Assembly (NCBI GenBank): GCA_022844165.1
Contig: JALHMH010000001.1
Span: 192,001-256,000 of the forward strand
DNA length: 64,000 nucleotides
From: Lysobacterales bacterium
GTDB lineage: Bacteria > Pseudomonadota > Gammaproteobacteria > Xanthomonadales > SZUA-5
Direction: 5' to 3'
The notes beneath the pieces were generated by a model. That model was not told the DNA's origin. It made no database searches and worked only from the letters and a program-made list of their open reading frames with translations. The first letter of the stretch is position 1, and each line of letters starts with the position of its first letter. Below, piece after piece: positions 1 through 64,000 of this stretch. The translations under genes were made by a program, and so were the position numbers.

Positions 1-969
1 GCTGCGCGCGAGCAGTCGGACCTGTCGTTGTTGGGCCGCATCGATGCTGCGCTATGCGCCAGCGAAGATCTGCTCGGCGGCCTGACCGATTTGTCGCGAC
101 TCGATGCCGGTCAACTCAAGCCGAGCATAGAGTCGGTACCCATCGGTCCGTTGCTCGTCGCGCTGGTTGAACAATACGCTCCGGTGGCCGAGCGGCGTGG
201 GCTCAGCTTGCATTGTGTGCACACTTGCCTTGCAGCGCGAACCGATGCCCGCTTGCTGCGCCGCATCCTGTCGAACTTCGTTGCCAACGCTGTTCGCTAC
301 ACGGCACGGGGTGGTGTACTCCTGGGCGTGCGCCGGCAGGGTTCAAAGGTGCGCATCGAGGTGCTCGACACTGGCCCCGGTATCGATGCCGATCAGCAAC
401 CCGGGATCTTCGACGACCGTTCTGGTGGTGGCGTATCGCCATGGGGTGAGCGTGGCCTCGGTCTTGGGCTGGCTGGCTGTCGCCGCCTCGCGCAGGTCAT
501 TGGCGCGGCATTGAATCTGCGATCGCGCATCGGCTGTGGCAGCGCATTTTCGGTCATGGTGCCAATGGCGACGATCGGCCGCGACAGCAGCAGCGTCCCG
601 GCTGCGGCGACGCCATCCTTGTCTTTACTGGTGTTGGATAACGATTCTGAAGTACTCGCCAGTCTTTGCACGCTACTGAGCGGATGGGGAATGCGCGTGC
701 ACAGCGCGCTGGATTCGACCACCGCCAGCGCGATCATCGCGCGCGAAACCATCGATTGGGCGATCGTCGACTTCGAACTTGGCGAATCCAGGACCGGGCT
801 CGATTGGCTGGCGGTGCAGTTGGCCGCATATCCTAAGATGCGTGGTGCGCTCTTGACCGCCGCCCTCGATCCCGATTTGCCGACGCGCTGTCAAACGCTC
901 GGCGTGCGCTACTTGAAAAAGCCGGTACGCCCGGCAGCACTGCGCGCAACGCTTTCCTCCGCCGTATGA
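1..969 (+). CDS. Hybrid sensor histidine kinase, C-terminal part (HATPase + receiver); CrbS/MxtR- or ErcS-like; starts before the window
   Basis: LRRILSNFVANAVRYT N-box, DTGPG G1, GLGLGL G2; receiver LLVLDND...IVD...LTA...KKPV. Confidence 0.85.
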   Translation, partial: AAREQSDLSLLGRIDAALCASEDLLGGLTDLSRLDAGQLKPSIESVPIGPLLVALVEQYAPVAERRGLSLHCVHTCLAARTDARLLRRILSNFVANAVRYTARGGVLLGVRRQGSKVRIEVLDTGPGIDADQQPGIFDDRSGGGVSPWGERGLGLGLAGCRRLAQVIGAALNLRSRIGCGSAFSVMVPMATIGRDSSSVPAAATPSLSLLVLDNDSEVLASLCTLLSGWGMRVHSALDSTTASAIIARETIDWAIVDFELGESRTGLDWLAVQLAAYPKMRGALLTAALDPDLPTRCQTLGVRYLKKPVRPAALRATLSSAV

Positions 970-1074
970 GGTGCCGTCGTTGGCATTGCGATCTGCCGTT
1001 CGTCCTGCGCTTCAATGCTTTACCGTCAATGCGGATCGCAGTCCCGTTATGATCGAGGCATTGCGCAGGGGAAA

Positions 1075-2736
1075 ATGAACATGTCGCGTGGCGAGTCTCA
1101 ATTGGCGTCGAGATTGTCGGTTTTTGTGTTGGTGTTCCTGGCGTTGTACGCGGTCTTCGCGTTCGTCGCGTGGCGAACGCTCGAAGCGGTTCGCGTGAAA
1201 GGTCCTTACTACAACGAAATTATGCTGGGCAACGAGCTGATCGCCGACGTGCTGCCGCCGCCGCAGTACATCATCGAGTCGTACTTGATCGCACTTCAAT
1301 TGATGGACGAGAAAAGCTCGGCCGAGGCAAGTCGCCTGATCGAGACGGGGAACCAGTTGCGGGTGACGTATGAGGCGCGCCAGGAGTATTGGAAACGCGT
1401 GTTAGACGATAGCCCGATGAAGGACTTGATGACGGCAACCGCTGCTCGGGCCGCGCTGGAGTTTTACCGGATACGGGATGACATCTACGTGCCGGCAATT
1501 CGCACCGACGATCGCTCCGCAGCGCGCGCCGCGCTCGATCAGATGCGCCAGCGCTACGACGCGCATCGGTATGCCATCGATGATGTGGTGAAGATGGCGC
1601 AGGCGCGCAATGCCGACTACGAAAAACGCGCAAACGAACTGATCAACGAGCAAATTCGCACGCTGGTGCTGCTGGCTTTCGGTGTCGTCCTGGTCGTCGT
1701 TGTGATGGCCTGGTTTGCGCGTCGTGCGGCGCAAAGCCTGAGCGCACGCGTGCACCTGGTGTCCGATGTCGCAGGACGCGTCGCCCAGGGCGACTTGACC
1801 ACAGTCATACCGCCCAGCGACGCAAACGATGAGGCGGGCAGGCTGCTCGGTGCGATTGGCGGTATGACCCAGAGTTTGCGCGGGCTGGTAACCCGCGTCA
1901 AACAAGCGTCGGTGGAACTGATGAGCACTGCCACCGAGTTCGCCGCAACCAGTCGCCAACAAGAGGCAACCGTACAAGGTTTCGGCGCTTCGACCAACGA
2001 GATCGCCGCAGCAGTCAAACAGATCGCCGCCACCAGCCAGGAACTGATGGCAACGATGGAAGGGCTCAACGCGGTGTCCGGACAAACCGCTGACCTGGCT
2101 GAGGCCGGGCAGTCGGGCCTGTCGAACCTGGATAGTACGATGGACCGACTGGCGCAGGCCGCGAATGCGATGTCGGCACGATTGGCCGCGATCCGCGAAG
2201 AGGCGGCCGAAATCACCGGCGTGGTTACGACCATTTCTAAAGTCGCCGATCAAACCAATCTATTGTCTATCAATGCGGCGATTGAGGCGGAAAAGGCCGG
2301 TGAGCAGGGTTTGGGATTTTTGGTTCTGGCGCGCGAGATTCGGCGGCTCGCGGATCAAACCGCAGTTGCCACACTCGACATTGAGCAAATGGTCAAACAA
2401 ATGCAGACGGCCGTTTCTGCTGGTGTGATGGAAATCGATCGATTCGCCGAAGAAGTGCGCAGCGGTGTGGGCACCGTCGACCGCGTGGGTGGCCAGTTCG
2501 GGCAGATCATCAGTCAGGTTAAAACGCTCAGCGAACGCTTTGATTCGGTCAACCATGGCATGCGCAGCCAGTCGCAAGGCGCTCGTCAGATCGGCGAGGC
2601 AATGGGTCAGTTGCTCGATGGTGCGCGCCAAACATCTGTGTCTTTGCGCGAATTCAATTCGGCAACGGAAGGGCTGCGTGAGGCCGTGACGGTTCTCAAG
2701 ACTGAGATCGCAAAGTTCAAGCTTGGCAACGAATGA
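1075..2736 (+). CDS. wspA: Methyl-accepting chemotaxis protein, WspA-like
   Basis: Two TM segments, HAMP, MCP hairpin VADQTNLLSINAAIEAEKAGEQGLGF; first gene of Wsp-order operon. Confidence 0.85.
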   Translation: MNMSRGESQLASRLSVFVLVFLALYAVFAFVAWRTLEAVRVKGPYYNEIMLGNELIADVLPPPQYIIESYLIALQLMDEKSSAEASRLIETGNQLRVTYEARQEYWKRVLDDSPMKDLMTATAARAALEFYRIRDDIYVPAIRTDDRSAARAALDQMRQRYDAHRYAIDDVVKMAQARNADYEKRANELINEQIRTLVLLAFGVVLVVVVMAWFARRAAQSLSARVHLVSDVAGRVAQGDLTTVIPPSDANDEAGRLLGAIGGMTQSLRGLVTRVKQASVELMSTATEFAATSRQQEATVQGFGASTNEIAAAVKQIAATSQELMATMEGLNAVSGQTADLAEAGQSGLSNLDSTMDRLAQAANAMSARLAAIREEAAEITGVVTTISKVADQTNLLSINAAIEAEKAGEQGLGFLVLAREIRRLADQTAVATLDIEQMVKQMQTAVSAGVMEIDRFAEEVRSGVGTVDRVGGQFGQIISQVKTLSERFDSVNHGMRSQSQGARQIGEAMGQLLDGARQTSVSLREFNSATEGLREAVTVLKTEIAKFKLGNE

Positions 2737-3173
2737 TGCTCGCCCTGACGTTCCGTGCCGGAGATACGCCGCTCGCGATCGACACACGTTTTGTCGTGGA
2801 AGTGTTGCCGCGCCTGTCGCTGCAAAGAGCAGCATTGGCGCCCGAGGCGGTGGTCGGCCTGCTCCCATTTCGGCAGACGCTGACGCCTGTCGTGGACTTG
2901 TGCTGGCTCGTTGCGGGACGCAGCGCGCGCAATCGGTTGGGCACACGGATCATTGTGACGCGCGTGGAAATCGGTCGTCGCTTTGTCGGTCTGCTGGCTG
3001 AGGATGTCAGCGAATTGGTCGATAGTCGTGAGACGATCATGGGGCTGACCAACCCCGAACACCCCTGGCTCGGCGAACACCTCGCCGACCAAACGGAAAT
3101 GCCGATGATGGTGCACCCATCGGAGTTGCTGCCGGATGCTCTGCGGCAGCTTTTTGAGGCCAGTCCGGCGTGA
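2733..3173 (+). CDS. wspB: CheW-like scaffold, WspB
   Basis: VVEVLP...GLLPFRQTLTPVVDL CheW pattern; overlaps wspA stop. Confidence 0.8.
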   Translation: MMLALTFRAGDTPLAIDTRFVVEVLPRLSLQRAALAPEAVVGLLPFRQTLTPVVDLCWLVAGRSARNRLGTRIIVTRVEIGRRFVGLLAEDVSELVDSRETIMGLTNPEHPWLGEHLADQTEMPMMVHPSELLPDALRQLFEASPA

Positions 3174-4363
3174 GCCGGTCGGCTCTGGTCGATCGGCTTC
3201 AGGCACGCATCGGACTTGATCCTGATGCGCTCGGTACTGCTGCACTGGATCATGCCATCGACGAGGCCTGCGCGAACCTGGGCTGCAAGGATGCGATGGC
3301 ACTGCTGATCGAGGTGGAGCGCTCGCCGGAGAAGTGGCAGCAGTTCATCGACTGCATGGTCATTCCTGAGACTTGGTTTTTCCGAGTGCCAGAGCAGTTC
3401 GCCGAGCTGAGACGTTATGCGCAATCGCGGCGACCGCTGCGAGTCTTGTCGTTGCCGAGTGCTACCGGCGAAGAGGCATACTCGATCGCCATTGCGCTGT
3501 TCGAGGCTGGGTTGGGTCCCGGCGAGTTCGATGTACTGGGTATTGATGTCGGCGCGCGCCAGATCGACCAGGCGCGGCGCGGACGTTATCGGTCCTATTC
3601 GTTTCGCGGCACAACGCCCGCGCCGGAGTGGTTCACGCAGGATGGCGATGAGTATCTGGTCGTGCCGGCGGTTAAGCGAAGAGTGCGCTTTCAGGTGGGC
3701 AATATTCTTGATTCAAGTGTCTTGGGAGATGAGCGATTCGATGTAATCTTCTTCCGCAATCTGCTGATTTACCTCGATACCGGCAGTCGAAAACGCGCAG
3801 TTCATCGTTTGCAGTCCGTACTGACGCCGGGTGGACTCATCTTCGCTGGGCAGGCCGAGGTGCTGTCGAGCGTCGACGATCGCTTGCAACTGGCGTCGGA
3901 ATTCGGCGCGTTGACATTCTCGGTCGCCGCCCAGTCCGGCAAAATCGAAACAGCACAGCTCCCGTCGTCACGTTCACCGACCAGGATGCGGCCTGCAAAG
4001 GCACTGACGCAATCCGGGCCTGATCGTTTGCGACGCCAGGAAGGACTGTCGGCTCCCGATTCGCTGCAATTGGCGCGCAAAGCAGCCGACAGCGGCGATC
4101 TGTGCGCGGCGCGAAACGCCTGTCAAGAGGCGCTCGCACGGAACCCGGAATCTGCCGACACCTGGTTTTTGCTTGGTGTCGTCGAGACCGCCGCGGGAGA
4201 GCTTGGGCGTGCCGATGAAGCGCTATTGCGCGCCACGTATCTTGATCGCAATCACGTCGACGCCCTCGCGCACCGCGCGGCACTGGCGGCGCGCATGGGC
4301 CGCACTGGCGAAGCGGCGCAACTGCGCGCCCGACTCGGTCGCCTGAGCGGAGAATCGGTCTGA
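3170..4363 (+). CDS. wspC: CheR methyltransferase with C-terminal TPR, WspC
   Basis: PETWFFR, SATGEEAYSIA, FDVIFFRNLLIY; TPR-like tail. Confidence 0.9.
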   Translation: MSRSALVDRLQARIGLDPDALGTAALDHAIDEACANLGCKDAMALLIEVERSPEKWQQFIDCMVIPETWFFRVPEQFAELRRYAQSRRPLRVLSLPSATGEEAYSIAIALFEAGLGPGEFDVLGIDVGARQIDQARRGRYRSYSFRGTTPAPEWFTQDGDEYLVVPAVKRRVRFQVGNILDSSVLGDERFDVIFFRNLLIYLDTGSRKRAVHRLQSVLTPGGLIFAGQAEVLSSVDDRLQLASEFGALTFSVAAQSGKIETAQLPSSRSPTRMRPAKALTQSGPDRLRRQEGLSAPDSLQLARKAADSGDLCAARNACQEALARNPESADTWFLLGVVETAAGELGRADEALLRATYLDRNHVDALAHRAALAARMGRTGEAAQLRARLGRLSGESV

Positions 4364-5007
4364 TGAGTACAACATCTGATTCCTGCTGGCGAAGCATCGG
4401 CGTGTACGGCGGCAATCACAGCTGCCCGCAGCTGCGAGTCGACATCCATTGCCGCAACTGTCTGGTTTTCAAGCGCGCAGCACGACGTTTGCTGGAGCGC
4501 GAAATCGAGCCTTTGCCGCCCTTGTCGAGCGCTACACAACGCAAGGCTGATGTCGAGGAACGCAGCGTGCTTTGTTTTCGGCTCGGTCGCGAATGGTTGG
4601 GTCTGCGCTGCGATCGAATCGGTGAGGTGGCTCCTGCGCAAACGCCGAGACGGATCGCACATCGTGCAGACGGCGCTATCGAGGGTCTCGTGGCAGTGCG
4701 TGGCGAACTACACCTTTCGGTAGCGCTGATTGAGGTGCTGTCGCTGGGTCAGCGTAGCGACATCGGCGGCGAGAAGGAGCGACTATTGTTGCTGACGCCC
4801 GAGAATTCTCCGCCGATTGCTTTTCGCGCGTCTGAGGTCGTCGGTTTGCGTCCGATTCGGATGGCGGAGATGGAAGAGGTTCCGATGTCGTTACCGCCGA
4901 CATTGAGTCGCTGTCTGCAAGGCGTTTTGCCCTTCGATACCGGGCGCATGGCGATGCTGGATGAGACAGCGCTGCTGCAAGCGCTGGATGAGGCGGTGTA
5001 TCGATGA
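4363..5007 (+). CDS. wspD: CheW-like protein WspD
   Basis: Cys-rich N-terminus CWRSIGVYG...SCPQL...HCRNC typical of WspD, then CheW domain. Confidence 0.9.
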   Translation: MSTTSDSCWRSIGVYGGNHSCPQLRVDIHCRNCLVFKRAARRLLEREIEPLPPLSSATQRKADVEERSVLCFRLGREWLGLRCDRIGEVAPAQTPRRIAHRADGAIEGLVAVRGELHLSVALIEVLSLGQRSDIGGEKERLLLLTPENSPPIAFRASEVVGLRPIRMAEMEEVPMSLPPTLSRCLQGVLPFDTGRMAMLDETALLQALDEAVYR

Positions 5008-7550
5008 ATCCGTTGATCGAACTGTTAAAAGGAGAGTTGTTGCGCCTGCTCGACGAATTGCGTGACTGCGCGCGATTGGTACGCGATCCGGTCGCTGCGC
5101 CCAGTGCGCTGACGCGCTGGGGCGCTCGCACTCATAGTCTGCAGGGCGCACTCTCGATTCTTGGCAAGCAGCCTCTGAGCGAGATCGCCCAGGCCTTCCA
5201 ACAGCTGCGAGCGCCCGCTCAACTGATGTCGCCGGGCGTCGACATGGCATTGGCACTTCTAGCGGAGTTCACTGAACTGCCTGAGGCAAGCGTTGCCGAG
5301 TGGCTTGCAGCGGTCGGTCCGCGCGTAGCGGCGGCGGTCGCTGCGATGGACCATCGGCTACCCGAGGAGGCCGCCGCGGTACCAGGCGATCTCAACCCGA
5401 TTTTCACTTTGTTTCGCCAGGAAGTCGAAGACCAATGCGCACATCTGAACCAGATGCTGCTGCGTCTGGAGCAAGAGCCTGAGCGTCTGGAGCTGATCGC
5501 GCCCATCATGCGCGTGGTTCATTCAATCAAGGGTGCCGCGCGTGCCGTACGTATCGAACCTGCGGTCGAAATTGCGCACCGGATGGAAGACCGTATGTCG
5601 CGGGCGCAGCGCCGCGATGTCGCGGTTTCTGAGCCGCTGATCGAGTTTGCTTTGGGCGCGGTGGATCTGCTGCGCGCTCTGGCGCGCGATGGTGTTCGTG
5701 CCGAGTTGTTGCAGCGCAAGGATTCTTTGCTGGCGCAGCCCGAGGACGCCGCGGCGCCGATCACGCCGAGCATATCGCCCGTGCCGACTTACATTGCCGC
5801 CGAAGATGGCGACCCGGTGCTGCGTATCAAGGCGAGTCTGGTTGGGCGATTGATCGCGTTGGCAGGCTCTGGCGTTGTTGCCGTCCATCGTTTGCGGCCC
5901 TTCAACGCACGTCAACAACGTCTGCGGGGCACGATCGCCAATCTGGGCCGTCTGCTCGACGATCTGCATCATCGACTCGGGGCGCCCGGCGCCGGAACCC
6001 CGCTCGGTATTCAGCTGGCAGACGCTCGAGAGCAAATCGCCGATGCTCGCCATCAGGCGCAGACCTGGATCGACGATTTCGCCGAGTACACTCGCCATTC
6101 CGTCGATCTCAACGAGCGAATCTACCATGCTGCTTCGCTGACGCGCCTGCGCCCTTTTCGTGATCTCGTGTTGGGTTACCCGCGTATGGTGCGCGATATC
6201 GCGCGGCAGGTCGGCAAGCGTGTACGGCTCTTCGTTCACGGTGAGAACGTAGAAGTCGATCGCGATGTGATGGACAAGATCGATGCACCATTGACGCATC
6301 TGCTACGCAACGCCATCGACCACGGCATTGAAGATCCGCCGATACGAGCCGCGAGCGGCAAGCCTGAGGAGGGCAGCCTGCGGATCCACGCAAGTCATCG
6401 TGCCGGTATGCTGGCAATCGATATCGCCGATGATGGCGCGGGCGTGGATTTGCAACGTATACGCCGCCGCCTCGTCGAAATCGGCCGTCTGAGCGAGAGC
6501 GAAGTGGCGGTGCTGACCGAACACGCTTTGAAGGAGCATTTGTTCGCCTCGGGTTTTTCGACGCGAACGGAAATCACCGAGGTATCCGGGCGTGGCGTTG
6601 GGCTCGATGTGGTGCGCGATTCGATCGAACGCCTCGGCGGTAGCGTGCGCCTGACCACCCGCGAGGGCCTTGGCAGCACTTTTCATCTATTGGTGCCGAT
6701 CTCGCGAGCAGTGACCCGGGCGCTGGCGATCAGAGTGTGTGGCGAAATCTATGCTTTCCCCTCGCTGCGCATTGATCGTGTCGTCCGCGCCAGGCACGAC
6801 GACATCGCGTCGCGCGAGGGTCTGCAGTATCTGCCGCTCGACAGGCGCAACATCGGACTGGTGCCCCTGGCGGAGTTGCTCGATCTCGGCGCAACGCGCG
6901 TAGACGTCGAACGCCTGGATGTCGTGGTTGTCGAGCATCAAGGACGTGTTTGTGGCTTTGTGGTCGACGACCTTCTTGGCGAGTACGATCTTGTCACGCG
7001 TCCCTTGGATGTGCGCTTGGGTCGTGTCGCCGATCTCGCCGCTGTGGCCATTTTGCCGGACGGCGCTCCCGTCGTGCTGCTCGATGTCGACGACTTGATG
7101 CGAAGCGCTTTGAACCGCGAGCGCGCCAACCTGCGTCCGATCAGCGGCGAATCTGCGGCGCGGCGGCGCAAACGGATACTCGTTGCCGACGACTCGATAT
7201 CCGTGCGCGAGTTAGAGCGCCAGTTGCTGGCCGCTCGTGGTTTCGATGTCGAAGTGGCGGTCGATGGTATGGATGCCTGGACAAGGCTGCGCGGCGAGCC
7301 GTTCGATCTCCTTGTGACCGATGTCGATATGCCGCGGATGGATGGCATCGAGCTGACCAGGTCGGTCAAACAAGACCCACGTTTGCGGTCGGTACCTGTG
7401 GTGATCGTATCCTATCGGGACCGGCCAGAGGATCGCCGCCGGGGCATGGAAGCGCGCGCCGACAGTTACCTGACAAAATCTGACTTCCAGGACGAGAGCT
7501 TCGTTCGCCTCGTCCACCAGCTGGTTGGCGACGCCGAGGAGGTCCTGTGA
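5004..7550 (+). CDS. wspE: CheA-like hybrid kinase WspE
   Basis: Hpt HSIKGAAR, HLLRNAIDHGIE, SGRGVGLDVV, CheW domain, C-terminal receiver (DDS...TDVDMPRMDG). Confidence 0.92.
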   Translation: MNPLIELLKGELLRLLDELRDCARLVRDPVAAPSALTRWGARTHSLQGALSILGKQPLSEIAQAFQQLRAPAQLMSPGVDMALALLAEFTELPEASVAEWLAAVGPRVAAAVAAMDHRLPEEAAAVPGDLNPIFTLFRQEVEDQCAHLNQMLLRLEQEPERLELIAPIMRVVHSIKGAARAVRIEPAVEIAHRMEDRMSRAQRRDVAVSEPLIEFALGAVDLLRALARDGVRAELLQRKDSLLAQPEDAAAPITPSISPVPTYIAAEDGDPVLRIKASLVGRLIALAGSGVVAVHRLRPFNARQQRLRGTIANLGRLLDDLHHRLGAPGAGTPLGIQLADAREQIADARHQAQTWIDDFAEYTRHSVDLNERIYHAASLTRLRPFRDLVLGYPRMVRDIARQVGKRVRLFVHGENVEVDRDVMDKIDAPLTHLLRNAIDHGIEDPPIRAASGKPEEGSLRIHASHRAGMLAIDIADDGAGVDLQRIRRRLVEIGRLSESEVAVLTEHALKEHLFASGFSTRTEITEVSGRGVGLDVVRDSIERLGGSVRLTTREGLGSTFHLLVPISRAVTRALAIRVCGEIYAFPSLRIDRVVRARHDDIASREGLQYLPLDRRNIGLVPLAELLDLGATRVDVERLDVVVVEHQGRVCGFVVDDLLGEYDLVTRPLDVRLGRVADLAAVAILPDGAPVVLLDVDDLMRSALNRERANLRPISGESAARRRKRILVADDSISVRELERQLLAARGFDVEVAVDGMDAWTRLRGEPFDLLVTDVDMPRMDGIELTRSVKQDPRLRSVPVVIVSYRDRPEDRRRGMEARADSYLTKSDFQDESFVRLVHQLVGDAEEVL

Positions 7551-7590
7551 TGCTCGCAATGCTTCGCGTGCGGCAGCGCTTTGGGTGGCA

Positions 7591-8580
7591 ATGAAGATTG
7601 CCATCGTCCATCGTGACCGCTTGACTCGGGAGGCGATTCGCCGCGCCGTCGGCGCCGAGTATTCGCTGGCGTGGTTTGCGGCCGACCGTCGCGAACTCGA
7701 AACACTGCGACGTCGCGAGCCGCCCGATCTTGTCCTGATCGAAGCGGCGATGGTCGATGCGCAGGTCATCAGGATACTAGAGTCGGGCCGGAATTGGCTG
7801 GTGCTTGCGACCGACGAGAACGCCCACGGCGTCTACGAAGCTCTCAGTGCGGGCGCCCTCGGCCACGTTCCGCCACCACGGTTGGAGCCCGATGGCGAGC
7901 TGACCGGTGGGCAGCGCTTGTTGAAGCGCATCCAGCGTTTGCAGGCATTGATCCCCGAACCCGTGGCGGCACTCGAACCGATGCCGGCGGTGGGCAAAAC
8001 TGGTAGCCCTGTTCCAGTGATCGCAATCGGCGCTTCTACCGGTGGCCCAAAGGCCTTGGCGAGCGTGTTGTCTGGATTGCCAGCCGAGCTTAACGCCGCT
8101 GTGATGATTGTGCAGCACATTGAAGCCGATTTTTCGACCGGACTCGTCGAGTGGCTGGCCTCGCACGCCCGTTTGCCGGTGCAACTGGCGCGGCGCGGCG
8201 ATCTGGTCGAGCCGGGTCGTGTTTATCTGGGTGCGAATCAAGGGCATTTGGTGCTTCTCCCCTCGCAACAAATCGGCTACCTGGCGCCAATGAAGAACGA
8301 CTTGCATGTCCCGAGTGTGGATATGCTCTTCCAGTATCTGGCCGACCATCATCGGCCCGGGTCTGCAGCTGTGCTGACGGGCATGGGCAGCGACGGCGCG
8401 CTGGGCTTGCTCAGGCTACGCCAACGCGGTTGGTTCACGGTTGCCCAGGACCAGACGAGTAGTGCCGTATTCGGTATGCCGCGCGCTGCCGCCGACTGCG
8501 GTGGTGCGCTTCAGGTATTGCCGCTCAGCGCGATTGGTCAGGCGCTTGCGCGGCACGTTTGCGGGATGGCCGGGCGATGA
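7591..8580 (+). CDS. wspF: CheB methylesterase WspF with degenerate receiver domain
   Basis: GASTGG, VQH, LTGMGSDG catalytic motifs; position in operon. Confidence 0.88.
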   Translation: MKIAIVHRDRLTREAIRRAVGAEYSLAWFAADRRELETLRRREPPDLVLIEAAMVDAQVIRILESGRNWLVLATDENAHGVYEALSAGALGHVPPPRLEPDGELTGGQRLLKRIQRLQALIPEPVAALEPMPAVGKTGSPVPVIAIGASTGGPKALASVLSGLPAELNAAVMIVQHIEADFSTGLVEWLASHARLPVQLARRGDLVEPGRVYLGANQGHLVLLPSQQIGYLAPMKNDLHVPSVDMLFQYLADHHRPGSAAVLTGMGSDGALGLLRLRQRGWFTVAQDQTSSAVFGMPRAAADCGGALQVLPLSAIGQALARHVCGMAGR

Positions 8581-9758
8581 GTTCGATTCGTGTCCTGATG
8601 GTCGACGATCAGGCGATCATCCTCGCCGCACTGAGACAGATGCTGGCGCATGAGGCCGACCTGGAACTTCGCGGCTTGTCCGATCCACAACAAGCGTTGC
8701 AGGCTGCGCTGGAGTTCGAACCTGCGGTGATTCTTCAAGACCTGGTCATGGAGGGCCTGGATGGTCTGACGCTGCTAAAGCGCTATCGAGCACATCCCTT
8801 GCTGACGGATACGCCGGTGGTGATGTTGAGTGCTGCCGAAGAACCGGAAACCAAAGTCGAGGCTTTTCGGCTTGGAGCCAACGATTATGTGGTCAAGTTG
8901 CCCAGTGCACTGGAGCTTGCAGCACGTATTCGCTATCACGGCCGCAGCTTCTACAACATGCGACAGCGAGAAGCGGCTTTCCGGGCGCTGGTTGAGAGTC
9001 GCGCAGCGCTGGAACTGCGTCAGGCGGAAATCGAAGCACAAAAAGCACAGCTCGAAGCGCAGGCAAAACAACTCGAGGCGGTCAATCGCGAGTTGGCCGA
9101 CAGCGCATTGTCCGATGCGCTCACTGGACTCCGTAACCGGCGCTACTTGCGCATCTATTTGCAGAAGCCGCTATGCGAAATCACGGCGTCCGGCAGCAAG
9201 GGCGATCGGCGCCGCGTCGTCTCGGTCGAACGCGCAACTTTTTTCCTTTTGGACTTGGATCACTTCAAGCAGATCAACGACAAGCATGGTCACGACGCTG
9301 GCGACGCGGTGCTGGTCGAAGTCGCCTCACGTTTGCGCCAGACCTTACGCGAGGGCGATGCTGCGATGCGCTGGGGTGGCGAGGAGTTTCTGATTGTCGC
9401 GCGAGGATTGGACGATGCTGCTGCCGCCGTGCTCGCCGAGCGCATCATGGCCGTGGTTTCGGGCGCGCCTGTCGCAATGCCCCGGGGCCTGACGTTGCGG
9501 GTCACGATCTCTTTGGGCTTCGCATCCTTTCCATGGCACCGCGATGCACATACCGATTATCCATCGACCATCGCGCTCGCCGACGCCGGGACATACTTGT
9601 CGAAAACCGATGGACGCAATCGCGCAGTCGGCATACTTCCGGGTCCCGAGGCCGCCGATCTGGACGAACGAATCGAACGCATTTCGCTTGGCCCGGGGCT
9701 GTTGCGCCAGGAGAACGGGCGCAGTGTGCGCCTGGTCGAGATTCCTGGGCCGAACTGA
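8577..9758 (+). CDS. wspR: Response-regulator diguanylate cyclase WspR
   Basis: Receiver (VDD...QDLVM...KLP), coiled coil, DALTGLRNRR, RxxD I-site (REGD), GGEEF. Confidence 0.9.
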   Translation: MSSIRVLMVDDQAIILAALRQMLAHEADLELRGLSDPQQALQAALEFEPAVILQDLVMEGLDGLTLLKRYRAHPLLTDTPVVMLSAAEEPETKVEAFRLGANDYVVKLPSALELAARIRYHGRSFYNMRQREAAFRALVESRAALELRQAEIEAQKAQLEAQAKQLEAVNRELADSALSDALTGLRNRRYLRIYLQKPLCEITASGSKGDRRRVVSVERATFFLLDLDHFKQINDKHGHDAGDAVLVEVASRLRQTLREGDAAMRWGGEEFLIVARGLDDAAAAVLAERIMAVVSGAPVAMPRGLTLRVTISLGFASFPWHRDAHTDYPSTIALADAGTYLSKTDGRNRAVGILPGPEAADLDERIERISLGPGLLRQENGRSVRLVEIPGPN

Positions 9759-9977
9759 CGAAAACCAACCAAACGCGCCAGGCGAAACCGGGCACGGCCG
9801 TGCTGATTGCCGCCGTTGCGCGCGATGCTGCTGATCGGAGCCAGCGCGCGCGGGGGCTTGCCCGGTGTCGGATCCTTGGTTACTGTAATTCCCGCCGACG
9901 TCGCGAGCGGTCAGACGTTCAGTACCCGCCGGACGGCAGCGAAAACTCGTTGGTGTTCGAATCGCAAGGGGGCAGAA

Positions 9978-10385
9978 ATGAACAGCATACTTGGGATTGC
10001 GTTTGGTTTAATGGGAATGGGTTCGATGTTGTCGGCTCCATCGATCGCGTTGGCGCAGAGTAAGCGAATGGCACTGACCTGCGTTGGCACAAAAGTCGGC
10101 GCGATCAATTTTTCCTACCGCTGGGGTGAGGATGGCGATTGGACGAATGTCCAGATCGGCCCGGGTAAATGGCAAGTCATGGCATGGCGCTACAACCGGC
10201 AGAACGAAAACCAGTCGCCGCAGTTGCAAATTCGTTATGACGACGACCTGGGGAAAGGCGAGAACTTCTCGGTGACCGATCTCGAAAGCTACGCGGCCAG
10301 CAGCGATGACTGCGACGCCGAGGGTAAGACCTACCACTTTGTCGAAATCGACGGTGAGCTGTTTGTCGAGGACGACGAAACCTGA
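9978..10385 (+). CDS. Hypothetical exported protein
   Basis: Signal-peptide-like N-terminus ending ALA; two Cys; purine-rich RBS-like sequence upstream. Confidence 0.65.
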   Translation: MNSILGIAFGLMGMGSMLSAPSIALAQSKRMALTCVGTKVGAINFSYRWGEDGDWTNVQIGPGKWQVMAWRYNRQNENQSPQLQIRYDDDLGKGENFSVTDLESYAASSDDCDAEGKTYHFVEIDGELFVEDDET

Positions 10386-10463
10386 GCACGACTAGCGTCC
10401 TTGACGGAGCCGGATCTGTACATTTGAGTCAAATTTTCTGCGCAGCGGCTTTGGCAGTTGAAG

Positions 10464-10515
10464 CCCCCTTGAGTACAAGGGGGAGATTGAGCGCGCAGCG
10501 CTCAATGGGGGTTTT
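10464..10515. repeat. Double palindrome (REP-like element or terminator between convergent genes)
   Basis: CCCCCTTG-AGTA-CAAGGGGG then ATTGAGCGC-GCA-GCGCTCAAT then GGGGGTTTT. Confidence 0.55.
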
Positions 10516-10572
10516 GGCAAGTACGGTGTCTGGCGAAGCCAACAATGCTCGGCGGTCTGAGGCGAAGCCTCG

Positions 10573-11205
10573 CTAGCCGTCTACCGCCAAGGCAGCGGTC
10601 ATGGCCACCAGCTGCGTGCGGTGGTGGGCTCCGAGCTTGCGCAAAACAGCCGTGACATGCGCCTTGACCGTGGCCTCGGTAATCGTCAACTCGTGGGCGA
10701 TTTGTTTGTTGAGCTTACCCTCGCAGACGGCCAGCAGCACACGAAATTGCGCTGCGGTCAATTCGCGAAGCCTGGCAGCCAGCGCACGCTCGATGTCCGG
10801 CAACATTGGCGCACCACTCTGCGTCGGATCGACAATATCGCCGTCCAGCACGCGTTCGATCGCGGCGGTCATCTGCTCGGCCGACGCGGACTTCGGAATG
10901 AAGCCCGCGGCGCCGAAACCCAGTGCGCGGGCAATGGTCAGCGGGTCGCTACGCCCGGAAACAACGATGATCGGCAGCGTGGGGAATTGGGCGCGCAACG
11001 CGATCAGTGCCGAAAAGCCGCGCGCGCCAGGCATCGACAGATCGAGCAACAACAAATCGGTGTCTACATCCAGCGCGGCGTAAATGCCGGCGACGTCCCC
11101 CGCCTCGACCAGTTCTGCGTTTGCGAACGCGCGTTGCACGATGGTACGTAGCGCGTCGCGGAAAAGCGGATGGTCGTCGGCAAGCACGATGCGCATCGAG
11201 CTCAA
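10573..11205 (-). CDS. NarL/LuxR-family response regulator, CrbR/ErdR-like
   Basis: ADDHPLFR receiver, [23 protein letters not shown]; coupled to acs. Confidence 0.88.
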
Positions 11206-13139
11206 TCCGGTCGGGTGTCGATCAAGAACTGAACGACGCCCGGATCGGCGAGCGTAGAAATGTCGCCCAGATTCTCGAACTCGTTAGCGGCGATTTTGCG
11301 CAAAATGCGGCGCATGATTTTGCCTGATCGTGTCTTCGGCAATCCGGGTGCCCATTGGATCACATCTGGTGTGGCGATCGGGCCGATCTCCTGGCGTACG
11401 TGTGCCACCAACGACCGACGCAGTTCGTCGCTGGGCTCGATACCGGCCTTGAGCGTGACATAGGCATAAATGCCTTGCCCTTTGATATCGTGCGGACAAC
11501 CGACCACCGCCGACTCCGCTACGGCGGCATGCGCGACCAACGCGCTCTCGATTTCGGCGGTACCCAGACGATGGCCTGCGACGTTGATCACATCGTCGAC
11601 GCGGCCAGTGATCCACCAGTGGCCGTCGGCATCGCGCCGCGCGCCGTCGCCGGTGAAGTAATAACCACGGTAGGCTTTGAAGTACGTGTCGATGAAGCGC
11701 TGGTGATCGCCGTAGACCGTGCGCATTTGTCCCGGCCATGAGTCGGCAAGCACGAGATTGCCTTCGCTCGCGCCTTCGAGTACTCGGCCCTCGGCATCCA
11801 CCAACTCGGGGCGCACGCCATAAAAAGGTGTCATCGCCGAGCCTGGTTTGAGGTCGCATGCGCCTGGCAATGGTGTGATCAGCACGCCGCCGGTTTCGGT
11901 TTGCCACCAGGTATCGACAATGGGACAGCGCCCATCGCCGACGACGCGGTGATACCACTCCCAAGCCTCCGGATTGATCGGTTCGCCAACGCTGCCGAGC
12001 AGACGCAGGCTGGCGCGCGATGAAGATCTGACCGGCGCTTCGCCCTCGCGCATCAATGCGCGGATGGCGGTCGGCGCGGTGTAGAAGATCGTCACCTGGT
12101 GTTTGTCGACGACATCCCAAAAGCGCGAAAAACTCGGGTAGTTCGGTACGCCCTCGAACATCAATGTGGTCGCGCCATTGCACAACGGGCCATAGACGAC
12201 ATAGCTGTGACCGGTGACCCAGCCGACATCCGCGGTGCACCAGTAGACATCGCCCTCGCGCAGATCGAACACCGTTTCGTGCGTGTAGGAGGCGTAGACC
12301 AGGTAACCGCCGGTGGTGTGCAACACGCCTTTGGGCTTACCGGTCGATCCGGAGGTATACAGAATGAACAGCGGGTCCTCCGCGCTCATTGGTTCCGGTT
12401 CGCACTGCGCTGGTTGCTCTGCTGTCAGATCGTGGTACCACTGATCGCGGCCGTTGCTCCAGGCAATCGGCACTTCGGTATGGCGCACCACGATCACGCG
12501 CTCGACGCAACTGGTGGCCGGGTCCTCGAGCGCAACATCCACGTTCGCCTTCAGCGGCACCGACTTGCCGCCGCGCAGTCCAGCATCGGCGGTGATCACG
12601 AGCTTGCTTTGGCAGTCGGAGATCCGTCCGATCAGCGCTTCGGGCGAGAAGCCACCGAAGACAATCGAATGCACTGCACCGATGCGCGCGCAGGCGAGCA
12701 TCGCCACGGCCGCTTCGGGAATCATCGGCAGATAGATCGTCACGCGATCGCCCTTGCGCACGCCTTGAGCGCGTAGCGCATTGGCGAAGCGGCAAACGCG
12801 TTCGTACAACTCGCGGTAGGTCAGCGCATAGCTGACGTGGGGGTTGTCGCCCTCGAACAGGATTGCCGTCTGATGCTCGCGAACCGCCAGATGTCGATCC
12901 AGGCAATTGACCGAGACATTGAGCACACCGTCGTAGAACCAACGAACGCGAAAGTCCTCCGGCAGGAATGAGACGTCTTTGACGCGCGTGAACGGCTTCA
13001 TCCACTGCAGGCGCTGGCCGATGAGCCCCCAGAAGCGATTCGGATCCGCAATCGAGGCTTGATAGCTGGCCGCGTAGCGCTCTGGCGTCACTTGGGCGGC
13101 TGCGAGGAATTCCGGGCTCGGTGGATAGAGTTTGCTCAT
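11202..13139 (-). CDS. acs: Acetyl-CoA synthetase
   Basis: [32 protein letters not shown]. Confidence 0.97.
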
Positions 13140-13200
13140 GGCGGTGGTTTTTCAGATCGACGTGCGAGCAAGCATAGAACGAGCGGCCGACCTGGACTGC

Positions 13201-13215
13201 TAGACCTTGGTCGAA
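13201..13215. promoter_or_regulatory. Candidate CrbR/ErdR operator upstream of acs
   Basis: TAGAC-CTTG-GTCGAA contains the GAC-N4-GTC inverted repeat about 62 bp upstream of acs. Confidence 0.55.
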
Positions 13216-13292
13216 TGCGGCGCCGGAAGTCGCGCGAGCGGAGCCGTCGTGTCCGCTAGAATCGAGCGCAATACACTCAAGGCGTTGCGGCC

Positions 13293-14726
13293 ATGGCCAA
13301 CGATATTTATCTCACCGAGTTGCCGGGCGATTTGAAATTCGTCAACTCAGATGAAGTCCCGAATCTGGCCGACTTTCGCGGCAAAGCCTTGCTGTTGAAC
13401 TTCTTCACCGGCGCGAGCGTCGCCTGTGAACAGCAGGTACAGGACATCAAACAGCTCGAAGTCAAGTATCAGGACGGCCTCGTCGTGCTCGGCATCCACA
13501 CGCCAAAACATGCTGCCGATGCCGACGACGAACAAGTGCTCAAGATCGCCAATCGTTGGCACCTGCGGCACCTGGTGGCGAACGATCGCGAGTGGCAGTT
13601 GTGGCGCCAGTTGGGCATTGAGGTGTGGCCCACGGCAGTGTTGTTCGACTACGACGGCAAACTGGTCTCGGTGTATCAAGGCGAAGCGCGGCGCGCCGAA
13701 ATCGAGGCCAGAATCCAAGAAATCCTGAACAAAGCGCAAGAGTCCGATTGCCGCAGTTACGAGCCTGGTCCGGCATCAAGGCGACCAGAAGACCGCGGCA
13801 TCCTGCGATTTCCAACGCGTCTGATCGCCAGCGAAAACTATCTGTACATCGCCGATACCGGTTACAACCGTGTGCTCGAAGTGACCTGGGATGGCCGCGT
13901 CAAGCGTCAATTCGGTTCGCAGAACCCTGGGTACTGGGATGCGCGTGAAAGCGAGGCGGGGTTTCGCTGCCCGGTGGGCCTGGCGTTGACGCGCGATTGG
14001 CTGTACATCGCCGATACCGGCAACCACATGTTGCGGCGCGCGCGTTTGCTGACTGGCGATGTCGAAACTCTGGCGGGCGTTGGCCATTGGGAACGGCCAA
14101 CGTCCGCCGACTATGCGCAAGCCAAGGCGGCGCCGATGGCGTCGCCGATGGATGTCGTGGCGCATAACGAACGCGTTTACATTGCGCAGGCAGGGATACA
14201 TCAGATCTGGCAATACGATCCTCTGCGCAACGTGTTGATCAGCTTTTCCGGCAGTGGCCGCGAGGATGTACTGGACGGCAATGGACTGTTCGCGGCGCAT
14301 GCGCAGCCGTCTGGATTGGCGATGGGTCCGGAGGCGCTCTATGTGCTCGACGCATCGAGCTCGGCTTTGCGGTCCGTTCGGCTGTACGACGCCAAGGTCA
14401 GCACCCTGGTGCCGGGCGGGTTGTTCTCAAGCGGCAGCACCGATGGCCCGGCGCACAGTGCCCGCATGTGCCATCCAACCGCGCTGCACTTCGATTCGGC
14501 GCGAGGCGTCTTGTGGGTTGCGGATACACTGAACAACAAACTGCGTGTGTATTCGATCGCCAAAGGCGAGATGAAGTCACTGAACATCAACTACGCGTTG
14601 CGGTCTCCATCCGGCGTGTGCGTTGCACAAGGGTTTGTATACATTGCCAATACAGACGCCCACGAAGTACTCAGGCTCGATCTCAAGACCGGTAAACTGG
14701 GACGGTTGGTGTTGACCTTTCCATGA
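13293..14726 (+). CDS. Thioredoxin-like + NHL-repeat beta-propeller protein (NHLRC2-like)
   Basis: RGKALLLNFFT...VVLGIHTPK...VWPT Trx fold; repeated LYIADTGN/VADTLNNK NHL motifs. Confidence 0.85.
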   Translation: MANDIYLTELPGDLKFVNSDEVPNLADFRGKALLLNFFTGASVACEQQVQDIKQLEVKYQDGLVVLGIHTPKHAADADDEQVLKIANRWHLRHLVANDREWQLWRQLGIEVWPTAVLFDYDGKLVSVYQGEARRAEIEARIQEILNKAQESDCRSYEPGPASRRPEDRGILRFPTRLIASENYLYIADTGYNRVLEVTWDGRVKRQFGSQNPGYWDARESEAGFRCPVGLALTRDWLYIADTGNHMLRRARLLTGDVETLAGVGHWERPTSADYAQAKAAPMASPMDVVAHNERVYIAQAGIHQIWQYDPLRNVLISFSGSGREDVLDGNGLFAAHAQPSGLAMGPEALYVLDASSSALRSVRLYDAKVSTLVPGGLFSSGSTDGPAHSARMCHPTALHFDSARGVLWVADTLNNKLRVYSIAKGEMKSLNINYALRSPSGVCVAQGFVYIANTDAHEVLRLDLKTGKLGRLVLTFP

Positions 14727-16534
14727 TTGAAGGCTTCGACGGCCGGGCATTCGCCCGAACGCTGACGCAGGAACCGGGTGTCTATCGCATGCTCGGCGCC
14801 GGGGAGGCTGCGCTCTATATCGGCAAAGCGCGCAATCTCAAGAAGCGCGTCGAGAGCTACTTTTCCAGCCGTCCGCACGATGCGCGGATCACCAGCATGG
14901 TCATGCAGGTGGAGCGGATTGAAGTCATCGTTACGCGGACCGAGGCCGAGGCGCTGTTGCTGGAGAACCAGCTCATCAAGGCGCTCAAGCCGCGCTACAA
15001 CATCGATCTGCGCGACGACAAGAGCTACCCGTGGATCCGCCTCACCGCTGACGAGTATCCGCGGGTTGCGTTTCACCGCGGTGCGCGGCCGGCGCCGGAT
15101 CGATTTTTCGGTCCCTTCCCGAGTGCCTGGGCAGTGCGCGAGACACTCGATCTGGTGCATAAGACTTTCCAGATTCGTGGCTGCGAGGACAGCGTCTACA
15201 AACACCGCTCGCGCCCCTGTTTGCAGCATCAGATAAAGCGCTGCAGTGCGCCTTGCGTGGGTCTGATCAACAGCCACGAATATGCCGCGAGTGTGCGCCA
15301 TGCAACGCTGGTGCTGGAGGGCAAGAGCCCGTTATTGATCGATGAGCTTTGCGCCGAAATGGACGCAGCTGCAGCCGATCTGGACTTCGAGCGTGCGGCG
15401 AAGTTGCGCGATCAGGTCGCGGCTTTGCGTCGCGTCCTGGCCGCGCAATTCGTGCAAGGCGAACGGGGTGAGTTGGATGTGGTGGTTTGCGTTGCAAAAC
15501 ATGGCAAGGCCTGCGTCGAAGTGTTGTTCTTTCGCGGCGGCATGAGTTTGGGCAATCGCAGTTTCTTCCCGAGATTTCTGGGCGAGGCGCCCGAAGCCGA
15601 AGTGTTGCGCGCATTCGTTCTGCAGCATTACAGCGCCCAGAATCTGCCGAACGAGCTGTTGATCAGTCATGAAATCGAAGATCAGGCGGTGGTCGAAGAG
15701 GTGCTGAGTCAGGAGGCCGGTCATCGCGTGAGGTTGATTGCAAGCCCACGCGGCGATCGCGCCAAATGGCTGGAGATGGCCAGGCGCACCGCCGAGGCGG
15801 CACTCGCAACCGAACTTGCCGCCAACGCAACGGTGCATGCGCAGTGGGAAGATGTGGCGCAGTTACTGGGTCTTCATGAGTCGCCCAAACGCATCGAGTG
15901 TTTTGATATCAGCCACACGCAAGGCGAGGGTACTGTCGCCTCATGTGTCGTTTTCGATGCGAATGGGCCGGTGAAGAACGACTATCGTCGCTTCAACATC
16001 GAAGGCATCGAGCCTGGTGACGACTACGCGGCCATGCGCCAGGCGCTGCAACGACGTTTCGCACGCCTGATCAAAGGCGAAGGAATCGCTCCTGATGTGT
16101 TGTTGATCGACGGCGGAGCAGGGCAGCTCGCGGTGGCGCACGAAGTGCTCGATGAGCTGTCGCTGTCCGGGTTCAGTGTGGTCGGCGTGGCCAAAGGGCC
16201 CGAGCGACGGGCCGGATATGAGACGCTGCTGCTCGATCGCGGTCTTCGGGACATCGCGCCGGGCCCGGCATCGGCTGGCTTGCATCTGATACAGAAGGTG
16301 CGCGATGAGGCGCACCGTTTCGCGATCACAGGACACCGCGCGCGCCGCGCAAAAGCGCGGCAGCGCTCGGCTCTCGACGATGTGCCTGGAATCGGCGCGA
16401 TCCGTCGCCGCGCGTTGCTCAAGGCATTTGGCGGTTTGCGCGGTATCGAACGTGCGGCGGTGGAAGATCTGATCACGGTGGCTGGCATCGATCGTGCGCT
16501 GGCGCAACGTATTTACGATACTCTGCACGCATGA
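14723..16534 (+). CDS. uvrC: Excinuclease ABC subunit C
   Basis: GIY-YIG (PGVYRM...YIGKARNL), RIECFDISH, RDEAHRFAI, HhH tail. Confidence 0.97.
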   Translation: MIEGFDGRAFARTLTQEPGVYRMLGAGEAALYIGKARNLKKRVESYFSSRPHDARITSMVMQVERIEVIVTRTEAEALLLENQLIKALKPRYNIDLRDDKSYPWIRLTADEYPRVAFHRGARPAPDRFFGPFPSAWAVRETLDLVHKTFQIRGCEDSVYKHRSRPCLQHQIKRCSAPCVGLINSHEYAASVRHATLVLEGKSPLLIDELCAEMDAAAADLDFERAAKLRDQVAALRRVLAAQFVQGERGELDVVVCVAKHGKACVEVLFFRGGMSLGNRSFFPRFLGEAPEAEVLRAFVLQHYSAQNLPNELLISHEIEDQAVVEEVLSQEAGHRVRLIASPRGDRAKWLEMARRTAEAALATELAANATVHAQWEDVAQLLGLHESPKRIECFDISHTQGEGTVASCVVFDANGPVKNDYRRFNIEGIEPGDDYAAMRQALQRRFARLIKGEGIAPDVLLIDGGAGQLAVAHEVLDELSLSGFSVVGVAKGPERRAGYETLLLDRGLRDIAPGPASAGLHLIQKVRDEAHRFAITGHRARRAKARQRSALDDVPGIGAIRRRALLKAFGGLRGIERAAVEDLITVAGIDRALAQRIYDTLHA

Positions 16535-17109
16535 GCACATCCTTGAAATCGCCCGTGCAACTGAACCTGGCAACCCTGCTGACGATGGCGCGAATTGCGC
16601 TCATCCCCGTGTTGGTGTTGCTGTTCTTTCTGCCCTGGAATTGGACGCACCAGGTTGCGGCGATGGTCTTTCTTGCCGCCGCGCTCACCGATTGGCTCGA
16701 TGGCTGGGTCGCACGGCGTTACGATCAGGCATCGAAATTTGGAGCGTTCCTGGATCCCGTGGCAGACAAACTGATGGTCGCCGTCACGCTCGTCCTCATT
16801 GTGCAGAAGAACCCGCAACCGTGGCTCGCAGTGGTAGCTGCAATCATCATCGGCCGTGAGATCAGCATCTCCGCGTTGCGCGAATGGATGGCTGAACTCG
16901 GCGAGCGCGCGCACGTCAAAGTGGGTGCGATTGGCAAAATCAAGACCATCGTACAAATGGCCGCGCTGACGATGCTGCTTTGGCAGGACAAGCTTTTTGG
17001 AGTGCCGATTTATGCACTTGGCCTGATCTTGTTGGTGGTCGCAGCCGTGCTCACGCTGTGGTCGATGGGTCAGTATCTGAGGGCGGCCTGGCTGGTGTTA
17101 TCGCGCTAG
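16531..17109 (+). CDS. pgsA: CDP-diacylglycerol--glycerol-3-phosphate 3-phosphatidyltransferase
   Basis: DWLDGWVAR...GAFLDPVADK motif; follows uvrC. Confidence 0.95.
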   Translation: MSTSLKSPVQLNLATLLTMARIALIPVLVLLFFLPWNWTHQVAAMVFLAAALTDWLDGWVARRYDQASKFGAFLDPVADKLMVAVTLVLIVQKNPQPWLAVVAAIIIGREISISALREWMAELGERAHVKVGAIGKIKTIVQMAALTMLLWQDKLFGVPIYALGLILLVVAAVLTLWSMGQYLRAAWLVLSR

Positions 17110-17188
17110 ATGCGCTCGGGTGCGATGGAATCAAAGTCGGCCCCGATCCCGTAGCTCTGGCAATACGCCGAAACTGCGGGCGCTCCTT

Positions 17189-17578
17189 TTAGGACGTCTT
17201 CCGCGTGCGTCTGACGGTATTCGCCCCACCATGCGATGCCGATTTGGCGGAAGCCGGTGTTGGGCAATACAACTCATGGAGCGTGCCAAGCAGCGTACGC
17301 GCCGGCCCTTCCGCCAGTGTGTAATAGATTGTCTGCGCCTCGCGCCGTGTCTCGACCAACGCTTGCTCTCGAAGCACCGCGAGGTGCTGGGAGAGCGCGG
17401 ACTGAGACAGCGGCAAATGCGCGTTGATCTCGCCCACCGAGTACTCGCCGTCCACCAACAGACAGAGGATACGTAAGCGCTGCGGGTTGCCCAGCGTCTT
17501 CAGAAGTTCAGCGGCGGCCTCCGCTTGGGCGGCCATGGCGGCCGCGATCGGTGGCAGGGCATTCGGGGGTCTGGACAT
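17189..17578 (-). CDS. ArsR/SmtB regulator, BigR/SqrR-like
   Basis: SQSALSQHLAVLR HTH; Cys in LRILCLL and C-terminal LYC. Confidence 0.85.
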   Translation of the reverse strand: MSRPPNALPPIAAAMAAQAEAAAELLKTLGNPQRLRILCLLVDGEYSVGEINAHLPLSQSALSQHLAVLREQALVETRREAQTIYYTLAEGPARTLLGTLHELYCPTPASAKSASHGGANTVRRTRKTS

Positions 17579-17701
17579 AGGTCTCGGATTATAGGCAATC
17601 GGTGTCGCGGTAAAAGAGCGCGTTCCAGGATGGCCGCGCTAAGTCGCGTGGACCGAGCATCAAGCCGTTTCGCGTTGCCAGGCGGACTTCGTGGCGGAGT
17701 C

Positions 17702-17729
17702 TTGACTTTATGTCAGAGAATGCTACATT
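17702..17729 (+). promoter_or_regulatory. Candidate sigma70 promoter of DUF2892-RND operon
   Basis: TTGACT-N16-TACATT with TG extension; overlapped by ATGT-N11-ACAT. Confidence 0.5.
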
Positions 17730-17786
17730 AGCCAAAGCGAAAATAACAGTGCGTTTCGTCCCTTTCCCAATCACCGGAGATTTGCC

Positions 17787-17990
17787 ATGAACCTCGATCG
17801 AGCTGTGTTCGCCTTCGCTGGCGTGATGACGCTGCTGTCCGTCGCGCTCACTTACTTTGTCTCGCCGTGGTTTTTGTTGTTCACGGTCTTCATCGGGTTG
17901 AATTTGCTGCAGTCGGCGTTTACCGGTTTTTGTCCGGCCGCATTGGTGTTCAAGAAGCTGGGCCTTACGTCCGGTTGCGCCTTTCGCTGA
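17787..17990 (+). CDS. DUF2892 / YgaP-like small membrane protein
   Basis: MNLDR...GLNLLQSAFTGFCPAA signature. Confidence 0.9.
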   Translation: MNLDRAVFAFAGVMTLLSVALTYFVSPWFLLFTVFIGLNLLQSAFTGFCPAALVFKKLGLTSGCAFR

Positions 17991-18000
17991 GAGTATCGAC

Positions 18001-19077
18001 ATGCGCCGAGTTCGTTTCTGGTCCGCCATCGTCTTGCTCATCGCCCTTGCGCTTGCAGCTTGCTCGCGGAGCGAGGACAAAGCGGTCCACGTTCCGCGGG
18101 ACCCGGACCTCGCGACCCTCGCTATCGCACCAGAGACGGCCGCCCGCGAGCGAAGTTGGGACGGCGTGGTGCAAGCGGTGAACCAGGCGACATTGGCGGC
18201 GCAAACAGGCGGGCGAGTGATGGAACTGCCCTTCGACGTCAACGACGTGGTGCAGGCCGGCGAGGTGGTGGTACGTTTTACCGACGTCGAGCAGCGCGGT
18301 GCTCGCGCCCAGGCGGAAGCGGGTTTGCGTGCAGCGCGTGCGCAGGCTGCCGAAGCGGAAGCCGATCATCGACGCATCGCCGACCTCACGAAGCGGCAGC
18401 TGGTCGCGCGTTCCCAGCTCGACCAGGCCACCGCCCGACGTGACGCTGCACGCGCATCGTTGGCCGCCGCAGAAGCCGGCGTCAAGCAGGCCGGTGAGCA
18501 ATTCGACTACACAGTCGTGCGCGCGCCTTATTCCGGCCTTGTCACGCAGCGTCATGTGGAAATCGGCGAGACCGTCGTACCTGGCCAGCCGTTGGTTTCT
18601 GGTCTTTCGCTCGGACAGCTGCGCGCGGAAGTGCAGGTGCCTCAGGCCGATATCGCCGCCATCCGTGAGCACAAGGTTGCCACGGTGCGCCTCGCCGACG
18701 GCCGCGACGTCGCTGCTCGCGAGGTGATCGTGTTCCCGACGGCCGACCCGCGGACGCACACCTTTACGGTGCGCATCGAACTGCCCGAAATGGAAACCGG
18801 CTTGCAGCCGGGCAACACCATCAAGGTGCGCTTCAAGCTCGGTGAGGCCGAACGCCTTCTGGTGCCGGCGAGCGCTCTGGTGCGCCGCAGTGAGATAGCC
18901 GCGGTTTACGTGGTCTCGCCGGAGGGCCGCGTTGGTCTGCGTCAGATTCGTCTGGGCGAAATCTTCGGCGATCGAGTCGAAGTGCTTGCTGGCCTCGTCC
19001 CGGGCGACGCCATCGCGCTCGACCCGGTCGCAGCCCTGGCCGCCCAGCGCGCTGCGCGGGATATCGCCGATGAGTGA
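18001..19077 (+). CDS. RND efflux periplasmic adaptor (lipoprotein)
   Basis: Lipobox LAAC; lipoyl-hairpin-lipoyl (VRAPYSGLVT), ADPRTHTFTVR. Confidence 0.9.
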   Translation: MRRVRFWSAIVLLIALALAACSRSEDKAVHVPRDPDLATLAIAPETAARERSWDGVVQAVNQATLAAQTGGRVMELPFDVNDVVQAGEVVVRFTDVEQRGARAQAEAGLRAARAQAAEAEADHRRIADLTKRQLVARSQLDQATARRDAARASLAAAEAGVKQAGEQFDYTVVRAPYSGLVTQRHVEIGETVVPGQPLVSGLSLGQLRAEVQVPQADIAAIREHKVATVRLADGRDVAAREVIVFPTADPRTHTFTVRIELPEMETGLQPGNTIKVRFKLGEAERLLVPASALVRRSEIAAVYVVSPEGRVGLRQIRLGEIFGDRVEVLAGLVPGDAIALDPVAALAAQRAARDIADE

Positions 19078-22000
19078 GTTCCGCCCAGGCGTATCCGGGC
19101 GCCTCGCCCGAGCGTTCCAGAGCAATCCGCTGACGCCGGTGTTGGCCCTGGCAGCGCTGCTGCTGGGCCTTGTCTCGGTGCTCATCACGCCACGCGAGGA
19201 AGAGCCGCAGATCGACGTTACGATGGCAAACGTCTTCGTGCCGTTTGGTGGTTCGTCGGCACACGACGTTGAGGCCCTCGTGAGTGTGCCCCTGCAGCAG
19301 AAGCTCGCCGAGGTGGAGGGGGTCAAACATGTATACGCGATGAGCCGCCCTGGCATGGCCGTTGTGACTGTCGAATTCGATGTTGGCATTCCGCGTAAGG
19401 ACGCCCTTGTTCGGCTCTACAACCAGGTTTTCGCCAATGCGGACTTTGTGGCGCCGGGCCTCGGCGTGGGTCCGCCGCTGGTCCGTCCAATGGGCATCGA
19501 CGATGTTCCCGTGATGGGCGTGACGCTGTGGACCGACGACCCCGAGCGTGGCGCCACCGAGCTTGGGGCCGTAGCACGAGCGCTCGAAACCGAACTCAAG
19601 CGCGTGCCGGGCACCCGTGATGTCTACACGATCGGCGCGCCCGATCGCGCCGTCGTCGTTGAACTTGACGCCACGCGCCTGGCCGCGCACGGTATGACTG
19701 TAACTGAGCTTGAGCAGGCGCTTGCGGCGGCCAACGTCGTGCTGCACGCGGGAGAACGCGTCGATGCAAGCGGTACGCAGGTCCCGGTCACGGCCGGCAC
19801 TTTCCTGGCCAACGCCAACGACGTTGCCGACCTGGTGCTTGGTCTGCGCGAAGGTCAGCCGCTGCGCCTCGCCGATATTGCCACCATCCGCGAGGCTGCC
19901 GATCGTCCGACCGCTTACGTCTGGCATGCGGCCGGCGCGGGAGCGCCGGCTCGGATGACTGTGCCGGCCGATTGGGCGCCCGCGGTCACGTTAGCCATTG
20001 CCAAGAAACCTGGCGCAAATGCGTCTGATATCACCGCCGCGATCCGCGAGCGTCTCCTGGCACTCGAAGGTGCGCTCATTCCCGAAGGCGTTTTCGCCAC
20101 AGTCACTCGCGATTACGGGTTCACCGCAAACCAGAAGGCCATCACGCTGATCCAGAAGCTGGTGTTTGCGACGATGGCGGTGGTCCTGCTGGTGATGTTC
20201 GCGCTGGGGTGGCGTGAGGCAATCGTCGTCGGCGCGGCGGTGTTGCTGACGCTGGCCGTCACCCTGTTTGCCAGCTGGGCGATGGGCTTTACGATCAACC
20301 GCGTCTCGCTGTTCGCGCTGATTTTCTCCATCGGCATCTTGGTCGACGACGCCATTGTCGTCGTCGAGAACATACATCGCCACATGATGCTGGGTGGCAA
20401 GTCGCTGCGGGAAGCGTTGCCTGCGGCTGTCGACGAAATCGGCGGCCCGACCATCCTCGCAACCTTTACGGTGATCGCCGCGCTGCTGCCGATGGCGTTC
20501 GTGACGGGCCTGATGGGGCCATACATGCGGCCGATTCCGATCAATGCATCGGTGGGTATGTTGCTGTCGCTGTTGATCGCCCTGACCGTCACGCCTTGGC
20601 TGGCGGTGAAGCTGCTCTCGCGGCACTACGCGAGGCTCGGTGACGTTGGCGGCCATGGCCACGGCGGCCTCGCAGCGCGCTTGCACGGCGTCTTCAATCG
20701 CCTGATGCGGCCCTTCCTCGACGCCACGAAAGGGGGTGCGCGACGCTCCTGGCTGTTCCTCGGCATTGGCGTTGCGGTTGCCCTCGCCGTGGGTCTGGTA
20801 GTGGTGCAGGCCGTCGTACTGAAGATGCTGCCTTTCGACAACAAGTCCGAGCTGCAAATCGTTGTCGACCTGCCGGAGGGCGCGCCGTTGGAGCGCACCA
20901 ATGCTCTGCTGCTCGAACTGGCCGTTGCTGTGCGCGAGCGTCCCGAGGTTCTGGACGTGCAGGGCTATGCCGGTACTTCCGCGCCAGTGAACTTCAATGG
21001 CCTCGTGCGGCAGTACTATCTGCGCGAGGGTGCTGCGCTCGGCGACCTGCAAGTCAACCTTGTCGACAAGCACGAACGCGATCACAAGAGCCACGATCTG
21101 GCCCGCACCTGGCGGCCCGCGCTGCAGACCATCGCGGCGCGCTACGGAGCTGCCCTCAAAGTGGTGGAGGTGCCGCCCGGTCCGCCGGTGCTCGCGCCGC
21201 TGGTGGCCGAAGTTTATGGGCCCGACGCCGCCACAGTGCGGCGCATTGCGACCGGCCTCGAAGGTCTCGCCCGCGACACCGAGGGCCTCGTTGACATCGA
21301 CACTAGTCTCGAGGCTCCGTCCGAGCGCGAGACGCTCGTCGTCGATCGGGTGCGCGCGGCTCGCCTCGGCGTCAGCCAGCAGGCCGTCGCGCAGACCCTG
21401 GCCCTGGCGGTGGGCGGCGTGAACGCCACATATCTGCGCGACGGCGTGGCCAGGCACGCCATCCCAGTGCGCCTGCGCCTGCCGGCGGGCGACCAGGCCC
21501 GCATCGAAGAGTTGCTGGCGCTAAAGGTGCGCGCACAGGATGGACGAATGATCCCGCTCGTCGAACTCGTCGAGGTGCGTCGCGAGCCTTGGGAGCCGGT
21601 GCTGATGCAGAAGGACCTGCTGCCTGTGGTGTACGTGACTGCCGACGAGGCCGGCGCGGTCGATTCGCCGCTCTACGGCATGTTTTCTTTGGTTGGTCGT
21701 ATCGATGAACTGAAGGTCGGTGTGCCCGTTGCGCAACGCTTCTTCACTGCGCCTGACGATCCGCTCGCCTTTACCATTAAGTGGGATGGAGAGTGGCAGG
21801 TGACCTGGCAGACGTTCCGCGACATGGGTCTGGCCTACGCGGCGGGACTGGTGCTGATCTACCTGCTCATCGTGGCGCAGTTCCGCAGCTACGTTGTGCC
21901 GCTGGTGATCATGGCACCGATCCCGCTAACGGTCGTCGGTGTGATGCCGGGCCATGCCCTGCTGGACGCGCAGTTCACCGCTACCAGCATGATTGGGATG

Positions 22001-22309
22001 ATTGCGCTGGCTGGGATCATTGTTCGAAATTCCATCCTGCTCGTGGACTTTGTCAACCACGAAATTGCTAACGGCCGCGATCTTGCCGACGCCGTCGTCG
22101 AGGCCTGCGCCGTGCGTGCGCAGCCGATCGGTCTGACGGCGTTGGCCGCGATGCTGGGCGCGCTGTTCATCCTCGACGACCCGATCTTTAACGGACTCGC
22201 CATCAGCCTGATTTTCGGTATCGCCGTCTCAACGCTGCTGACGCTCGTGATCATCCCGCTGCTCTACTTCGCGTGGTTGCGGCGAAGCCGCCAGGCGGCA
22301 GTGGTTTGA
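19070..22309 (+). CDS. RND efflux permease (AcrB/AcrD/AcrF family)
   Basis: TPREEEPQI, GILVDDAIVVVEN, GIIVRNSILLVD; about 1079 aa. Confidence 0.93.
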   Translation: MSEFRPGVSGRLARAFQSNPLTPVLALAALLLGLVSVLITPREEEPQIDVTMANVFVPFGGSSAHDVEALVSVPLQQKLAEVEGVKHVYAMSRPGMAVVTVEFDVGIPRKDALVRLYNQVFANADFVAPGLGVGPPLVRPMGIDDVPVMGVTLWTDDPERGATELGAVARALETELKRVPGTRDVYTIGAPDRAVVVELDATRLAAHGMTVTELEQALAAANVVLHAGERVDASGTQVPVTAGTFLANANDVADLVLGLREGQPLRLADIATIREAADRPTAYVWHAAGAGAPARMTVPADWAPAVTLAIAKKPGANASDITAAIRERLLALEGALIPEGVFATVTRDYGFTANQKAITLIQKLVFATMAVVLLVMFALGWREAIVVGAAVLLTLAVTLFASWAMGFTINRVSLFALIFSIGILVDDAIVVVENIHRHMMLGGKSLREALPAAVDEIGGPTILATFTVIAALLPMAFVTGLMGPYMRPIPINASVGMLLSLLIALTVTPWLAVKLLSRHYARLGDVGGHGHGGLAARLHGVFNRLMRPFLDATKGGARRSWLFLGIGVAVALAVGLVVVQAVVLKMLPFDNKSELQIVVDLPEGAPLERTNALLLELAVAVRERPEVLDVQGYAGTSAPVNFNGLVRQYYLREGAALGDLQVNLVDKHERDHKSHDLARTWRPALQTIAARYGAALKVVEVPPGPPVLAPLVAEVYGPDAATVRRIATGLEGLARDTEGLVDIDTSLEAPSERETLVVDRVRAARLGVSQQAVAQTLALAVGGVNATYLRDGVARHAIPVRLRLPAGDQARIEELLALKVRAQDGRMIPLVELVEVRREPWEPVLMQKDLLPVVYVTADEAGAVDSPLYGMFSLVGRIDELKVGVPVAQRFFTAPDDPLAFTIKWDGEWQVTWQTFRDMGLAYAAGLVLIYLLIVAQFRSYVVPLVIMAPIPLTVVGVMPGHALLDAQFTATSMIGMIALAGIIVRNSILLVDFVNHEIANGRDLADAVVEACAVRAQPIGLTALAAMLGALFILDDPIFNGLAISLIFGIAVSTLLTLVIIPLLYFAWLRRSRQAAVV

Positions 22310-22329
22310 ACCCAGCGGCCGATATCCAG

Positions 22330-22671
22330 CGATCCGTGAGCGAACCATTCCTGGTTCGCACCAGCAGGCCGTTCCCAACATTCTGCTAGTGTGGTGTTCC
22401 GTAATGACCTTGAACTAATTCCGCGTCTTTCGACCCCATGCAGCGTTGCTTCTCGTCGCCATAGACGAGCTATGTCGTCCGGCCCGGCGGCGCAGCCGCC
22501 GGTCGTTCAAGTCGGCTCGCGGCATGCCGCGAAAGCCACCGACTTTCACCCTCGTCGCGCCTTGCCTGATCGAGCACGTAAGTGCTTGATCCATGGAGCG
22601 CGAGTCTGGACATGTGCCGGACTCGCGACTTGAGAAGCGCACAGGAAGTGCGTTTCTCAACAACGTGCCAG
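22330..22671. mobile_element. Composite MITE remnant: divergent inverted MITE-B left arm, CTAG, truncated MITE-A fused to MITE-B right part
   Basis: 22390-22569 matches the reverse complement of MITE-A; 22570-22667 matches the MITE-B right part; 22330-22385 resembles the MITE-B left end inverted. Confidence 0.85.
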
Positions 22672-22926
22672 AGCCCTTTGGTGATCTGGGAGACGCCTGA
22701 TCTTAATACCGATTGCCTTTGTAACTGCGCTCCCTGTCCCAAGCCAGCCTTCGGCGGTCTTGTGCGCGGATTCGTCGGCCACTGCTCCGCGCCCTGCTAG
22801 AGTAGGGTAGCCCTTCTGACCTGGTCCACGTCAACTCTTCGCTTCGTGCGCGCACGCAAAAAACGTCGACGGAAGCGATCGTTCGTGGCGCCGGATAGCT
22901 CCTATAATCAACAGGTTAAGTACGCC

Positions 22927-23526
22927 ATGCTGTTAATGATCGACAACTACGACAGCTTCACATACAACCTCGTCCAGTACCTGAGTGAGTTGGGGGAAGA
23001 TGTTCGCGTGTATCGCAACGATGTTTTGTCAGTACCCGACATCGAGCGCCTCAATCCACAGCGCATTGTGATATCCCCAGGGCCGTGTACGCCAAACGAA
23101 GCGGGTGTTTCGCTCGATGTCGTGAGGAAATTACAGGGACGAGTGCCGATTTTGGGTGTCTGTCTTGGGCATCAGGCCATTGGTCAGGCCTTCGGGGGCG
23201 AGGTCGTGCGCGCACAGAGAGTCATGCATGGCAAAACCTCATGGATGCACCATGCCGATATTGGCGTGTTTTCCGGGTTGCCGAACCCCTTCCAAGCGAC
23301 GCGCTATCACTCACTGATCGTTCGCAAAGAATGCCTGCCCGATTGTCTTGAGATCACTGCCTGGACGGTAGACGCACAAGGAGAGCCAGACGAAATCATG
23401 GGGCTGCGCCACCGTGAATTGGCGATCGAGGGCGTGCAGTTTCATCCCGAGTCGATCTTGACCGCCTGTGGCAAACAGCTGCTCGCCAACTTCCTCCAGC
23501 GCAGCGCTGGTCGCAAGGCCGCCTGA
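22927..23526 (+). CDS. trpG: Anthranilate/aminodeoxychorismate synthase component II (glutamine amidotransferase)
   Basis: [28 protein letters not shown]; trpG versus pabA not resolvable here. Confidence 0.9.
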
Positions 23527-23647
23527 GTTCGGCCTGCAAAATGGCGGTGCACTGGCAGGGGTTTGCCGCAACATTCTTGCAAACTCTGGGGACGGCCCGA
23601 CCCAGGCACTCTTGAGGGCCCGGTTGGTGGTTGGAGGACGAACAGTG

Positions 23648-24100
23648 ATGCAGAACCTTGAGCTACGACGACGCATCGATCGAATATTGAGTGCCCAGCT
23701 GCAGGGCGTGTTGGCGACGCAGCAGCATACTCAGCCTTACACCAGTTTGATGGCGTTCGCACATACTCCCGATCTGCGCTACCTGATCTTTGCGACGTAC
23801 CGAGACACGCAGAAGCATGCCAATCTGCTGCTGAACTCTGCGGTTTCGTTCTTGATCGACGACCGCAGCAACGATCCGGCGGACTATCAGCATGCCGTAG
23901 CGATTTCCGCGTGCGGTCGCGCCCAGACGATTCCACCGGATGAGCTGGCCAATTGTCTGGCCATCTATTTGACGAAACACCCAACGCTGCACGAGTTCGC
24001 GATGTCGCCAGACTGCGCGCTGCTGCGAGTCGCGGTGAACTGTTATCGGGTTGTCAGCCAGTTTCAGTCGACGGATTTGTTGTCGATAGGGAATCCCTGA
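23648..24100 (+). CDS. Pyridoxamine 5'-phosphate oxidase-like (split-barrel) protein
   Basis: GVLAT...PYTSLMAF...TQKHANLLLNSAVSFLID. Confidence 0.8.
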   Translation: MQNLELRRRIDRILSAQLQGVLATQQHTQPYTSLMAFAHTPDLRYLIFATYRDTQKHANLLLNSAVSFLIDDRSNDPADYQHAVAISACGRAQTIPPDELANCLAIYLTKHPTLHEFAMSPDCALLRVAVNCYRVVSQFQSTDLLSIGNP

Positions 24101-24170
24101 TTCCTGGCCCTTAGACCCCGTCGGTGGGCAGAAATGTCGACTTGCAGCCAGCCGCCATTCATTCATTGGG

Positions 24171-24200
24171 TTGACTTCGTTTTTCGCGGACCGCTAAACT
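24171..24200 (+). promoter_or_regulatory. Candidate str operon promoter
   Basis: TTGACT-N18-TAAACT followed by GC-rich discriminator. Confidence 0.6.
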
Positions 24201-24260
24201 CCCGCTTCTCGACAGGTTGCGTTTACGCCCTGTCGTTTGTTTTCTTGGAACGGTGCACAC

Positions 24261-24632
24261 ATGTCGACTGTCAACCAGCTGGTCCGTAAGCCGCGTAGCC
24301 CGAAGACTTTTAAGACGGCTTCTCCGGCGCTGCAAAATAGCCCGCAAAAACGCGGGGTCTGCACTCGCGTCTATACCACGACGCCAAAAAAGCCGAATTC
24401 TGCGTTGCGCAAGGTCGCTAAGGTGCGTCTCGTCAACGGGTTCGAGGTCATCAGCTACATCGGTGGCGAAGGGCACAACTTGCAAGAGCACTCGGTGGTT
24501 CTGATTCGCGGCGGCCGCGTCAAGGATCTGCCGGGCGTTCGATACCACACCGTGCGTGGCTCGCTTGATGCCTCTGGTGTCGCCAAGCGCAAGCAGAGTC
24601 GCTCGAAGTACGGCGCCAAGCGCCCCAAGTAA
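24261..24632 (+). CDS. rpsL: 30S ribosomal protein S12
   Basis: [22 protein letters not shown]. Confidence 0.98.
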
Positions 24633-24649
24633 TCGGATAGAGAAAAGCC

Positions 24650-25117
24650 ATGTCCCGCAAAGGTTCGCATCCCGCTCGTGAAGTGTTGCCCGATCCGAAG
24701 TTCGGCAACGTTGTCATCGCTCGTTTCGTTAACATGATCATGCGCCACGGAAAAAAGGCGGTGGCCGAAAGCATCCTTTACGGTGCGATCGATGAAATTA
24801 AGAACAAAAATAGCGATGCGATCGGTTTGATCGAAAAGGCACTCGGCAACGTCGCGCCTTCGGTCGAGGTCAAGTCGCGTCGCGTTGGTGGCGCAACATA
24901 TCAGGTACCCGTGGAAGTTCGACCAGCTCGTCGTCATGCCTTAGCGATGCGCTGGTTGATTGACTCGGCGCGCAAGCGTGGAGAGACATCCATGCCGCGC
25001 CGCCTGGCCGGAGAACTTCTGGATGCGTCCGAGAGCCGCGGCGCCGCAGTCAAGAAGCGCGAAGAAACGCATCGTATGGCGGAAGCCAATAAGGCGTTCT
25101 CTCACTATCGGTGGTAA
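24650..25117 (+). CDS. rpsG: 30S ribosomal protein S7
   Basis: [21 protein letters not shown]. Confidence 0.98.
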
Positions 25118-25277
25118 GACGCTGTCTCTGTGCCGATCGTTGGTTGTTGGTTTCGAATCTGGCCGAGGGCCGTTCGATTGCCCAACAGCCAGCGAGCTCG
25201 GCTGTAGTTTTGACGTCCATGGCCAATGTTAAGCAATCCATACTCGTTCTAAGGTCGACAGGAAAGGATTTGTTGCC

Positions 25278-27368
25278 GTGGCTCGCGAAACACCCATCGA
25301 GCGATATCGCAATTTTGGCATCATGGCGCACATTGATGCCGGCAAGACGACAACGACTGAGCGCATCCTGTACTACACCGGAGTGAATCACAAGATCGGT
25401 GAGGTTCACGAGGGTGCGGCCACGATGGACTGGATGGAGCAGGAGCAAGAGCGCGGCATTACGATCACATCCGCTGCGACAACTTGCTTTTGGCGTGGTA
25501 TGGACCAGTCCTTCGCGCAGCATCGGTTCAACATTATTGATACGCCCGGGCACGTCGATTTCACGATCGAGGTTGAGCGCAGTTTGCGCGTGCTTGATGG
25601 CGCAGTTTTTGTGCTTTGTGCTGTCGGTGGTGTCCAGCCGCAATCAGAAACAGTGTGGCGCCAGGCAAACAAGTATGGCGTTCCGCGATTGGCGTTCGTC
25701 AACAAGATGGATCGCGCCGGTGCTGACTTTGATAAGGTAGTAGCTCAGCTGAAGTCGCGATTGGGCGCCAATCCTGTGCCGATGCAAGTACCGATTGGCG
25801 CTGAGGAAAACTTCGAGGGCATCGTCGATCTGCTCAAGATGAAAGCCATCCATTGGGACATGGCTTCGCAAGGCATGAAGTTCGAGTACCGCGAGATCCC
25901 GCGCGATTTGCTTGGCCTATGTCAGAAAGCGCGCGAGTACATGGTCGAAGCGGCTGCAGAATGCACCGAAGAGCTGATGAACAAGTATCTCGAAGGTGAA
26001 GAGCTTAGCGAGGACGAGATCATCAGTGGGCTGCGGATGGGCACAATCTCGACCAGACTGATCCCGGTGTTCTGCGGGACTGCCTTTAAGAACAAAGGCG
26101 TGCAAGCAATGCTGGACGCCGTTGTTGCATTTCTGCCTTCGCCGGTCGATCGGCCGGCGGTGAAGGGCATCGATGAACGAGACAAAGAGACTGCGCGCCA
26201 AGCCGCAGATGGCGATTCGTTCTCCGCGCTCGCCTTCAAAATAGCCACCGATCCGTATGTAGGGACACTGACCTTCTTCAGGGTTTACTCCGGCGTGCTG
26301 AATTCTGGCGATACGGTCTACAACCCGATCAAGGGTCGTAAGGAGCGCATTGGTCGGCTGCTGCAAATGCATGCGAACCAGCGCGAGGAGATTAAAGAGG
26401 TCCGCGCAGGCGATATCGCAGCGGCCGTCGGGCTGAAAGACGTCACCACAGGTGAGACCTTGTGTGCGCTGGACAACGTGATCACGTTGGAACGTATGGT
26501 GTTTCCAGAGCCGGTGATTGCCATGGCGATAGAGCCAAAAACCAAGCCAGATCAGGAAAAAATGGGAATCGCGCTGTCTCGCCTTGCCCAGGAAGATCCG
26601 TCGTTCCGCGTCCGCACCGACGAAGAGTCGGGCCAGACCATCATCGCGGGAATGGGCGAGCTGCACCTTGAAATTATCGTCGATCGTATGCGCCGTGAAT
26701 TCAGCGTCGAGGCAAACGTCGGCAAGCCGCAGGTTGCATACCGGGAGACGATTCGTCGCGCCGTCAAGCAAGAGGGTAAATTCGTACGCCAGTCAGGCGG
26801 ACGTGGGCAATACGGACACGTTGTGCTTGAGATCGAGCCCCGCCAGCGCGGAGAGGGTTATGTTTTCGAAAACGGGATTGTCGGTGGAGTCGTGCCCAAG
26901 GAATACATACCGGCGGTAGATAAAGGCATCCAGGAAGCAGTCGCTTCGGGTGTGATGGCGGGGTTCCCGATTGTCGACGTCAAAGTACGCATCGTCGATG
27001 GGTCCTACCATGAAGTCGACTCGAACGAAATGGCATTCAAGATCGCAGGTTCTATGGGCTTCAAAGAAGGCTTCATGAAAGCCTCACCAGTGCTGCTGGA
27101 GCCGATCATGAAAGTCGAAGTGCTGACGCCGGAAGACTACATGGGCGATGTCATGGGCGATATTTCGCGGCGTCGCGGTGTGCTGCAAGGCAGCGACGAT
27201 TCCCCGTCGGGGAAGGTGGTGAATGCGAACGTACCGCTCGGCGAGATGTTCGGTTACGCGACGCAGTTGCGGTCGATGACCCAGGGGCGCGCAACATTCA
27301 CGATGGAATTTGATCATTACGCAGAGGCGCCGAACAACATCGCCGAAGCAGTGATGAAAAAATCCTGA
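25278..27368 (+). CDS. fusA: Elongation factor G
   Basis: [21 protein letters not shown]. Confidence 0.98.
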
Positions 27369-27411
27369 TCGTACTCAAATTCATTTCAATTCATCAAAAG
27401 GTTAGTACGCC

Positions 27412-28602
27412 ATGAGCAAGGGTAAATTCGAGCGCACCAAGCCGCACGTGAACGTGGGGACGATTGGGCATGTGGATCACGGCAAGACGACGCTGACAGC
27501 GGCGCTGACGAAGATTGGCGCAGAGCGGTTCGGCGGCGAGTTCAAGGCCTACGATCAGATCGACAAGGCGCCGGAAGAAAAAGCGCGCGGCATCACGATT
27601 TCGACGGCGCATGTCGAGTACGAATCGCCGAATCGCCACTATGCGCACGTCGATTGCCCTGGCCACGCCGACTACGTGAAGAACATGATCACCGGAGCGG
27701 CGCAGATGGACGGTGCGATTCTGGTGTGTTCGGCCGCTGACGGCCCGATGCCGCAAACGCGCGAGCACATTCTGCTGTCGCGTCAGGTGGGCGTGCCGTA
27801 CATCGTCGTGTACTTGAACAAGGCCGACATGGTCGACGACGCCGAGCTTCTTGAGCTGGTCGAGATGGAAGTTCGCGAGCTGTTGAGCAAGTACGATTTC
27901 CCGGGCGACGACACGCCGATCATCAAGGGTTCGGCACTCAAGGCACTGGAAGGCGACCAGAGCGAGATTGGTGTGCCGTCGATCATTAAGCTGGTCGAGG
28001 CGCTGGACACGTACATTCCGGAGCCGCAGCGTGACATTGACAAGCCGTTCCTGATGCCAGTGGAAGACGTGTTCTCGATCTCGGGTCGTGGCACGGTCGT
28101 TACTGGTCGCGTTGAGCGCGGCATCGTCAAGGTGGGTGAGGAAATCGAGATTGTGGGATTGAAGGCCACGATCAAGACGATCGTGACGGGCGTTGAGATG
28201 TTCCGCAAGCTGCTGGATCAAGGTCAGGCGGGCGACAACGTGGGTTTGCTGCTGCGCGGCACGAAGCGCGACGACGTTGAGCGTGGTCAGGTGATCTGCA
28301 AGCCAGGTTCGATCACGCCGCACACCAAGTTCGAAGCAGAGGTGTACGTGCTGAGCAAGGACGAGGGTGGGCGTCACACGCCGTTCTTCAAGGGTTACCG
28401 TCCGCAGTTTTACTTCCGCACGACGGACGTGACGGGCAATTGCGAGTTGCCGGAAGGCGTCGAGATGGTGATGCCGGGCGACAACGTGAAGATGGTGGTG
28501 TCGCTGATCCAGCCGATCGCGATGGAAGACGGCTTACGCTTCGCGATTCGCGAAGGCGGCCGTACCGTCGGTGCCGGAGTCGTTGCCAAGGTGATCGAGT
28601 GA
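27412..28602 (+). CDS. tuf: Elongation factor Tu
   Basis: [17 protein letters not shown]. Confidence 0.99.
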
Positions 28603-28755
28603 GATCGGCGATGGCGCGCGCCGTAAGGCGCGTGCCTTGCCGCATGACTGACGGCGAAGTCGTTGGGGTCCGTGAAAGCTCGCGAAGCAGCGACTGCTTC
28701 CTGAACGCAACCCAGTCAGAGAATTGAACGCACTCTAAATGAGCGCAAAAAGTAG

Positions 28756-28784
28756 TTGAAAAGGAAATGGCCGCAGCGTAGATT
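28756..28784 (+). promoter_or_regulatory. Candidate S10 operon promoter
   Basis: TTGAAA-N17-TAGATT, A-rich upstream, GC-rich discriminator. Confidence 0.55.
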
Positions 28785-29057
28785 TCGCGGCCCTTTGAAG
28801 CGGTTCCAACGGCATCGCCGATGGGCCGAGAAAGGACCAGGGCAGGACGATCATCAGTGGCAGGCGGCGCCAGGCGCTGTCTTTGCAAGCCGGTGTGAAC
28901 AGGAGTTCCACGGCAAGCAGGCACGGGCGGCCAGTACAGCGCTCCGAAATCGCAACTTGATCGATTGCTCAATTAAAAACATTGGCGGTGGGGCGCAAGC
29001 TCATGGATGTGGCGAACGTGCGAGATGCACGGCGTGAACACCGCTACGGAGAGAGAA

Positions 29058-29372
29058 ATGGCACAGCAACAGCGAATTCGAATTCGGCTGAAGGCGTTCG
29101 ATCATCGTTTGATCGATCGGTCTGCCAGCGAAATTGTTGAGACCGCGAAGCGCACCGGCGCTCAAGTCCGCGGTCCTATCCCTCTTCCGACCAAGATCGA
29201 GCGCTATACCGTGCTCGTCTCGCCGCACGTCGATAAAGACGCTCGGGACCAGTACGAGACGCGAACGCACAAGCGCGTGATGGATATCGTCGACCCCAAC
29301 GACAAGACCGTGGACGCGCTGATGAAGCTCGACCTCGCGGCGGGCGTCGACGTTCAGATCAAGTTGTACTGA
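29058..29372 (+). CDS. rpsJ: 30S ribosomal protein S10
   Basis: [22 protein letters not shown]. Confidence 0.98.
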
Positions 29373-29382
29373 GGGCCGCGCG

Positions 29383-30024
29383 ATGAGCATCGGATTAGTG
29401 GGCCGTAAGGCCGGAATGACCCGCATCTTCACTGAGAATGGTGAATCGGTGCCGGTGTCGGTGATCGAGGTTGAGGCCAACCGCGTCACCCAAGTCAAAA
29501 CCGTCGACAACGACGGCTATAACGCCATTCAAGTGACCACCGGCACGCGCCGTCCGGCGCTGGTGAGCAAGCCGGCTGCTGGCGTCTTTGCCAAGGCAAA
29601 AACCGGTCCGGGTCGCGGATTCTGGGAATTCCGCTTGAATGACAGCGATGTCGGCAAGTTCGAACCCGGTGCCGAAATCAAGGCGGATATTTTCAGCGAA
29701 GGGCAGATCGTCGACGTGGCAGGTGTCACGCGTGGCAAGGGCTTTGCCGGCACCATTAAGCGTTGGAACTTCACGATGGGCGACGCAACTCACGGTAACT
29801 CTTTGAGCCATCGTTCTCCGGGTTCTATCGGTCAGCGCCAAACGCCGGGACGAGTGTTCAAGGGCAAGAAGATGGCCGGTCATATGGGCAATGCCAACGA
29901 GACCGTGCAGAACCTTAGAGTCGTGCGCGTAGACGCTGAGCGGAATCTTCTGCTCGTGCGTGGCGCCATTCCGGGAGCTCCAGGCGGCGACGTGATCGTC
30001 CGCCCGGCGTCCAAGTCGCGCTAA
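29383..30024 (+). CDS. rplC: 50S ribosomal protein L3
   Basis: [23 protein letters not shown]. Confidence 0.98.
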
Positions 30025-30036
30025 AGGATCGATGCC

Positions 30037-30636
30037 ATGGAATTGAATGTTTCGGGCGCGAGCCCAGTAGCGGTCTCGGAGACGGTGTTCAACCGTCCGT
30101 ATAGTGAGGCCCTTGTACATCAGGTGGTGACCGCATATCGCAATGCGGGTCGTGCCGGCACCAAGCGCCAAAAGTCGCGCTCGGATCTATCGGGTACCAC
30201 CAAGAAGTTCAAAAAACAGAAAGGTGGCGGTGCACGACACGGTGACTATCGCGCACCGATTTTTGTCGGTGGTGGTGTTGCGTTCGCAGCCAGGCCGAGG
30301 AGTTTTGCGCAGAAAGTCAACCGCAAAATGTATCGCGGCGCGATGCAGGCGATCCTGTCCGAATTGGTCCGTCAGGACCGTTTGACGGTCGTTGGATCCT
30401 TCGACCTGACCGAAGCCAAAACCAAGAGTTTTGTCTCCAAGCTTGGCGAGATCGGCGTCACGAAGGGGCTGATCGTCTCCGAGGAAGTGAGCCAAAACGT
30501 TTATCTGGCCTCACGCAACATCGTTGGCGTCGACGTTGTCGACGTGCACGGTATGGATCCGGTATCGCTGGTGGACGCGGACAAAGTTGTGCTCACTTTG
30601 GGCGCAGTGAAGAAGATTGAGGAGTGGCTGGCATGA
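30037..30636 (+). CDS. rplD: 50S ribosomal protein L4
   Basis: LVHQVVTAY...KVNRKMYR; operon position. Confidence 0.97.
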
Positions 30637-30929
30637 GCACGGAAAGACTGCTAAATGTGCTGATCGCGCCGCGAATCTCCGAGAAGACCGCGCGCATTCA
30701 GGCAGATCACAACCAATATGTTTTCCAGGTTGCAACAAGCGCCACCAAAGCCGATGTCAAGAGCGCAGTGGAATCGCTCTTCAGCGTCAAGGTCACGGGC
30801 GTCCAGGTGTTGAATGTCAAAGGCAAGACCAAGGGATTTCGAGGTCGAGCCGGCAAACGCGCCGATTGGCGGAAAGCGTACGTGACGCTGGCCGAAGGCC
30901 AGTCCATCCAGTTTGGCGCGCAGCCCTAA
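30633..30929 (+). CDS. rplW: 50S ribosomal protein L23
   Basis: [14 protein letters not shown]. Confidence 0.97.
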
Positions 30930-30943
30930 GCGGAGATTGAGCG

Positions 30944-31771
30944 ATGCCATTACAGAAAGTTAAGCCAACATCCGCCGGGCGCCGCGCAGTCATCCGCGTC
31001 GTCCATCCGGATCTGCACAAGGGCGGTCCTTACAAGCCGCTCACGGAGCCGCAAGACAAGACCGGTGGGCGCAACCATCACGGTCGAATTACCACTCGTC
31101 ATCGCGGTGGCGGCTCACGGCAGCATTACCGCATGATCGACTTCAAGCGTGACAAGGACGGTATTGCTGCCACTGTTGAGCGCGTCGAGTACGATCCGAA
31201 CCGAACAGCCCACATCGCACTGTTGCTGTATGTCGACGGTGAACGTCGCTACATCATTGCGCCGAAGGGCATTAAGGCGGGAGACGCACTTTTGTCGGGC
31301 CGCGATGCGCCGATCAAAAATGGCAACTGTTTGCCACTGCGCAACATGCCGATCGGTTCGACGGTACATTGTGTGGAGATGAAGCCAGGTAAGGGCGCAC
31401 AGTTGGCGCGGTCCGCTGGCAGTTCAGTGCAACTGGTCGCACGCGAACAAGGTTACGCAACACTGCGTTTGCGCTCCGGCGAAATGCGAAAAGTTCCGGC
31501 AGATTGCCGTGCCTGCGTGGGCGAAGTGTCCAACTCAGAACACAACCTTGAAAGTCTGGGCAAAGCTGGTGCGAAGCGTTGGCGCGGAATCCGCCCAACC
31601 GTTCGCGGCGCAGCAATGAACCCAGTCGACCATCCGCATGGTGGTGGTGAAGGTCGCTCCGGTCAGGGCAACCCACATCCGGTCAGCCCCTGGGGCACGC
31701 CGGCCAAGGGTTACAAGACCCGCAAGAACAAGCGCACGAACGTGTTCATCGTTCGCCGTCGCAACGGCTAA
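30944..31771 (+). CDS. rplB: 50S ribosomal protein L2
   Basis: [21 protein letters not shown]. Confidence 0.98.
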
Positions 31772-31786
31772 TGGAAGGTTAGATAT

Positions 31787-32062
31787 ATGGCACGTTCACT
31801 TAAAAAGGGCCCGTTCGCCGACTTGCACCTTCTCAAGAAGGTTGAGGCGGCGTCGGCCAGCAACAGTAAGAAGCCGATCAAGACCTGGTCGCGTCGATCG
31901 ATGATTCTGCCCGAAATGGTTGGATTGACCATTGCCGTGCACAATGGACGATTGCACGTTCCGGTCATCGTCAACGAGAACATGGTCGGGCACAAGCTTG
32001 GTGAGTTCGCCCCAACGCGTACGTTTAAAGGTCACTCCGGTGACAAGAAGGCAGGGAAGTAA
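31787..32062 (+). CDS. rpsS: 30S ribosomal protein S19
   Basis: KTWSRRS, GHKLGEF. Confidence 0.98.
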
Positions 32063-32064
32063 AC

Positions 32065-32406
32065 ATGGAAACGCGTGCAATTCTGCGTACTGCCCGTATT
32101 TCGGCGCAAAAAGTGCGGCTCGTCGCGGACCAGGTTCGCGGCTTATCGGTGGGACCTGCCGAGCAACTGCTGCAATTCAGCCCAAAGAAAGCGGCAGGTA
32201 TCGTGCGCAAGGTTCTGCTTTCGGCAGTCTCGAATGCAGAAAATAACAACGGCGCGGACGTTGATGAGCTCAAGGTCACCAAGATCTTTGTTGACGAAGG
32301 CCCGCAGCTGAAGCGTATGCACGCCCGGGCCAAAGGCCGAGGCAATCGAATCATCAAGCGCACGAGCCACATCACAGTCGTCGTCGGCGACGGTCGCGCG
32401 AGCTAA
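32065..32406 (+). CDS. rplV: 50S ribosomal protein L22
   Basis: [18 protein letters not shown]. Confidence 0.98.
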
Positions 32407-32417
32407 AGGGATTATTC

Positions 32418-33098
32418 ATGGGTCACAAAGTCAATCCAATCGGCATCCGTCTCGGCATTTCGCGCGAGTGGAATTCTAAGTGGTATGCCGGGCGCAAAGA
32501 GTTCGCTGAGTACCTGAAGGCCGATTTGAAAGCACGCGAGTATTTGCGTACGCGACTCAGCCAGGCAGGAATCAGCCGTATTCAAATCGAGCGTCCGGCT
32601 AAGACGGCTCGAGTGACGATCTTTTCGGCTCGCCCAGGTGTGGTGATTGGCAAAAAGGGTGAGGACATCGAGAAGCTGCGTCGGGATGTCTCCGAGTTGA
32701 TGGGCGTTCCGACCCACGTCAATGTTTCCGAAATCCGTAAGCCGGAGTTGGACTCGCAGCTGGTCGCCGAGTCGATTACTCAGCAGCTTGAGCGGCGCAT
32801 CATGTTCCGTCGAGCGATGAAGCGTGCTGTGCAAAACGCGATGCGCTTGGGCGCTTTAGGCGTCAAAGTCCACATTTCGGGCCGATTGAACGGTGCCGAA
32901 ATCGCACGCTCGGAGTGGTATCGCGAAGGACGCGTCCCATTGCACACCCTGCGCGCGGATATCGACTACGGCTTTGCAGAAGCGAAGACCACGTACGGGA
33001 TCATTGGCGTCAAAGTTTGGATTTACCGCGGCGACGTGTTTGACCTTTACGCGCCGCAAGCTGACGCCAAGGCCGAACAACGGCCTGCGGCGAAGTAA
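32418..33098 (+). CDS. rpsC: 30S ribosomal protein S3
   Basis: [26 protein letters not shown]. Confidence 0.98.
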
Positions 33099-33110
33099 GG
33101 AGCATTCAAA

Positions 33111-33524
33111 ATGTTGCAACCTTCACGCACCAAGTATCGCAAGCAGTTCAAGGGACGCAATGGTGGCCTTTGCCATGTCGCCAATGCAGTAAGCTTTGGC
33201 AATTACGGCCTCAAGGCTGTGGAGCATGGTCGCCTGACCGCTCGCCAGATCGAATCCGCTCGCCGCACCATTTCGCGCTTCGTCAAGCGCGGTGGCAAGT
33301 TGTGGATTCGGGTGTTTCCGGACAAGCCGATCAGCAAGAAGCCAATCGAAGTTCGAATGGGCGCAGGTAAAGGCAACGTTGAGTACTATGTTGCGCAAAT
33401 TCAGCCTGGTCGAATGATTTATGAAATGGAAGGCGTCACCGAACAGCAAGCGCGCGAGGCATTCGCGTTAGCCGCGGCGAAGCTCTCCGTCAAAACCACT
33501 TTTGTAACGCGGTCGGTGATGTGA
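33111..33524 (+). CDS. rplP: 50S ribosomal protein L16
   Basis: [18 protein letters not shown]. Confidence 0.98.
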
Positions 33525-33718
33525 TGAACGCGAATGAACTTCGAAAGAAAACCGCATCCGAGCTGTCTGAACAGCTTCTGGAGTTGCGTCGTGAGCAGTT
33601 CAATCTGCGCATGCAGCGCGCGCAGGGCCAACCGGCCAAGCCGCATATGACCAAGCGCGCACGCCGCGACGTGGCGAGGGTGAAGACCGTCCTCGCGGAA
33701 ATGCAGAGGAAAGGGTAA
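33524..33718 (+). CDS. rpmC: 50S ribosomal protein L29
   Basis: [20 protein letters not shown]. Confidence 0.96.
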
Positions 33719-33721
33719 GCC

Positions 33722-33994
33722 ATGAGCGAAGTGCAGCAAGCTGCGACCAAAAAAGCGCGCCCGCTGGTGGGGGTCGTCGTCAGCGACAAAATGCAGAAGA
33801 CGGTCACCGTTCTCGTTGAGCGCCAGGTGCGACATGGTGTCTACGGGAAGTACATCCGCCGATCCACCAAGTTTCATGCACATGATGAAATCGGCGCCAA
33901 GCAGGGCGATACGGTCACCATCGTTTCGTGTCGTCCGTTATCGAAGACCAAGAGTTACACGGTCACCGAAATCGTGCGCCGGTCGGGCGAATAA
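33722..33994 (+). CDS. rpsQ: 30S ribosomal protein S17
   Basis: [16 protein letters not shown]. Confidence 0.97.
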
Positions 33995-34006
33995 TAGGAG
34001 CACGTC

Positions 34007-34375
34007 ATGATTCAGATGCAGAGCACGTTGGCTGCGGCCGACAATAGTGGCGCAAAAGAACTGATGTGCATCAAGGTGCTGGGTGGTAGCAAACGCCGCT
34101 ATGCACATATCGGTGACGTCATCAAAGTGTCGGTACGCGATGCAATTCCTCGCGGCAAAGTGAAGAAAGGCGAAGTCTACGACGCAGTGGTTGTGCGCAC
34201 ACGCAAAGGAGTGCGTCGCCCTGACGGTTCTTTGGTCCGTTTTGATGGAAACGCAGCCGTTTTGCTGAATAACAAGCTCGAGCCGATTGGCACGCGCATC
34301 TTTGGACCTGTGACGCGCGAACTGCGCTCCGAAAAGTTCATGAAGATCGTGTCGCTGGCGCCGGAAGTACTGTAA
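34007..34375 (+). CDS. rplN: 50S ribosomal protein L14
   Basis: ADNSGAK, SLAPEVL. Confidence 0.98.
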
Positions 34376-34387
34376 GGATCGAACGCT

Positions 34388-34720
34388 ATGAACCGCATTC
34401 GCAAAGGTGACCAGGTAGTGGTCATCACAGGCAAAGACAAAGGCCGAAAGGGCGCCGTTACTCGCGTCGCGGACGATGGCCGAATTTTTGTCGAAAACGT
34501 CAACGTCATCAAGCGTCACACGCGCGCAAACCCACAGGTCAATCAACCAGGTGGGATTATCGAGCGTGAGGCAGCCGTTGACGCTTCCAATGTAATGTTG
34601 CTCAATCCAAAGACCCAGAAGGGTGATAGGGTGAGCTTCAAAACGATCAAGAACGACGCTGGCATTGAGCGCAAGGTACGGGTGTACCGCTCAACTGGCG
34701 AAGTGGTCGACATCGTTTAA
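34388..34720 (+). CDS. rplX: 50S ribosomal protein L24
   Basis: KOW motif [14 protein letters not shown]. Confidence 0.97.
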
Positions 34721-34733
34721 AGGACTTTTTGCC

Positions 34734-35270
34734 GTGACCAGATTGCAAGAGCATTACCGCCAGAACGTTCCCGCATTAATGGCGAGACTTGGCTACGAAA
34801 ATCCGATGCAAGTGCCGCGTCTGTCCAAGATCACGTTGAATATGGGCGTGGGTGAATCGGTTCAGAACAAGAAAATTCTTGAGAACGCGCTCGACGATAT
34901 GTCCAAGATTGCGGGCCAGAAGCCCATTGCGACCTTGGCGAAGAAGTCGGTTGCCACATTCAAGATTCGCGACGGTTGGCCGATAGGATGTAAGGTCACG
35001 CTGCGCCGCGAGCGGATGTATGAGTTCCTCGACCGCCTGGTCAATGTGGCGCTGCCCCGGGTTCGCGACTTCCGCGGGTTGTCGGGTCGGGCCTTCGATG
35101 GCCGGGGCAACTACAACTTTGGTATCAAAGAACAGATCATCTTCCCCGAGATCGACTTTGATCAGGTTGATGCCTTGCGTGGTATGGACATTTGCATCAC
35201 GACCACAGCCGGTAGTGACAAGGACGCCCGTGCCTTGCTCGAGACTTTTGGCTTTCCCTTCCGCAACTGA
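34734..35270 (+). CDS. rplE: 50S ribosomal protein L5
   Basis: GTG start; [17 protein letters not shown]. Confidence 0.97.
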
Positions 35271-35285
35271 TCAGGACCCACGACG

Positions 35286-35591
35286 ATGGCTAAGACCTCC
35301 ATGGTGAACCGCGAGATCAAGCGCGCAAAGCTGGCTAAACGCCACGGAGCAAAGCGGATCGAGCTTAAGAAAGTCATTAGCAGCCCAACGGCGAGCTATG
35401 AAGAGAAAATGGAAGCTCAAACCAAGCTGCAGAAACTGCCGCGCGATTCCAGTCCAAGTCGTCAGCGCAACCGCTGCGCTTTGTCTGGTCGTCCACGAGG
35501 TGTGTACCGCAAGTTCGGACTTGGGCGCAATAAGCTTCGTGAGGCTACGATGCGCGGCGATGTGCCTGGCCTTCGCAAGGCCAGCTGGTAA
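35286..35591 (+). CDS. rpsN: 30S ribosomal protein S14 (long, non-zinc-ribbon form)
   Basis: 101 aa; [20 protein letters not shown]. Confidence 0.97.
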
Positions 35592-35615
35592 CAACTAAGG
35601 AAAGAGGCAAACGCC

Positions 35616-36014
35616 ATGAGCATGACCGATCCAATTGCTGACATGTTGACGCGAATTCGCAATGCGCAAGCGATGGCGAAGCCGTCTGTGCAGCTTCCGG
35701 CCTCCAAGGTCAAACTGGCAATCGCGCAGCTACTCAGAGATGAGGGCTATGTTGACGATGTCGTTGTCAATGATGCAGGTCCCGGCAAACGGACGTTGAG
35801 CTTGAAGCTCAAATATTTCCAGGGAAAGCCTGTGATTGAAAAACTTGAGCGCGTCAGCCGACCTGGCCTGCGTAAGTTCCGCGGCAAAGATGCACTCCCG
35901 ACTGTATTGAACGGCTTAGGTTTGGCAATCGTCTCGACGTCAAAGGGAATGATGACTGATTCCAAAGCGCGCGCCGAAGGATTAGGCGGCGAAGTCATCT
36001 GCCTCGTGGCCTAA
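35616..36014 (+). CDS. rpsH: 30S ribosomal protein S8
   Basis: [20 protein letters not shown]. Confidence 0.98.
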
Positions 36015-36030
36015 CGCAAAAGGACTTGTC

Positions 36031-36558
36031 ATGTCACGTGTAGCGAAGAAACCCGTCACTCTGCCCAAGGGCGTTGAGTTGACGAACAAGGATGGCGCAA
36101 TTTCCATCAAGGGTCCCAAGGGAACTCTGTCTTTAGCGCAGCCCGCTGGCGTCGCGCTGACTGTCGATGGTTCGAGTGTCCAGATAACAACCAGCGACCC
36201 GGCCGCTAACGCTTTGGGTGGTACGTTGCGAGCGTTGTTAGCCAACTGTGTGACTGGCGTCACGCAGGGATATGAACGGAAGCTCGAACTTGTGGGTGTT
36301 GGTTATCGTGCTGCAATGCAAGGCAAGGATCTGAATCTGACGTTGGGTTTCTCTCATCCGGTCGTTTTCAAAGTGCCAGCGGGGGTCACGATCGAGACTC
36401 CTACGCAAACAGAGATATTGATCAAGGGTGCCGACAAACAGTCGATCGGACAGGTCGCAGCAAAGATTCGCGCATTCCGCCCGCCTGAGCCCTACAAAGG
36501 CAAGGGCGTGCGGTACAGCGGTGAGAAAATCACGTTGAAGGAAGCGAAGAAGGCCTAA
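36031..36558 (+). CDS. rplF: 50S ribosomal protein L6
   Basis: [16 protein letters not shown]. Confidence 0.98.
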
Positions 36559-36594
36559 CGTGCTTTCTCGCCGATGAAGCTCTAAGGACAAGTC

Positions 36595-36957
36595 ATGGCC
36601 AAAGTGGACAAAAAGGAAGCTCGTTTGCGCCGCGCGCAAGCGACACGGCATCGGATTCGGGAACTGGCGGTTCCGCGGCTGACCGTTCATCGTTCTGGAC
36701 AGCATATTTACGCGCAAGTGCTGGCTCCGAATGGATCGAACGTGTTGGCAGCGGCTTCGACAACACAGGAGTCGGTTAGCAATGGGCTGACCGGCACCAA
36801 GAACAAGGCGGCCGCTGCCGCAGTCGGCCGTGCCGTTGCAGCCAAGGCGCTTGCCAATGGCGTGACAGCTGTGGCCTTCGATCGCTCTGGATTCAAATAT
36901 CACGGTCGCATCCAGGCGCTTGCCGACGCGGCCCGCGAAGCTGGCCTGAAGTTCTAA
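36595..36957 (+). CDS. rplR: 50S ribosomal protein L18
   Basis: [11 protein letters not shown]. Confidence 0.98.
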
Positions 36958-36993
36958 CCTTAAGCGCTTGGCGCCCGAACGGAATTAAGATTC

Positions 36994-37509
36994 ATGAGCA
37001 TTGAAAACGAAAGTTCTGATGGCCTGTTGGAGAAATTGGTCGCCGTCAATCGAGTGGCCAAAGTGGTCAAGGGCGGTCGTCAGTTCGGCTTTACCGCGCT
37101 GACCGTCGTCGGCGATGGCAACGGCAAGGTTGGAATCGGCTATGGAAAGGCTCGCGAGGTACCGGCAGCGATCGCCAAAGCCATGGATCGTGCTCGCCGT
37201 AGCATGGTTCGCGTCAGCTTGAACGGTGGTACCTTGTGGTACGCAACGCATGGCACACACGGAGCAGCGAAAGTCTTTATGCAGCCAGCATCGGACGGCA
37301 CCGGCGTCATCGCGGGTGGGGCGATGCGAGCAGTGTTTGAAGTGGTTGGCGTGCAGAATGTATTGGCAAAGGCCTTTGGCTCGCGTAACCCGATCAATCT
37401 GGTTCGCGCTACGATCAAGGGCCTTTCGAACATGGCATCGCCGGGCGAATACGCAGCGAAACGCGGGAAGCGCCTGGAAGATCTGACGGGGAAGACCGAT
37501 GAGCAGTAA
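36994..37509 (+). CDS. rpsE: 30S ribosomal protein S5
   Basis: [18 protein letters not shown]. Confidence 0.98.
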
Positions 37510-37684
37510 CAGCACAATCAAAGTCACTCTGGTTAAGAGCCCGAACAGCACGCCTGAGCGTCACCGCCTGTGCGTTAAAGGGCTGGGTCTGAAGCGTCTT
37601 AACCACACCGTCGAGCTGAAAGATAGCCCGAGCGTGCGTGGTCTTATCAATAAAGTGAATTACCTCGTCCGCGTCGAAGGCTGA
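37499..37684 (+). CDS. rpmD: 50S ribosomal protein L30
   Basis: KVTLVKS...GLGLKR; position. Confidence 0.95.
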
Positions 37685-37709
37685 GCCGCTACGCGAACTG
37701 GAGTTATCG

Positions 37710-38147
37710 ATGAAACTGAATTCAATCAAACCTGCCGAAGGCAGCAAGCGTGAACCGCGACGCGTCGGTCGTGGAATTGGGTCCACATTGGGCAAGACCT
37801 GTGGACGCGGGCACAAGGGTCAGTACGCTCGCGCCGGAAAAGGTAAGGTGAAGGCAGGTTTTGAGGGCGGTCAGATGCCCTTGCAGCGTCGTCTGCCCAA
37901 AGTCGGATTTCGATCCAAGCTGGCGGCAGAAACTGCCGAAGTCCTCTTGTACAGCTTGTCGAAAGTCGCGGGCGATGCCGTCACTCTGGAATCGCTGCGT
38001 GCCGCTCATCTGATACCTGCTGCCACAAAAAAGGCGCGTATCGTCAAACAAGGGGAAGTAACGCGTGCGCTGAAAGTTGGTGCCGGCGTTGTCTGCACCG
38101 CGGGTGCGAAAGCGGCGATCGAAGCGGCCGGTGGATCGGTGGAGTAA
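37710..38147 (+). CDS. rplO: 50S ribosomal protein L15
   Basis: [16 protein letters not shown]. Confidence 0.98.
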
Positions 38148-38153
38148 GACGCC

Positions 38154-39491
38154 TTGGCCAAACCTACGCCAACAACCCCAGGTAGCGGCAAGCTCAGTGA
38201 GCTTCGCCAGAGGCTGCTTTTCGTACTCGGCGCGATCATCGTGTTTCGAGCCGGGAGCTTTATTCCGGTTCCGGGGGTCAATCCTGAGCAATTGCTGGCG
38301 CTGATGGAGTCCCAAAAGGGCACGATTATTGACGTCTTCAACATGTTCTCAGGCGGAGCATTGGAGCGGTTCTCAGTACTTGCTTTGAGTGTCATGCCGT
38401 ACATATCGGCATCGATCATCGTCCAAATTATGTCCACAGCCGTGCCATCCATGCAGGCCCTACGTAAAGAGGGTGAGGCAGGACGACGAACATTGAACCT
38501 GTATACCCGTTGGGGAACGCTCGGTCTGGCGATCTTTCAAGCATTCGGGGTGGCATTTGCGCTGCAACAGCAGGGCGGAAACGTCGTTATTTCCCCGGGT
38601 GTCGGCTTCATCGTCACTGCTGTCATCAGTTTGACGGCCGGGACGATGTTCCTGATGTGGCTCGGTGAACAAGTTACCGAACGTGGTATTGGCAACGGTA
38701 TCTCGTTGTTGATTTTTGCGGGCATTGTGGCCGGATTTCCTGGCGCCATTGTCTCCACAGGTGAGCTGGCGAGCACCGGTCAAATCCAGTTTCTCACTAT
38801 CGTCTTGGTGATTGCGATTGTCGTCGGTGTCACTGCGTTTGTTGTTTTCTTTGAGCGTGCGCAGCGGCGCATTACTGTCAATTACGCTCGAAAGATGGCG
38901 GGCCGTCAGGGATACTCTAACCAAGCGTCGCACTTGCCACTCAAACTGAATATGGCAGGTGTGATCCCACCTATCTTCGCTTCGAGTTTGATTCTGTTCC
39001 CGGCCACTGCAGCGACCTGGTTCGGGTCTGGTGAGGAGGCTCGTTGGCTACAGCGACTGGCTGCAATGCTGGGGCCCGAACAACCCTTGCATATGCTGCT
39101 ATACGGCGGCCTGATATTCTTCTTCGCATTTTTTTACACTGCGCTGATGTTCAACTCGCAGGAAACTGCGGACAACCTGAAGAAATCGGGTGCCTTGATT
39201 CCTGGAATCCGTCCGGGCAAGGCAACCGCAGACTACGTCGATGGTGTCATGACACGACTCACGGCCGTCGGCGCTGTGTACTTGGTCGCGGTCTGCCTGC
39301 TGCCCGAGATCATGCGTATCTACTTCAGCGTGCCGTTCTACTTTGGCGGGACATCCCTGCTGATTGTTGTAGTTGTCGTAATGGACTTCATGGCACAGGT
39401 GCAAGCACATCTGATGTCCCATCAGTACGATAGCCTGCTGAAGAAAGCAAACCTCAAAAACGTTGGTCGTGGCGGTGGTTTGCTGAAGTGA
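38154..39491 (+). CDS. secY: Preprotein translocase SecY
   Basis: [27 protein letters not shown]; TTG start. Confidence 0.98.
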
Positions 39492-39595
39492 AGCTGTATC
39501 GATTGCGCTCGGGTTGCCGTCTTTGGGCGTGCGCGATCGATTTCGACCTGTTACCATAGGCGGTTCAGAATCGCCAGATTTCGTGGAGATAGAGC

Positions 39596-39952
39596 ATGGC
39601 CCGTATTGCGGGAGTGAACATTCCGGTCAACAAGCACGCCTGGATCGGCTTGACCAGTATTTATGGCGTTGGTCGCAGTAGTGCGCGAAAGGTATGCGCC
39701 GGTGCGGGCGTCAATCCGGCCACGAAGGTTAAGAGCCTGACAGAAGCGGAAGTTGAGCGTCTGCGTGCAGAAGTGGGCAAACTGACGGTCGAAGGCGACT
39801 TGCGTCGTGAGGTCGCGATGAGTGTTAAACGGCTGATCGATCTGGGTTGTTACCGTGGATTGCGTCACCGTAAGGGACTCCCGATGCGTGGACAGCGAAC
39901 GCGAACCAATGCACGCACCCGCAAGGGTCCCCGCAAGCAAATCAAGAAGTAA
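39596..39952 (+). CDS. rpsM: 30S ribosomal protein S13
   Basis: [21 protein letters not shown]. Confidence 0.98.
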
Positions 39953-39988
39953 GCCCCAGTCGGCGACAGAAGAAACCAGGATTCGAAT

Positions 39989-40387
39989 ATGAGTAAGCCG
40001 GCCGCAGCTGCGGGTAAAGTCAAGAAGAAGATCAAGCGGTCCGTGTCTGACGGGATCGCCCATGTGCAGGCATCTTTCAACAACACCGTCATCACGATCA
40101 CTGATCGGCAGGGTAACGCGTTGAGTTGGGCGACGTCTGGCGGCGCCGGGTTTCGAGGCTCTCGCAAGAGTACGCCATTCGCAGCCCAGGTTGCAGCTGA
40201 AAAAGCAGGGAAAGTAGCGGTTGAATATGGCGTCAAGACGCTTGAAGTGCGCATCAAGGGACCCGGCCCAGGCCGAGAGTCTGCGGTGCGTGCGCTCAAT
40301 GCGCTGGGGCTCAAAGTCACCAACATCCTCGACGTCACGCCGATTCCGCACAACGGCTGCCGGCCGCCGAAGCGTCGACGCGTGTAA
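39989..40387 (+). CDS. rpsK: 30S ribosomal protein S11
   Basis: [22 protein letters not shown]. Confidence 0.98.
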
Positions 40388-40407
40388 TTCCAAGGAAGGA
40401 TTGAATC

Positions 40408-41034
40408 ATGGCTCGTTATCTCGGCCCCACCTGCAAACTCGCGCGTCGCGAAGGCACCGACCTCTTTCTTAAGAGCCCTGCGCGACCGCTGGATAAAAAG
40501 TGCAAGCTGGAGCAAAAGCCTGGGCAGCATGGCGCTGCCAAGAAGGCAAAGAATTCGGACTACTCGACGCAGCTGCGCGAGAAGCAGAAAGTCAAGCGGA
40601 TGTATGGCGTTCTAGAGCGTCAGTTCCGCCGCTATTACGCTGAAGCGAGTCGCCGCAAGGGCGCAACGGGTGAAAACCTGTTGCAACTTCTGGAGACGCG
40701 TCTTGACAACATAGTTTACCGCTTGGGTTTTGCTGTGACGCGTGCTCAGGCGAGACAGATGGTCGCTCATCGCGGCGTATTGGTGAACGGGAAGTCGATC
40801 AATTTGCCCTCGTATCAGTTGAAGGTCGGAGATGTCGTCGCCCTGGCTGATCGCGCCAAAGAGCAATTGCGCGTCAAAGAAGCGCTGACGATCAGTGCCG
40901 ACATGGATCTCGCCCCGAGCTGGCTTGAGGTCGATGCGGGCAAGGGTCAAGGCATGTTCAAGCAGTTGCCGGAGCGCAGCGACTTGTCGGCCGAGATCAA
41001 TGAGAATTTGATCGTCGAGTTGTATTCGAAGTAA
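40408..41034 (+). CDS. rpsD: 30S ribosomal protein S4
   Basis: [17 protein letters not shown]. Confidence 0.98.
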
Positions 41035-41052
41035 TTTAGGCGAGGTCAGTCA

Positions 41053-42048
41053 ATGGCGTCTGCAACGAACTTGCTGCGTCCGCATAACCTGGTAGTCGAG
41101 AATGGCGGCGATAAACGCGCCCGCGTAGTTCTCGAGCCGCTGGAACGCGGATTCGGTCACACACTGGGTAACGCGCTGCGGCGCGTATTGCTTTCCTCGA
41201 TTCCCGGTGCGGCAATCACCGAAGTTGAGATTGATGGCGTACTTCACGAATACAGCACCATTGAGGGTGTCCAAGAGGATGTCGTCGAGATTCTGTTGAA
41301 TCTGAAGGATGTCGCGGTGCGTCTGCATAACGTCGAGCAGACCACAGTTCACGTCGCTCGCAAGGGACGGGGTCCTTTGACTGCAGGGGACATCACAACG
41401 GACCACAACGTCGAGATCGTCAATCCCGATTTGGTCATTTGCACGTTGACTAAAGACGTGTCGGTTTCGATGCGCTTGAAGGTGGCTCGCGGCGTTGGAT
41501 ACGAACCGGCTAGCAGCCGTCGCCTGCCTGAGGACGAAGCCCGGCCGATCGGACGTTTGCAAATCGACGCCACCTACTCACCCGTTCGGAAGGTTGCGTA
41601 CTCTGTCGATAGCGCTCGCGTCGAACAACGTACCAATCTTGACAAGTTGGTGTTGGAAGTCGAGACGGACGGGACGGTCGATGCGGTGGATGCCGTCAAG
41701 CACGCTGCCGGGATCCTTGTCGATCAGTTGGGTGCTTTCGTCGACGTGACTCGCCGTGAGGCAGAGCGTCCGGTAGCTGGCCGCTCGGAAGTCGATCCTG
41801 TCCTGTTGCGTCCGATCGACGATCTGGAATTGACCGTTCGATCTGCCAATTGTTTGAAGGCAGAGAGCATCTATTACATCGGCGATCTGATCCAGCGCAC
41901 GGAAGTCGAGCTGCTGAAGACGCCGAACCTCGGCAAAAAGTCGCTGACCGAAATCAAAGACGTTCTCGCCGCGCGTGGTTTGTCGCTCGGCATGAAGCTG
42001 GAAAACTGGCCACCGCCGGGTTTGGCAACAAGCGGTTTTGGCGGCTAA
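41053..42048 (+). CDS. rpoA: RNA polymerase alpha subunit
   Basis: [27 protein letters not shown]. Confidence 0.99.
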
Positions 42049-42069
42049 GAGAATCAGGAGTAGACAATC

Positions 42070-42450
42070 ATGCGTCATCGTAATTCCGGCCGCGCCTTTG
42101 CGCGCACCAGCGCGCATCGCCAGTCGATGTTCCGCAATATGACCAACTCGCTTTTTCAGCACGAGTTGATCAAGACCACCCTGCCGAAGGCGAAGGAACT
42201 GCGCCGATTTGCCGAGCCTCTCTTGACGCTCGCGAAACAGGACGGCGTTGCGAATCGTCGCCTTGCCTTTTCGCGCCTGCGCGACAAGTCAATCGTGGGT
42301 AAGCTATTCGTAGAATTGGGTCCACGCTACCGTGCTCGTCCGGGCGGGTACTTGCGTATTCTCAAGTGCGGCTTTCGCGACGGTGATAACGCGCCGATGG
42401 CTTACGTCGAGTTGGTCGATCGTCCGCGCGCAGCGGCCGCTTCCGAATAA
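42070..42450 (+). CDS. rplQ: 50S ribosomal protein L17
   Basis: [12 protein letters not shown]. Confidence 0.98.
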
Positions 42451-42474
42451 CGACGAACTTTGGCGTTGTTCAAG

Positions 42475-42501
42475 AAAGCCGCGCTCGTCGCGGCTTTTTT
42501 T
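42475..42501 (+). terminator. Rho-independent terminator of alpha operon
   Basis: AAAGCCGCG-CTCGT-CGCGGCTTTTTTT. Confidence 0.85.
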
Positions 42502-42519
42502 GTCTTTTGGAGGATGAAT

Positions 42520-43032
42520 ATGCTCCACTGGTTGAAGTTGCCACGCGCCGTATTCGGCGCCGTCGCGGCCTGCGGGGTCGCGCTGCTCGGATACGCCTAT
42601 TACTCTCAATACGTGCTCGGACTCGAGCCATGCCCGCTATGCATGTTTCAGCGAATCGCGATGTTTGCTGTTGTTCTCTGGGCGCTGCTCGCCGCCGTCC
42701 ACGGCCCGAAAACTTGGGGATGGAGAGTCTATGGCGCTGGTGCGCTGTTGCTCACTGGCACTGGTGCAGGTCTGTCCGCCTGGCACGTTCGGCAGCAAAT
42801 GCAGCCGCCGGATCTGATGGGCACTTGTGCACCTCCCCTGGATGTACTGGTCCAAGGTGTGCAGTTCGGATCGATCAAGTTCGGCGACATGCTTGCGCGA
42901 GTGCTTGAGGCCAAGGGCGATTGCGCGAAGGTGGACTGGACGTTCCTTGGTCTGAGCATGCCTGCCTGGGTCTTTGTCTGGTTTGCCATCATGGGCACGC
43001 TCATGGTCTATAGCGCATTCTCGCGAAAGTGA
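42520..43032 (+). CDS. dsbB: Disulfide bond formation protein B
   Basis: EPCPLCMFQR, second Cys pair, WTFLGLSMPAW; GGAGG RBS. Confidence 0.93.
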   Translation: MLHWLKLPRAVFGAVAACGVALLGYAYYSQYVLGLEPCPLCMFQRIAMFAVVLWALLAAVHGPKTWGWRVYGAGALLLTGTGAGLSAWHVRQQMQPPDLMGTCAPPLDVLVQGVQFGSIKFGDMLARVLEAKGDCAKVDWTFLGLSMPAWVFVWFAIMGTLMVYSAFSRK

Positions 43033-43215
43033 AGTGCAAGGTCGCTGCTTCGCCGCGTCGTCGATTGACTGATCGACAAAGTCAAACGCGAATCGCCGAT
43101 CGAGTACGATAAGTGGGCAAGCAGCTCTCCAGCGTTGTGCATTGCAGTACCTAGAAAGCTCGTCTACAGTCGGAGATATCGTAATCTCCGACTGAACGCC
43201 GTGAAGTTTGCCGCC

Positions 43216-44586
<1,371 letters not shown>

Positions 44587-44672
44587 TGCAGTTTGTGGCA
44601 GTCGGGACCAGCTTCAGGTTCCTCTGCAGCGCGCACACCTAAAACCACAAGCGAATCGAACCAGGATTCAAC

Positions 44673-46424
44673 ATGACCGAGCAACTCACCGGTGCCCAAA
44701 TCGTCGTCCGTGCGCTTCAAGACCAGGGCGTCGAGCACATTTTCGGATATCCCGGTGGCGCGGTTTTGCCGATTTACGATGCGCTCTTTCAACAGGACAG
44801 CATCGAGCATGTGTTGGTTCGTCATGAGCAAGGTGCGGCGCATGCGGCGGAAGGTTATGCGCGCTGTACCGGAAAGGTAGGTGTGTTGCTCGTCACCAGC
44901 GGGCCTGGTGCAACCAACGCAGTCACCGGTTTGGCCGATGCGATGATGGATTCGATCCCACTGGTCGCGATTACCGGGCAGGTGCCGACACATCTTATTG
45001 GCACCGATGCGTTCCAAGAGTGCGATACCGTTGGGATCACGCGTGCCTGCACCAAGCACAACTTCCTGGTGCGCGATGTCAATGAACTGGCGCGTGTGCT
45101 GCACGATGCGTTCTACATCGCCTCCACGGGACGGCCCGGCCCGGTGGTCGTGGATATCCCGAAGGACGTGCAGTTCAAGCGTGGTGACTATCAGAGCAAG
45201 AGCAACATCGTGCATCGCACGTATCGCCCGCGTGTGGAAGGCGATGCGCAGCGCATTGCCCAGGCCGTGGCGCTGATGGCCAGTGCGCGGCGGCCGGTGT
45301 TCTATACCGGTGGCGGCGTGATCAACTCCGGTACGCAAGCATCTAAGCTGCTGCGCGAATTGGTACGCATCACGGGCTTTCCGATCACATCAACATTGAT
45401 GGGCCTGGGCGCCTATCCGGCGAGCGACCGGCAATGGCTCGGCATGCTCGGCATGCATGGTACCTATGAAGCCAATCTGGCGATGAATCGCTGCGATGTG
45501 ATGATCAACATCGGGGCGCGATTCGATGATCGCGTGACGGGTCGATTGGACGCGTTTTCGCCAGCATCGAAGAAGATCCATGTCGACATTGATCCATCGT
45601 CGATTAACAAAACCGTGCGTGTGGACGTGCCGATCGTAGGCGATTGCGCGAACGTACTCGAAGCAATGATCGAAGCCTGGAAGACGTTGCCTCAAAAGCC
45701 CGATGTCGCCACGTTAACCGCGTGGTGGGCGCAAGTCGACGCGTGGCGCGCGCGCCGATCGTTGGCTTACGTCCAAGACGGTGACACGATCAAACCGCAA
45801 TACGCCGTTGAGCGCCTGTACCAGCTGACGAAAGGCCGCAAGACCTACATCACCACCGAAGTGGGCCAGCATCAGATGTGGGCCGCGCAGCATTACCACT
45901 TCGAAGAGCCGAATCGCTGGATGACCAGCGGTGGCTTGGGCACGATGGGCTACGGCATTCCGGCCGCTGTCGGTGTGCAAACCGCGCATCGCGACGCGCT
46001 GGTGATCGACATCGCCGGCGAAGCCTCGGTGCTGATGACCATGCAGGAAATTTCGACCGCCGTGCAATATCGGCTGCCGATCAAGATTTTCATCTTGAAC
46101 AACGAATACATGGGCATGGTGCGCCAGTGGCAGCAGTTGCTGCACGGTGGTCGCTACGCACACTCTTACTCGGAAGCCCTGCCGGATTTCGTCAAGCTTG
46201 CTGAGGCCTACGGCGCCAAGGGCATTCGCGCGATCAAGCCGTCCGAACTCGACGCCGCGATCCAAGACATGATCGACTTCGACGGGCCTGTCATTTTCGA
46301 CTGCGTCGTGGACAAGATGGAAAACTGCTACCCAATGATCCCTTCCGGTGCTGCGCACGACGAGATGATTCTTCCCGATGCAGTGCATGCAGGTGTGTCG
46401 GAAGCGGGGAAGATGTTGGTATGA
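44673..46424 (+). CDS. ilvB: Acetolactate synthase large subunit
   Basis: FGYPGGA, RHEQGA, TSGPGATN, SGGLGTMG, GMVRQWQ. Confidence 0.95.
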   Translation: MTEQLTGAQIVVRALQDQGVEHIFGYPGGAVLPIYDALFQQDSIEHVLVRHEQGAAHAAEGYARCTGKVGVLLVTSGPGATNAVTGLADAMMDSIPLVAITGQVPTHLIGTDAFQECDTVGITRACTKHNFLVRDVNELARVLHDAFYIASTGRPGPVVVDIPKDVQFKRGDYQSKSNIVHRTYRPRVEGDAQRIAQAVALMASARRPVFYTGGGVINSGTQASKLLRELVRITGFPITSTLMGLGAYPASDRQWLGMLGMHGTYEANLAMNRCDVMINIGARFDDRVTGRLDAFSPASKKIHVDIDPSSINKTVRVDVPIVGDCANVLEAMIEAWKTLPQKPDVATLTAWWAQVDAWRARRSLAYVQDGDTIKPQYAVERLYQLTKGRKTYITTEVGQHQMWAAQHYHFEEPNRWMTSGGLGTMGYGIPAAVGVQTAHRDALVIDIAGEASVLMTMQEISTAVQYRLPIKIFILNNEYMGMVRQWQQLLHGGRYAHSYSEALPDFVKLAEAYGAKGIRAIKPSELDAAIQDMIDFDGPVIFDCVVDKMENCYPMIPSGAAHDEMILPDAVHAGVSEAGKMLV

Positions 46425-46942
46425 GTTGGATCGCGGTCACCACGCTTTTGGCGCTTGGCGCCGATTGCGGCGAACTAAAAATTGATGCCGAACAAGCGCG
46501 TGCGATTTTTCGCGTTACCATTGCACAGCAGAGCCCCGAACCCAAACGGTATCTTGGTCGCGCACTGGAGCCGAGATTTCGGTGCGAAGAAGGGCGCGGC
46601 GTGTGGATCATCAGCTCTCATGGTCCGAGCGGCAGCTTCGACGATTCCGAATTGGTCGTGATTGATGCAAATTCGGGGCGTGCCGATCATGCCACGGCCC
46701 CCTGCGCTGCCCCGCTGGCTCTAACGGCAGATCAAGCCCGAACGATTGCGGTGCAATTTGGCGAAGCCAACTCGGTTCGTTGGTCAGAATTTCATGAACG
46801 GTTTCTTCGTTCGCACTGCCGTCAAGGCGCGGCGCCGCACTGGCTGTTCTCCGCCATGCATCGTTCGCTCGCGCCCGATACGATGTTGCTCATTCAAATC
46901 GACGACGGCACCAGCGTCGCGTCAGACGTTCCTCAAGGCTAG
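46421..46942 (+). CDS. Hypothetical exported protein with two PepSY-like repeats
   Basis: ATGA overlap with ilvB; hydrophobic N-terminus; two internal repeats. Confidence 0.6.
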   Translation: MSWIAVTTLLALGADCGELKIDAEQARAIFRVTIAQQSPEPKRYLGRALEPRFRCEEGRGVWIISSHGPSGSFDDSELVVIDANSGRADHATAPCAAPLALTADQARTIAVQFGEANSVRWSEFHERFLRSHCRQGAAPHWLFSAMHRSLAPDTMLLIQIDDGTSVASDVPQG

Positions 46943-46970
46943 TCGCCGCTCAATCACAATTGGCATTCAC

Positions 46971-47513
46971 ATGACCCAACCCGCATCCGCCTACTTCCTG
47001 GTTGACGACAAAACCCGTGTCACGCGCGCCACGCTCTCGATCACTGTCGACAACGAAGTCGGCGCTTTGGCACGCGTCGTGGGCCTGTTCTCAGGTCGCG
47101 GCTACAACATTGAATCGCTCACGGTGGCCGAGACGGATCACCAGAAGCACACCTCGCGCATCACGGTGGTCACGTCCGGCACACCCCATGTCATCGATCA
47201 GATCAAGGCGCAATTGATGCGCTTGATTCCGGTGCATCGCGTGGTCGATTTGGCCGTCGACAAACCAGGATTGGAGCGGGAAATGGCGCTGGTCAAGATC
47301 GCTGCGACAGGAGAGCAGCGCGCGGAAGCGCTGCGTCTCGCCGAGGTCTTTCGCGCACGCGTCATCGACATATCGCCGCAGAGTTTTGTGTTTGAGTTGA
47401 CTGGCACCCCGGTCAAGATTGATGCCTTCGTCGAAATGATGATTCCGATCGGCCTCGTGGAGTTATCGCGCACCGGCGTCGTCGCGATCGGACGTGGCGC
47501 TGAGGCGACCTGA
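46971..47513 (+). CDS. ilvH: Acetolactate synthase small subunit
   Basis: ACT domain LFSGRGYNIESLTV; EREMALVK; ELSRTG. Confidence 0.95.
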   Translation: MTQPASAYFLVDDKTRVTRATLSITVDNEVGALARVVGLFSGRGYNIESLTVAETDHQKHTSRITVVTSGTPHVIDQIKAQLMRLIPVHRVVDLAVDKPGLEREMALVKIAATGEQRAEALRLAEVFRARVIDISPQSFVFELTGTPVKIDAFVEMMIPIGLVELSRTGVVAIGRGAEAT

Positions 47514-47585
47514 CCGATGCGTGCTGCCTAGAGCAGGCCCCTGAGCGCCTGTCTCTCTTTGAGAGCCTCGATCATCCAGACCGCC

Positions 47586-48017
47586 TTAGGCAACCTTAGT
47601 GTTGGCCCAGATGTCAGTCGGTCCGTTTCCCACCGATTCCTTCAGCAGACGAACAGTGCGCATCACTGCCCGATGCATGTCTTGCATCTCACCGTATGGC
47701 ACATCGCGAGTTTCGTGGTAAGCAACCGCCAACCAGAGCGCGATGCCTCGAAGACGCAGCGGCACGTTGTCCGACTTAATGCGCTCAATGGCGATCGTCG
47801 TGCCGTTCCCCCAGGGACTGTAACGCTCGGCATTTTCGCTGGCATACAGATGCGGGGTCGCGTAAGAAGCTGCGTTGGCAAACTCCTTCTGCGTCAACCC
47901 GCAGAGCGCGCGCTTCTGATCCAGGGATAAACCGCCGATGGCCTTTTCCAGCTCTTTCAACTGACCGCGAAGGGTCAGGTAGCGAGCCAACGCCAACGTT
48001 CGAAAAACGAGTTTCAT
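47586..48017 (-). CDS. Hypothetical protein
   Basis: Clean 143-aa ORF with CAGGGG RBS; no motif recognised. Confidence 0.65.
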   Translation of the reverse strand: MKLVFRTLALARYLTLRGQLKELEKAIGGLSLDQKRALCGLTQKEFANAASYATPHLYASENAERYSPWGNGTTIAIERIKSDNVPLRLRGIALWLAVAYHETRDVPYGEMQDMHRAVMRTVRLLKESVGNGPTDIWANTKVA

Positions 48018-48205
48018 GGAATTCCCCTGCCCAGAATGCACATATCTTGCCACAAAACGACATATCGCCACGGTGAATAATTGCGATGCGTGTCACATGT
48101 TGACGCTACGCGTCAGTGGGCGCGAAGACTGCCGTTCGTTTTCTGTGAAGTCAAGTTGCGGACAGCGTCGATCGTGTTCGCGAAGCTCGGGCTTCGCCAG
48201 GCGCT

Positions 48206-49723
48206 CTAAGCCACCGCTCGCGGAGACGCCGAGGCAGCGATGTTTTTGGTGTTTTCGACGTAATGCGCGCCAATGCTCTCACTGCGCTTTATGGCGGCCT
48301 CAATGATCAGCCGACAGACCAGGACCTGGCGAAGTGCGGGCGAGCCTGGCAAGAGTCGGCGCTCCATGACATGCATTTGTTGCAGAGCCTGCGTCAGCCG
48401 CTCTGGCGTGCGAACGATGCCGACATCGTTCCACATAATCTGCTGCGCCCGTGCGCTCACGAGCTTGTCGTTGGTCGAGAGCGGTCGAATGGGCGCCTGG
48501 GCCTGCGGATCTACTGCGGCGATCGGTTGCGCGGGTCCGCGCTGAGCGAGTCTCTCGCCAAGTGAGCGTCCATAGGCGATTGCTTCCAACAATGAATTGC
48601 TCGCCAGTCGGTTGGCGCCATGGACCCCCGTGCACGCCGCTTCGCCAACGGCATACAAGCCCTTGAGTGATGCCATGGAGTGCAAGTCGACCTTGATTCC
48701 ACCCATGTGATAGTGCGCCGCTGGCACCACCGGTACGAACTGCACTCGAGGATCTATCTGGCGGGCTTTGCACGCCTCAAAGAACGAAGGGAAGCGCGAG
48801 CGCAGGCTATCACCCATTTGCCGCGCGTCGATAAAGACGCGATGGCCGCGAGCCCACTGATCCCACACCGCGCGCGCAACGACATCGCGTGGCGCCAGTT
48901 CCGCCTGGCCACTGACGGCCCCCATAAAGCGCGAACCGGTCTCGTTGACCAGTGTTGCTCCAGCGCCGCGCAATGCCTCGGTCACCAGCGGCAGCTGTGT
49001 GTTCGAATCATCGGCTCTGGGTGCGAGTGCCGTGGGATGAAATTGCACGAACTCGAGATCCGCAAGCTCCGCGCCGGCGAGGTGCGCCAGCGCAATGCCG
49101 GAGCCATCAGCCTCGATTGGGTTCGTCGTGTAGCGATACAGTTGCCCGATGCCGCCAGTAGCAAGAACGACGTTGGGGGCCACAAGGCGCACCGTTTCGC
49201 CACGGCGATTGCGCAGGGCAACGCCGACCACGTTGCCGCCGCGTTTCAGCAGTTCCTGGGCTTCGCAAAACTCATAGCGTTCGATCCACGGCTGGCGTGT
49301 CATGGCCTCGCGCAAACAGCGCATCACTTCCGCGCCCGTAGCGTCGCCGCCGGCGTGCAGAATGCGCGGAAACGAATGTGCGGCCTCACGGCCCAGCGTC
49401 AAACGTCCTTGGTGCGTATCGAATTGAACGCCTAGCGACAACAACCAACGAATCACGTCTGGCGCGGCCTCGGCCAGCCATCGGACCGCGGATTTGTGGT
49501 TCAGGCGATGGCCTGCATGCAGCGTATCGGCGGCGTGCTGCGAAGGCGAGTCACCGGGCCCAACTGCCGCAGCGATACCACCTTGCGCCCAACAGCTGGC
49601 TCCATCCAGGCCGAGCACGCCCCGCGAGACCACAGCGACACGCAGCAGCCCGCCCGCGCCTAGCGCCACGCTCAGTCCGGCTGCTCCGCTGCCGACCACA
49701 ATCAGGTCGAATTGCTCTGCCAT
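48206..49723 (-). CDS. nadB: L-aspartate oxidase
   Basis: GSGAAG, WAQGGIA, VQFHPT, AHYHMGG, GVHGANRLASNSLLE. Confidence 0.93.
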   Translation of the reverse strand: MAEQFDLIVVGSGAAGLSVALGAGGLLRVAVVSRGVLGLDGASCWAQGGIAAAVGPGDSPSQHAADTLHAGHRLNHKSAVRWLAEAAPDVIRWLLSLGVQFDTHQGRLTLGREAAHSFPRILHAGGDATGAEVMRCLREAMTRQPWIERYEFCEAQELLKRGGNVVGVALRNRRGETVRLVAPNVVLATGGIGQLYRYTTNPIEADGSGIALAHLAGAELADLEFVQFHPTALAPRADDSNTQLPLVTEALRGAGATLVNETGSRFMGAVSGQAELAPRDVVARAVWDQWARGHRVFIDARQMGDSLRSRFPSFFEACKARQIDPRVQFVPVVPAAHYHMGGIKVDLHSMASLKGLYAVGEAACTGVHGANRLASNSLLEAIAYGRSLGERLAQRGPAQPIAAVDPQAQAPIRPLSTNDKLVSARAQQIMWNDVGIVRTPERLTQALQQMHVMERRLLPGSPALRQVLVCRLIIEAAIKRSESIGAHYVENTKNIAASASPRAVA

Positions 49724-50065
49724 CACGCCCCCATCCATGACGACCGAGCGTCAGGAAATCAATCTTCATGTTGACCCATGGCCGTCACGTGAATTGTGCT
49801 GGCGACCACATTTTAGCCAGATACAGGCGCTAAATGTCAAAATATGACGTGAAAGGGCAGTTGGGAGATCCCGTGCAGTCAACCCGCGAACGCTTTTCGG
49901 ATCGCGTCGCTGACTATGTTTGCGCACGACCCTCCTACCCGCCGTTATTGGATGTGCTGAGATCGATCGGACTCTGTCCGCCGGCAAGAATTGCAGATAT
50001 CGGCGCGGGCACAGGATTATCGTCTCTGCGCTTGTTCGAAGCCGGCTTTGACGTCGTTGCCCTAG

Positions 50066-50294
50066 TGTGGTGTTCCGTCATTAAGTTGAACAATATTTCC
50101 GATGGATTTCGGCGTCAGGCAAGGCGCGACGAGGGTGAAAGTCGGTGGCTTTCGCGGCATGCCGCGAGCCGACTTGAACGACCGGCGGCTGCGCCGCCGG
50201 GCCGGACGACATAGCTCTTCTATGGCGACGAGAAGCAACGCTGCATGGGGTCGAAAGACGCGGAAATCGTTCAAGGTCATTACGGAACACCACA
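50066..50294. mobile_element. MITE-A (229 bp, non-autonomous IS derivative)
   Basis: Terminal inverted repeats TGTGGTGTTCCGT / ACGGAACACCACA flanked by CTAG on both sides; second copy at 22390. Confidence 0.9.
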
Positions 50295-50298
50295 CTAG

Positions 50299-50450
50299 CA
50301 GGCTGTTGAGGAACAGCCTGCGGGCGCGAACCATGGATGGTTCGCACATGGGTCGAGCACGTAAGTGCTTGATCCATGGAGAGCGAGTCCGGACATGTGC
50401 CGGACTCGCGACTTGAGAAACGCACAGGAAGTGCGTTTCTCAACAATGTG
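50299..50450. mobile_element. MITE-B (152 bp)
   Basis: Imperfect TIR CAGGCTGTTGAGGAAC / GTTTCTCAACAATGTG flanked by CTAG and CTAA; partial copies near 22330 and 22570. Confidence 0.8.
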
Positions 50451-51007
50451 CTAAAGCCTAATGGGCCGATACGTGCGGCAGGAGAAGCGTTGTTGCCGCA
50501 GGTCGAATGGGCCGGGGGCACAGCTGAAGCAACAGGGCTTGGCGATATGAGCATCGACGCCTGGTTCGCGGCCCAAGCATTCCATTGGTTCGATCCGCTG
50601 GCAGCACGCCGCGAAGCTTTGCGTGTGCTCAAGCGCGACGCCTGTGGCGCAATACTGGTTTGGAATCAACGGCGGCTGGATGGCACGCCGTTTCATGCCG
50701 CTTACGAAGCATTGCTCATCGAGTTCGGTATCGACTACGGCTTGGTGCGTCATGATCACATCGACGTCCGACGCCTCGACGATTTTTTCGGTCCTCATGG
50801 TTCGACCGAGTGCCGACTGGAAAATGCGCAACGTCTGGATCGCGACGGCCACGTTGCAAGGCTCAAGTCGTCATCCTATATGCCGTCGATGGATCACCCA
50901 CGTTTCGGCGAAATGTTCTCCGTCGCAAACAGTGTGTTCGAGAGATTCCAATCGAATGGAATCGTCGAGTTCGAATATGATGTCCGCGTTTTGCACGGGC
51001 CGCTGCG

Positions 51008-51850
51008 GTGAGCCAAAGCCATTTGGAGAAACGGACTCAGATGTGCAGATCCGGCTCCGTCAAGGACGCTAGCGTGGAAATGACGGCAGCCTATCGTTTT
51101 TATCCGGGTCGCAACCAACGCTACTTCGTGCTTTGCGACCACGCAACGAATCGAGTGCCGACCGAGCTTAGTGGACTTGGTTTGCCAGCGATAGAGCGTC
51201 GGCGCCACATTGCCTGGGACATCGGCGCTGCTGATGTCGCACGACGATTGGCAGCGTATTTCGCTGCCCCCAGAATTGAGAGCCGCGTGTCGCGGTTGGT
51301 GATCGATGCCAATCGTGCCTGGGACGATCCGACGCTCATCCCAGAAAGCAGCGATGGCACCGTCATTCCCGGCAATTTGGATTTGAGCTTGGTCGAGCGA
51401 CAACGTCGATTCTTGACCTACCACGAACCGTACCATCGTCGCATCGCGCGTCACTTGGACCAACTCGCACGCCTGCCGCCGCTCGTCGTTTCGATTCACA
51501 GTTTTACGCCGCGGCTCGGCGCGCAGACTCGTCCTTGGCCGATCGGTGTGCTGTGGCGTCACGATCCAGAATTTGCCCACCGCCTGATTGCCGAGCTCGG
51601 CGTCGACGGTACTCTGGTTGGCGACAACCAACCGTACGACGGCCATGTCGCGATGGGATTTACAGTGGACTATCACGCTGTCCGTCGCGGTTCGCCGTAC
51701 ACGATGATTGAGTTGCGCCAGGACCAACTGGAAACGCCAGCCAGCCGACGGCTTTGGTCCTTGAAGCTATTCCGCGCACTTCAAGCTCTTACTGAGCCTG
51801 ATCCTGGTCAGAAAGAAGCCGCGAACCGCTTTCAGCTTCAAGAATGCTAG
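51008..51850 (+). CDS. N-formylglutamate amidohydrolase family protein
   Basis: CDHA, HIAWDIGA, SRLVIDANR, SIHSFTP, IELRQD; start may be 51080. Confidence 0.9.
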   Translation: MSQSHLEKRTQMCRSGSVKDASVEMTAAYRFYPGRNQRYFVLCDHATNRVPTELSGLGLPAIERRRHIAWDIGAADVARRLAAYFAAPRIESRVSRLVIDANRAWDDPTLIPESSDGTVIPGNLDLSLVERQRRFLTYHEPYHRRIARHLDQLARLPPLVVSIHSFTPRLGAQTRPWPIGVLWRHDPEFAHRLIAELGVDGTLVGDNQPYDGHVAMGFTVDYHAVRRGSPYTMIELRQDQLETPASRRLWSLKLFRALQALTEPDPGQKEAANRFQLQEC

Positions 51851-52407
51851 GGCAAGGACGCCGCGAACCGCCGCCGTAGTCCGCAGGCGGTGAGCACTTG
51901 AGGCCATGGGAACTGCGGCCCGGGATCGCGTTTTCGACGCACCATTTGCGTGGCATCGTCGCTCGCGGGTACTTCGGTCAGGTCGAGGTCTTCGTGGCCA
52001 GCGATATCCGTGATCGACGGCGAACGAGCGCATATCCACAGCAGAATTTGCATCAGGCCGGCAATCTGGGCAGAAGAGTAGGGCTCGGTCATGGCCTGTC
52101 GTTGCGAATGCAGCCAATCTGGGTAACGACCGATGTTCACCAGTTCGATGCCGATGCTGCGGGCGTTCCATCCACGTGTGTGGTGTGCCACGCGCTCGAT
52201 CGGCACGTATTCGAATGCGCGACCATCGCGATCGAGATAGAAGTGGCCGCTGTTGCCTGTGCCACTTGGATAGCGCACCAGTTCGCCTTCGCGACGCGCA
52301 TCCGACAACTTCGGCAGTTCGGTGCAATGGATGATGACGATGTCCGGGTCGCGTGCACGGCGCTCGAGCAGATCGACGTAGGGCAAGTGCTCAATGTTAA
52401 TCTGCAT
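51847..52407 (-). CDS. N-acetylmuramoyl-L-alanine amidase (Amidase_2, AmpD-like)
   Basis: VIIHCTE, AHH...NARSIGIELVN, GHEDL, KRDPGPQF. Confidence 0.9.
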   Translation of the reverse strand: MQINIEHLPYVDLLERRARDPDIVIIHCTELPKLSDARREGELVRYPSGTGNSGHFYLDRDGRAFEYVPIERVAHHTRGWNARSIGIELVNIGRYPDWLHSQRQAMTEPYSSAQIAGLMQILLWICARSPSITDIAGHEDLDLTEVPASDDATQMVRRKRDPGPQFPWPQVLTACGLRRRFAASLP

Positions 52408-52438
52408 GTTCGTCGCGATCCGGACTCTTCTGGCGAAC

Positions 52439-52972
52439 ATGACACATATCGACCCGCCGCGTCATCCCGAGAATTGCAAAGGTCACGTGATCTTATCGCA
52501 TGGTATGGAAACCGGCCCCAATGCGACAAAAGTGACGCGCCTGGCGGCGCTGGCGGAGCAAATGGGCTTTAGTGCCCATCGTGTCGACGATGTTGGCATT
52601 TTCGACCCCGAATTGCGTATCGCCAGACTCCTGCCCCTGATTGACGCTGTGCCCAGGCCGTGCGTGTTGATGGGTTCGAGCCTTGGCGCCTACGTGTCTG
52701 GGCGCGCCTCATTGATACGCAACGTCGATGCCCTGTTCTTGCTTGCGCCACCGGTGCGAGTTCCGCCCCCGAATCCTATGCTCGCTTTGCGTGCGCCGCA
52801 TATTCGTATCGTGCATGGCTGGCGAGACGAACTGATCGCGGCCGGCGATGTGTTTGATCTCGCGGCGCAAACCAGAGCAACCCTGCATCTGGTCGATGCC
52901 GATCATCGGCTGACCTCGGTGATGGCAGATGTCGAACGCGAGTTTGCGACATTGTTAAGCTGCGTCGGGTGA
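52439..52972 (+). CDS. Alpha/beta hydrolase
   Basis: SHG, GSSLG nucleophile elbow, HGWRD, DH. Confidence 0.88.
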   Translation: MTHIDPPRHPENCKGHVILSHGMETGPNATKVTRLAALAEQMGFSAHRVDDVGIFDPELRIARLLPLIDAVPRPCVLMGSSLGAYVSGRASLIRNVDALFLLAPPVRVPPPNPMLALRAPHIRIVHGWRDELIAAGDVFDLAAQTRATLHLVDADHRLTSVMADVEREFATLLSCVG

Positions 52973-53170
52973 GCGGATTGACCACTGGCTCAACCTCGGG
53001 GCAAAGGCAATGAGTCGAGCAAGTGCGCGTCGCGATCGCCTCGCGGCGCCGGTCGACTTGTCGCCATGACAGTTTGAGTCGACGGCTGAAGGGCCTGCCT
53101 GAACATTGCCGAAATGTCCGCTAAGTCGTATCGTCCAAGGCCCGTCCGTGTTCAGTCAGGTGTCAGTCTT

Positions 53171-56100
53171 ATGAAGGGTTCGTCAGCGTCAGTTTGGCGT
53201 TGCGTCATCGTATCGATGGCGCTCCTGGGATCGATGGGTGCGCAGCTGGCGCACGCAGACGAAAAAGCGGTCATCGAACAATCGAGAGGCGCCGACCCTC
53301 GGGTTGATTATCCAGGCCTGACGCGGTTCGGGCCGTGGGACGACCGCAACTACGCGTTGCGCAAAGAAGACATCGATCTGTTGCACCCGAACGATCAATA
53401 CCTGCCGACGGTTCCCGCGTTCTTCAAGGTTCTAAAGCGCAAAGAGATGGCGACGCAGGGATTTCCGCTGCTGGACGATTTGTATCCGCGCGAAACCGAC
53501 AAGGAATTCCAGTACCGTTTTGGCGGCTTGATGCAAAACGGCCAGTTAAAGCTGACAGAACGTGGTCGCTACCATTACCAGGGTCCGGAGAACCCGAATC
53601 CTCTGAAGCCGGATCGTTTTGCGACCGATCCGGTCGCGCGGAACTTGGACAAAGCGGCGCCTGTGTTGAGCGAAGGGCCGTTCGACGGCACGCTGAGCAA
53701 CAATGAGACGACCATCGAGTATCACCCGACGAATCCCAATATCGCCATTGCGGGATCAAACGGTTCGGGCGGTCAGCGCATGTCGTTTTCGTCAGACGGC
53801 GGCGCAACCTGGGGGAACGCTGGTGCGCTGTCTGGCACGTGCTGCGATCCAGCGATCGAATACACATCGAACGGCGCAATCGCCTTCGCAGCGACCTTGG
53901 GCCAATCGGGCAGCGGCTGCACCTTCTCACTGTGCTCGACGGTGTACTGGTCTTTCAATAACGGCCAAACCTGGTTGGGGCCGGTGCATACCTCAACAGC
54001 CAGCTCCGATAAGGAGTTCATCCATGTGGACAGGTCGCCAGATTCGCCGTTCCGCGACCGTGTGTATTTGACCTGGCACCAAGGCAACGTGATGCAGTTT
54101 GCGCGCTCAACCGCGTTGCCAGTGCAAGGCGGCGCCGGGCTGCAATTTGCGCCAACGATTTCTTTTGCGCCGGACGAACGTGGCATCGGCAGCGATATTG
54201 CCACTGATCGCCAAGGGCGAATTTATTACGTTTACCCCAGCACCACGACCGGTTCTGCGGAAATGCGCTTGCTTCGTTCCGACGACGGCGGCGTCACCTT
54301 CGTCGATCTCAACGGTGCGACGGCCGGCCTGGCCAGTCAGATCTTCGATTTGCACGGCCGCTTCGACTTCCCCATTCCAGCGATGGAATCGCGCGAAGTC
54401 TTCATCTACGCAGTCGTCGACGTCGATATGAGCGGCGGGCCGCGCGATGGCCGTGTGTATGTCGCATTCACCGATGAAAACGCTGCTGCTGGCAGCCCCG
54501 GCAACGGCACTGGCGCTGTCAATTCCAATCATGCGTGGGTTCGCGTGATCTATTCGGACGATCAGGGTGCAACGTGGTCTACCGGCACCAGCCCACATTC
54601 GCTCGCCGACCAAACCACGGTCGATCGATTCCAGCCGTGGATGAAGCTGGATGCACAAGGCAATGTCCATATCGGCTGGCAAGACACACGAAATTCGGGA
54701 GACGGCTTGCGCAACAAGGCCGATTGGTACTACGCCGTATCGACGGATGGTGGCAATACCTGGGTCGAAGAAACGCGTGTTTCTTCGGTGGTTTCGCAGA
54801 ACATTGCCAACGGACAGGAATGGGGCGACTACAACGGCCTCGGTATCTCCTCGGACGGGCAGGTGATCGGAATGACCTGGACCGACAATCGCATCGTCAC
54901 GCCGCCATCCACGACATCGCAGCGTTCGTTTGCCGGTCGTGTGCAAAATCTGTTCAATACGCCGTCCTTCAACATGAGTGCGCCGAACTCGTCGATCAGT
55001 GTCTGCGCGCGCACGCCGTCGGCGACCAATGCACCGCCGGTGACCCTGAATCTCGTGGCGATTAACGGTTTCAGCGGCACCACCAACCTGAGTTTCCCGA
55101 ATCCACTTCCCTCTGGTGTCGCTGGCACGCTGACGCCAACGGCTGTGACCACATTGCCCGGCAGTTCCATCGCGCAACTCACCGCAAACAATACTGCGAC
55201 GCCGGGTACGGTCGGCGTGGTGGTTCGCGGTGTATCCGGCGCGATCACGCGCGACGTGCCGATTTCGCTGACCATCGCCACTGCGGCACCAACCGTGTCG
55301 ACGTTGACGTTGCCCGCCAACGGTGCAACTGCGGTCAGCACCTCGCCGACATTCACCTGGAGCGCCTCGACACAGGCCGCGTCCTATCAGCTGGACGTTG
55401 CAACAGACGCTGCATTCACCAATATCCTGTTCACGCGAACGTTGACCGATACCAGCTTGGTCTCGCCTGTCGCGCTGCCGACCTCGACGCAGATTTTCTG
55501 GCGCGTCACCGCAACGAACGCGTGTCCGGTGCAAGAGCCAGTCGAGCTGTTCATGGACGGATTTGAGGACCCGGTGCCTGGCGGTGCAGGTGCCGTGTCT
55601 GCGACGGGCAGCTTTACGACCCAATCCGCGCCTGGCGATTGTCCTGCGGGCCCTGCGCCAACCATCCTGCTGAGCGAGAACTTCGATAGCGGCACGCCGG
55701 GTTCGGGCTGGGGTCAGCAAGCTGGCGGTTCTGGAACAAACACCTGGGCGGTGACCAATGCGTTCCCGTTCGGTGGTTCCGGTCAGTCGTTACGCGCCAC
55801 TGCGCCGACCACGGTGTCCGATCAACGCTATGTCAGTCCAGCGATTGCCCTCGGTGCAGTTGGCAATGGTCTGACGCTGACCTTCCAATCGCGACACGCC
55901 ATCGAAATCCGCACCACTGGGGCCAACTGTTTTGATGCTGCGATTCTCGAAGTGTCAACCGACGGTGGTACCAGCTTTACGCAAGTTCCAGGCGCTCAGC
56001 TTCTCACTGATCCATACAACGCTCCCGTCGACGCGGGATTTTCGAGTCCGATTCCGGGCGTGCCCGCCTGGTGCGGAACCCAGCCCTTTACCAGCAATGT

Positions 56101-56224
56101 TGTTGATCTGGCGCCATATGCCGGGCAAACGGCACAGTTCCGCTTCCGACTGACTTCCGATTCGTCCGTCAGCCTTCCGGATGGCTGGATCATCGATAAC
56201 GTCGAAGTTAAGCGTTGCAATTGA
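53171..56224 (+). CDS. Large secreted BNR/Asp-box (sialidase-like) propeller protein with Ig/Fn3-like and C-terminal jelly-roll (M6/MAM-like) domains
   Basis: Signal peptide; repeated SxDGGxTW Asp boxes; C-terminal FRFRLTSD...GWIIDNV. Confidence 0.8.
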   Translation: MKGSSASVWRCVIVSMALLGSMGAQLAHADEKAVIEQSRGADPRVDYPGLTRFGPWDDRNYALRKEDIDLLHPNDQYLPTVPAFFKVLKRKEMATQGFPLLDDLYPRETDKEFQYRFGGLMQNGQLKLTERGRYHYQGPENPNPLKPDRFATDPVARNLDKAAPVLSEGPFDGTLSNNETTIEYHPTNPNIAIAGSNGSGGQRMSFSSDGGATWGNAGALSGTCCDPAIEYTSNGAIAFAATLGQSGSGCTFSLCSTVYWSFNNGQTWLGPVHTSTASSDKEFIHVDRSPDSPFRDRVYLTWHQGNVMQFARSTALPVQGGAGLQFAPTISFAPDERGIGSDIATDRQGRIYYVYPSTTTGSAEMRLLRSDDGGVTFVDLNGATAGLASQIFDLHGRFDFPIPAMESREVFIYAVVDVDMSGGPRDGRVYVAFTDENAAAGSPGNGTGAVNSNHAWVRVIYSDDQGATWSTGTSPHSLADQTTVDRFQPWMKLDAQGNVHIGWQDTRNSGDGLRNKADWYYAVSTDGGNTWVEETRVSSVVSQNIANGQEWGDYNGLGISSDGQVIGMTWTDNRIVTPPSTTSQRSFAGRVQNLFNTPSFNMSAPNSSISVCARTPSATNAPPVTLNLVAINGFSGTTNLSFPNPLPSGVAGTLTPTAVTTLPGSSIAQLTANNTATPGTVGVVVRGVSGAITRDVPISLTIATAAPTVSTLTLPANGATAVSTSPTFTWSASTQAASYQLDVATDAAFTNILFTRTLTDTSLVSPVALPTSTQIFWRVTATNACPVQEPVELFMDGFEDPVPGGAGAVSATGSFTTQSAPGDCPAGPAPTILLSENFDSGTPGSGWGQQAGGSGTNTWAVTNAFPFGGSGQSLRATAPTTVSDQRYVSPAIALGAVGNGLTLTFQSRHAIEIRTTGANCFDAAILEVSTDGGTSFTQVPGAQLLTDPYNAPVDAGFSSPIPGVPAWCGTQPFTSNVVDLAPYAGQTAQFRFRLTSDSSVSLPDGWIIDNVEVKRCN

Positions 56225-56249
56225 GAACTGTCAGTCGATGATGGAAATG

Positions 56250-56278
56250 AAAACCCCCGGCCTTGCCGGGGGTTTTTT
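56250..56278. terminator. Bidirectional rho-independent terminator
   Basis: AAAACCCCCGG-CCTTG-CCGGGGGTTTTTT between convergent genes. Confidence 0.9.
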
Positions 56279-56421
56279 CAATTTGCGTCACTTGCTAACA
56301 GTATGCTTCGAGATGAAGGGAGGAGGGATCAGGCGCTTGCGTGACCGATCCGTGTGATCCGCCACAGTGCCGCCAGTTGGCTTTCTGTTATCAGCCTGGT
56401 GCGAGATCGCGATTGCAGAAA

Positions 56422-56847
56422 CTACTTGCCAATGGAGAGGGTGACGCTGCAATCGTAAATGTCGATACAGCCGATCCCCAGCCAGTCGTTGCAGGTGTCG
56501 CCGCTCGGACCCTTGTCGCCGTTCTTGACCAGGGCGACCTTGCAGCTGATCTCCACGCCTTCGGTCGGATCGGCGCCGTCTGGAATGGGCAACTTCAGAT
56601 CGCCGACCTCAGCTGTGTAACTCCGGCCGTCGGAAGTGGCGCGGGTGGGACCGGACCAGGCGTCGCTGAGCAGTGGCAGTGCGTCACGCGGCCGGCCATC
56701 GGCTCCGAGGGTCATCGCTTGGTCGAGTGGAAAGCGGATGGTTCCGCGCTGATATTGCAGCTGAATCGACTGGCCATCTGCGGCGTTGGCGGTCGCCGGC
56801 ATCAACATCGGGAAGGTGCAAGCAATAAAAAGCAGACGAATGTTCAC
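56422..56847 (-). CDS. Hypothetical exported protein
   Basis: GTG start after GGGAGA RBS; signal peptide ending ANA; four Cys near the C-terminus. Confidence 0.7.
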   Translation of the reverse strand: MNIRLLFIACTFPMLMPATANAADGQSIQLQYQRGTIRFPLDQAMTLGADGRPRDALPLLSDAWSGPTRATSDGRSYTAEVGDLKLPIPDGADPTEGVEISCKVALVKNGDKGPSGDTCNDWLGIGCIDIYDCSVTLSIGK

Positions 56848-56952
56848 GGATAATCTCCCTCAGGTTCGGAGTGGCGGATGCCACGCCTTAACCCAACAGT
56901 ACGCACGCGAATGCGGCCACAGATCAACGTGCCAGGAACCTAAGCGGTGGGC

Positions 56953-59946
56953 TTACTCAAACGAGTTTGCGAAGACGAACTCAGGTGGAATTTGAGCGTT
57001 GTATCGTCCGCCGGTGTTGAGTAAACCGCTACCACTTTCGCCACCCCAGACGATCATCTCGTTGCCGGTCCATACGGCCGAGTGCCGACTTCTCGCACTT
57101 GGCGATCCGCTGCTTGATATCAATTGCCAACGATCTGTTTCAGGCCGATAGCGCCCTCCACTTGCTAGATAATCAGCACCAAAGCCAGCCCAGATTATCA
57201 CTTCGCTGCCTGTCCATATGGCCGTATGTCCGAACCTCGCACTTGGGGCATTGCCCATTGGCATTGCCTTCCAGCTGATAGTGCCTGGGTCGTAGCGAGC
57301 ACCGTCACCGAAATCAGAACCAACACGTCTGCCGCCCCAAACGACCATCTCGGCACCAGTCCACACGGCGGTGTGATCGTACCGTCCGGCTGGCGCACCG
57401 TTGCTTTGAGTCGCCTGCCAGACATCAGAGCGAGGGTCATAATGTCCACCATCGCCAATGTGAGTGCCGTCACCATAGCCGCCCCAGATGATCATTTCGC
57501 TCCCCGTCCACACTGCAGTGTGCGCGTACCGAGGGCTCGGCGCGCCACTGCTTTGAGTGGCCCGCCAGGTATCCATGCCAGGGTCATAACGTCCGCCACT
57601 GTCGAGAAACGGGCCGCCATAGCCGCCCCAAACAATCATCTCACTGCCAGTCCACACAGCGGTATGTCCGAACCGCTGACTTGGCACGTCAACGCCTTGT
57701 AACGAGCGCCAGCTATTGGTACCAGGGCTGTATCGACCCCCGCTCGCAAGCGCGGAACCGCCCCGACCACCCCAGACGATCATTTCATTGCCGGTCCACA
57801 CGGCGACATGTCCGTACCGCCCGCTTGGCGATCCACTGGTCGGCATAGGCAGCCAGCTGTCGACGCTTGGGATGTAGCGCATGCCGTCGGCAAGGTGAGT
57901 ACTAGCGAGACCACCCCACAAAATCATCTCATTGCCGGTCCACACGGCGGTGTGCAGGCGGCGTGCGTCAGGCGCATCATTCGGCGTCGCTTGCCAGCTA
58001 TTGGTGTCGGGACGGTAGCGTCCGCCGCTGGCCGCGAAGAAACCGTCCGAGCCACCCCAGCCGCCCCAAACGATCATTTCGCTGCCAGTCCATACCGCCG
58101 AGTGGGAGTGCCGCGCGCTCGGCGCACTGCTATTTTGCATATCTTGCCAATCATCGGTCCTCGGGTTGTAGCGCCCGCCGCTGGCGACGAAGGATCCACC
58201 CCAACCACCCCAGACGATCATCTCGCTGCCGGTCCACACAGCGATGTGGCCGGACCGTGCACTTGGCGCACCAATGCTCTGACTCGCCAGCCAGTCATTG
58301 GTGTCCGGACGATACCGTCCGCCGCTCGCGAAATGATCTTCGCCGTCAAAACCACCCCAAACGACCATCTCACTGCCCGTCCATAGAGCCGAATGATGCC
58401 GACGCCCAGATGGCGCACCGATGTTTGGCATCGGCTGCCATCCATTCGTGCGCGGGTTGTAACGTGCGCCGGTTGCCAAATAAGAACCGTCATAACCACC
58501 CCAGACAATCATCTCGTTACCGGTCCACACCGCAGTGTGATTTCGACGTGCCTCAGGCGCATCTGTGCTGGCCATCGCCTGCCAGCTATCCTTGCCTGGG
58601 TCGAAACGCGCCCCGCTGAAAAGAAGAGTATCGCCAGCACCACCCCAAACGATCATCTCGCTACCGGTCCAAACCGCCGAGTGGCGATGCCGGCCACTGG
58701 GCGCCCCGTCGGGCGGCATTGGTCGCCAGCTATCGATGCTCGGGTTATAGCGCCCCCCATCAGCCAAATTCAGGGGGCTGGCGAGGCTTCCTGAGCCGCC
58801 CCACACAATCATCTCGGTACCTGTCCATACCACCGAGTGACCACTCCGCGCCCTCGGCGCACTGTTGGTCTGCGTCTGTTGCCAGCTGTCGGTGGTCGGG
58901 TTGTAACGTCCGCCGACTGCAAGTAGTCCGCTATCGTTTTCGCCACCCCAGATGATCATCTCAGTGCCGGTCCAGACAGCGGTATGAAGCCACCGCCCGT
59001 CCGGCACGTCCTTCATCGATCGCCAACTGCCTGATGCCTCTTTCTCCACAATCAACTCGGTTCCTGTGATCTCGGGCAGCTCCAGTAGCTCAACCACGAC
59101 TCTTGCTGCTGGATGGGACTTGCGTTGATCTGTCCACCAAGCGTCGAAACTCCGCTTGGGCCAGTAGCGAGTGCGTACTTCCAGGCGATCTTGCTGATCC
59201 GACAGTAGCGTCTCCTCGACAAAACCATTTGCAGTCTCGCGAAGAGACGGTTGGTAGAAATCTGCCCAAAGTAGACGTTTTCCAGACAACTGTAACCGCG
59301 AACGCATTTGGCCAAAATCCGCAACGTTGAGATCGACGGTCATTGGCACTGTCGCTGATTCTGGAGCAACTCTTGGCGGAGACGATTCATCCCTTAGCAG
59401 GTACACAATGCGCTGCTCCGCTCCACCGCTGCGTTCAATCAAATCGGCGGCGGCGCCAGCCGCCAGAACCGACTGCGCCGTCGCGCGCAGCGCACGGCGT
59501 TGCCGTTCATCGTAAGCGTATGCCTCGCGCAAACGGCGCGCGACGAGCAGGGGGCGCACCAGGCATTCGCCAATCAACACGGCATCGTTACCCAGCGCCT
59601 GAAATTGCTCGCGAAGGCGATCCGGTGCGCGGGTGCCGAATGCAATGCGGTTAAGTTCCGTTTGAAGCGCATGCCGATCAATGCGCACGTTGTACCACTG
59701 GAAGAGCGCAGCTTCCTGGCGCAGCGCGTCAGTAACTTGCTGGCGGAGAAGCACATCACTGAAAACCGAAGCACGAGCCGGCTTGGGGTGAGGATTCGAT
59801 TCCGGCCAAATCGTGTGCGACCACTTCAAGTCCTCGATGATCGCCGAGCATGCGACGCGTTCGTCGAGCCTCAAAGCAGCAGCATTCGCCGTGCAGCATG
59901 CGATCATCAACATCCAAATCAGGCGGGCCAGCACGTTCGCTTTCAT
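56953..59946 (-). CDS. Secreted Kelch-like repeat protein (14 repeats)
   Basis: Signal peptide; 14 copies of HxAVWTGxEMIVWGG; C-terminal FVFANSFE. Confidence 0.9.
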   Translation of the reverse strand: MKANVLARLIWMLMIACCTANAAALRLDERVACSAIIEDLKWSHTIWPESNPHPKPARASVFSDVLLRQQVTDALRQEAALFQWYNVRIDRHALQTELNRIAFGTRAPDRLREQFQALGNDAVLIGECLVRPLLVARRLREAYAYDERQRRALRATAQSVLAAGAAADLIERSGGAEQRIVYLLRDESSPPRVAPESATVPMTVDLNVADFGQMRSRLQLSGKRLLWADFYQPSLRETANGFVEETLLSDQQDRLEVRTRYWPKRSFDAWWTDQRKSHPAARVVVELLELPEITGTELIVEKEASGSWRSMKDVPDGRWLHTAVWTGTEMIIWGGENDSGLLAVGGRYNPTTDSWQQTQTNSAPRARSGHSVVWTGTEMIVWGGSGSLASPLNLADGGRYNPSIDSWRPMPPDGAPSGRHRHSAVWTGSEMIVWGGAGDTLLFSGARFDPGKDSWQAMASTDAPEARRNHTAVWTGNEMIVWGGYDGSYLATGARYNPRTNGWQPMPNIGAPSGRRHHSALWTGSEMVVWGGFDGEDHFASGGRYRPDTNDWLASQSIGAPSARSGHIAVWTGSEMIVWGGWGGSFVASGGRYNPRTDDWQDMQNSSAPSARHSHSAVWTGSEMIVWGGWGGSDGFFAASGGRYRPDTNSWQATPNDAPDARRLHTAVWTGNEMILWGGLASTHLADGMRYIPSVDSWLPMPTSGSPSGRYGHVAVWTGNEMIVWGGRGGSALASGGRYSPGTNSWRSLQGVDVPSQRFGHTAVWTGSEMIVWGGYGGPFLDSGGRYDPGMDTWRATQSSGAPSPRYAHTAVWTGSEMIIWGGYGDGTHIGDGGHYDPRSDVWQATQSNGAPAGRYDHTAVWTGAEMVVWGGRRVGSDFGDGARYDPGTISWKAMPMGNAPSARFGHTAIWTGSEVIIWAGFGADYLASGGRYRPETDRWQLISSSGSPSARSRHSAVWTGNEMIVWGGESGSGLLNTGGRYNAQIPPEFVFANSFE

Positions 59947-60000
59947 CAAACTATCGCTTCTTCTTATGTATCCGAAATTTTAGTGCGAAATTCTGACAGC

Positions 60001-62538
60001 CAAGCGGATCAGCTCACGGCCGGCGTCGACAACGTCTTGGGGTCGACGATATCGTTCTTTGCACCATATGTCGCGCGACTATTCGTACGACCGCTTCGCG
60101 CGCTCGGCGAGTGTGCAGACGTTATTGAAAGAGGACAAATACGTCAGCCGCACAACGTACGACAAATACGGGCGCGTGTTCCATTCCTTCGATCCGATCC
60201 GGACAGCACCAGCCCATTCGGCCAATTCCAGGTCTACTCAGCCGATGGATTCCCCATCGGGATTCGGGAAGCTGCGGATGGCACGACGGGTATCTTGTAC
60301 AACGAAGTCCTGTCGCTGACGGCACGGCAACAAGTCCGCCGCGAGCGTTATCACGGTAGCAACAATCTGGTCAGCGAGCGCACGTTCGACGACAACACCG
60401 GGCGCTTGGCGACAATTAGGACGGGCACATTCAGTGGAGGAGTCGTTGGTGGCCAGTTGCAGGATTGGACGACAAACTGGGACAAGAATGGCAATCTGAC
60501 GATGCGCCATGATCGAACCGCTGGCGCGGATTCGAAGGAAGTATTTGGCTACGATGCGCTCGATCGATTGACGACGGTGAACCAGACGATCGGCTCGTCG
60601 CCAGCCATCAACACGCTCACGCTCGCTTACGACCAGCTCGGCAACATCACCATGAAGTCCGGGTCTGGCGCCGCAAATCTTGGCGCCTACGCCTACAACA
60701 GCACCCCCGCGCAAACCGGTTGCGCGCTGCCCGCAGGCCCGCACGCGGTCAGTCTGGTCGCAGGCAAGAGTTACTGTTACGACGAAAACGGTAACAACAC
60801 GCAGGTGCGCAAATTCGGCAGCGCGATCCGTACCATCGCCTATACCGGCTTCGATCTGCCAGAGCAGATCGTGCGTAATGAGCCTACCAGTGAGGGAGCC
60901 ATCCAGGCCGAGGTGAGCTTCAAGTACGCGATCGATCGCAGTGTGTACGAGCGGCTTGACAACGATTCCACCAGGACGCGATACGTCGGCAATGTTGAGT
61001 TCATCGCCGATGGCAGGAGCGATATCGTCAAGCGCTACATTGGCGGCTTTCTGGTCATCACTAAAGTGCTCCAAGGTGGGAACGCCACCTATGACTATTT
61101 GCTGCGCGACAGTTTAGGGAGCATCGATACGGTTGCCAGCGAAACCGGGGCGCTCAGGAGCCGCCAGAGCTTCAATGCGCACGGCCAGCGGCGCAACGCC
61201 GCGACCGCCGGTGGCGGCTGGACCTTGTTGACGCTGCTCCAAGCCGCCGCATTTGCCAACACCACCAGCCCGACCACTCAGGGGTTCACCGGCCATGAGC
61301 AACTTGATCAAGTCGGCCTGGTGCATATGGGCGCACGGCTGTACGATGCCGAGATCGGGCGGTTCCTCCAGGCCGACGACTTCGTCGAACCTGAGGCCAC
61401 GCAGGGGCTGAATCGGTACAGTTATGTACTCAATAATCCGCTGACCGCCACCGATCCGACGGGGAACTTCTCGCTTAGGCAGGCGATCGGGATTGTCATT
61501 GGCGTCGTCGCCGCGATCATCAGCCAGCAGTATTGGGCAATCGACAAACTGATCTCGTTCGGCATCGCCGTTGCTGGCGGATTCGCAAGCGCAGCGATCT
61601 CGACCGGCTCGCTCAAAGCAGGGTTGTGGGGTGCGGTCAGTGCGGCAGTGTTCTGGGGCATTGGCACGCAGTTCTCGAAGGCGTGGGCGTTCGACACGGG
61701 AACTGCTTGCACGCAGCACATGACCCGAGGGGCTGTTGCGGCAAAGGTCGCGGCACACGCAGCGACAGGAGGAACGCTTAGCGTCCTGCAGGGCGGCAAG
61801 TTTGGCCATGGATTCTTCTCCGCTGGATTTACTGAAGCGCTAAGTCCGGCCGTGGGACAGATGGGCGATGGAAAGTCGTTCGGAAGCGTTCTCGGACGTA
61901 CCGCAGCTAGCGCCACAATTGGTGGGACGGTGAGTAAGTTGACCGGTGGGTCGTTCGCAAATGGGGCGGTCACGGCGGCGTTCACGGTTGCGTTCGGAAA
62001 TGCGATCAGCGAAACCATTGCGTTTTCTGGGCAGGAAACGATGGAAGAAATGGTTGATCCGGAAGAAGATATCGGGTCTGGGGAAGCCATATTTAACGAG
62101 GTTGTCACAGAGTTTCGAGATTCCGGAAGCCTCCCGAGTCATATACAAATCGCGTACAGCGACGATTTAGCATACTTCAGAAACAACGAAATAGTGCGTT
62201 TTAGATCAGCGGAAGAGGCGCGGGCAGCGGGCTTTTATGGAGCAGGGATCGCTGGCTATACCCAGACCCGAGTTGTGGATGGGCAAACTCAAGCGCGAAT
62301 CCTGATTTTGAGAGGCGCTGCGCACCCACGAAGTGCACTTGTCGCCATGACTTCTATGGACAGAGCAACTTGGCGACCTATCGTATTCACCAGACATGGC
62401 ATGATGCGTTTTACGATTGCTCATGAGATCCGCCATGCACTTGACTCGTCTCTTGGTAGCTCTTCGGGCTTAGATCATTGGCGTGCGAATGAATACGGCA
62501 GGACCGTGTGCAGGCAACTTGGAGGTGGTTGTGGGTAA
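60001..62538 (+). pseudogene. 5'-truncated, frameshifted Rhs/YD-repeat polymorphic toxin (orphan module) with HEXXH C-terminus
   Basis: YD repeats, GFTGHEQLD...HMGARLYD...NRYSYVLNNPLTATDPTG core; no credible start; 5' boundary approximate. Confidence 0.85.
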
Positions 62539-63058
62539 GTATTTTTTCTGTTTGTTTTTGTGCCCCTCGTTTGCGAGTGCTACAACTGAGGCCGCCTTGG
62601 TAAACAAAGATTATCGGCATGCGACGATTGTAGAAGCAGAAGCGACGGAGGCTGTTGACCGGGATTGTTATGTGTTCGAAACAAAGTCCGCTGGCAAGAT
62701 CAGTCTACGGATAATAGGAGTTGGACCAGGGGACAAATTTGTTGTGGTTCTGCCAAGGAGAATTCCGAAGTGTTTCGCGGTCCCGAGAGACCCAAGAGTT
62801 ATTATGCTCGTGACGGTCGATGGGCTTAATTTGGCGACACTGTCGTGCGATGGCTTCGACCCACTCGCTCGTTTTTTGGAGCTGAGTAGCATTGCATTAT
62901 TGGATGACAAAGAGCCGCGCAATTTCAATGGGTGCAATACGTCCAAAATTGTAGATAAGAGAGATGCGATGGCATTTCTATACCGAATGTGGCTGGGTGT
63001 AAACGTTGATGTCGTTGGTGGGAGCGCAATCGAACCTTTCTTACAAACTAAAGAATGA
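62531..63058 (+). CDS. Probable cognate immunity protein (exported)
   Basis: GTG overlapping the Rhs stop; signal-peptide-like start; visibly lower GC, like the toxin tip. Confidence 0.6.
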   Translation: MGKYFFCLFLCPSFASATTEAALVNKDYRHATIVEAEATEAVDRDCYVFETKSAGKISLRIIGVGPGDKFVVVLPRRIPKCFAVPRDPRVIMLVTVDGLNLATLSCDGFDPLARFLELSSIALLDDKEPRNFNGCNTSKIVDKRDAMAFLYRMWLGVNVDVVGGSAIEPFLQTKE

Positions 63059-63125
63059 GCGACGGCGACAACAATGCGTGGCGCACCTACACAGAATCAT
63101 TTGGTCCCTGTCGGCTCGGAGCACC

Positions 63126-64000
63126 AAGCTGAAAAAAGAGAAAGCTGAAAAAAGAGACACCCAGTTTTCGAAGCGCGCAAGCAGTGGTGGTGGCATCCAG
63201 GGCTACGGATGTCGAAATCGCTGTTCGGAGGAAGGAGGTTTTGAGCGCGCACGCAACGCGCCCAGACGCCAGCGGCGCCAAGAATCCCATGTGAGTTTCT
63301 CAGCCGGTCACGAGGCTCCGGGCGTAGCCGATGCCTTTGAGCCATTTCCGCTTCCACTCTGCGGCCTTGGCTTCGAGTGCTTCCACGCTGGCAACGAAGC
63401 GCCAATATCCAGAGCCGACGCCTTTGACGTGCGCGGTCCGGTAGTTGGAACTGGACTGCGGAGGAACTGGACTGCGGACACCCAGTGCGCCAGGCGAAGC
63501 TGGCGCGATCTAGGTGACAAATCGGAACTAACAATATTTGCCGCCTGTAACGTCTCCGCCGGGGCGATCATTCCGGAGTTTTGGCATCGAACAGCAAGGG
63601 GACATTGTTCGAGACTATTACTACCTGAGGCAGGGTAAGGAAAAAGAGACACCCGGTAAGGAAAAAGAGACACCCAGTTTTCGAAGCGCGCGAGCAGTGT
63701 GGTGGCATCTAGGGCTACGGATGTCGAAATCGCTGTTCGGAGGAAGGAGGTTTTGAGCGCGCACGCAACGCCTCCAGACGCCAGCGGCGCCAAAAGTCCC
63801 ATGTGAGTCTCTCAGCCGGTCACAAGGCTCCTGGCATAGCCGATGCCTTTGAGCCACTGCTGTTTCCACTGCGCAAGGGAAAAAGAGACACCCAGTTTTC
63901 GAAGCGCGCGAGCAGTGGTGGTGGCAAAAAAAGAGACACCCAGTTTTCGGAGCGCGCAAGCAGTGGTGGTGGCATCCAGGGCTACGGATGTCGAAATCGC
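63126..64000 (-). mobile_element. Array of truncated copies of one element end, with transposase-like C-terminal remnants
   Basis: Four copies start AAAAAGAGACACCCAGTTTTCG (about 63148, 63662, 63880, 63927); two carry minus-strand ...WLKGIGYARSLVTG* remnants. Confidence 0.75.

Follow-up and report, generated by a model that had tools for sequence, protein, structure and literature searches.

What process leaves several copies of one sequence side by side, all in the same orientation and all starting from the same end but stopping at different points, next to an Rhs toxin-immunity pair? The question is raised by positions 63126-64000 of a 64,000-nt stretch of DNA from a Lysobacterales bacterium (the whole stretch is called the window below, and positions refer to it unless stated otherwise), for which an initial annotation had suggested an HUH one-ended origin. 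The explanation that best accounts for the locus as a whole, to which we assign a probability of roughly 60%, is that the array consists of right-end (RE) stubs of a RAYT-like HUH/Y1 element, left by abortive strand transfer, and that this element is linked to Rhs cassettes.

Structure of the array

The window sequence and a repeat search bear out the same-orientation copies with one fixed end and differing stop points, of which there are four, here called A to D (Table 1). The 20-mer AAAGAGACACCCAGTTTTCG occurs four times, always on the + strand (at 63151, 63664, 63882 and 63930), against an expectation of 0.01 from 100 shuffles, none of which reached four occurrences. The exact end type, GAGACACCCAG, has four matches at the array and one unrelated match in the 4.68-Mb genome; it is thus confined to this single locus, and the GACACCCAG-anchored copies that were to be mapped genome-wide are not scattered. 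Short tip repeats do lie between the copies, but the stubs of 10 and 14 bp described by the initial annotation are really exact tandem duplications of 16 and 21 nt, and each of the three duplications (2 × 16, 2 × 16 and 2 × 21 nt) terminates exactly 16 nt outside the CACCC core. Similarly, the inter-copy DNA held to be unique has no match in the genome or in any other locus compared as far as 63507-63633 is concerned, whereas some 40 nt at 63463-63506 are a diverged right end, which matches right-end-array sites in two other genomes (G124 and G084) at 82-94%.

Copy A is 95.7% identical to the full copy (blastn, 255148-255448 vs. 255927-256228), copy B shares about 92% identity with both A and D, and the first 40 nt of copy C are identical to copy B. 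Because stubs A, B and C diverge by 4-8% from the adjoining full copy D, they are not fresh local copies of it, and this divergence needs trans donors, age or later conversion. At the junction of C and D, the tip measures just 10-11 nt instead of 16. In agreement with the initial annotation, the array is no CRISPR locus.

Table 1. Features of the locus (window positions, unless given as L001).
Feature	Position	Strand	Remarks
Rhs gene fragment, 5′-truncated	59500-62538	+	ORF listing
Rhs core end	61264-61464 (C1:253264-253464)	+	Genome search
Candidate immunity gene	62483-63058	+	Assigned by position only
Tip duplication, 2 × 16 nt, exact tandem	63126-63157	-	Outermost right-end tip; repeat search and sequence
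Copy A	63142-63446 (±2)	-	Right-end fragment: last ~49 HUH codons, 3′ region and tip
Tip duplication of diverged right end, 2 × 16 nt, exact tandem	63447-63478	-	Repeat search
Diverged right-end terminus	63463-63506	-	Tip, core GACACCCAGT and 7-bp hairpin GCGCCAG...CTGGCGC
Inter-copy DNA	63507-63633	.	No assignment
Right-end stub including core, 2 × 21-nt exact tandem duplication	63634-63675	-	Sequence, gene-sense view
Copy B	63655-63874	-	Right-end fragment: last ~24 codons, 3′ region and tip
Copy C	~63875-63926	-	Right-end stub, ~47-52 nt; repeat search
Copy D, right-end tip of full element	63927 (or 63921) to window edge	-	Continues outside the window
Full element	Last ~75 nt of window to ~65150 (window coordinate)	-	Copy D extended
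HUH/Y1 gene	L001 6080-7066/7210	-	376-aa ORF; 328-376 aa
tRNA-Asn	L001 7297-7371		Beyond the HUH/Y1 gene

The element and its ends

Copy D, which is intact, runs past the window edge into a complete HUH/Y1 gene. Since this last copy continues into the gene, the repeats represent its 3′ end together with the RE, and it is nearly certain that the array is made up of stacked right ends, each truncated inward, of an IS-like element of ~1.3 kb, the single gene of which encodes a RAYT-like HUH/Y1 enzyme that nicks and joins single-stranded DNA. The ends of the element form inverted repeats; their core is G[GA]GACA[CTG]CCA, with a conserved tip that reaches 10-12 nt past it. Tandem duplications go beyond the core by 16 nt in the lineage of the array and by 10-17 nt in other lineages. 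The RE core and tip are common to all copies, with an inverted counterpart at the left end. A search for an inverted repeat within 61000-64000 returned none, but the lack of an inverted partner end reported for the array does not hold for the family, which has inverted ends; the partner falls beyond the window edge. At its left end, the copy that belongs to the window is devoid of a canonical core.

The genome contains about 10 near-full copies as well as fragments, and the gene is present in 98 of the 199 genomes of the order. Genome-wide, the end core is not over-represented (174 found vs. 239 expected) and forms no dispersed motif. Subterminal hairpins were recognized by their local recurrence, judged by eye, and the folding of eight whole right-end segments as DNA was no better than that of shuffles (z +0.66 to -1.63).

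The encoded enzyme

The protein is a divergent member of the HUH/Y1 (IS200-RAYT) superfamily, as follows from scores under the curated cut-offs (Pfam Y1_Tnp, E 0.005 and 17.4 bits vs. 23; NCBIfam REP_Tyr_transpos, 38.3 bits vs. 80) and from PDB sequence searches, with the single sequence and with a profile, that gave no hits. Its homologues number 7951, with ~319 aa and the JGI name RayT. It carries the HUH motif and the single catalytic tyrosine of the superfamily as N70-H71-L72-H73 and Y178-V-D-L-N-P, which are invariant or at least 90% conserved among 32 homologues. With an AF2 model (pLDDT 82.2, pTM 0.86), Foldseek ranks 1-23 are all Y1 transposases (4ER8, 2XM3, 2EC2, 2VIC, 2A6M, 2F4F; probability 0.97-1.0), the top PDB fold being that of TnpA-REP (4ER8); the best E-value is just 1.9e-3 and TMq is 0.2-0.3, since the core alone aligns. 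A REPtron or domesticated RAYT (groups 2 and 3), in which a single-copy gene is flanked by a REP/REPIN dispersed in tens to hundreds of copies, does not describe the gene, which is multicopy and accompanied by no dispersed REP/REPIN.

Judged from its motifs, not from a subclass HMM, the enzyme best fits TnpA-Y1 subclass 2.3 (Quentin, Siguier, Chandler and Fichant, 2018; PMC6006769). According to the available text of this systematic survey, the subclass has a median length of 325 aa (328 aa here), the identical Y motif YVDLNP and an HuH motif of the same N-H-x-H type (NHYH vs. NHLH here), and it resembles the present enzyme in a large insertion between core strands (modeled here as helices 80-149), a long C-terminal tail and several diverged gene copies per genome with no dispersed REP family. 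The same text gives no substrate, ends or role for the subclass, reports no identifiable flanking structures and places it mainly in Chromatiales and Alteromonadales, whereas the elements described here, which are frequent among Lysobacterales, possess inverted ends with subterminal hairpins, form end-anchored stub arrays and are associated with Rhs cassettes. For this very large family (>7900 homologues scored), the locus and its relatives supply defined inverted ends, an in vivo footprint of activity in the form of end-anchored stubs whose lengths decay with distance, and, in the Rhs toxin-immunity cassettes, a genomic partner that is non-random.

Comparison with other single-strand elements

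The TIRYT/TIRtron elements (Di Nocera et al., 2013; PMC3733652) are RAYT-like Y1 genes flanked by terminal inverted repeats (TIRs), as here, with a TIR motif (GGGGWSAS) that resembles the core G[GA]GACA[CG] and with TIRs found as singles, dimers or clusters. The listed TIRYTs belong to subclasses 2.1, 2.2 and 2.5 (Quentin et al., 2018; PMC6006769), and the available text on them describes no variably truncated copies, length distribution or Rhs link, although its figures or supplements might show clustered TIRs (PMC3733652).

With the IS200/IS605 family (IS608, ISDra2, “peel and paste”), the element has in common the Y1 HUH fold of the enzyme, subterminal hairpins and a set distance from the recognized structure to the cleavage site (here a presumed one). 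IS200/IS605 elements also show an orientation bias with respect to the replication fork; in the present case a bias was observed in each complete genome examined, with a sign that varies between genomes. IS200/IS605 elements insert 3′ of a fixed tetra- or pentanucleotide and produce no target duplication. The ends of IS200/IS605 elements are not inverted repeats, unlike those described here, their transposase is of ~150 aa, and we know of no stub arrays described as a feature of this family. IS91/ISCR elements, which can mobilize adjacent genes, are also based on HUH chemistry and also combine one fixed end with a variable one. Their enzymes, however, are Y2 transposases (Pfam Y2_Tnp) and their ends are ori and ter, and the present enzyme has no Pfam Y2_Tnp or Zn_Tnp_IS91 hit; moreover, the end that varies is outside the element in their case (read-through) and inside it here (truncation). 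The likeness is one of behavior only.

Stub arrays across the family

Among full-length copies, 56 of 81 right ends and 44 of 88 left ends are accompanied by at least one extra outward-facing core in the same orientation (37 of 124 right ends, in which the regular expression found no core, were left unscored). The resulting stub intervals number 134 at right ends and 91 at left ends, compared with 30 and 31 antisense control cores, in samples that are not independent, as they include related genomes and arrays. Right-end intervals are distributed as 46, 34, 23, 15, 9 and 7 over the classes <50, 50-100, 100-200, 200-400, 400-800 and 800-1400 nt, which corresponds to an approximately 80-fold drop in density and a strong skew to lengths <100 nt. 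In clean tandem duplications, the outer boundary is fixed at 10-17 nt past the core and the inner boundary is variable. Stub lengths distributed in this way are better matched by one-ended copying that starts from the end than by cut-and-paste transposition. The HUH one-ended origin put forward by the initial annotation thus agrees with the HUH gene and with the stub lengths; the mechanism itself is one that we infer.

Association with Rhs toxin-immunity cassettes

The Rhs fragment that precedes the array matches NCBIfam TIGR03696 (Rhs_assc_core) at aa 589-655 (E 7.8e-19, 68 bits vs. a cut-off of 32.5). The core is followed by a putative C-terminal toxin region of ~357 aa, with an HEIRH motif read from the translation, and by the candidate immunity gene, which has a probable GTG start at 62531 overlapping the Rhs stop codon and an N-terminus resembling a lipoprotein signal. 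The Rhs C-terminus and the candidate immunity gene have no Pfam or NCBIfam family hit. The locus thereby shows the make-up of an Rhs toxin-immunity module, i.e., the end of an Rhs_assc_core, a variable C-terminus and a small downstream gene.

A count over five genomes covered 54 Rhs core ends, of which 15 are followed by a tnpA hit no more than 3 kb downstream and 2 have one upstream, where chance would give ~1-4% on each side. Seen from the element, Rhs lies within 4 kb of the RE in 14 of 67 full copies, all 14 convergent, and in a second sample at 7 of 57 testable right ends (6 of them convergent) vs. 1 of 63 left ends; G026 departs from this, its copies linked to Rhs being co-directional. 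Pfam searches of the nearest outward ORF at 99 right ends came back mostly blank, with four RHS, one PT-HINT, three IS110 transposases and otherwise assorted matches. On the tnpA tree, elements associated with Rhs have a scattered distribution (16 changes for 23 positives). The proposed Rhs link is therefore significant and orientation-specific, both here and in other genomes, but of the 104 elements that could be tested, 81 lack a neighboring Rhs, so that this is no dedicated Rhs system: the association is real but not exclusive. What causes it we infer; as the adjacency is far above chance, the elements may help bacteria to swap Rhs toxin cassettes.

When the C47 and C28 loci are compared, identity is 90% in the Rhs core and 97.6% in the RE/tnpA region, with an unalignable cassette in between, the RE tip marking the distal boundary of the exchangeable toxin-immunity cassette. 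Several genomes, G096 and G084 among them, contain arrays of the unit element, immunity-toxin, Rhs core fragment, in which one cassette is repeatedly separated from the next by an element. Rhs C-terminal displacement and orphan toxin-immunity arrays have reportedly been dealt with by Poole in 2011 and by Koskiniemi in 2014. Arrays of core fragment, variable tip and immunity gene downstream of Rhs genes, as found here, were described by Jackson et al. (2009; PMC2935791), whose model of displacement invokes homologous recombination and circular intermediates bearing “any intervening genes.” In the available text of that work, the terms “transposase” and “insertion sequence” have no occurrence and an HUH/Y1 element is not named as a regular component, and no described RAYT-Rhs link was found in open-access full text.

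Origin of the stubs

We consider it about an even bet that the stubs were produced by an aborted, one-ended rolling-circle event resolved at the element tip. The enzyme would nick the strand reading from tip to interior, just outside the tip (both strand and position being deduced from the junctions), and would remain bound through its tyrosine to the 5′ end. The 3′-OH of the flank might then be extended briefly, or a strand from another copy displaced, before the tyrosine-bound 5′ tip is joined to any available 3′-OH to give [tip->x][tip->...]. With inverted ends, the same process could operate at both ends, and donor strands out of other copies would account for the divergence of the stubs. 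TnpA-REP offers a precedent in vitro, where, as far as the available text goes, a Tyr-5′P intermediate is resolved by the 3′-OH of an added oligonucleotide, which becomes fused to the cleaved 5′ end (PMC8266576). The E. coli enzyme requires a 3′ C, whereas the 3′ ends joined at the array junctions have no nucleotide in common in the window sequence.

A more far-reaching and, in our view, speculative proposal is that the element tips are single-strand recombination sites, the enzyme excising and joining DNA at directly repeated tips. It is similarly doubtful that circular intermediates composed of core fragment, toxin, immunity gene and element exist and that the stubs are scars of cassette capture, and we treat as tentative the idea that, in Lysobacterales, Rhs C-terminal displacement has its missing engine in RAYT-like HUH/Y1 elements. 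The homology that resumes exactly at the RE tip past the variable cassette of C47 and C28 is in keeping with such capture, as are the diverged tnpA that every array cassette has of its own (66-97% identical within one array), the identical junction of left end and Rhs fragment in two G096 units, the fixed orientation and the many independent origins of the Rhs association on the tnpA tree. The circular intermediates of Jackson et al. (2009), whose origin the available text leaves open (PMC2935791), would fit as well. Most elements, however, have no nearby Rhs, the Rhs-linked copies of G026 run co-directionally, and homologous recombination between conserved flanks suffices for exchange, so that the inter-cassette element could be a passenger. 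Logan contigs contain no circle junction and their joints are ambiguous repeat joins, although these runs, comprising contigs only, are uninformative on ends, strands and circles. The origin of circular or exchangeable intermediates in Rhs C-terminal displacement has been an open question since 2009, for which a nicking-joining enzyme in fixed orientation between successive cassettes is a concrete, testable candidate; were the enzyme a mere passenger, the stub arrays would still document abortive HUH strand transfer in nature, of which records are rare. Cassette capture would extend the reading of the stubs as products of abortive transfer and does not exclude it. It may be likened to the stacking of integron cassettes, performed by HUH chemistry instead; of an integron platform (IntI, attI/attC), no IntI gene was found among the ORFs of L001 or of the arrays.

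Explanations that dispense with abortive transfer fare less well. New copies might enter resident ones and homologous recombination might then remove one, leaving an end-anchored fragment outside, which would account for the divergence of the stubs from the adjoining full copy and for their presence at both ends, and near-full-length stubs do exist (in G022:C17, a copy without aa 1-18 lies directly against the right end of the copy that follows). Yet insertion points would need to fall overwhelmingly <100 nt from the tips, the exact 16-nt duplications carry 5-6 nt of non-conserved flank that is absent from an incoming element, and the inner ends of the stubs share no target motif while their lengths decay, both already observed, which makes self-insertion followed by deletion improbable. 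Host-driven instability at the hairpin-rich ends (slippage, unequal crossing-over or gene conversion, with the HUH enzyme uninvolved) is a very unlikely source: microsatellite-like short repeats at some tips (C3f, C15, C48) and the equal-length tandem units of C47 (2 × ~152 nt) are what it would produce, but slippage does not lead one to expect an outer boundary at a constant distance from the core in lineages whose tips are unrelated, and neither the mirror symmetry at both ends nor adjoining stubs from different subfamilies are predicted. That the array is a repeat collapsed or expanded during assembly is hardly credible, even though this metagenome-assembled genome is a 59-contig draft with many element copies at contig ends. 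Logan contigs from the runs of one study, possibly the source sample, exactly match L001 4863-5116, 5096-5346 and 5410-5740 and cover the junctions spacer/16-nt duplication/A and A/16-nt/diverged/21-nt/B, so that the left half, both short duplications included, is spanned by independent contigs. For parts of the stretch there is no exact Logan cover, and the B-C-D junctions are bridged by no exact contig among those listed, but the same architecture recurs in the single-contig genomes G096, G026 and G054 and in about 20 others. Two Logan joints (5294>5809 and 5799>5288), which connect the 92%-alike copies A and B and may be graph artefacts or derive from other strains, were left unused.

Genomic context

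Two further candidates were set aside. A left-end-like remnant upstream of the Rhs fragment (L001 ~1975), by which the cassette would have been placed between inverted ends, has local alignment scores at the level of shuffles, and the DNA past the C54 right end, considered as an Rhs cassette (97% match to G022:C62), is really the end of an IS110-family element. With dnaA taken as the origin and the terminus placed opposite, the ratios of co- to anti-oriented copies are 22:3 in G026, 0:5 in G054, 0:6 in G028, 1:4 in G050 and 5:12 in G096, hits inside arrays not being independent; the bias relative to replication is strong, yet of opposite sign between genomes. Comparison with G022, from the same genus, which was to define the exact ends and any target duplication, recovered no empty site at the window locus and no clean one at two other loci. 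The window locus is a synteny break relative to G022: the tRNA-Asn side aligns from L001 7250, and the upstream neighbors in G022 correspond to contig C13 of the present genome.

Repeat Array at the Window End

The array consists of four copies in the same orientation, all anchored on one fixed end, as the initial annotation had described. A 20-mer of the array occurs four times in the window, whereas 0.01 occurrences were expected from shuffles (n = 100), none of which reached four. The first three copies (A, B and C) are 305, ~220 and ~50 nt long and the fourth (D) extends to the window edge. Three exact tandem duplications accompany them, and the outer limit of all three lies exactly 16 nt outside the CACCC core.

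Features of the repeat array and their coordinates in the window
Feature	Position	Source or location
Copy A, starting AAAAAGAGACACCCAGTTTTCG	63148/63151	Repeat search of window
Copy B, same start	63662/63664	Repeat search of window
Copy C, same start	63880/63882	Repeat search of window
Copy D, same start	63927/63930	Repeat search of window
Exact tandem duplication, 2 × 16 nt	63126-63157	Between or adjoining copies
Exact tandem duplication, 2 × 16 nt	63447-63478	Between copies
Exact tandem duplication, 2 × 21 nt	63634-63675	Between copies

Exact pieces of L001 (the locus covering the window's end and the DNA beyond) occur in Logan contigs from four runs of a single study, which may be the source. 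They cover positions 4863-5116, 5096-5346, 5410-5740 and 7127-7342, and with these the spacer at the immunity gene, the 21-nt duplication, the two 16-nt duplications and the junction of left end and tRNA; among the Logan contigs listed, no exact contig bridges the B-C-D junctions. Artefact is disfavoured as a general explanation, because the same architecture is present in three genomes assembled as single contigs (G096, G026, and G054). The window array is real, and it is made up of leftover right-end pieces from an HUH element whose kind is known but has not been characterised.

The Element and Its Enzyme

Copy D runs on into a complete minus-strand ORF (L001 6080-7210; the next 18 kb were inspected) of 376 aa, or 328 aa counted from a conserved ATG, with a tRNA-Asn 90 nt beyond it. 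What repeats is thus the 3′ part of this gene together with ~150 nt downstream, up to a fixed terminus; viewed along the gene, all copies have the same 3′ (outer) end, and truncation affects their 5′ (inner) side. The earlier guess of an HUH-type mechanism was thus largely right, since the last copy continues into an HUH/Y1-type gene (tnpA). Extending the window, as had been proposed, led to this parent gene. Mapped genome-wide, the window's exact end type was matched in its own genome (G000, in which the window is C1:192001-256000) only at the array (four matches), apart from one unrelated match elsewhere. By tblastn and blastn, G000 carries about ten near-full copies of the element (62-95% aa identity) and many fragments, many copies being located at contig ends.

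The protein gave a sub-threshold Pfam match to Y1_Tnp (E 0.005), an NCBIfam match to REP_Tyr_transpos of 38 bits (cut-off 80) and no match in a sequence search of the PDB. A database search scored 7951 homologues, mostly of 316-320 aa and named at source, where at all, “REP element-mobilizing transposase RayT”; across 32 aligned homologues, both N70-H71-L72-H73 and Y178-V-D-L-N-P are conserved. The top PDB matches of its AlphaFold model (pLDDT 82.2, pTM 0.86) are Y1 transposases, first among them the E. coli REP-associated tyrosine transposase (4ER8), with a best structural E-value of only 1.9e-3 because the core alone aligns. The protein fits subclass 2.3 of the survey by Quentin et al. (PMC6006769) in its length, YVDLNP motif, inserted helical region and long tail, as does its gene in having several diverged copies per genome and no REP family; according to that survey, this subclass has no identifiable flanking structures, and its role is left open.

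Ends can now be defined for this subclass. The aligned 3′ flanks comprise, in order, a conserved hairpin (GGCGCC-GCT-GGCGTC), a subfamily-variable stretch usually containing a perfect 5-9-bp hairpin, a conserved core (ACTGG[GA]TGTC) and another ~10-12 conserved nt. The 5′ flanks contain the reverse complement of the core and the element therefore has inverted ends, as do the TIRtrons of Di Nocera et al. (PMC3733652). The claim that no inverted partner exists accordingly stands for 61000-64000, where the repeat search found no inverted repeat, but not for the element. Likewise, the intervening DNA described as unique closes with a right-end terminus whose last ~40 nt match right-end arrays in two other genomes (G124 and G084); 63507-63633 matched nothing in G000 or in the loci retrieved. 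Across G000 the core is not over-represented (174 found, 239 expected), and this genome-wide count revealed no dispersed REP-like family. Eight whole right ends folded no better than shuffles (z +0.7 to -1.6); the hairpins, recognised by their recurrence, are short and local.

Small core clusters away from any tnpA also occur in G000, at C1:6147-6198 (the cores at 6147 and 6198 forming an inverted pair), C3:31507-31551 and C20:~81939; they may represent solo ends or what is left of elements since lost. Outside the window, L001 ~7250 (window coordinate ~65250) is a synteny breakpoint: in a genome of the same genus (G022), what lies upstream of tRNA-Asn has its counterpart in G000 at C13:66207-76865 and not in the Rhs/element region.

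Stub Arrays across the Family

Of the 199 genomes of the order that were sampled, 98 carry the tnpA gene. Other right ends of G000 bear a similar array (C3a, C47, C28, C28b, C42, and C3f), and many copies there have mirror-image arrays at the left end. Stubs were scored in a pooled set (G000, seven other genomes, short best-match loci of further genomes of the order and 75 related loci, mutually duplicate loci removed) as same-orientation outward cores within 1400 nt of full-length ends that had enough flank and a recognisable core. At least one extra core was found at 56 of 81 right ends and 44 of 88 left ends, giving 134 right and 91 left intervals, against 30 and 31 antisense cores in the same stretches. 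Within 800 nt, 49 of 80 scored right ends were positive, 44 of the 124 having been dropped (7 near a locus end, 37 lacking a regex core). Family-wide stub arrays with a decaying length distribution are thus a new feature: in bins of <50, 50-100, 100-200, 200-400, 400-800 and 800-1400 nt, the intervals numbered 46, 34, 23, 15, 9 and 7 at right ends and 35, 23, 11, 9, 5 and 8 at left ends. In many lineages, clean tandem duplications stop on their outer side 10-17 nt past the core, and their inner limit varies.

Origin of the Stubs

Any explanation has to account jointly for the fixed outer and variable inner ends, the outward same-orientation stubs, their mirror symmetry at inverted ends and their decaying lengths. 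These would be expected if an HUH enzyme nicked just outside the tip, on the strand running from the tip into the element interior, remained attached to the 5′ end and was resolved by a 3′-OH advanced only shortly, whether that of the extended flank or that of a displaced strand of a different copy. We give this abortive, end-initiated model a probability of about one half. Exactly such a resolution has been described in vitro for the related enzyme TnpA-REP: an added oligonucleotide resolves its Tyr-5′P intermediate and is thereby joined to the cleaved 5′ end (PMC8266576).

Several findings count against a simple local version of the model. Copies A, B and C diverge by 4-8% from the full copy and one stub belongs to another subfamily, which calls for trans donors, age or later conversion as an explanation; one array junction has a tip of 10-11 nt instead of 16 nt, and the joined 3′ bases share no common nucleotide. 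Self-insertion followed by homologous deletion accounts for the divergence, but leaves unexplained both the concentration of stubs <100 nt from the tips and the exact duplications with non-conserved flank. Replication slippage, for its part, does not predict a fixed boundary across unrelated tip sequences.

Association with Rhs Cassettes

Three right ends in G000 point towards the 3′ end of an Rhs toxin-immunity module: that of the window, one where C28 begins and one on C47. On C10, a right end abuts an interrupted Rhs repeat region, and C42 has a truncated copy 1.4 kb past the end of an Rhs core. Among 54 core ends marked by TIGR03696 in five genomes (G000, G022, G026, G096, and G124), a tnpA match starts within 3 kb downstream of 15 (1181-2885 nt; 11 convergent, 4 co-directional) and within 5 kb of 18, but upstream of only two, for a chance expectation of ~1-4% each. 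Conversely, among 67 full-length copies from eight genomes, 14 have their right end no more than 4 kb from Rhs, all convergent, and eight have Rhs on the left. In the sample of related loci, whose positives all come from genomes not used before, Rhs was found at 7 of 57 testable right ends (6 convergent) versus 1 of 63 left ends. These counts rely on two query proteins and come from related genomes and array members, which are not independent trials. On a FastTree phylogeny of 156 full-length copies, 16 state changes are required to place the 23 that are Rhs-adjacent (shuffles 16-23, mean 21.1); on this tree, the association therefore arose many times, and not in one hitch-hiking lineage. The suspected Rhs link is hence real but not exclusive, 81 of 104 testable copies having no Rhs nearby.

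Between C47 and C28, the Rhs core end is 90% identical and the right end/tnpA region 97.6%, while the ~940 and ~1070 nt between them, with toxin tip and immunity, are unalignable; homology restarts at the outermost right-end tip. Arrays in G084 (L077) and G096 (L065) repeat the pattern element, 1-1.9 kb of variable DNA and ~1.1 kb Rhs core fragment, with tnpA copies 66-97% identical inside a single array and an identical left-end/Rhs junction in two G096 units. Also in L065, a complete XRE-type HTH gene directly follows the tnpA stop in one unit (11860-12500), and in the next unit (16340-16500) that gene is interrupted by the right end; it therefore seems part of the cassette region.

This orientation-specific association with Rhs cassettes is new: searches of open full text returned no paper linking RAYT-like/Y1 enzymes to Rhs or polymorphic-toxin cassettes, the available parts of two recent Rhs surveys (Stenotrophomonas and Xanthomonas) do not mention such enzymes, and the accessible text of Zhang et al. 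(2012) has “transposase” once, in a different context. Jackson et al. proposed circular intermediates for Rhs C-terminal displacement and raised the question of how these originate. The enzyme may drive cassette exchange, or the element may simply do well in Rhs loci.

The C-terminal region of the window's Rhs (62400-62470) closes with an HExxH-like motif, HEIRHALD, which hints at a metallopeptidase-type toxin; the gene downstream starts with a lipoprotein-like signal, and neither has a Pfam or NCBIfam match.

Other Observations near Element Copies

Some IS110 relatives target REP sequences. In G022 (L056, C22 ~9400-12000), an IS110-family (DEDD) element lies exactly within the right-end core of a RAYT-like element, and remnants or neighbours of the same IS occur at G000 copies on C54 and C32 (loci L010:804-1214 and L002:7447-7830), which suggests that this IS targets RAYT-like element ends; IS110 transposases are 3 of 99 nearest right-end neighbours. 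A RAYT-like element copy on C4 (L008, G000:C4:207000-215508) directly adjoins one end of a CRISPR array of type I-E-like character (repeat CGGTTGATCCCCGCGCGTGCGGGGAAC) with Cas_CT1975, Cas5, Cas6e-like and Cas1 genes upstream. A 1.4-kb stretch (L004:7060-8500 and G022:C22:5815-7256) is 98% identical, versus ~75-77% for other syntenic DNA of G000 and G022, and is probably recently exchanged mobile DNA near copies of the element. In complete genomes, with the origin taken at dnaA, element orientation relative to replication is strongly biased, hits within arrays not being independent, and the sign of the bias differs among genomes (co-oriented:anti-oriented, G026 22:3, G054 0:5, G028 0:6, G050 1:4, and G096 5:12).
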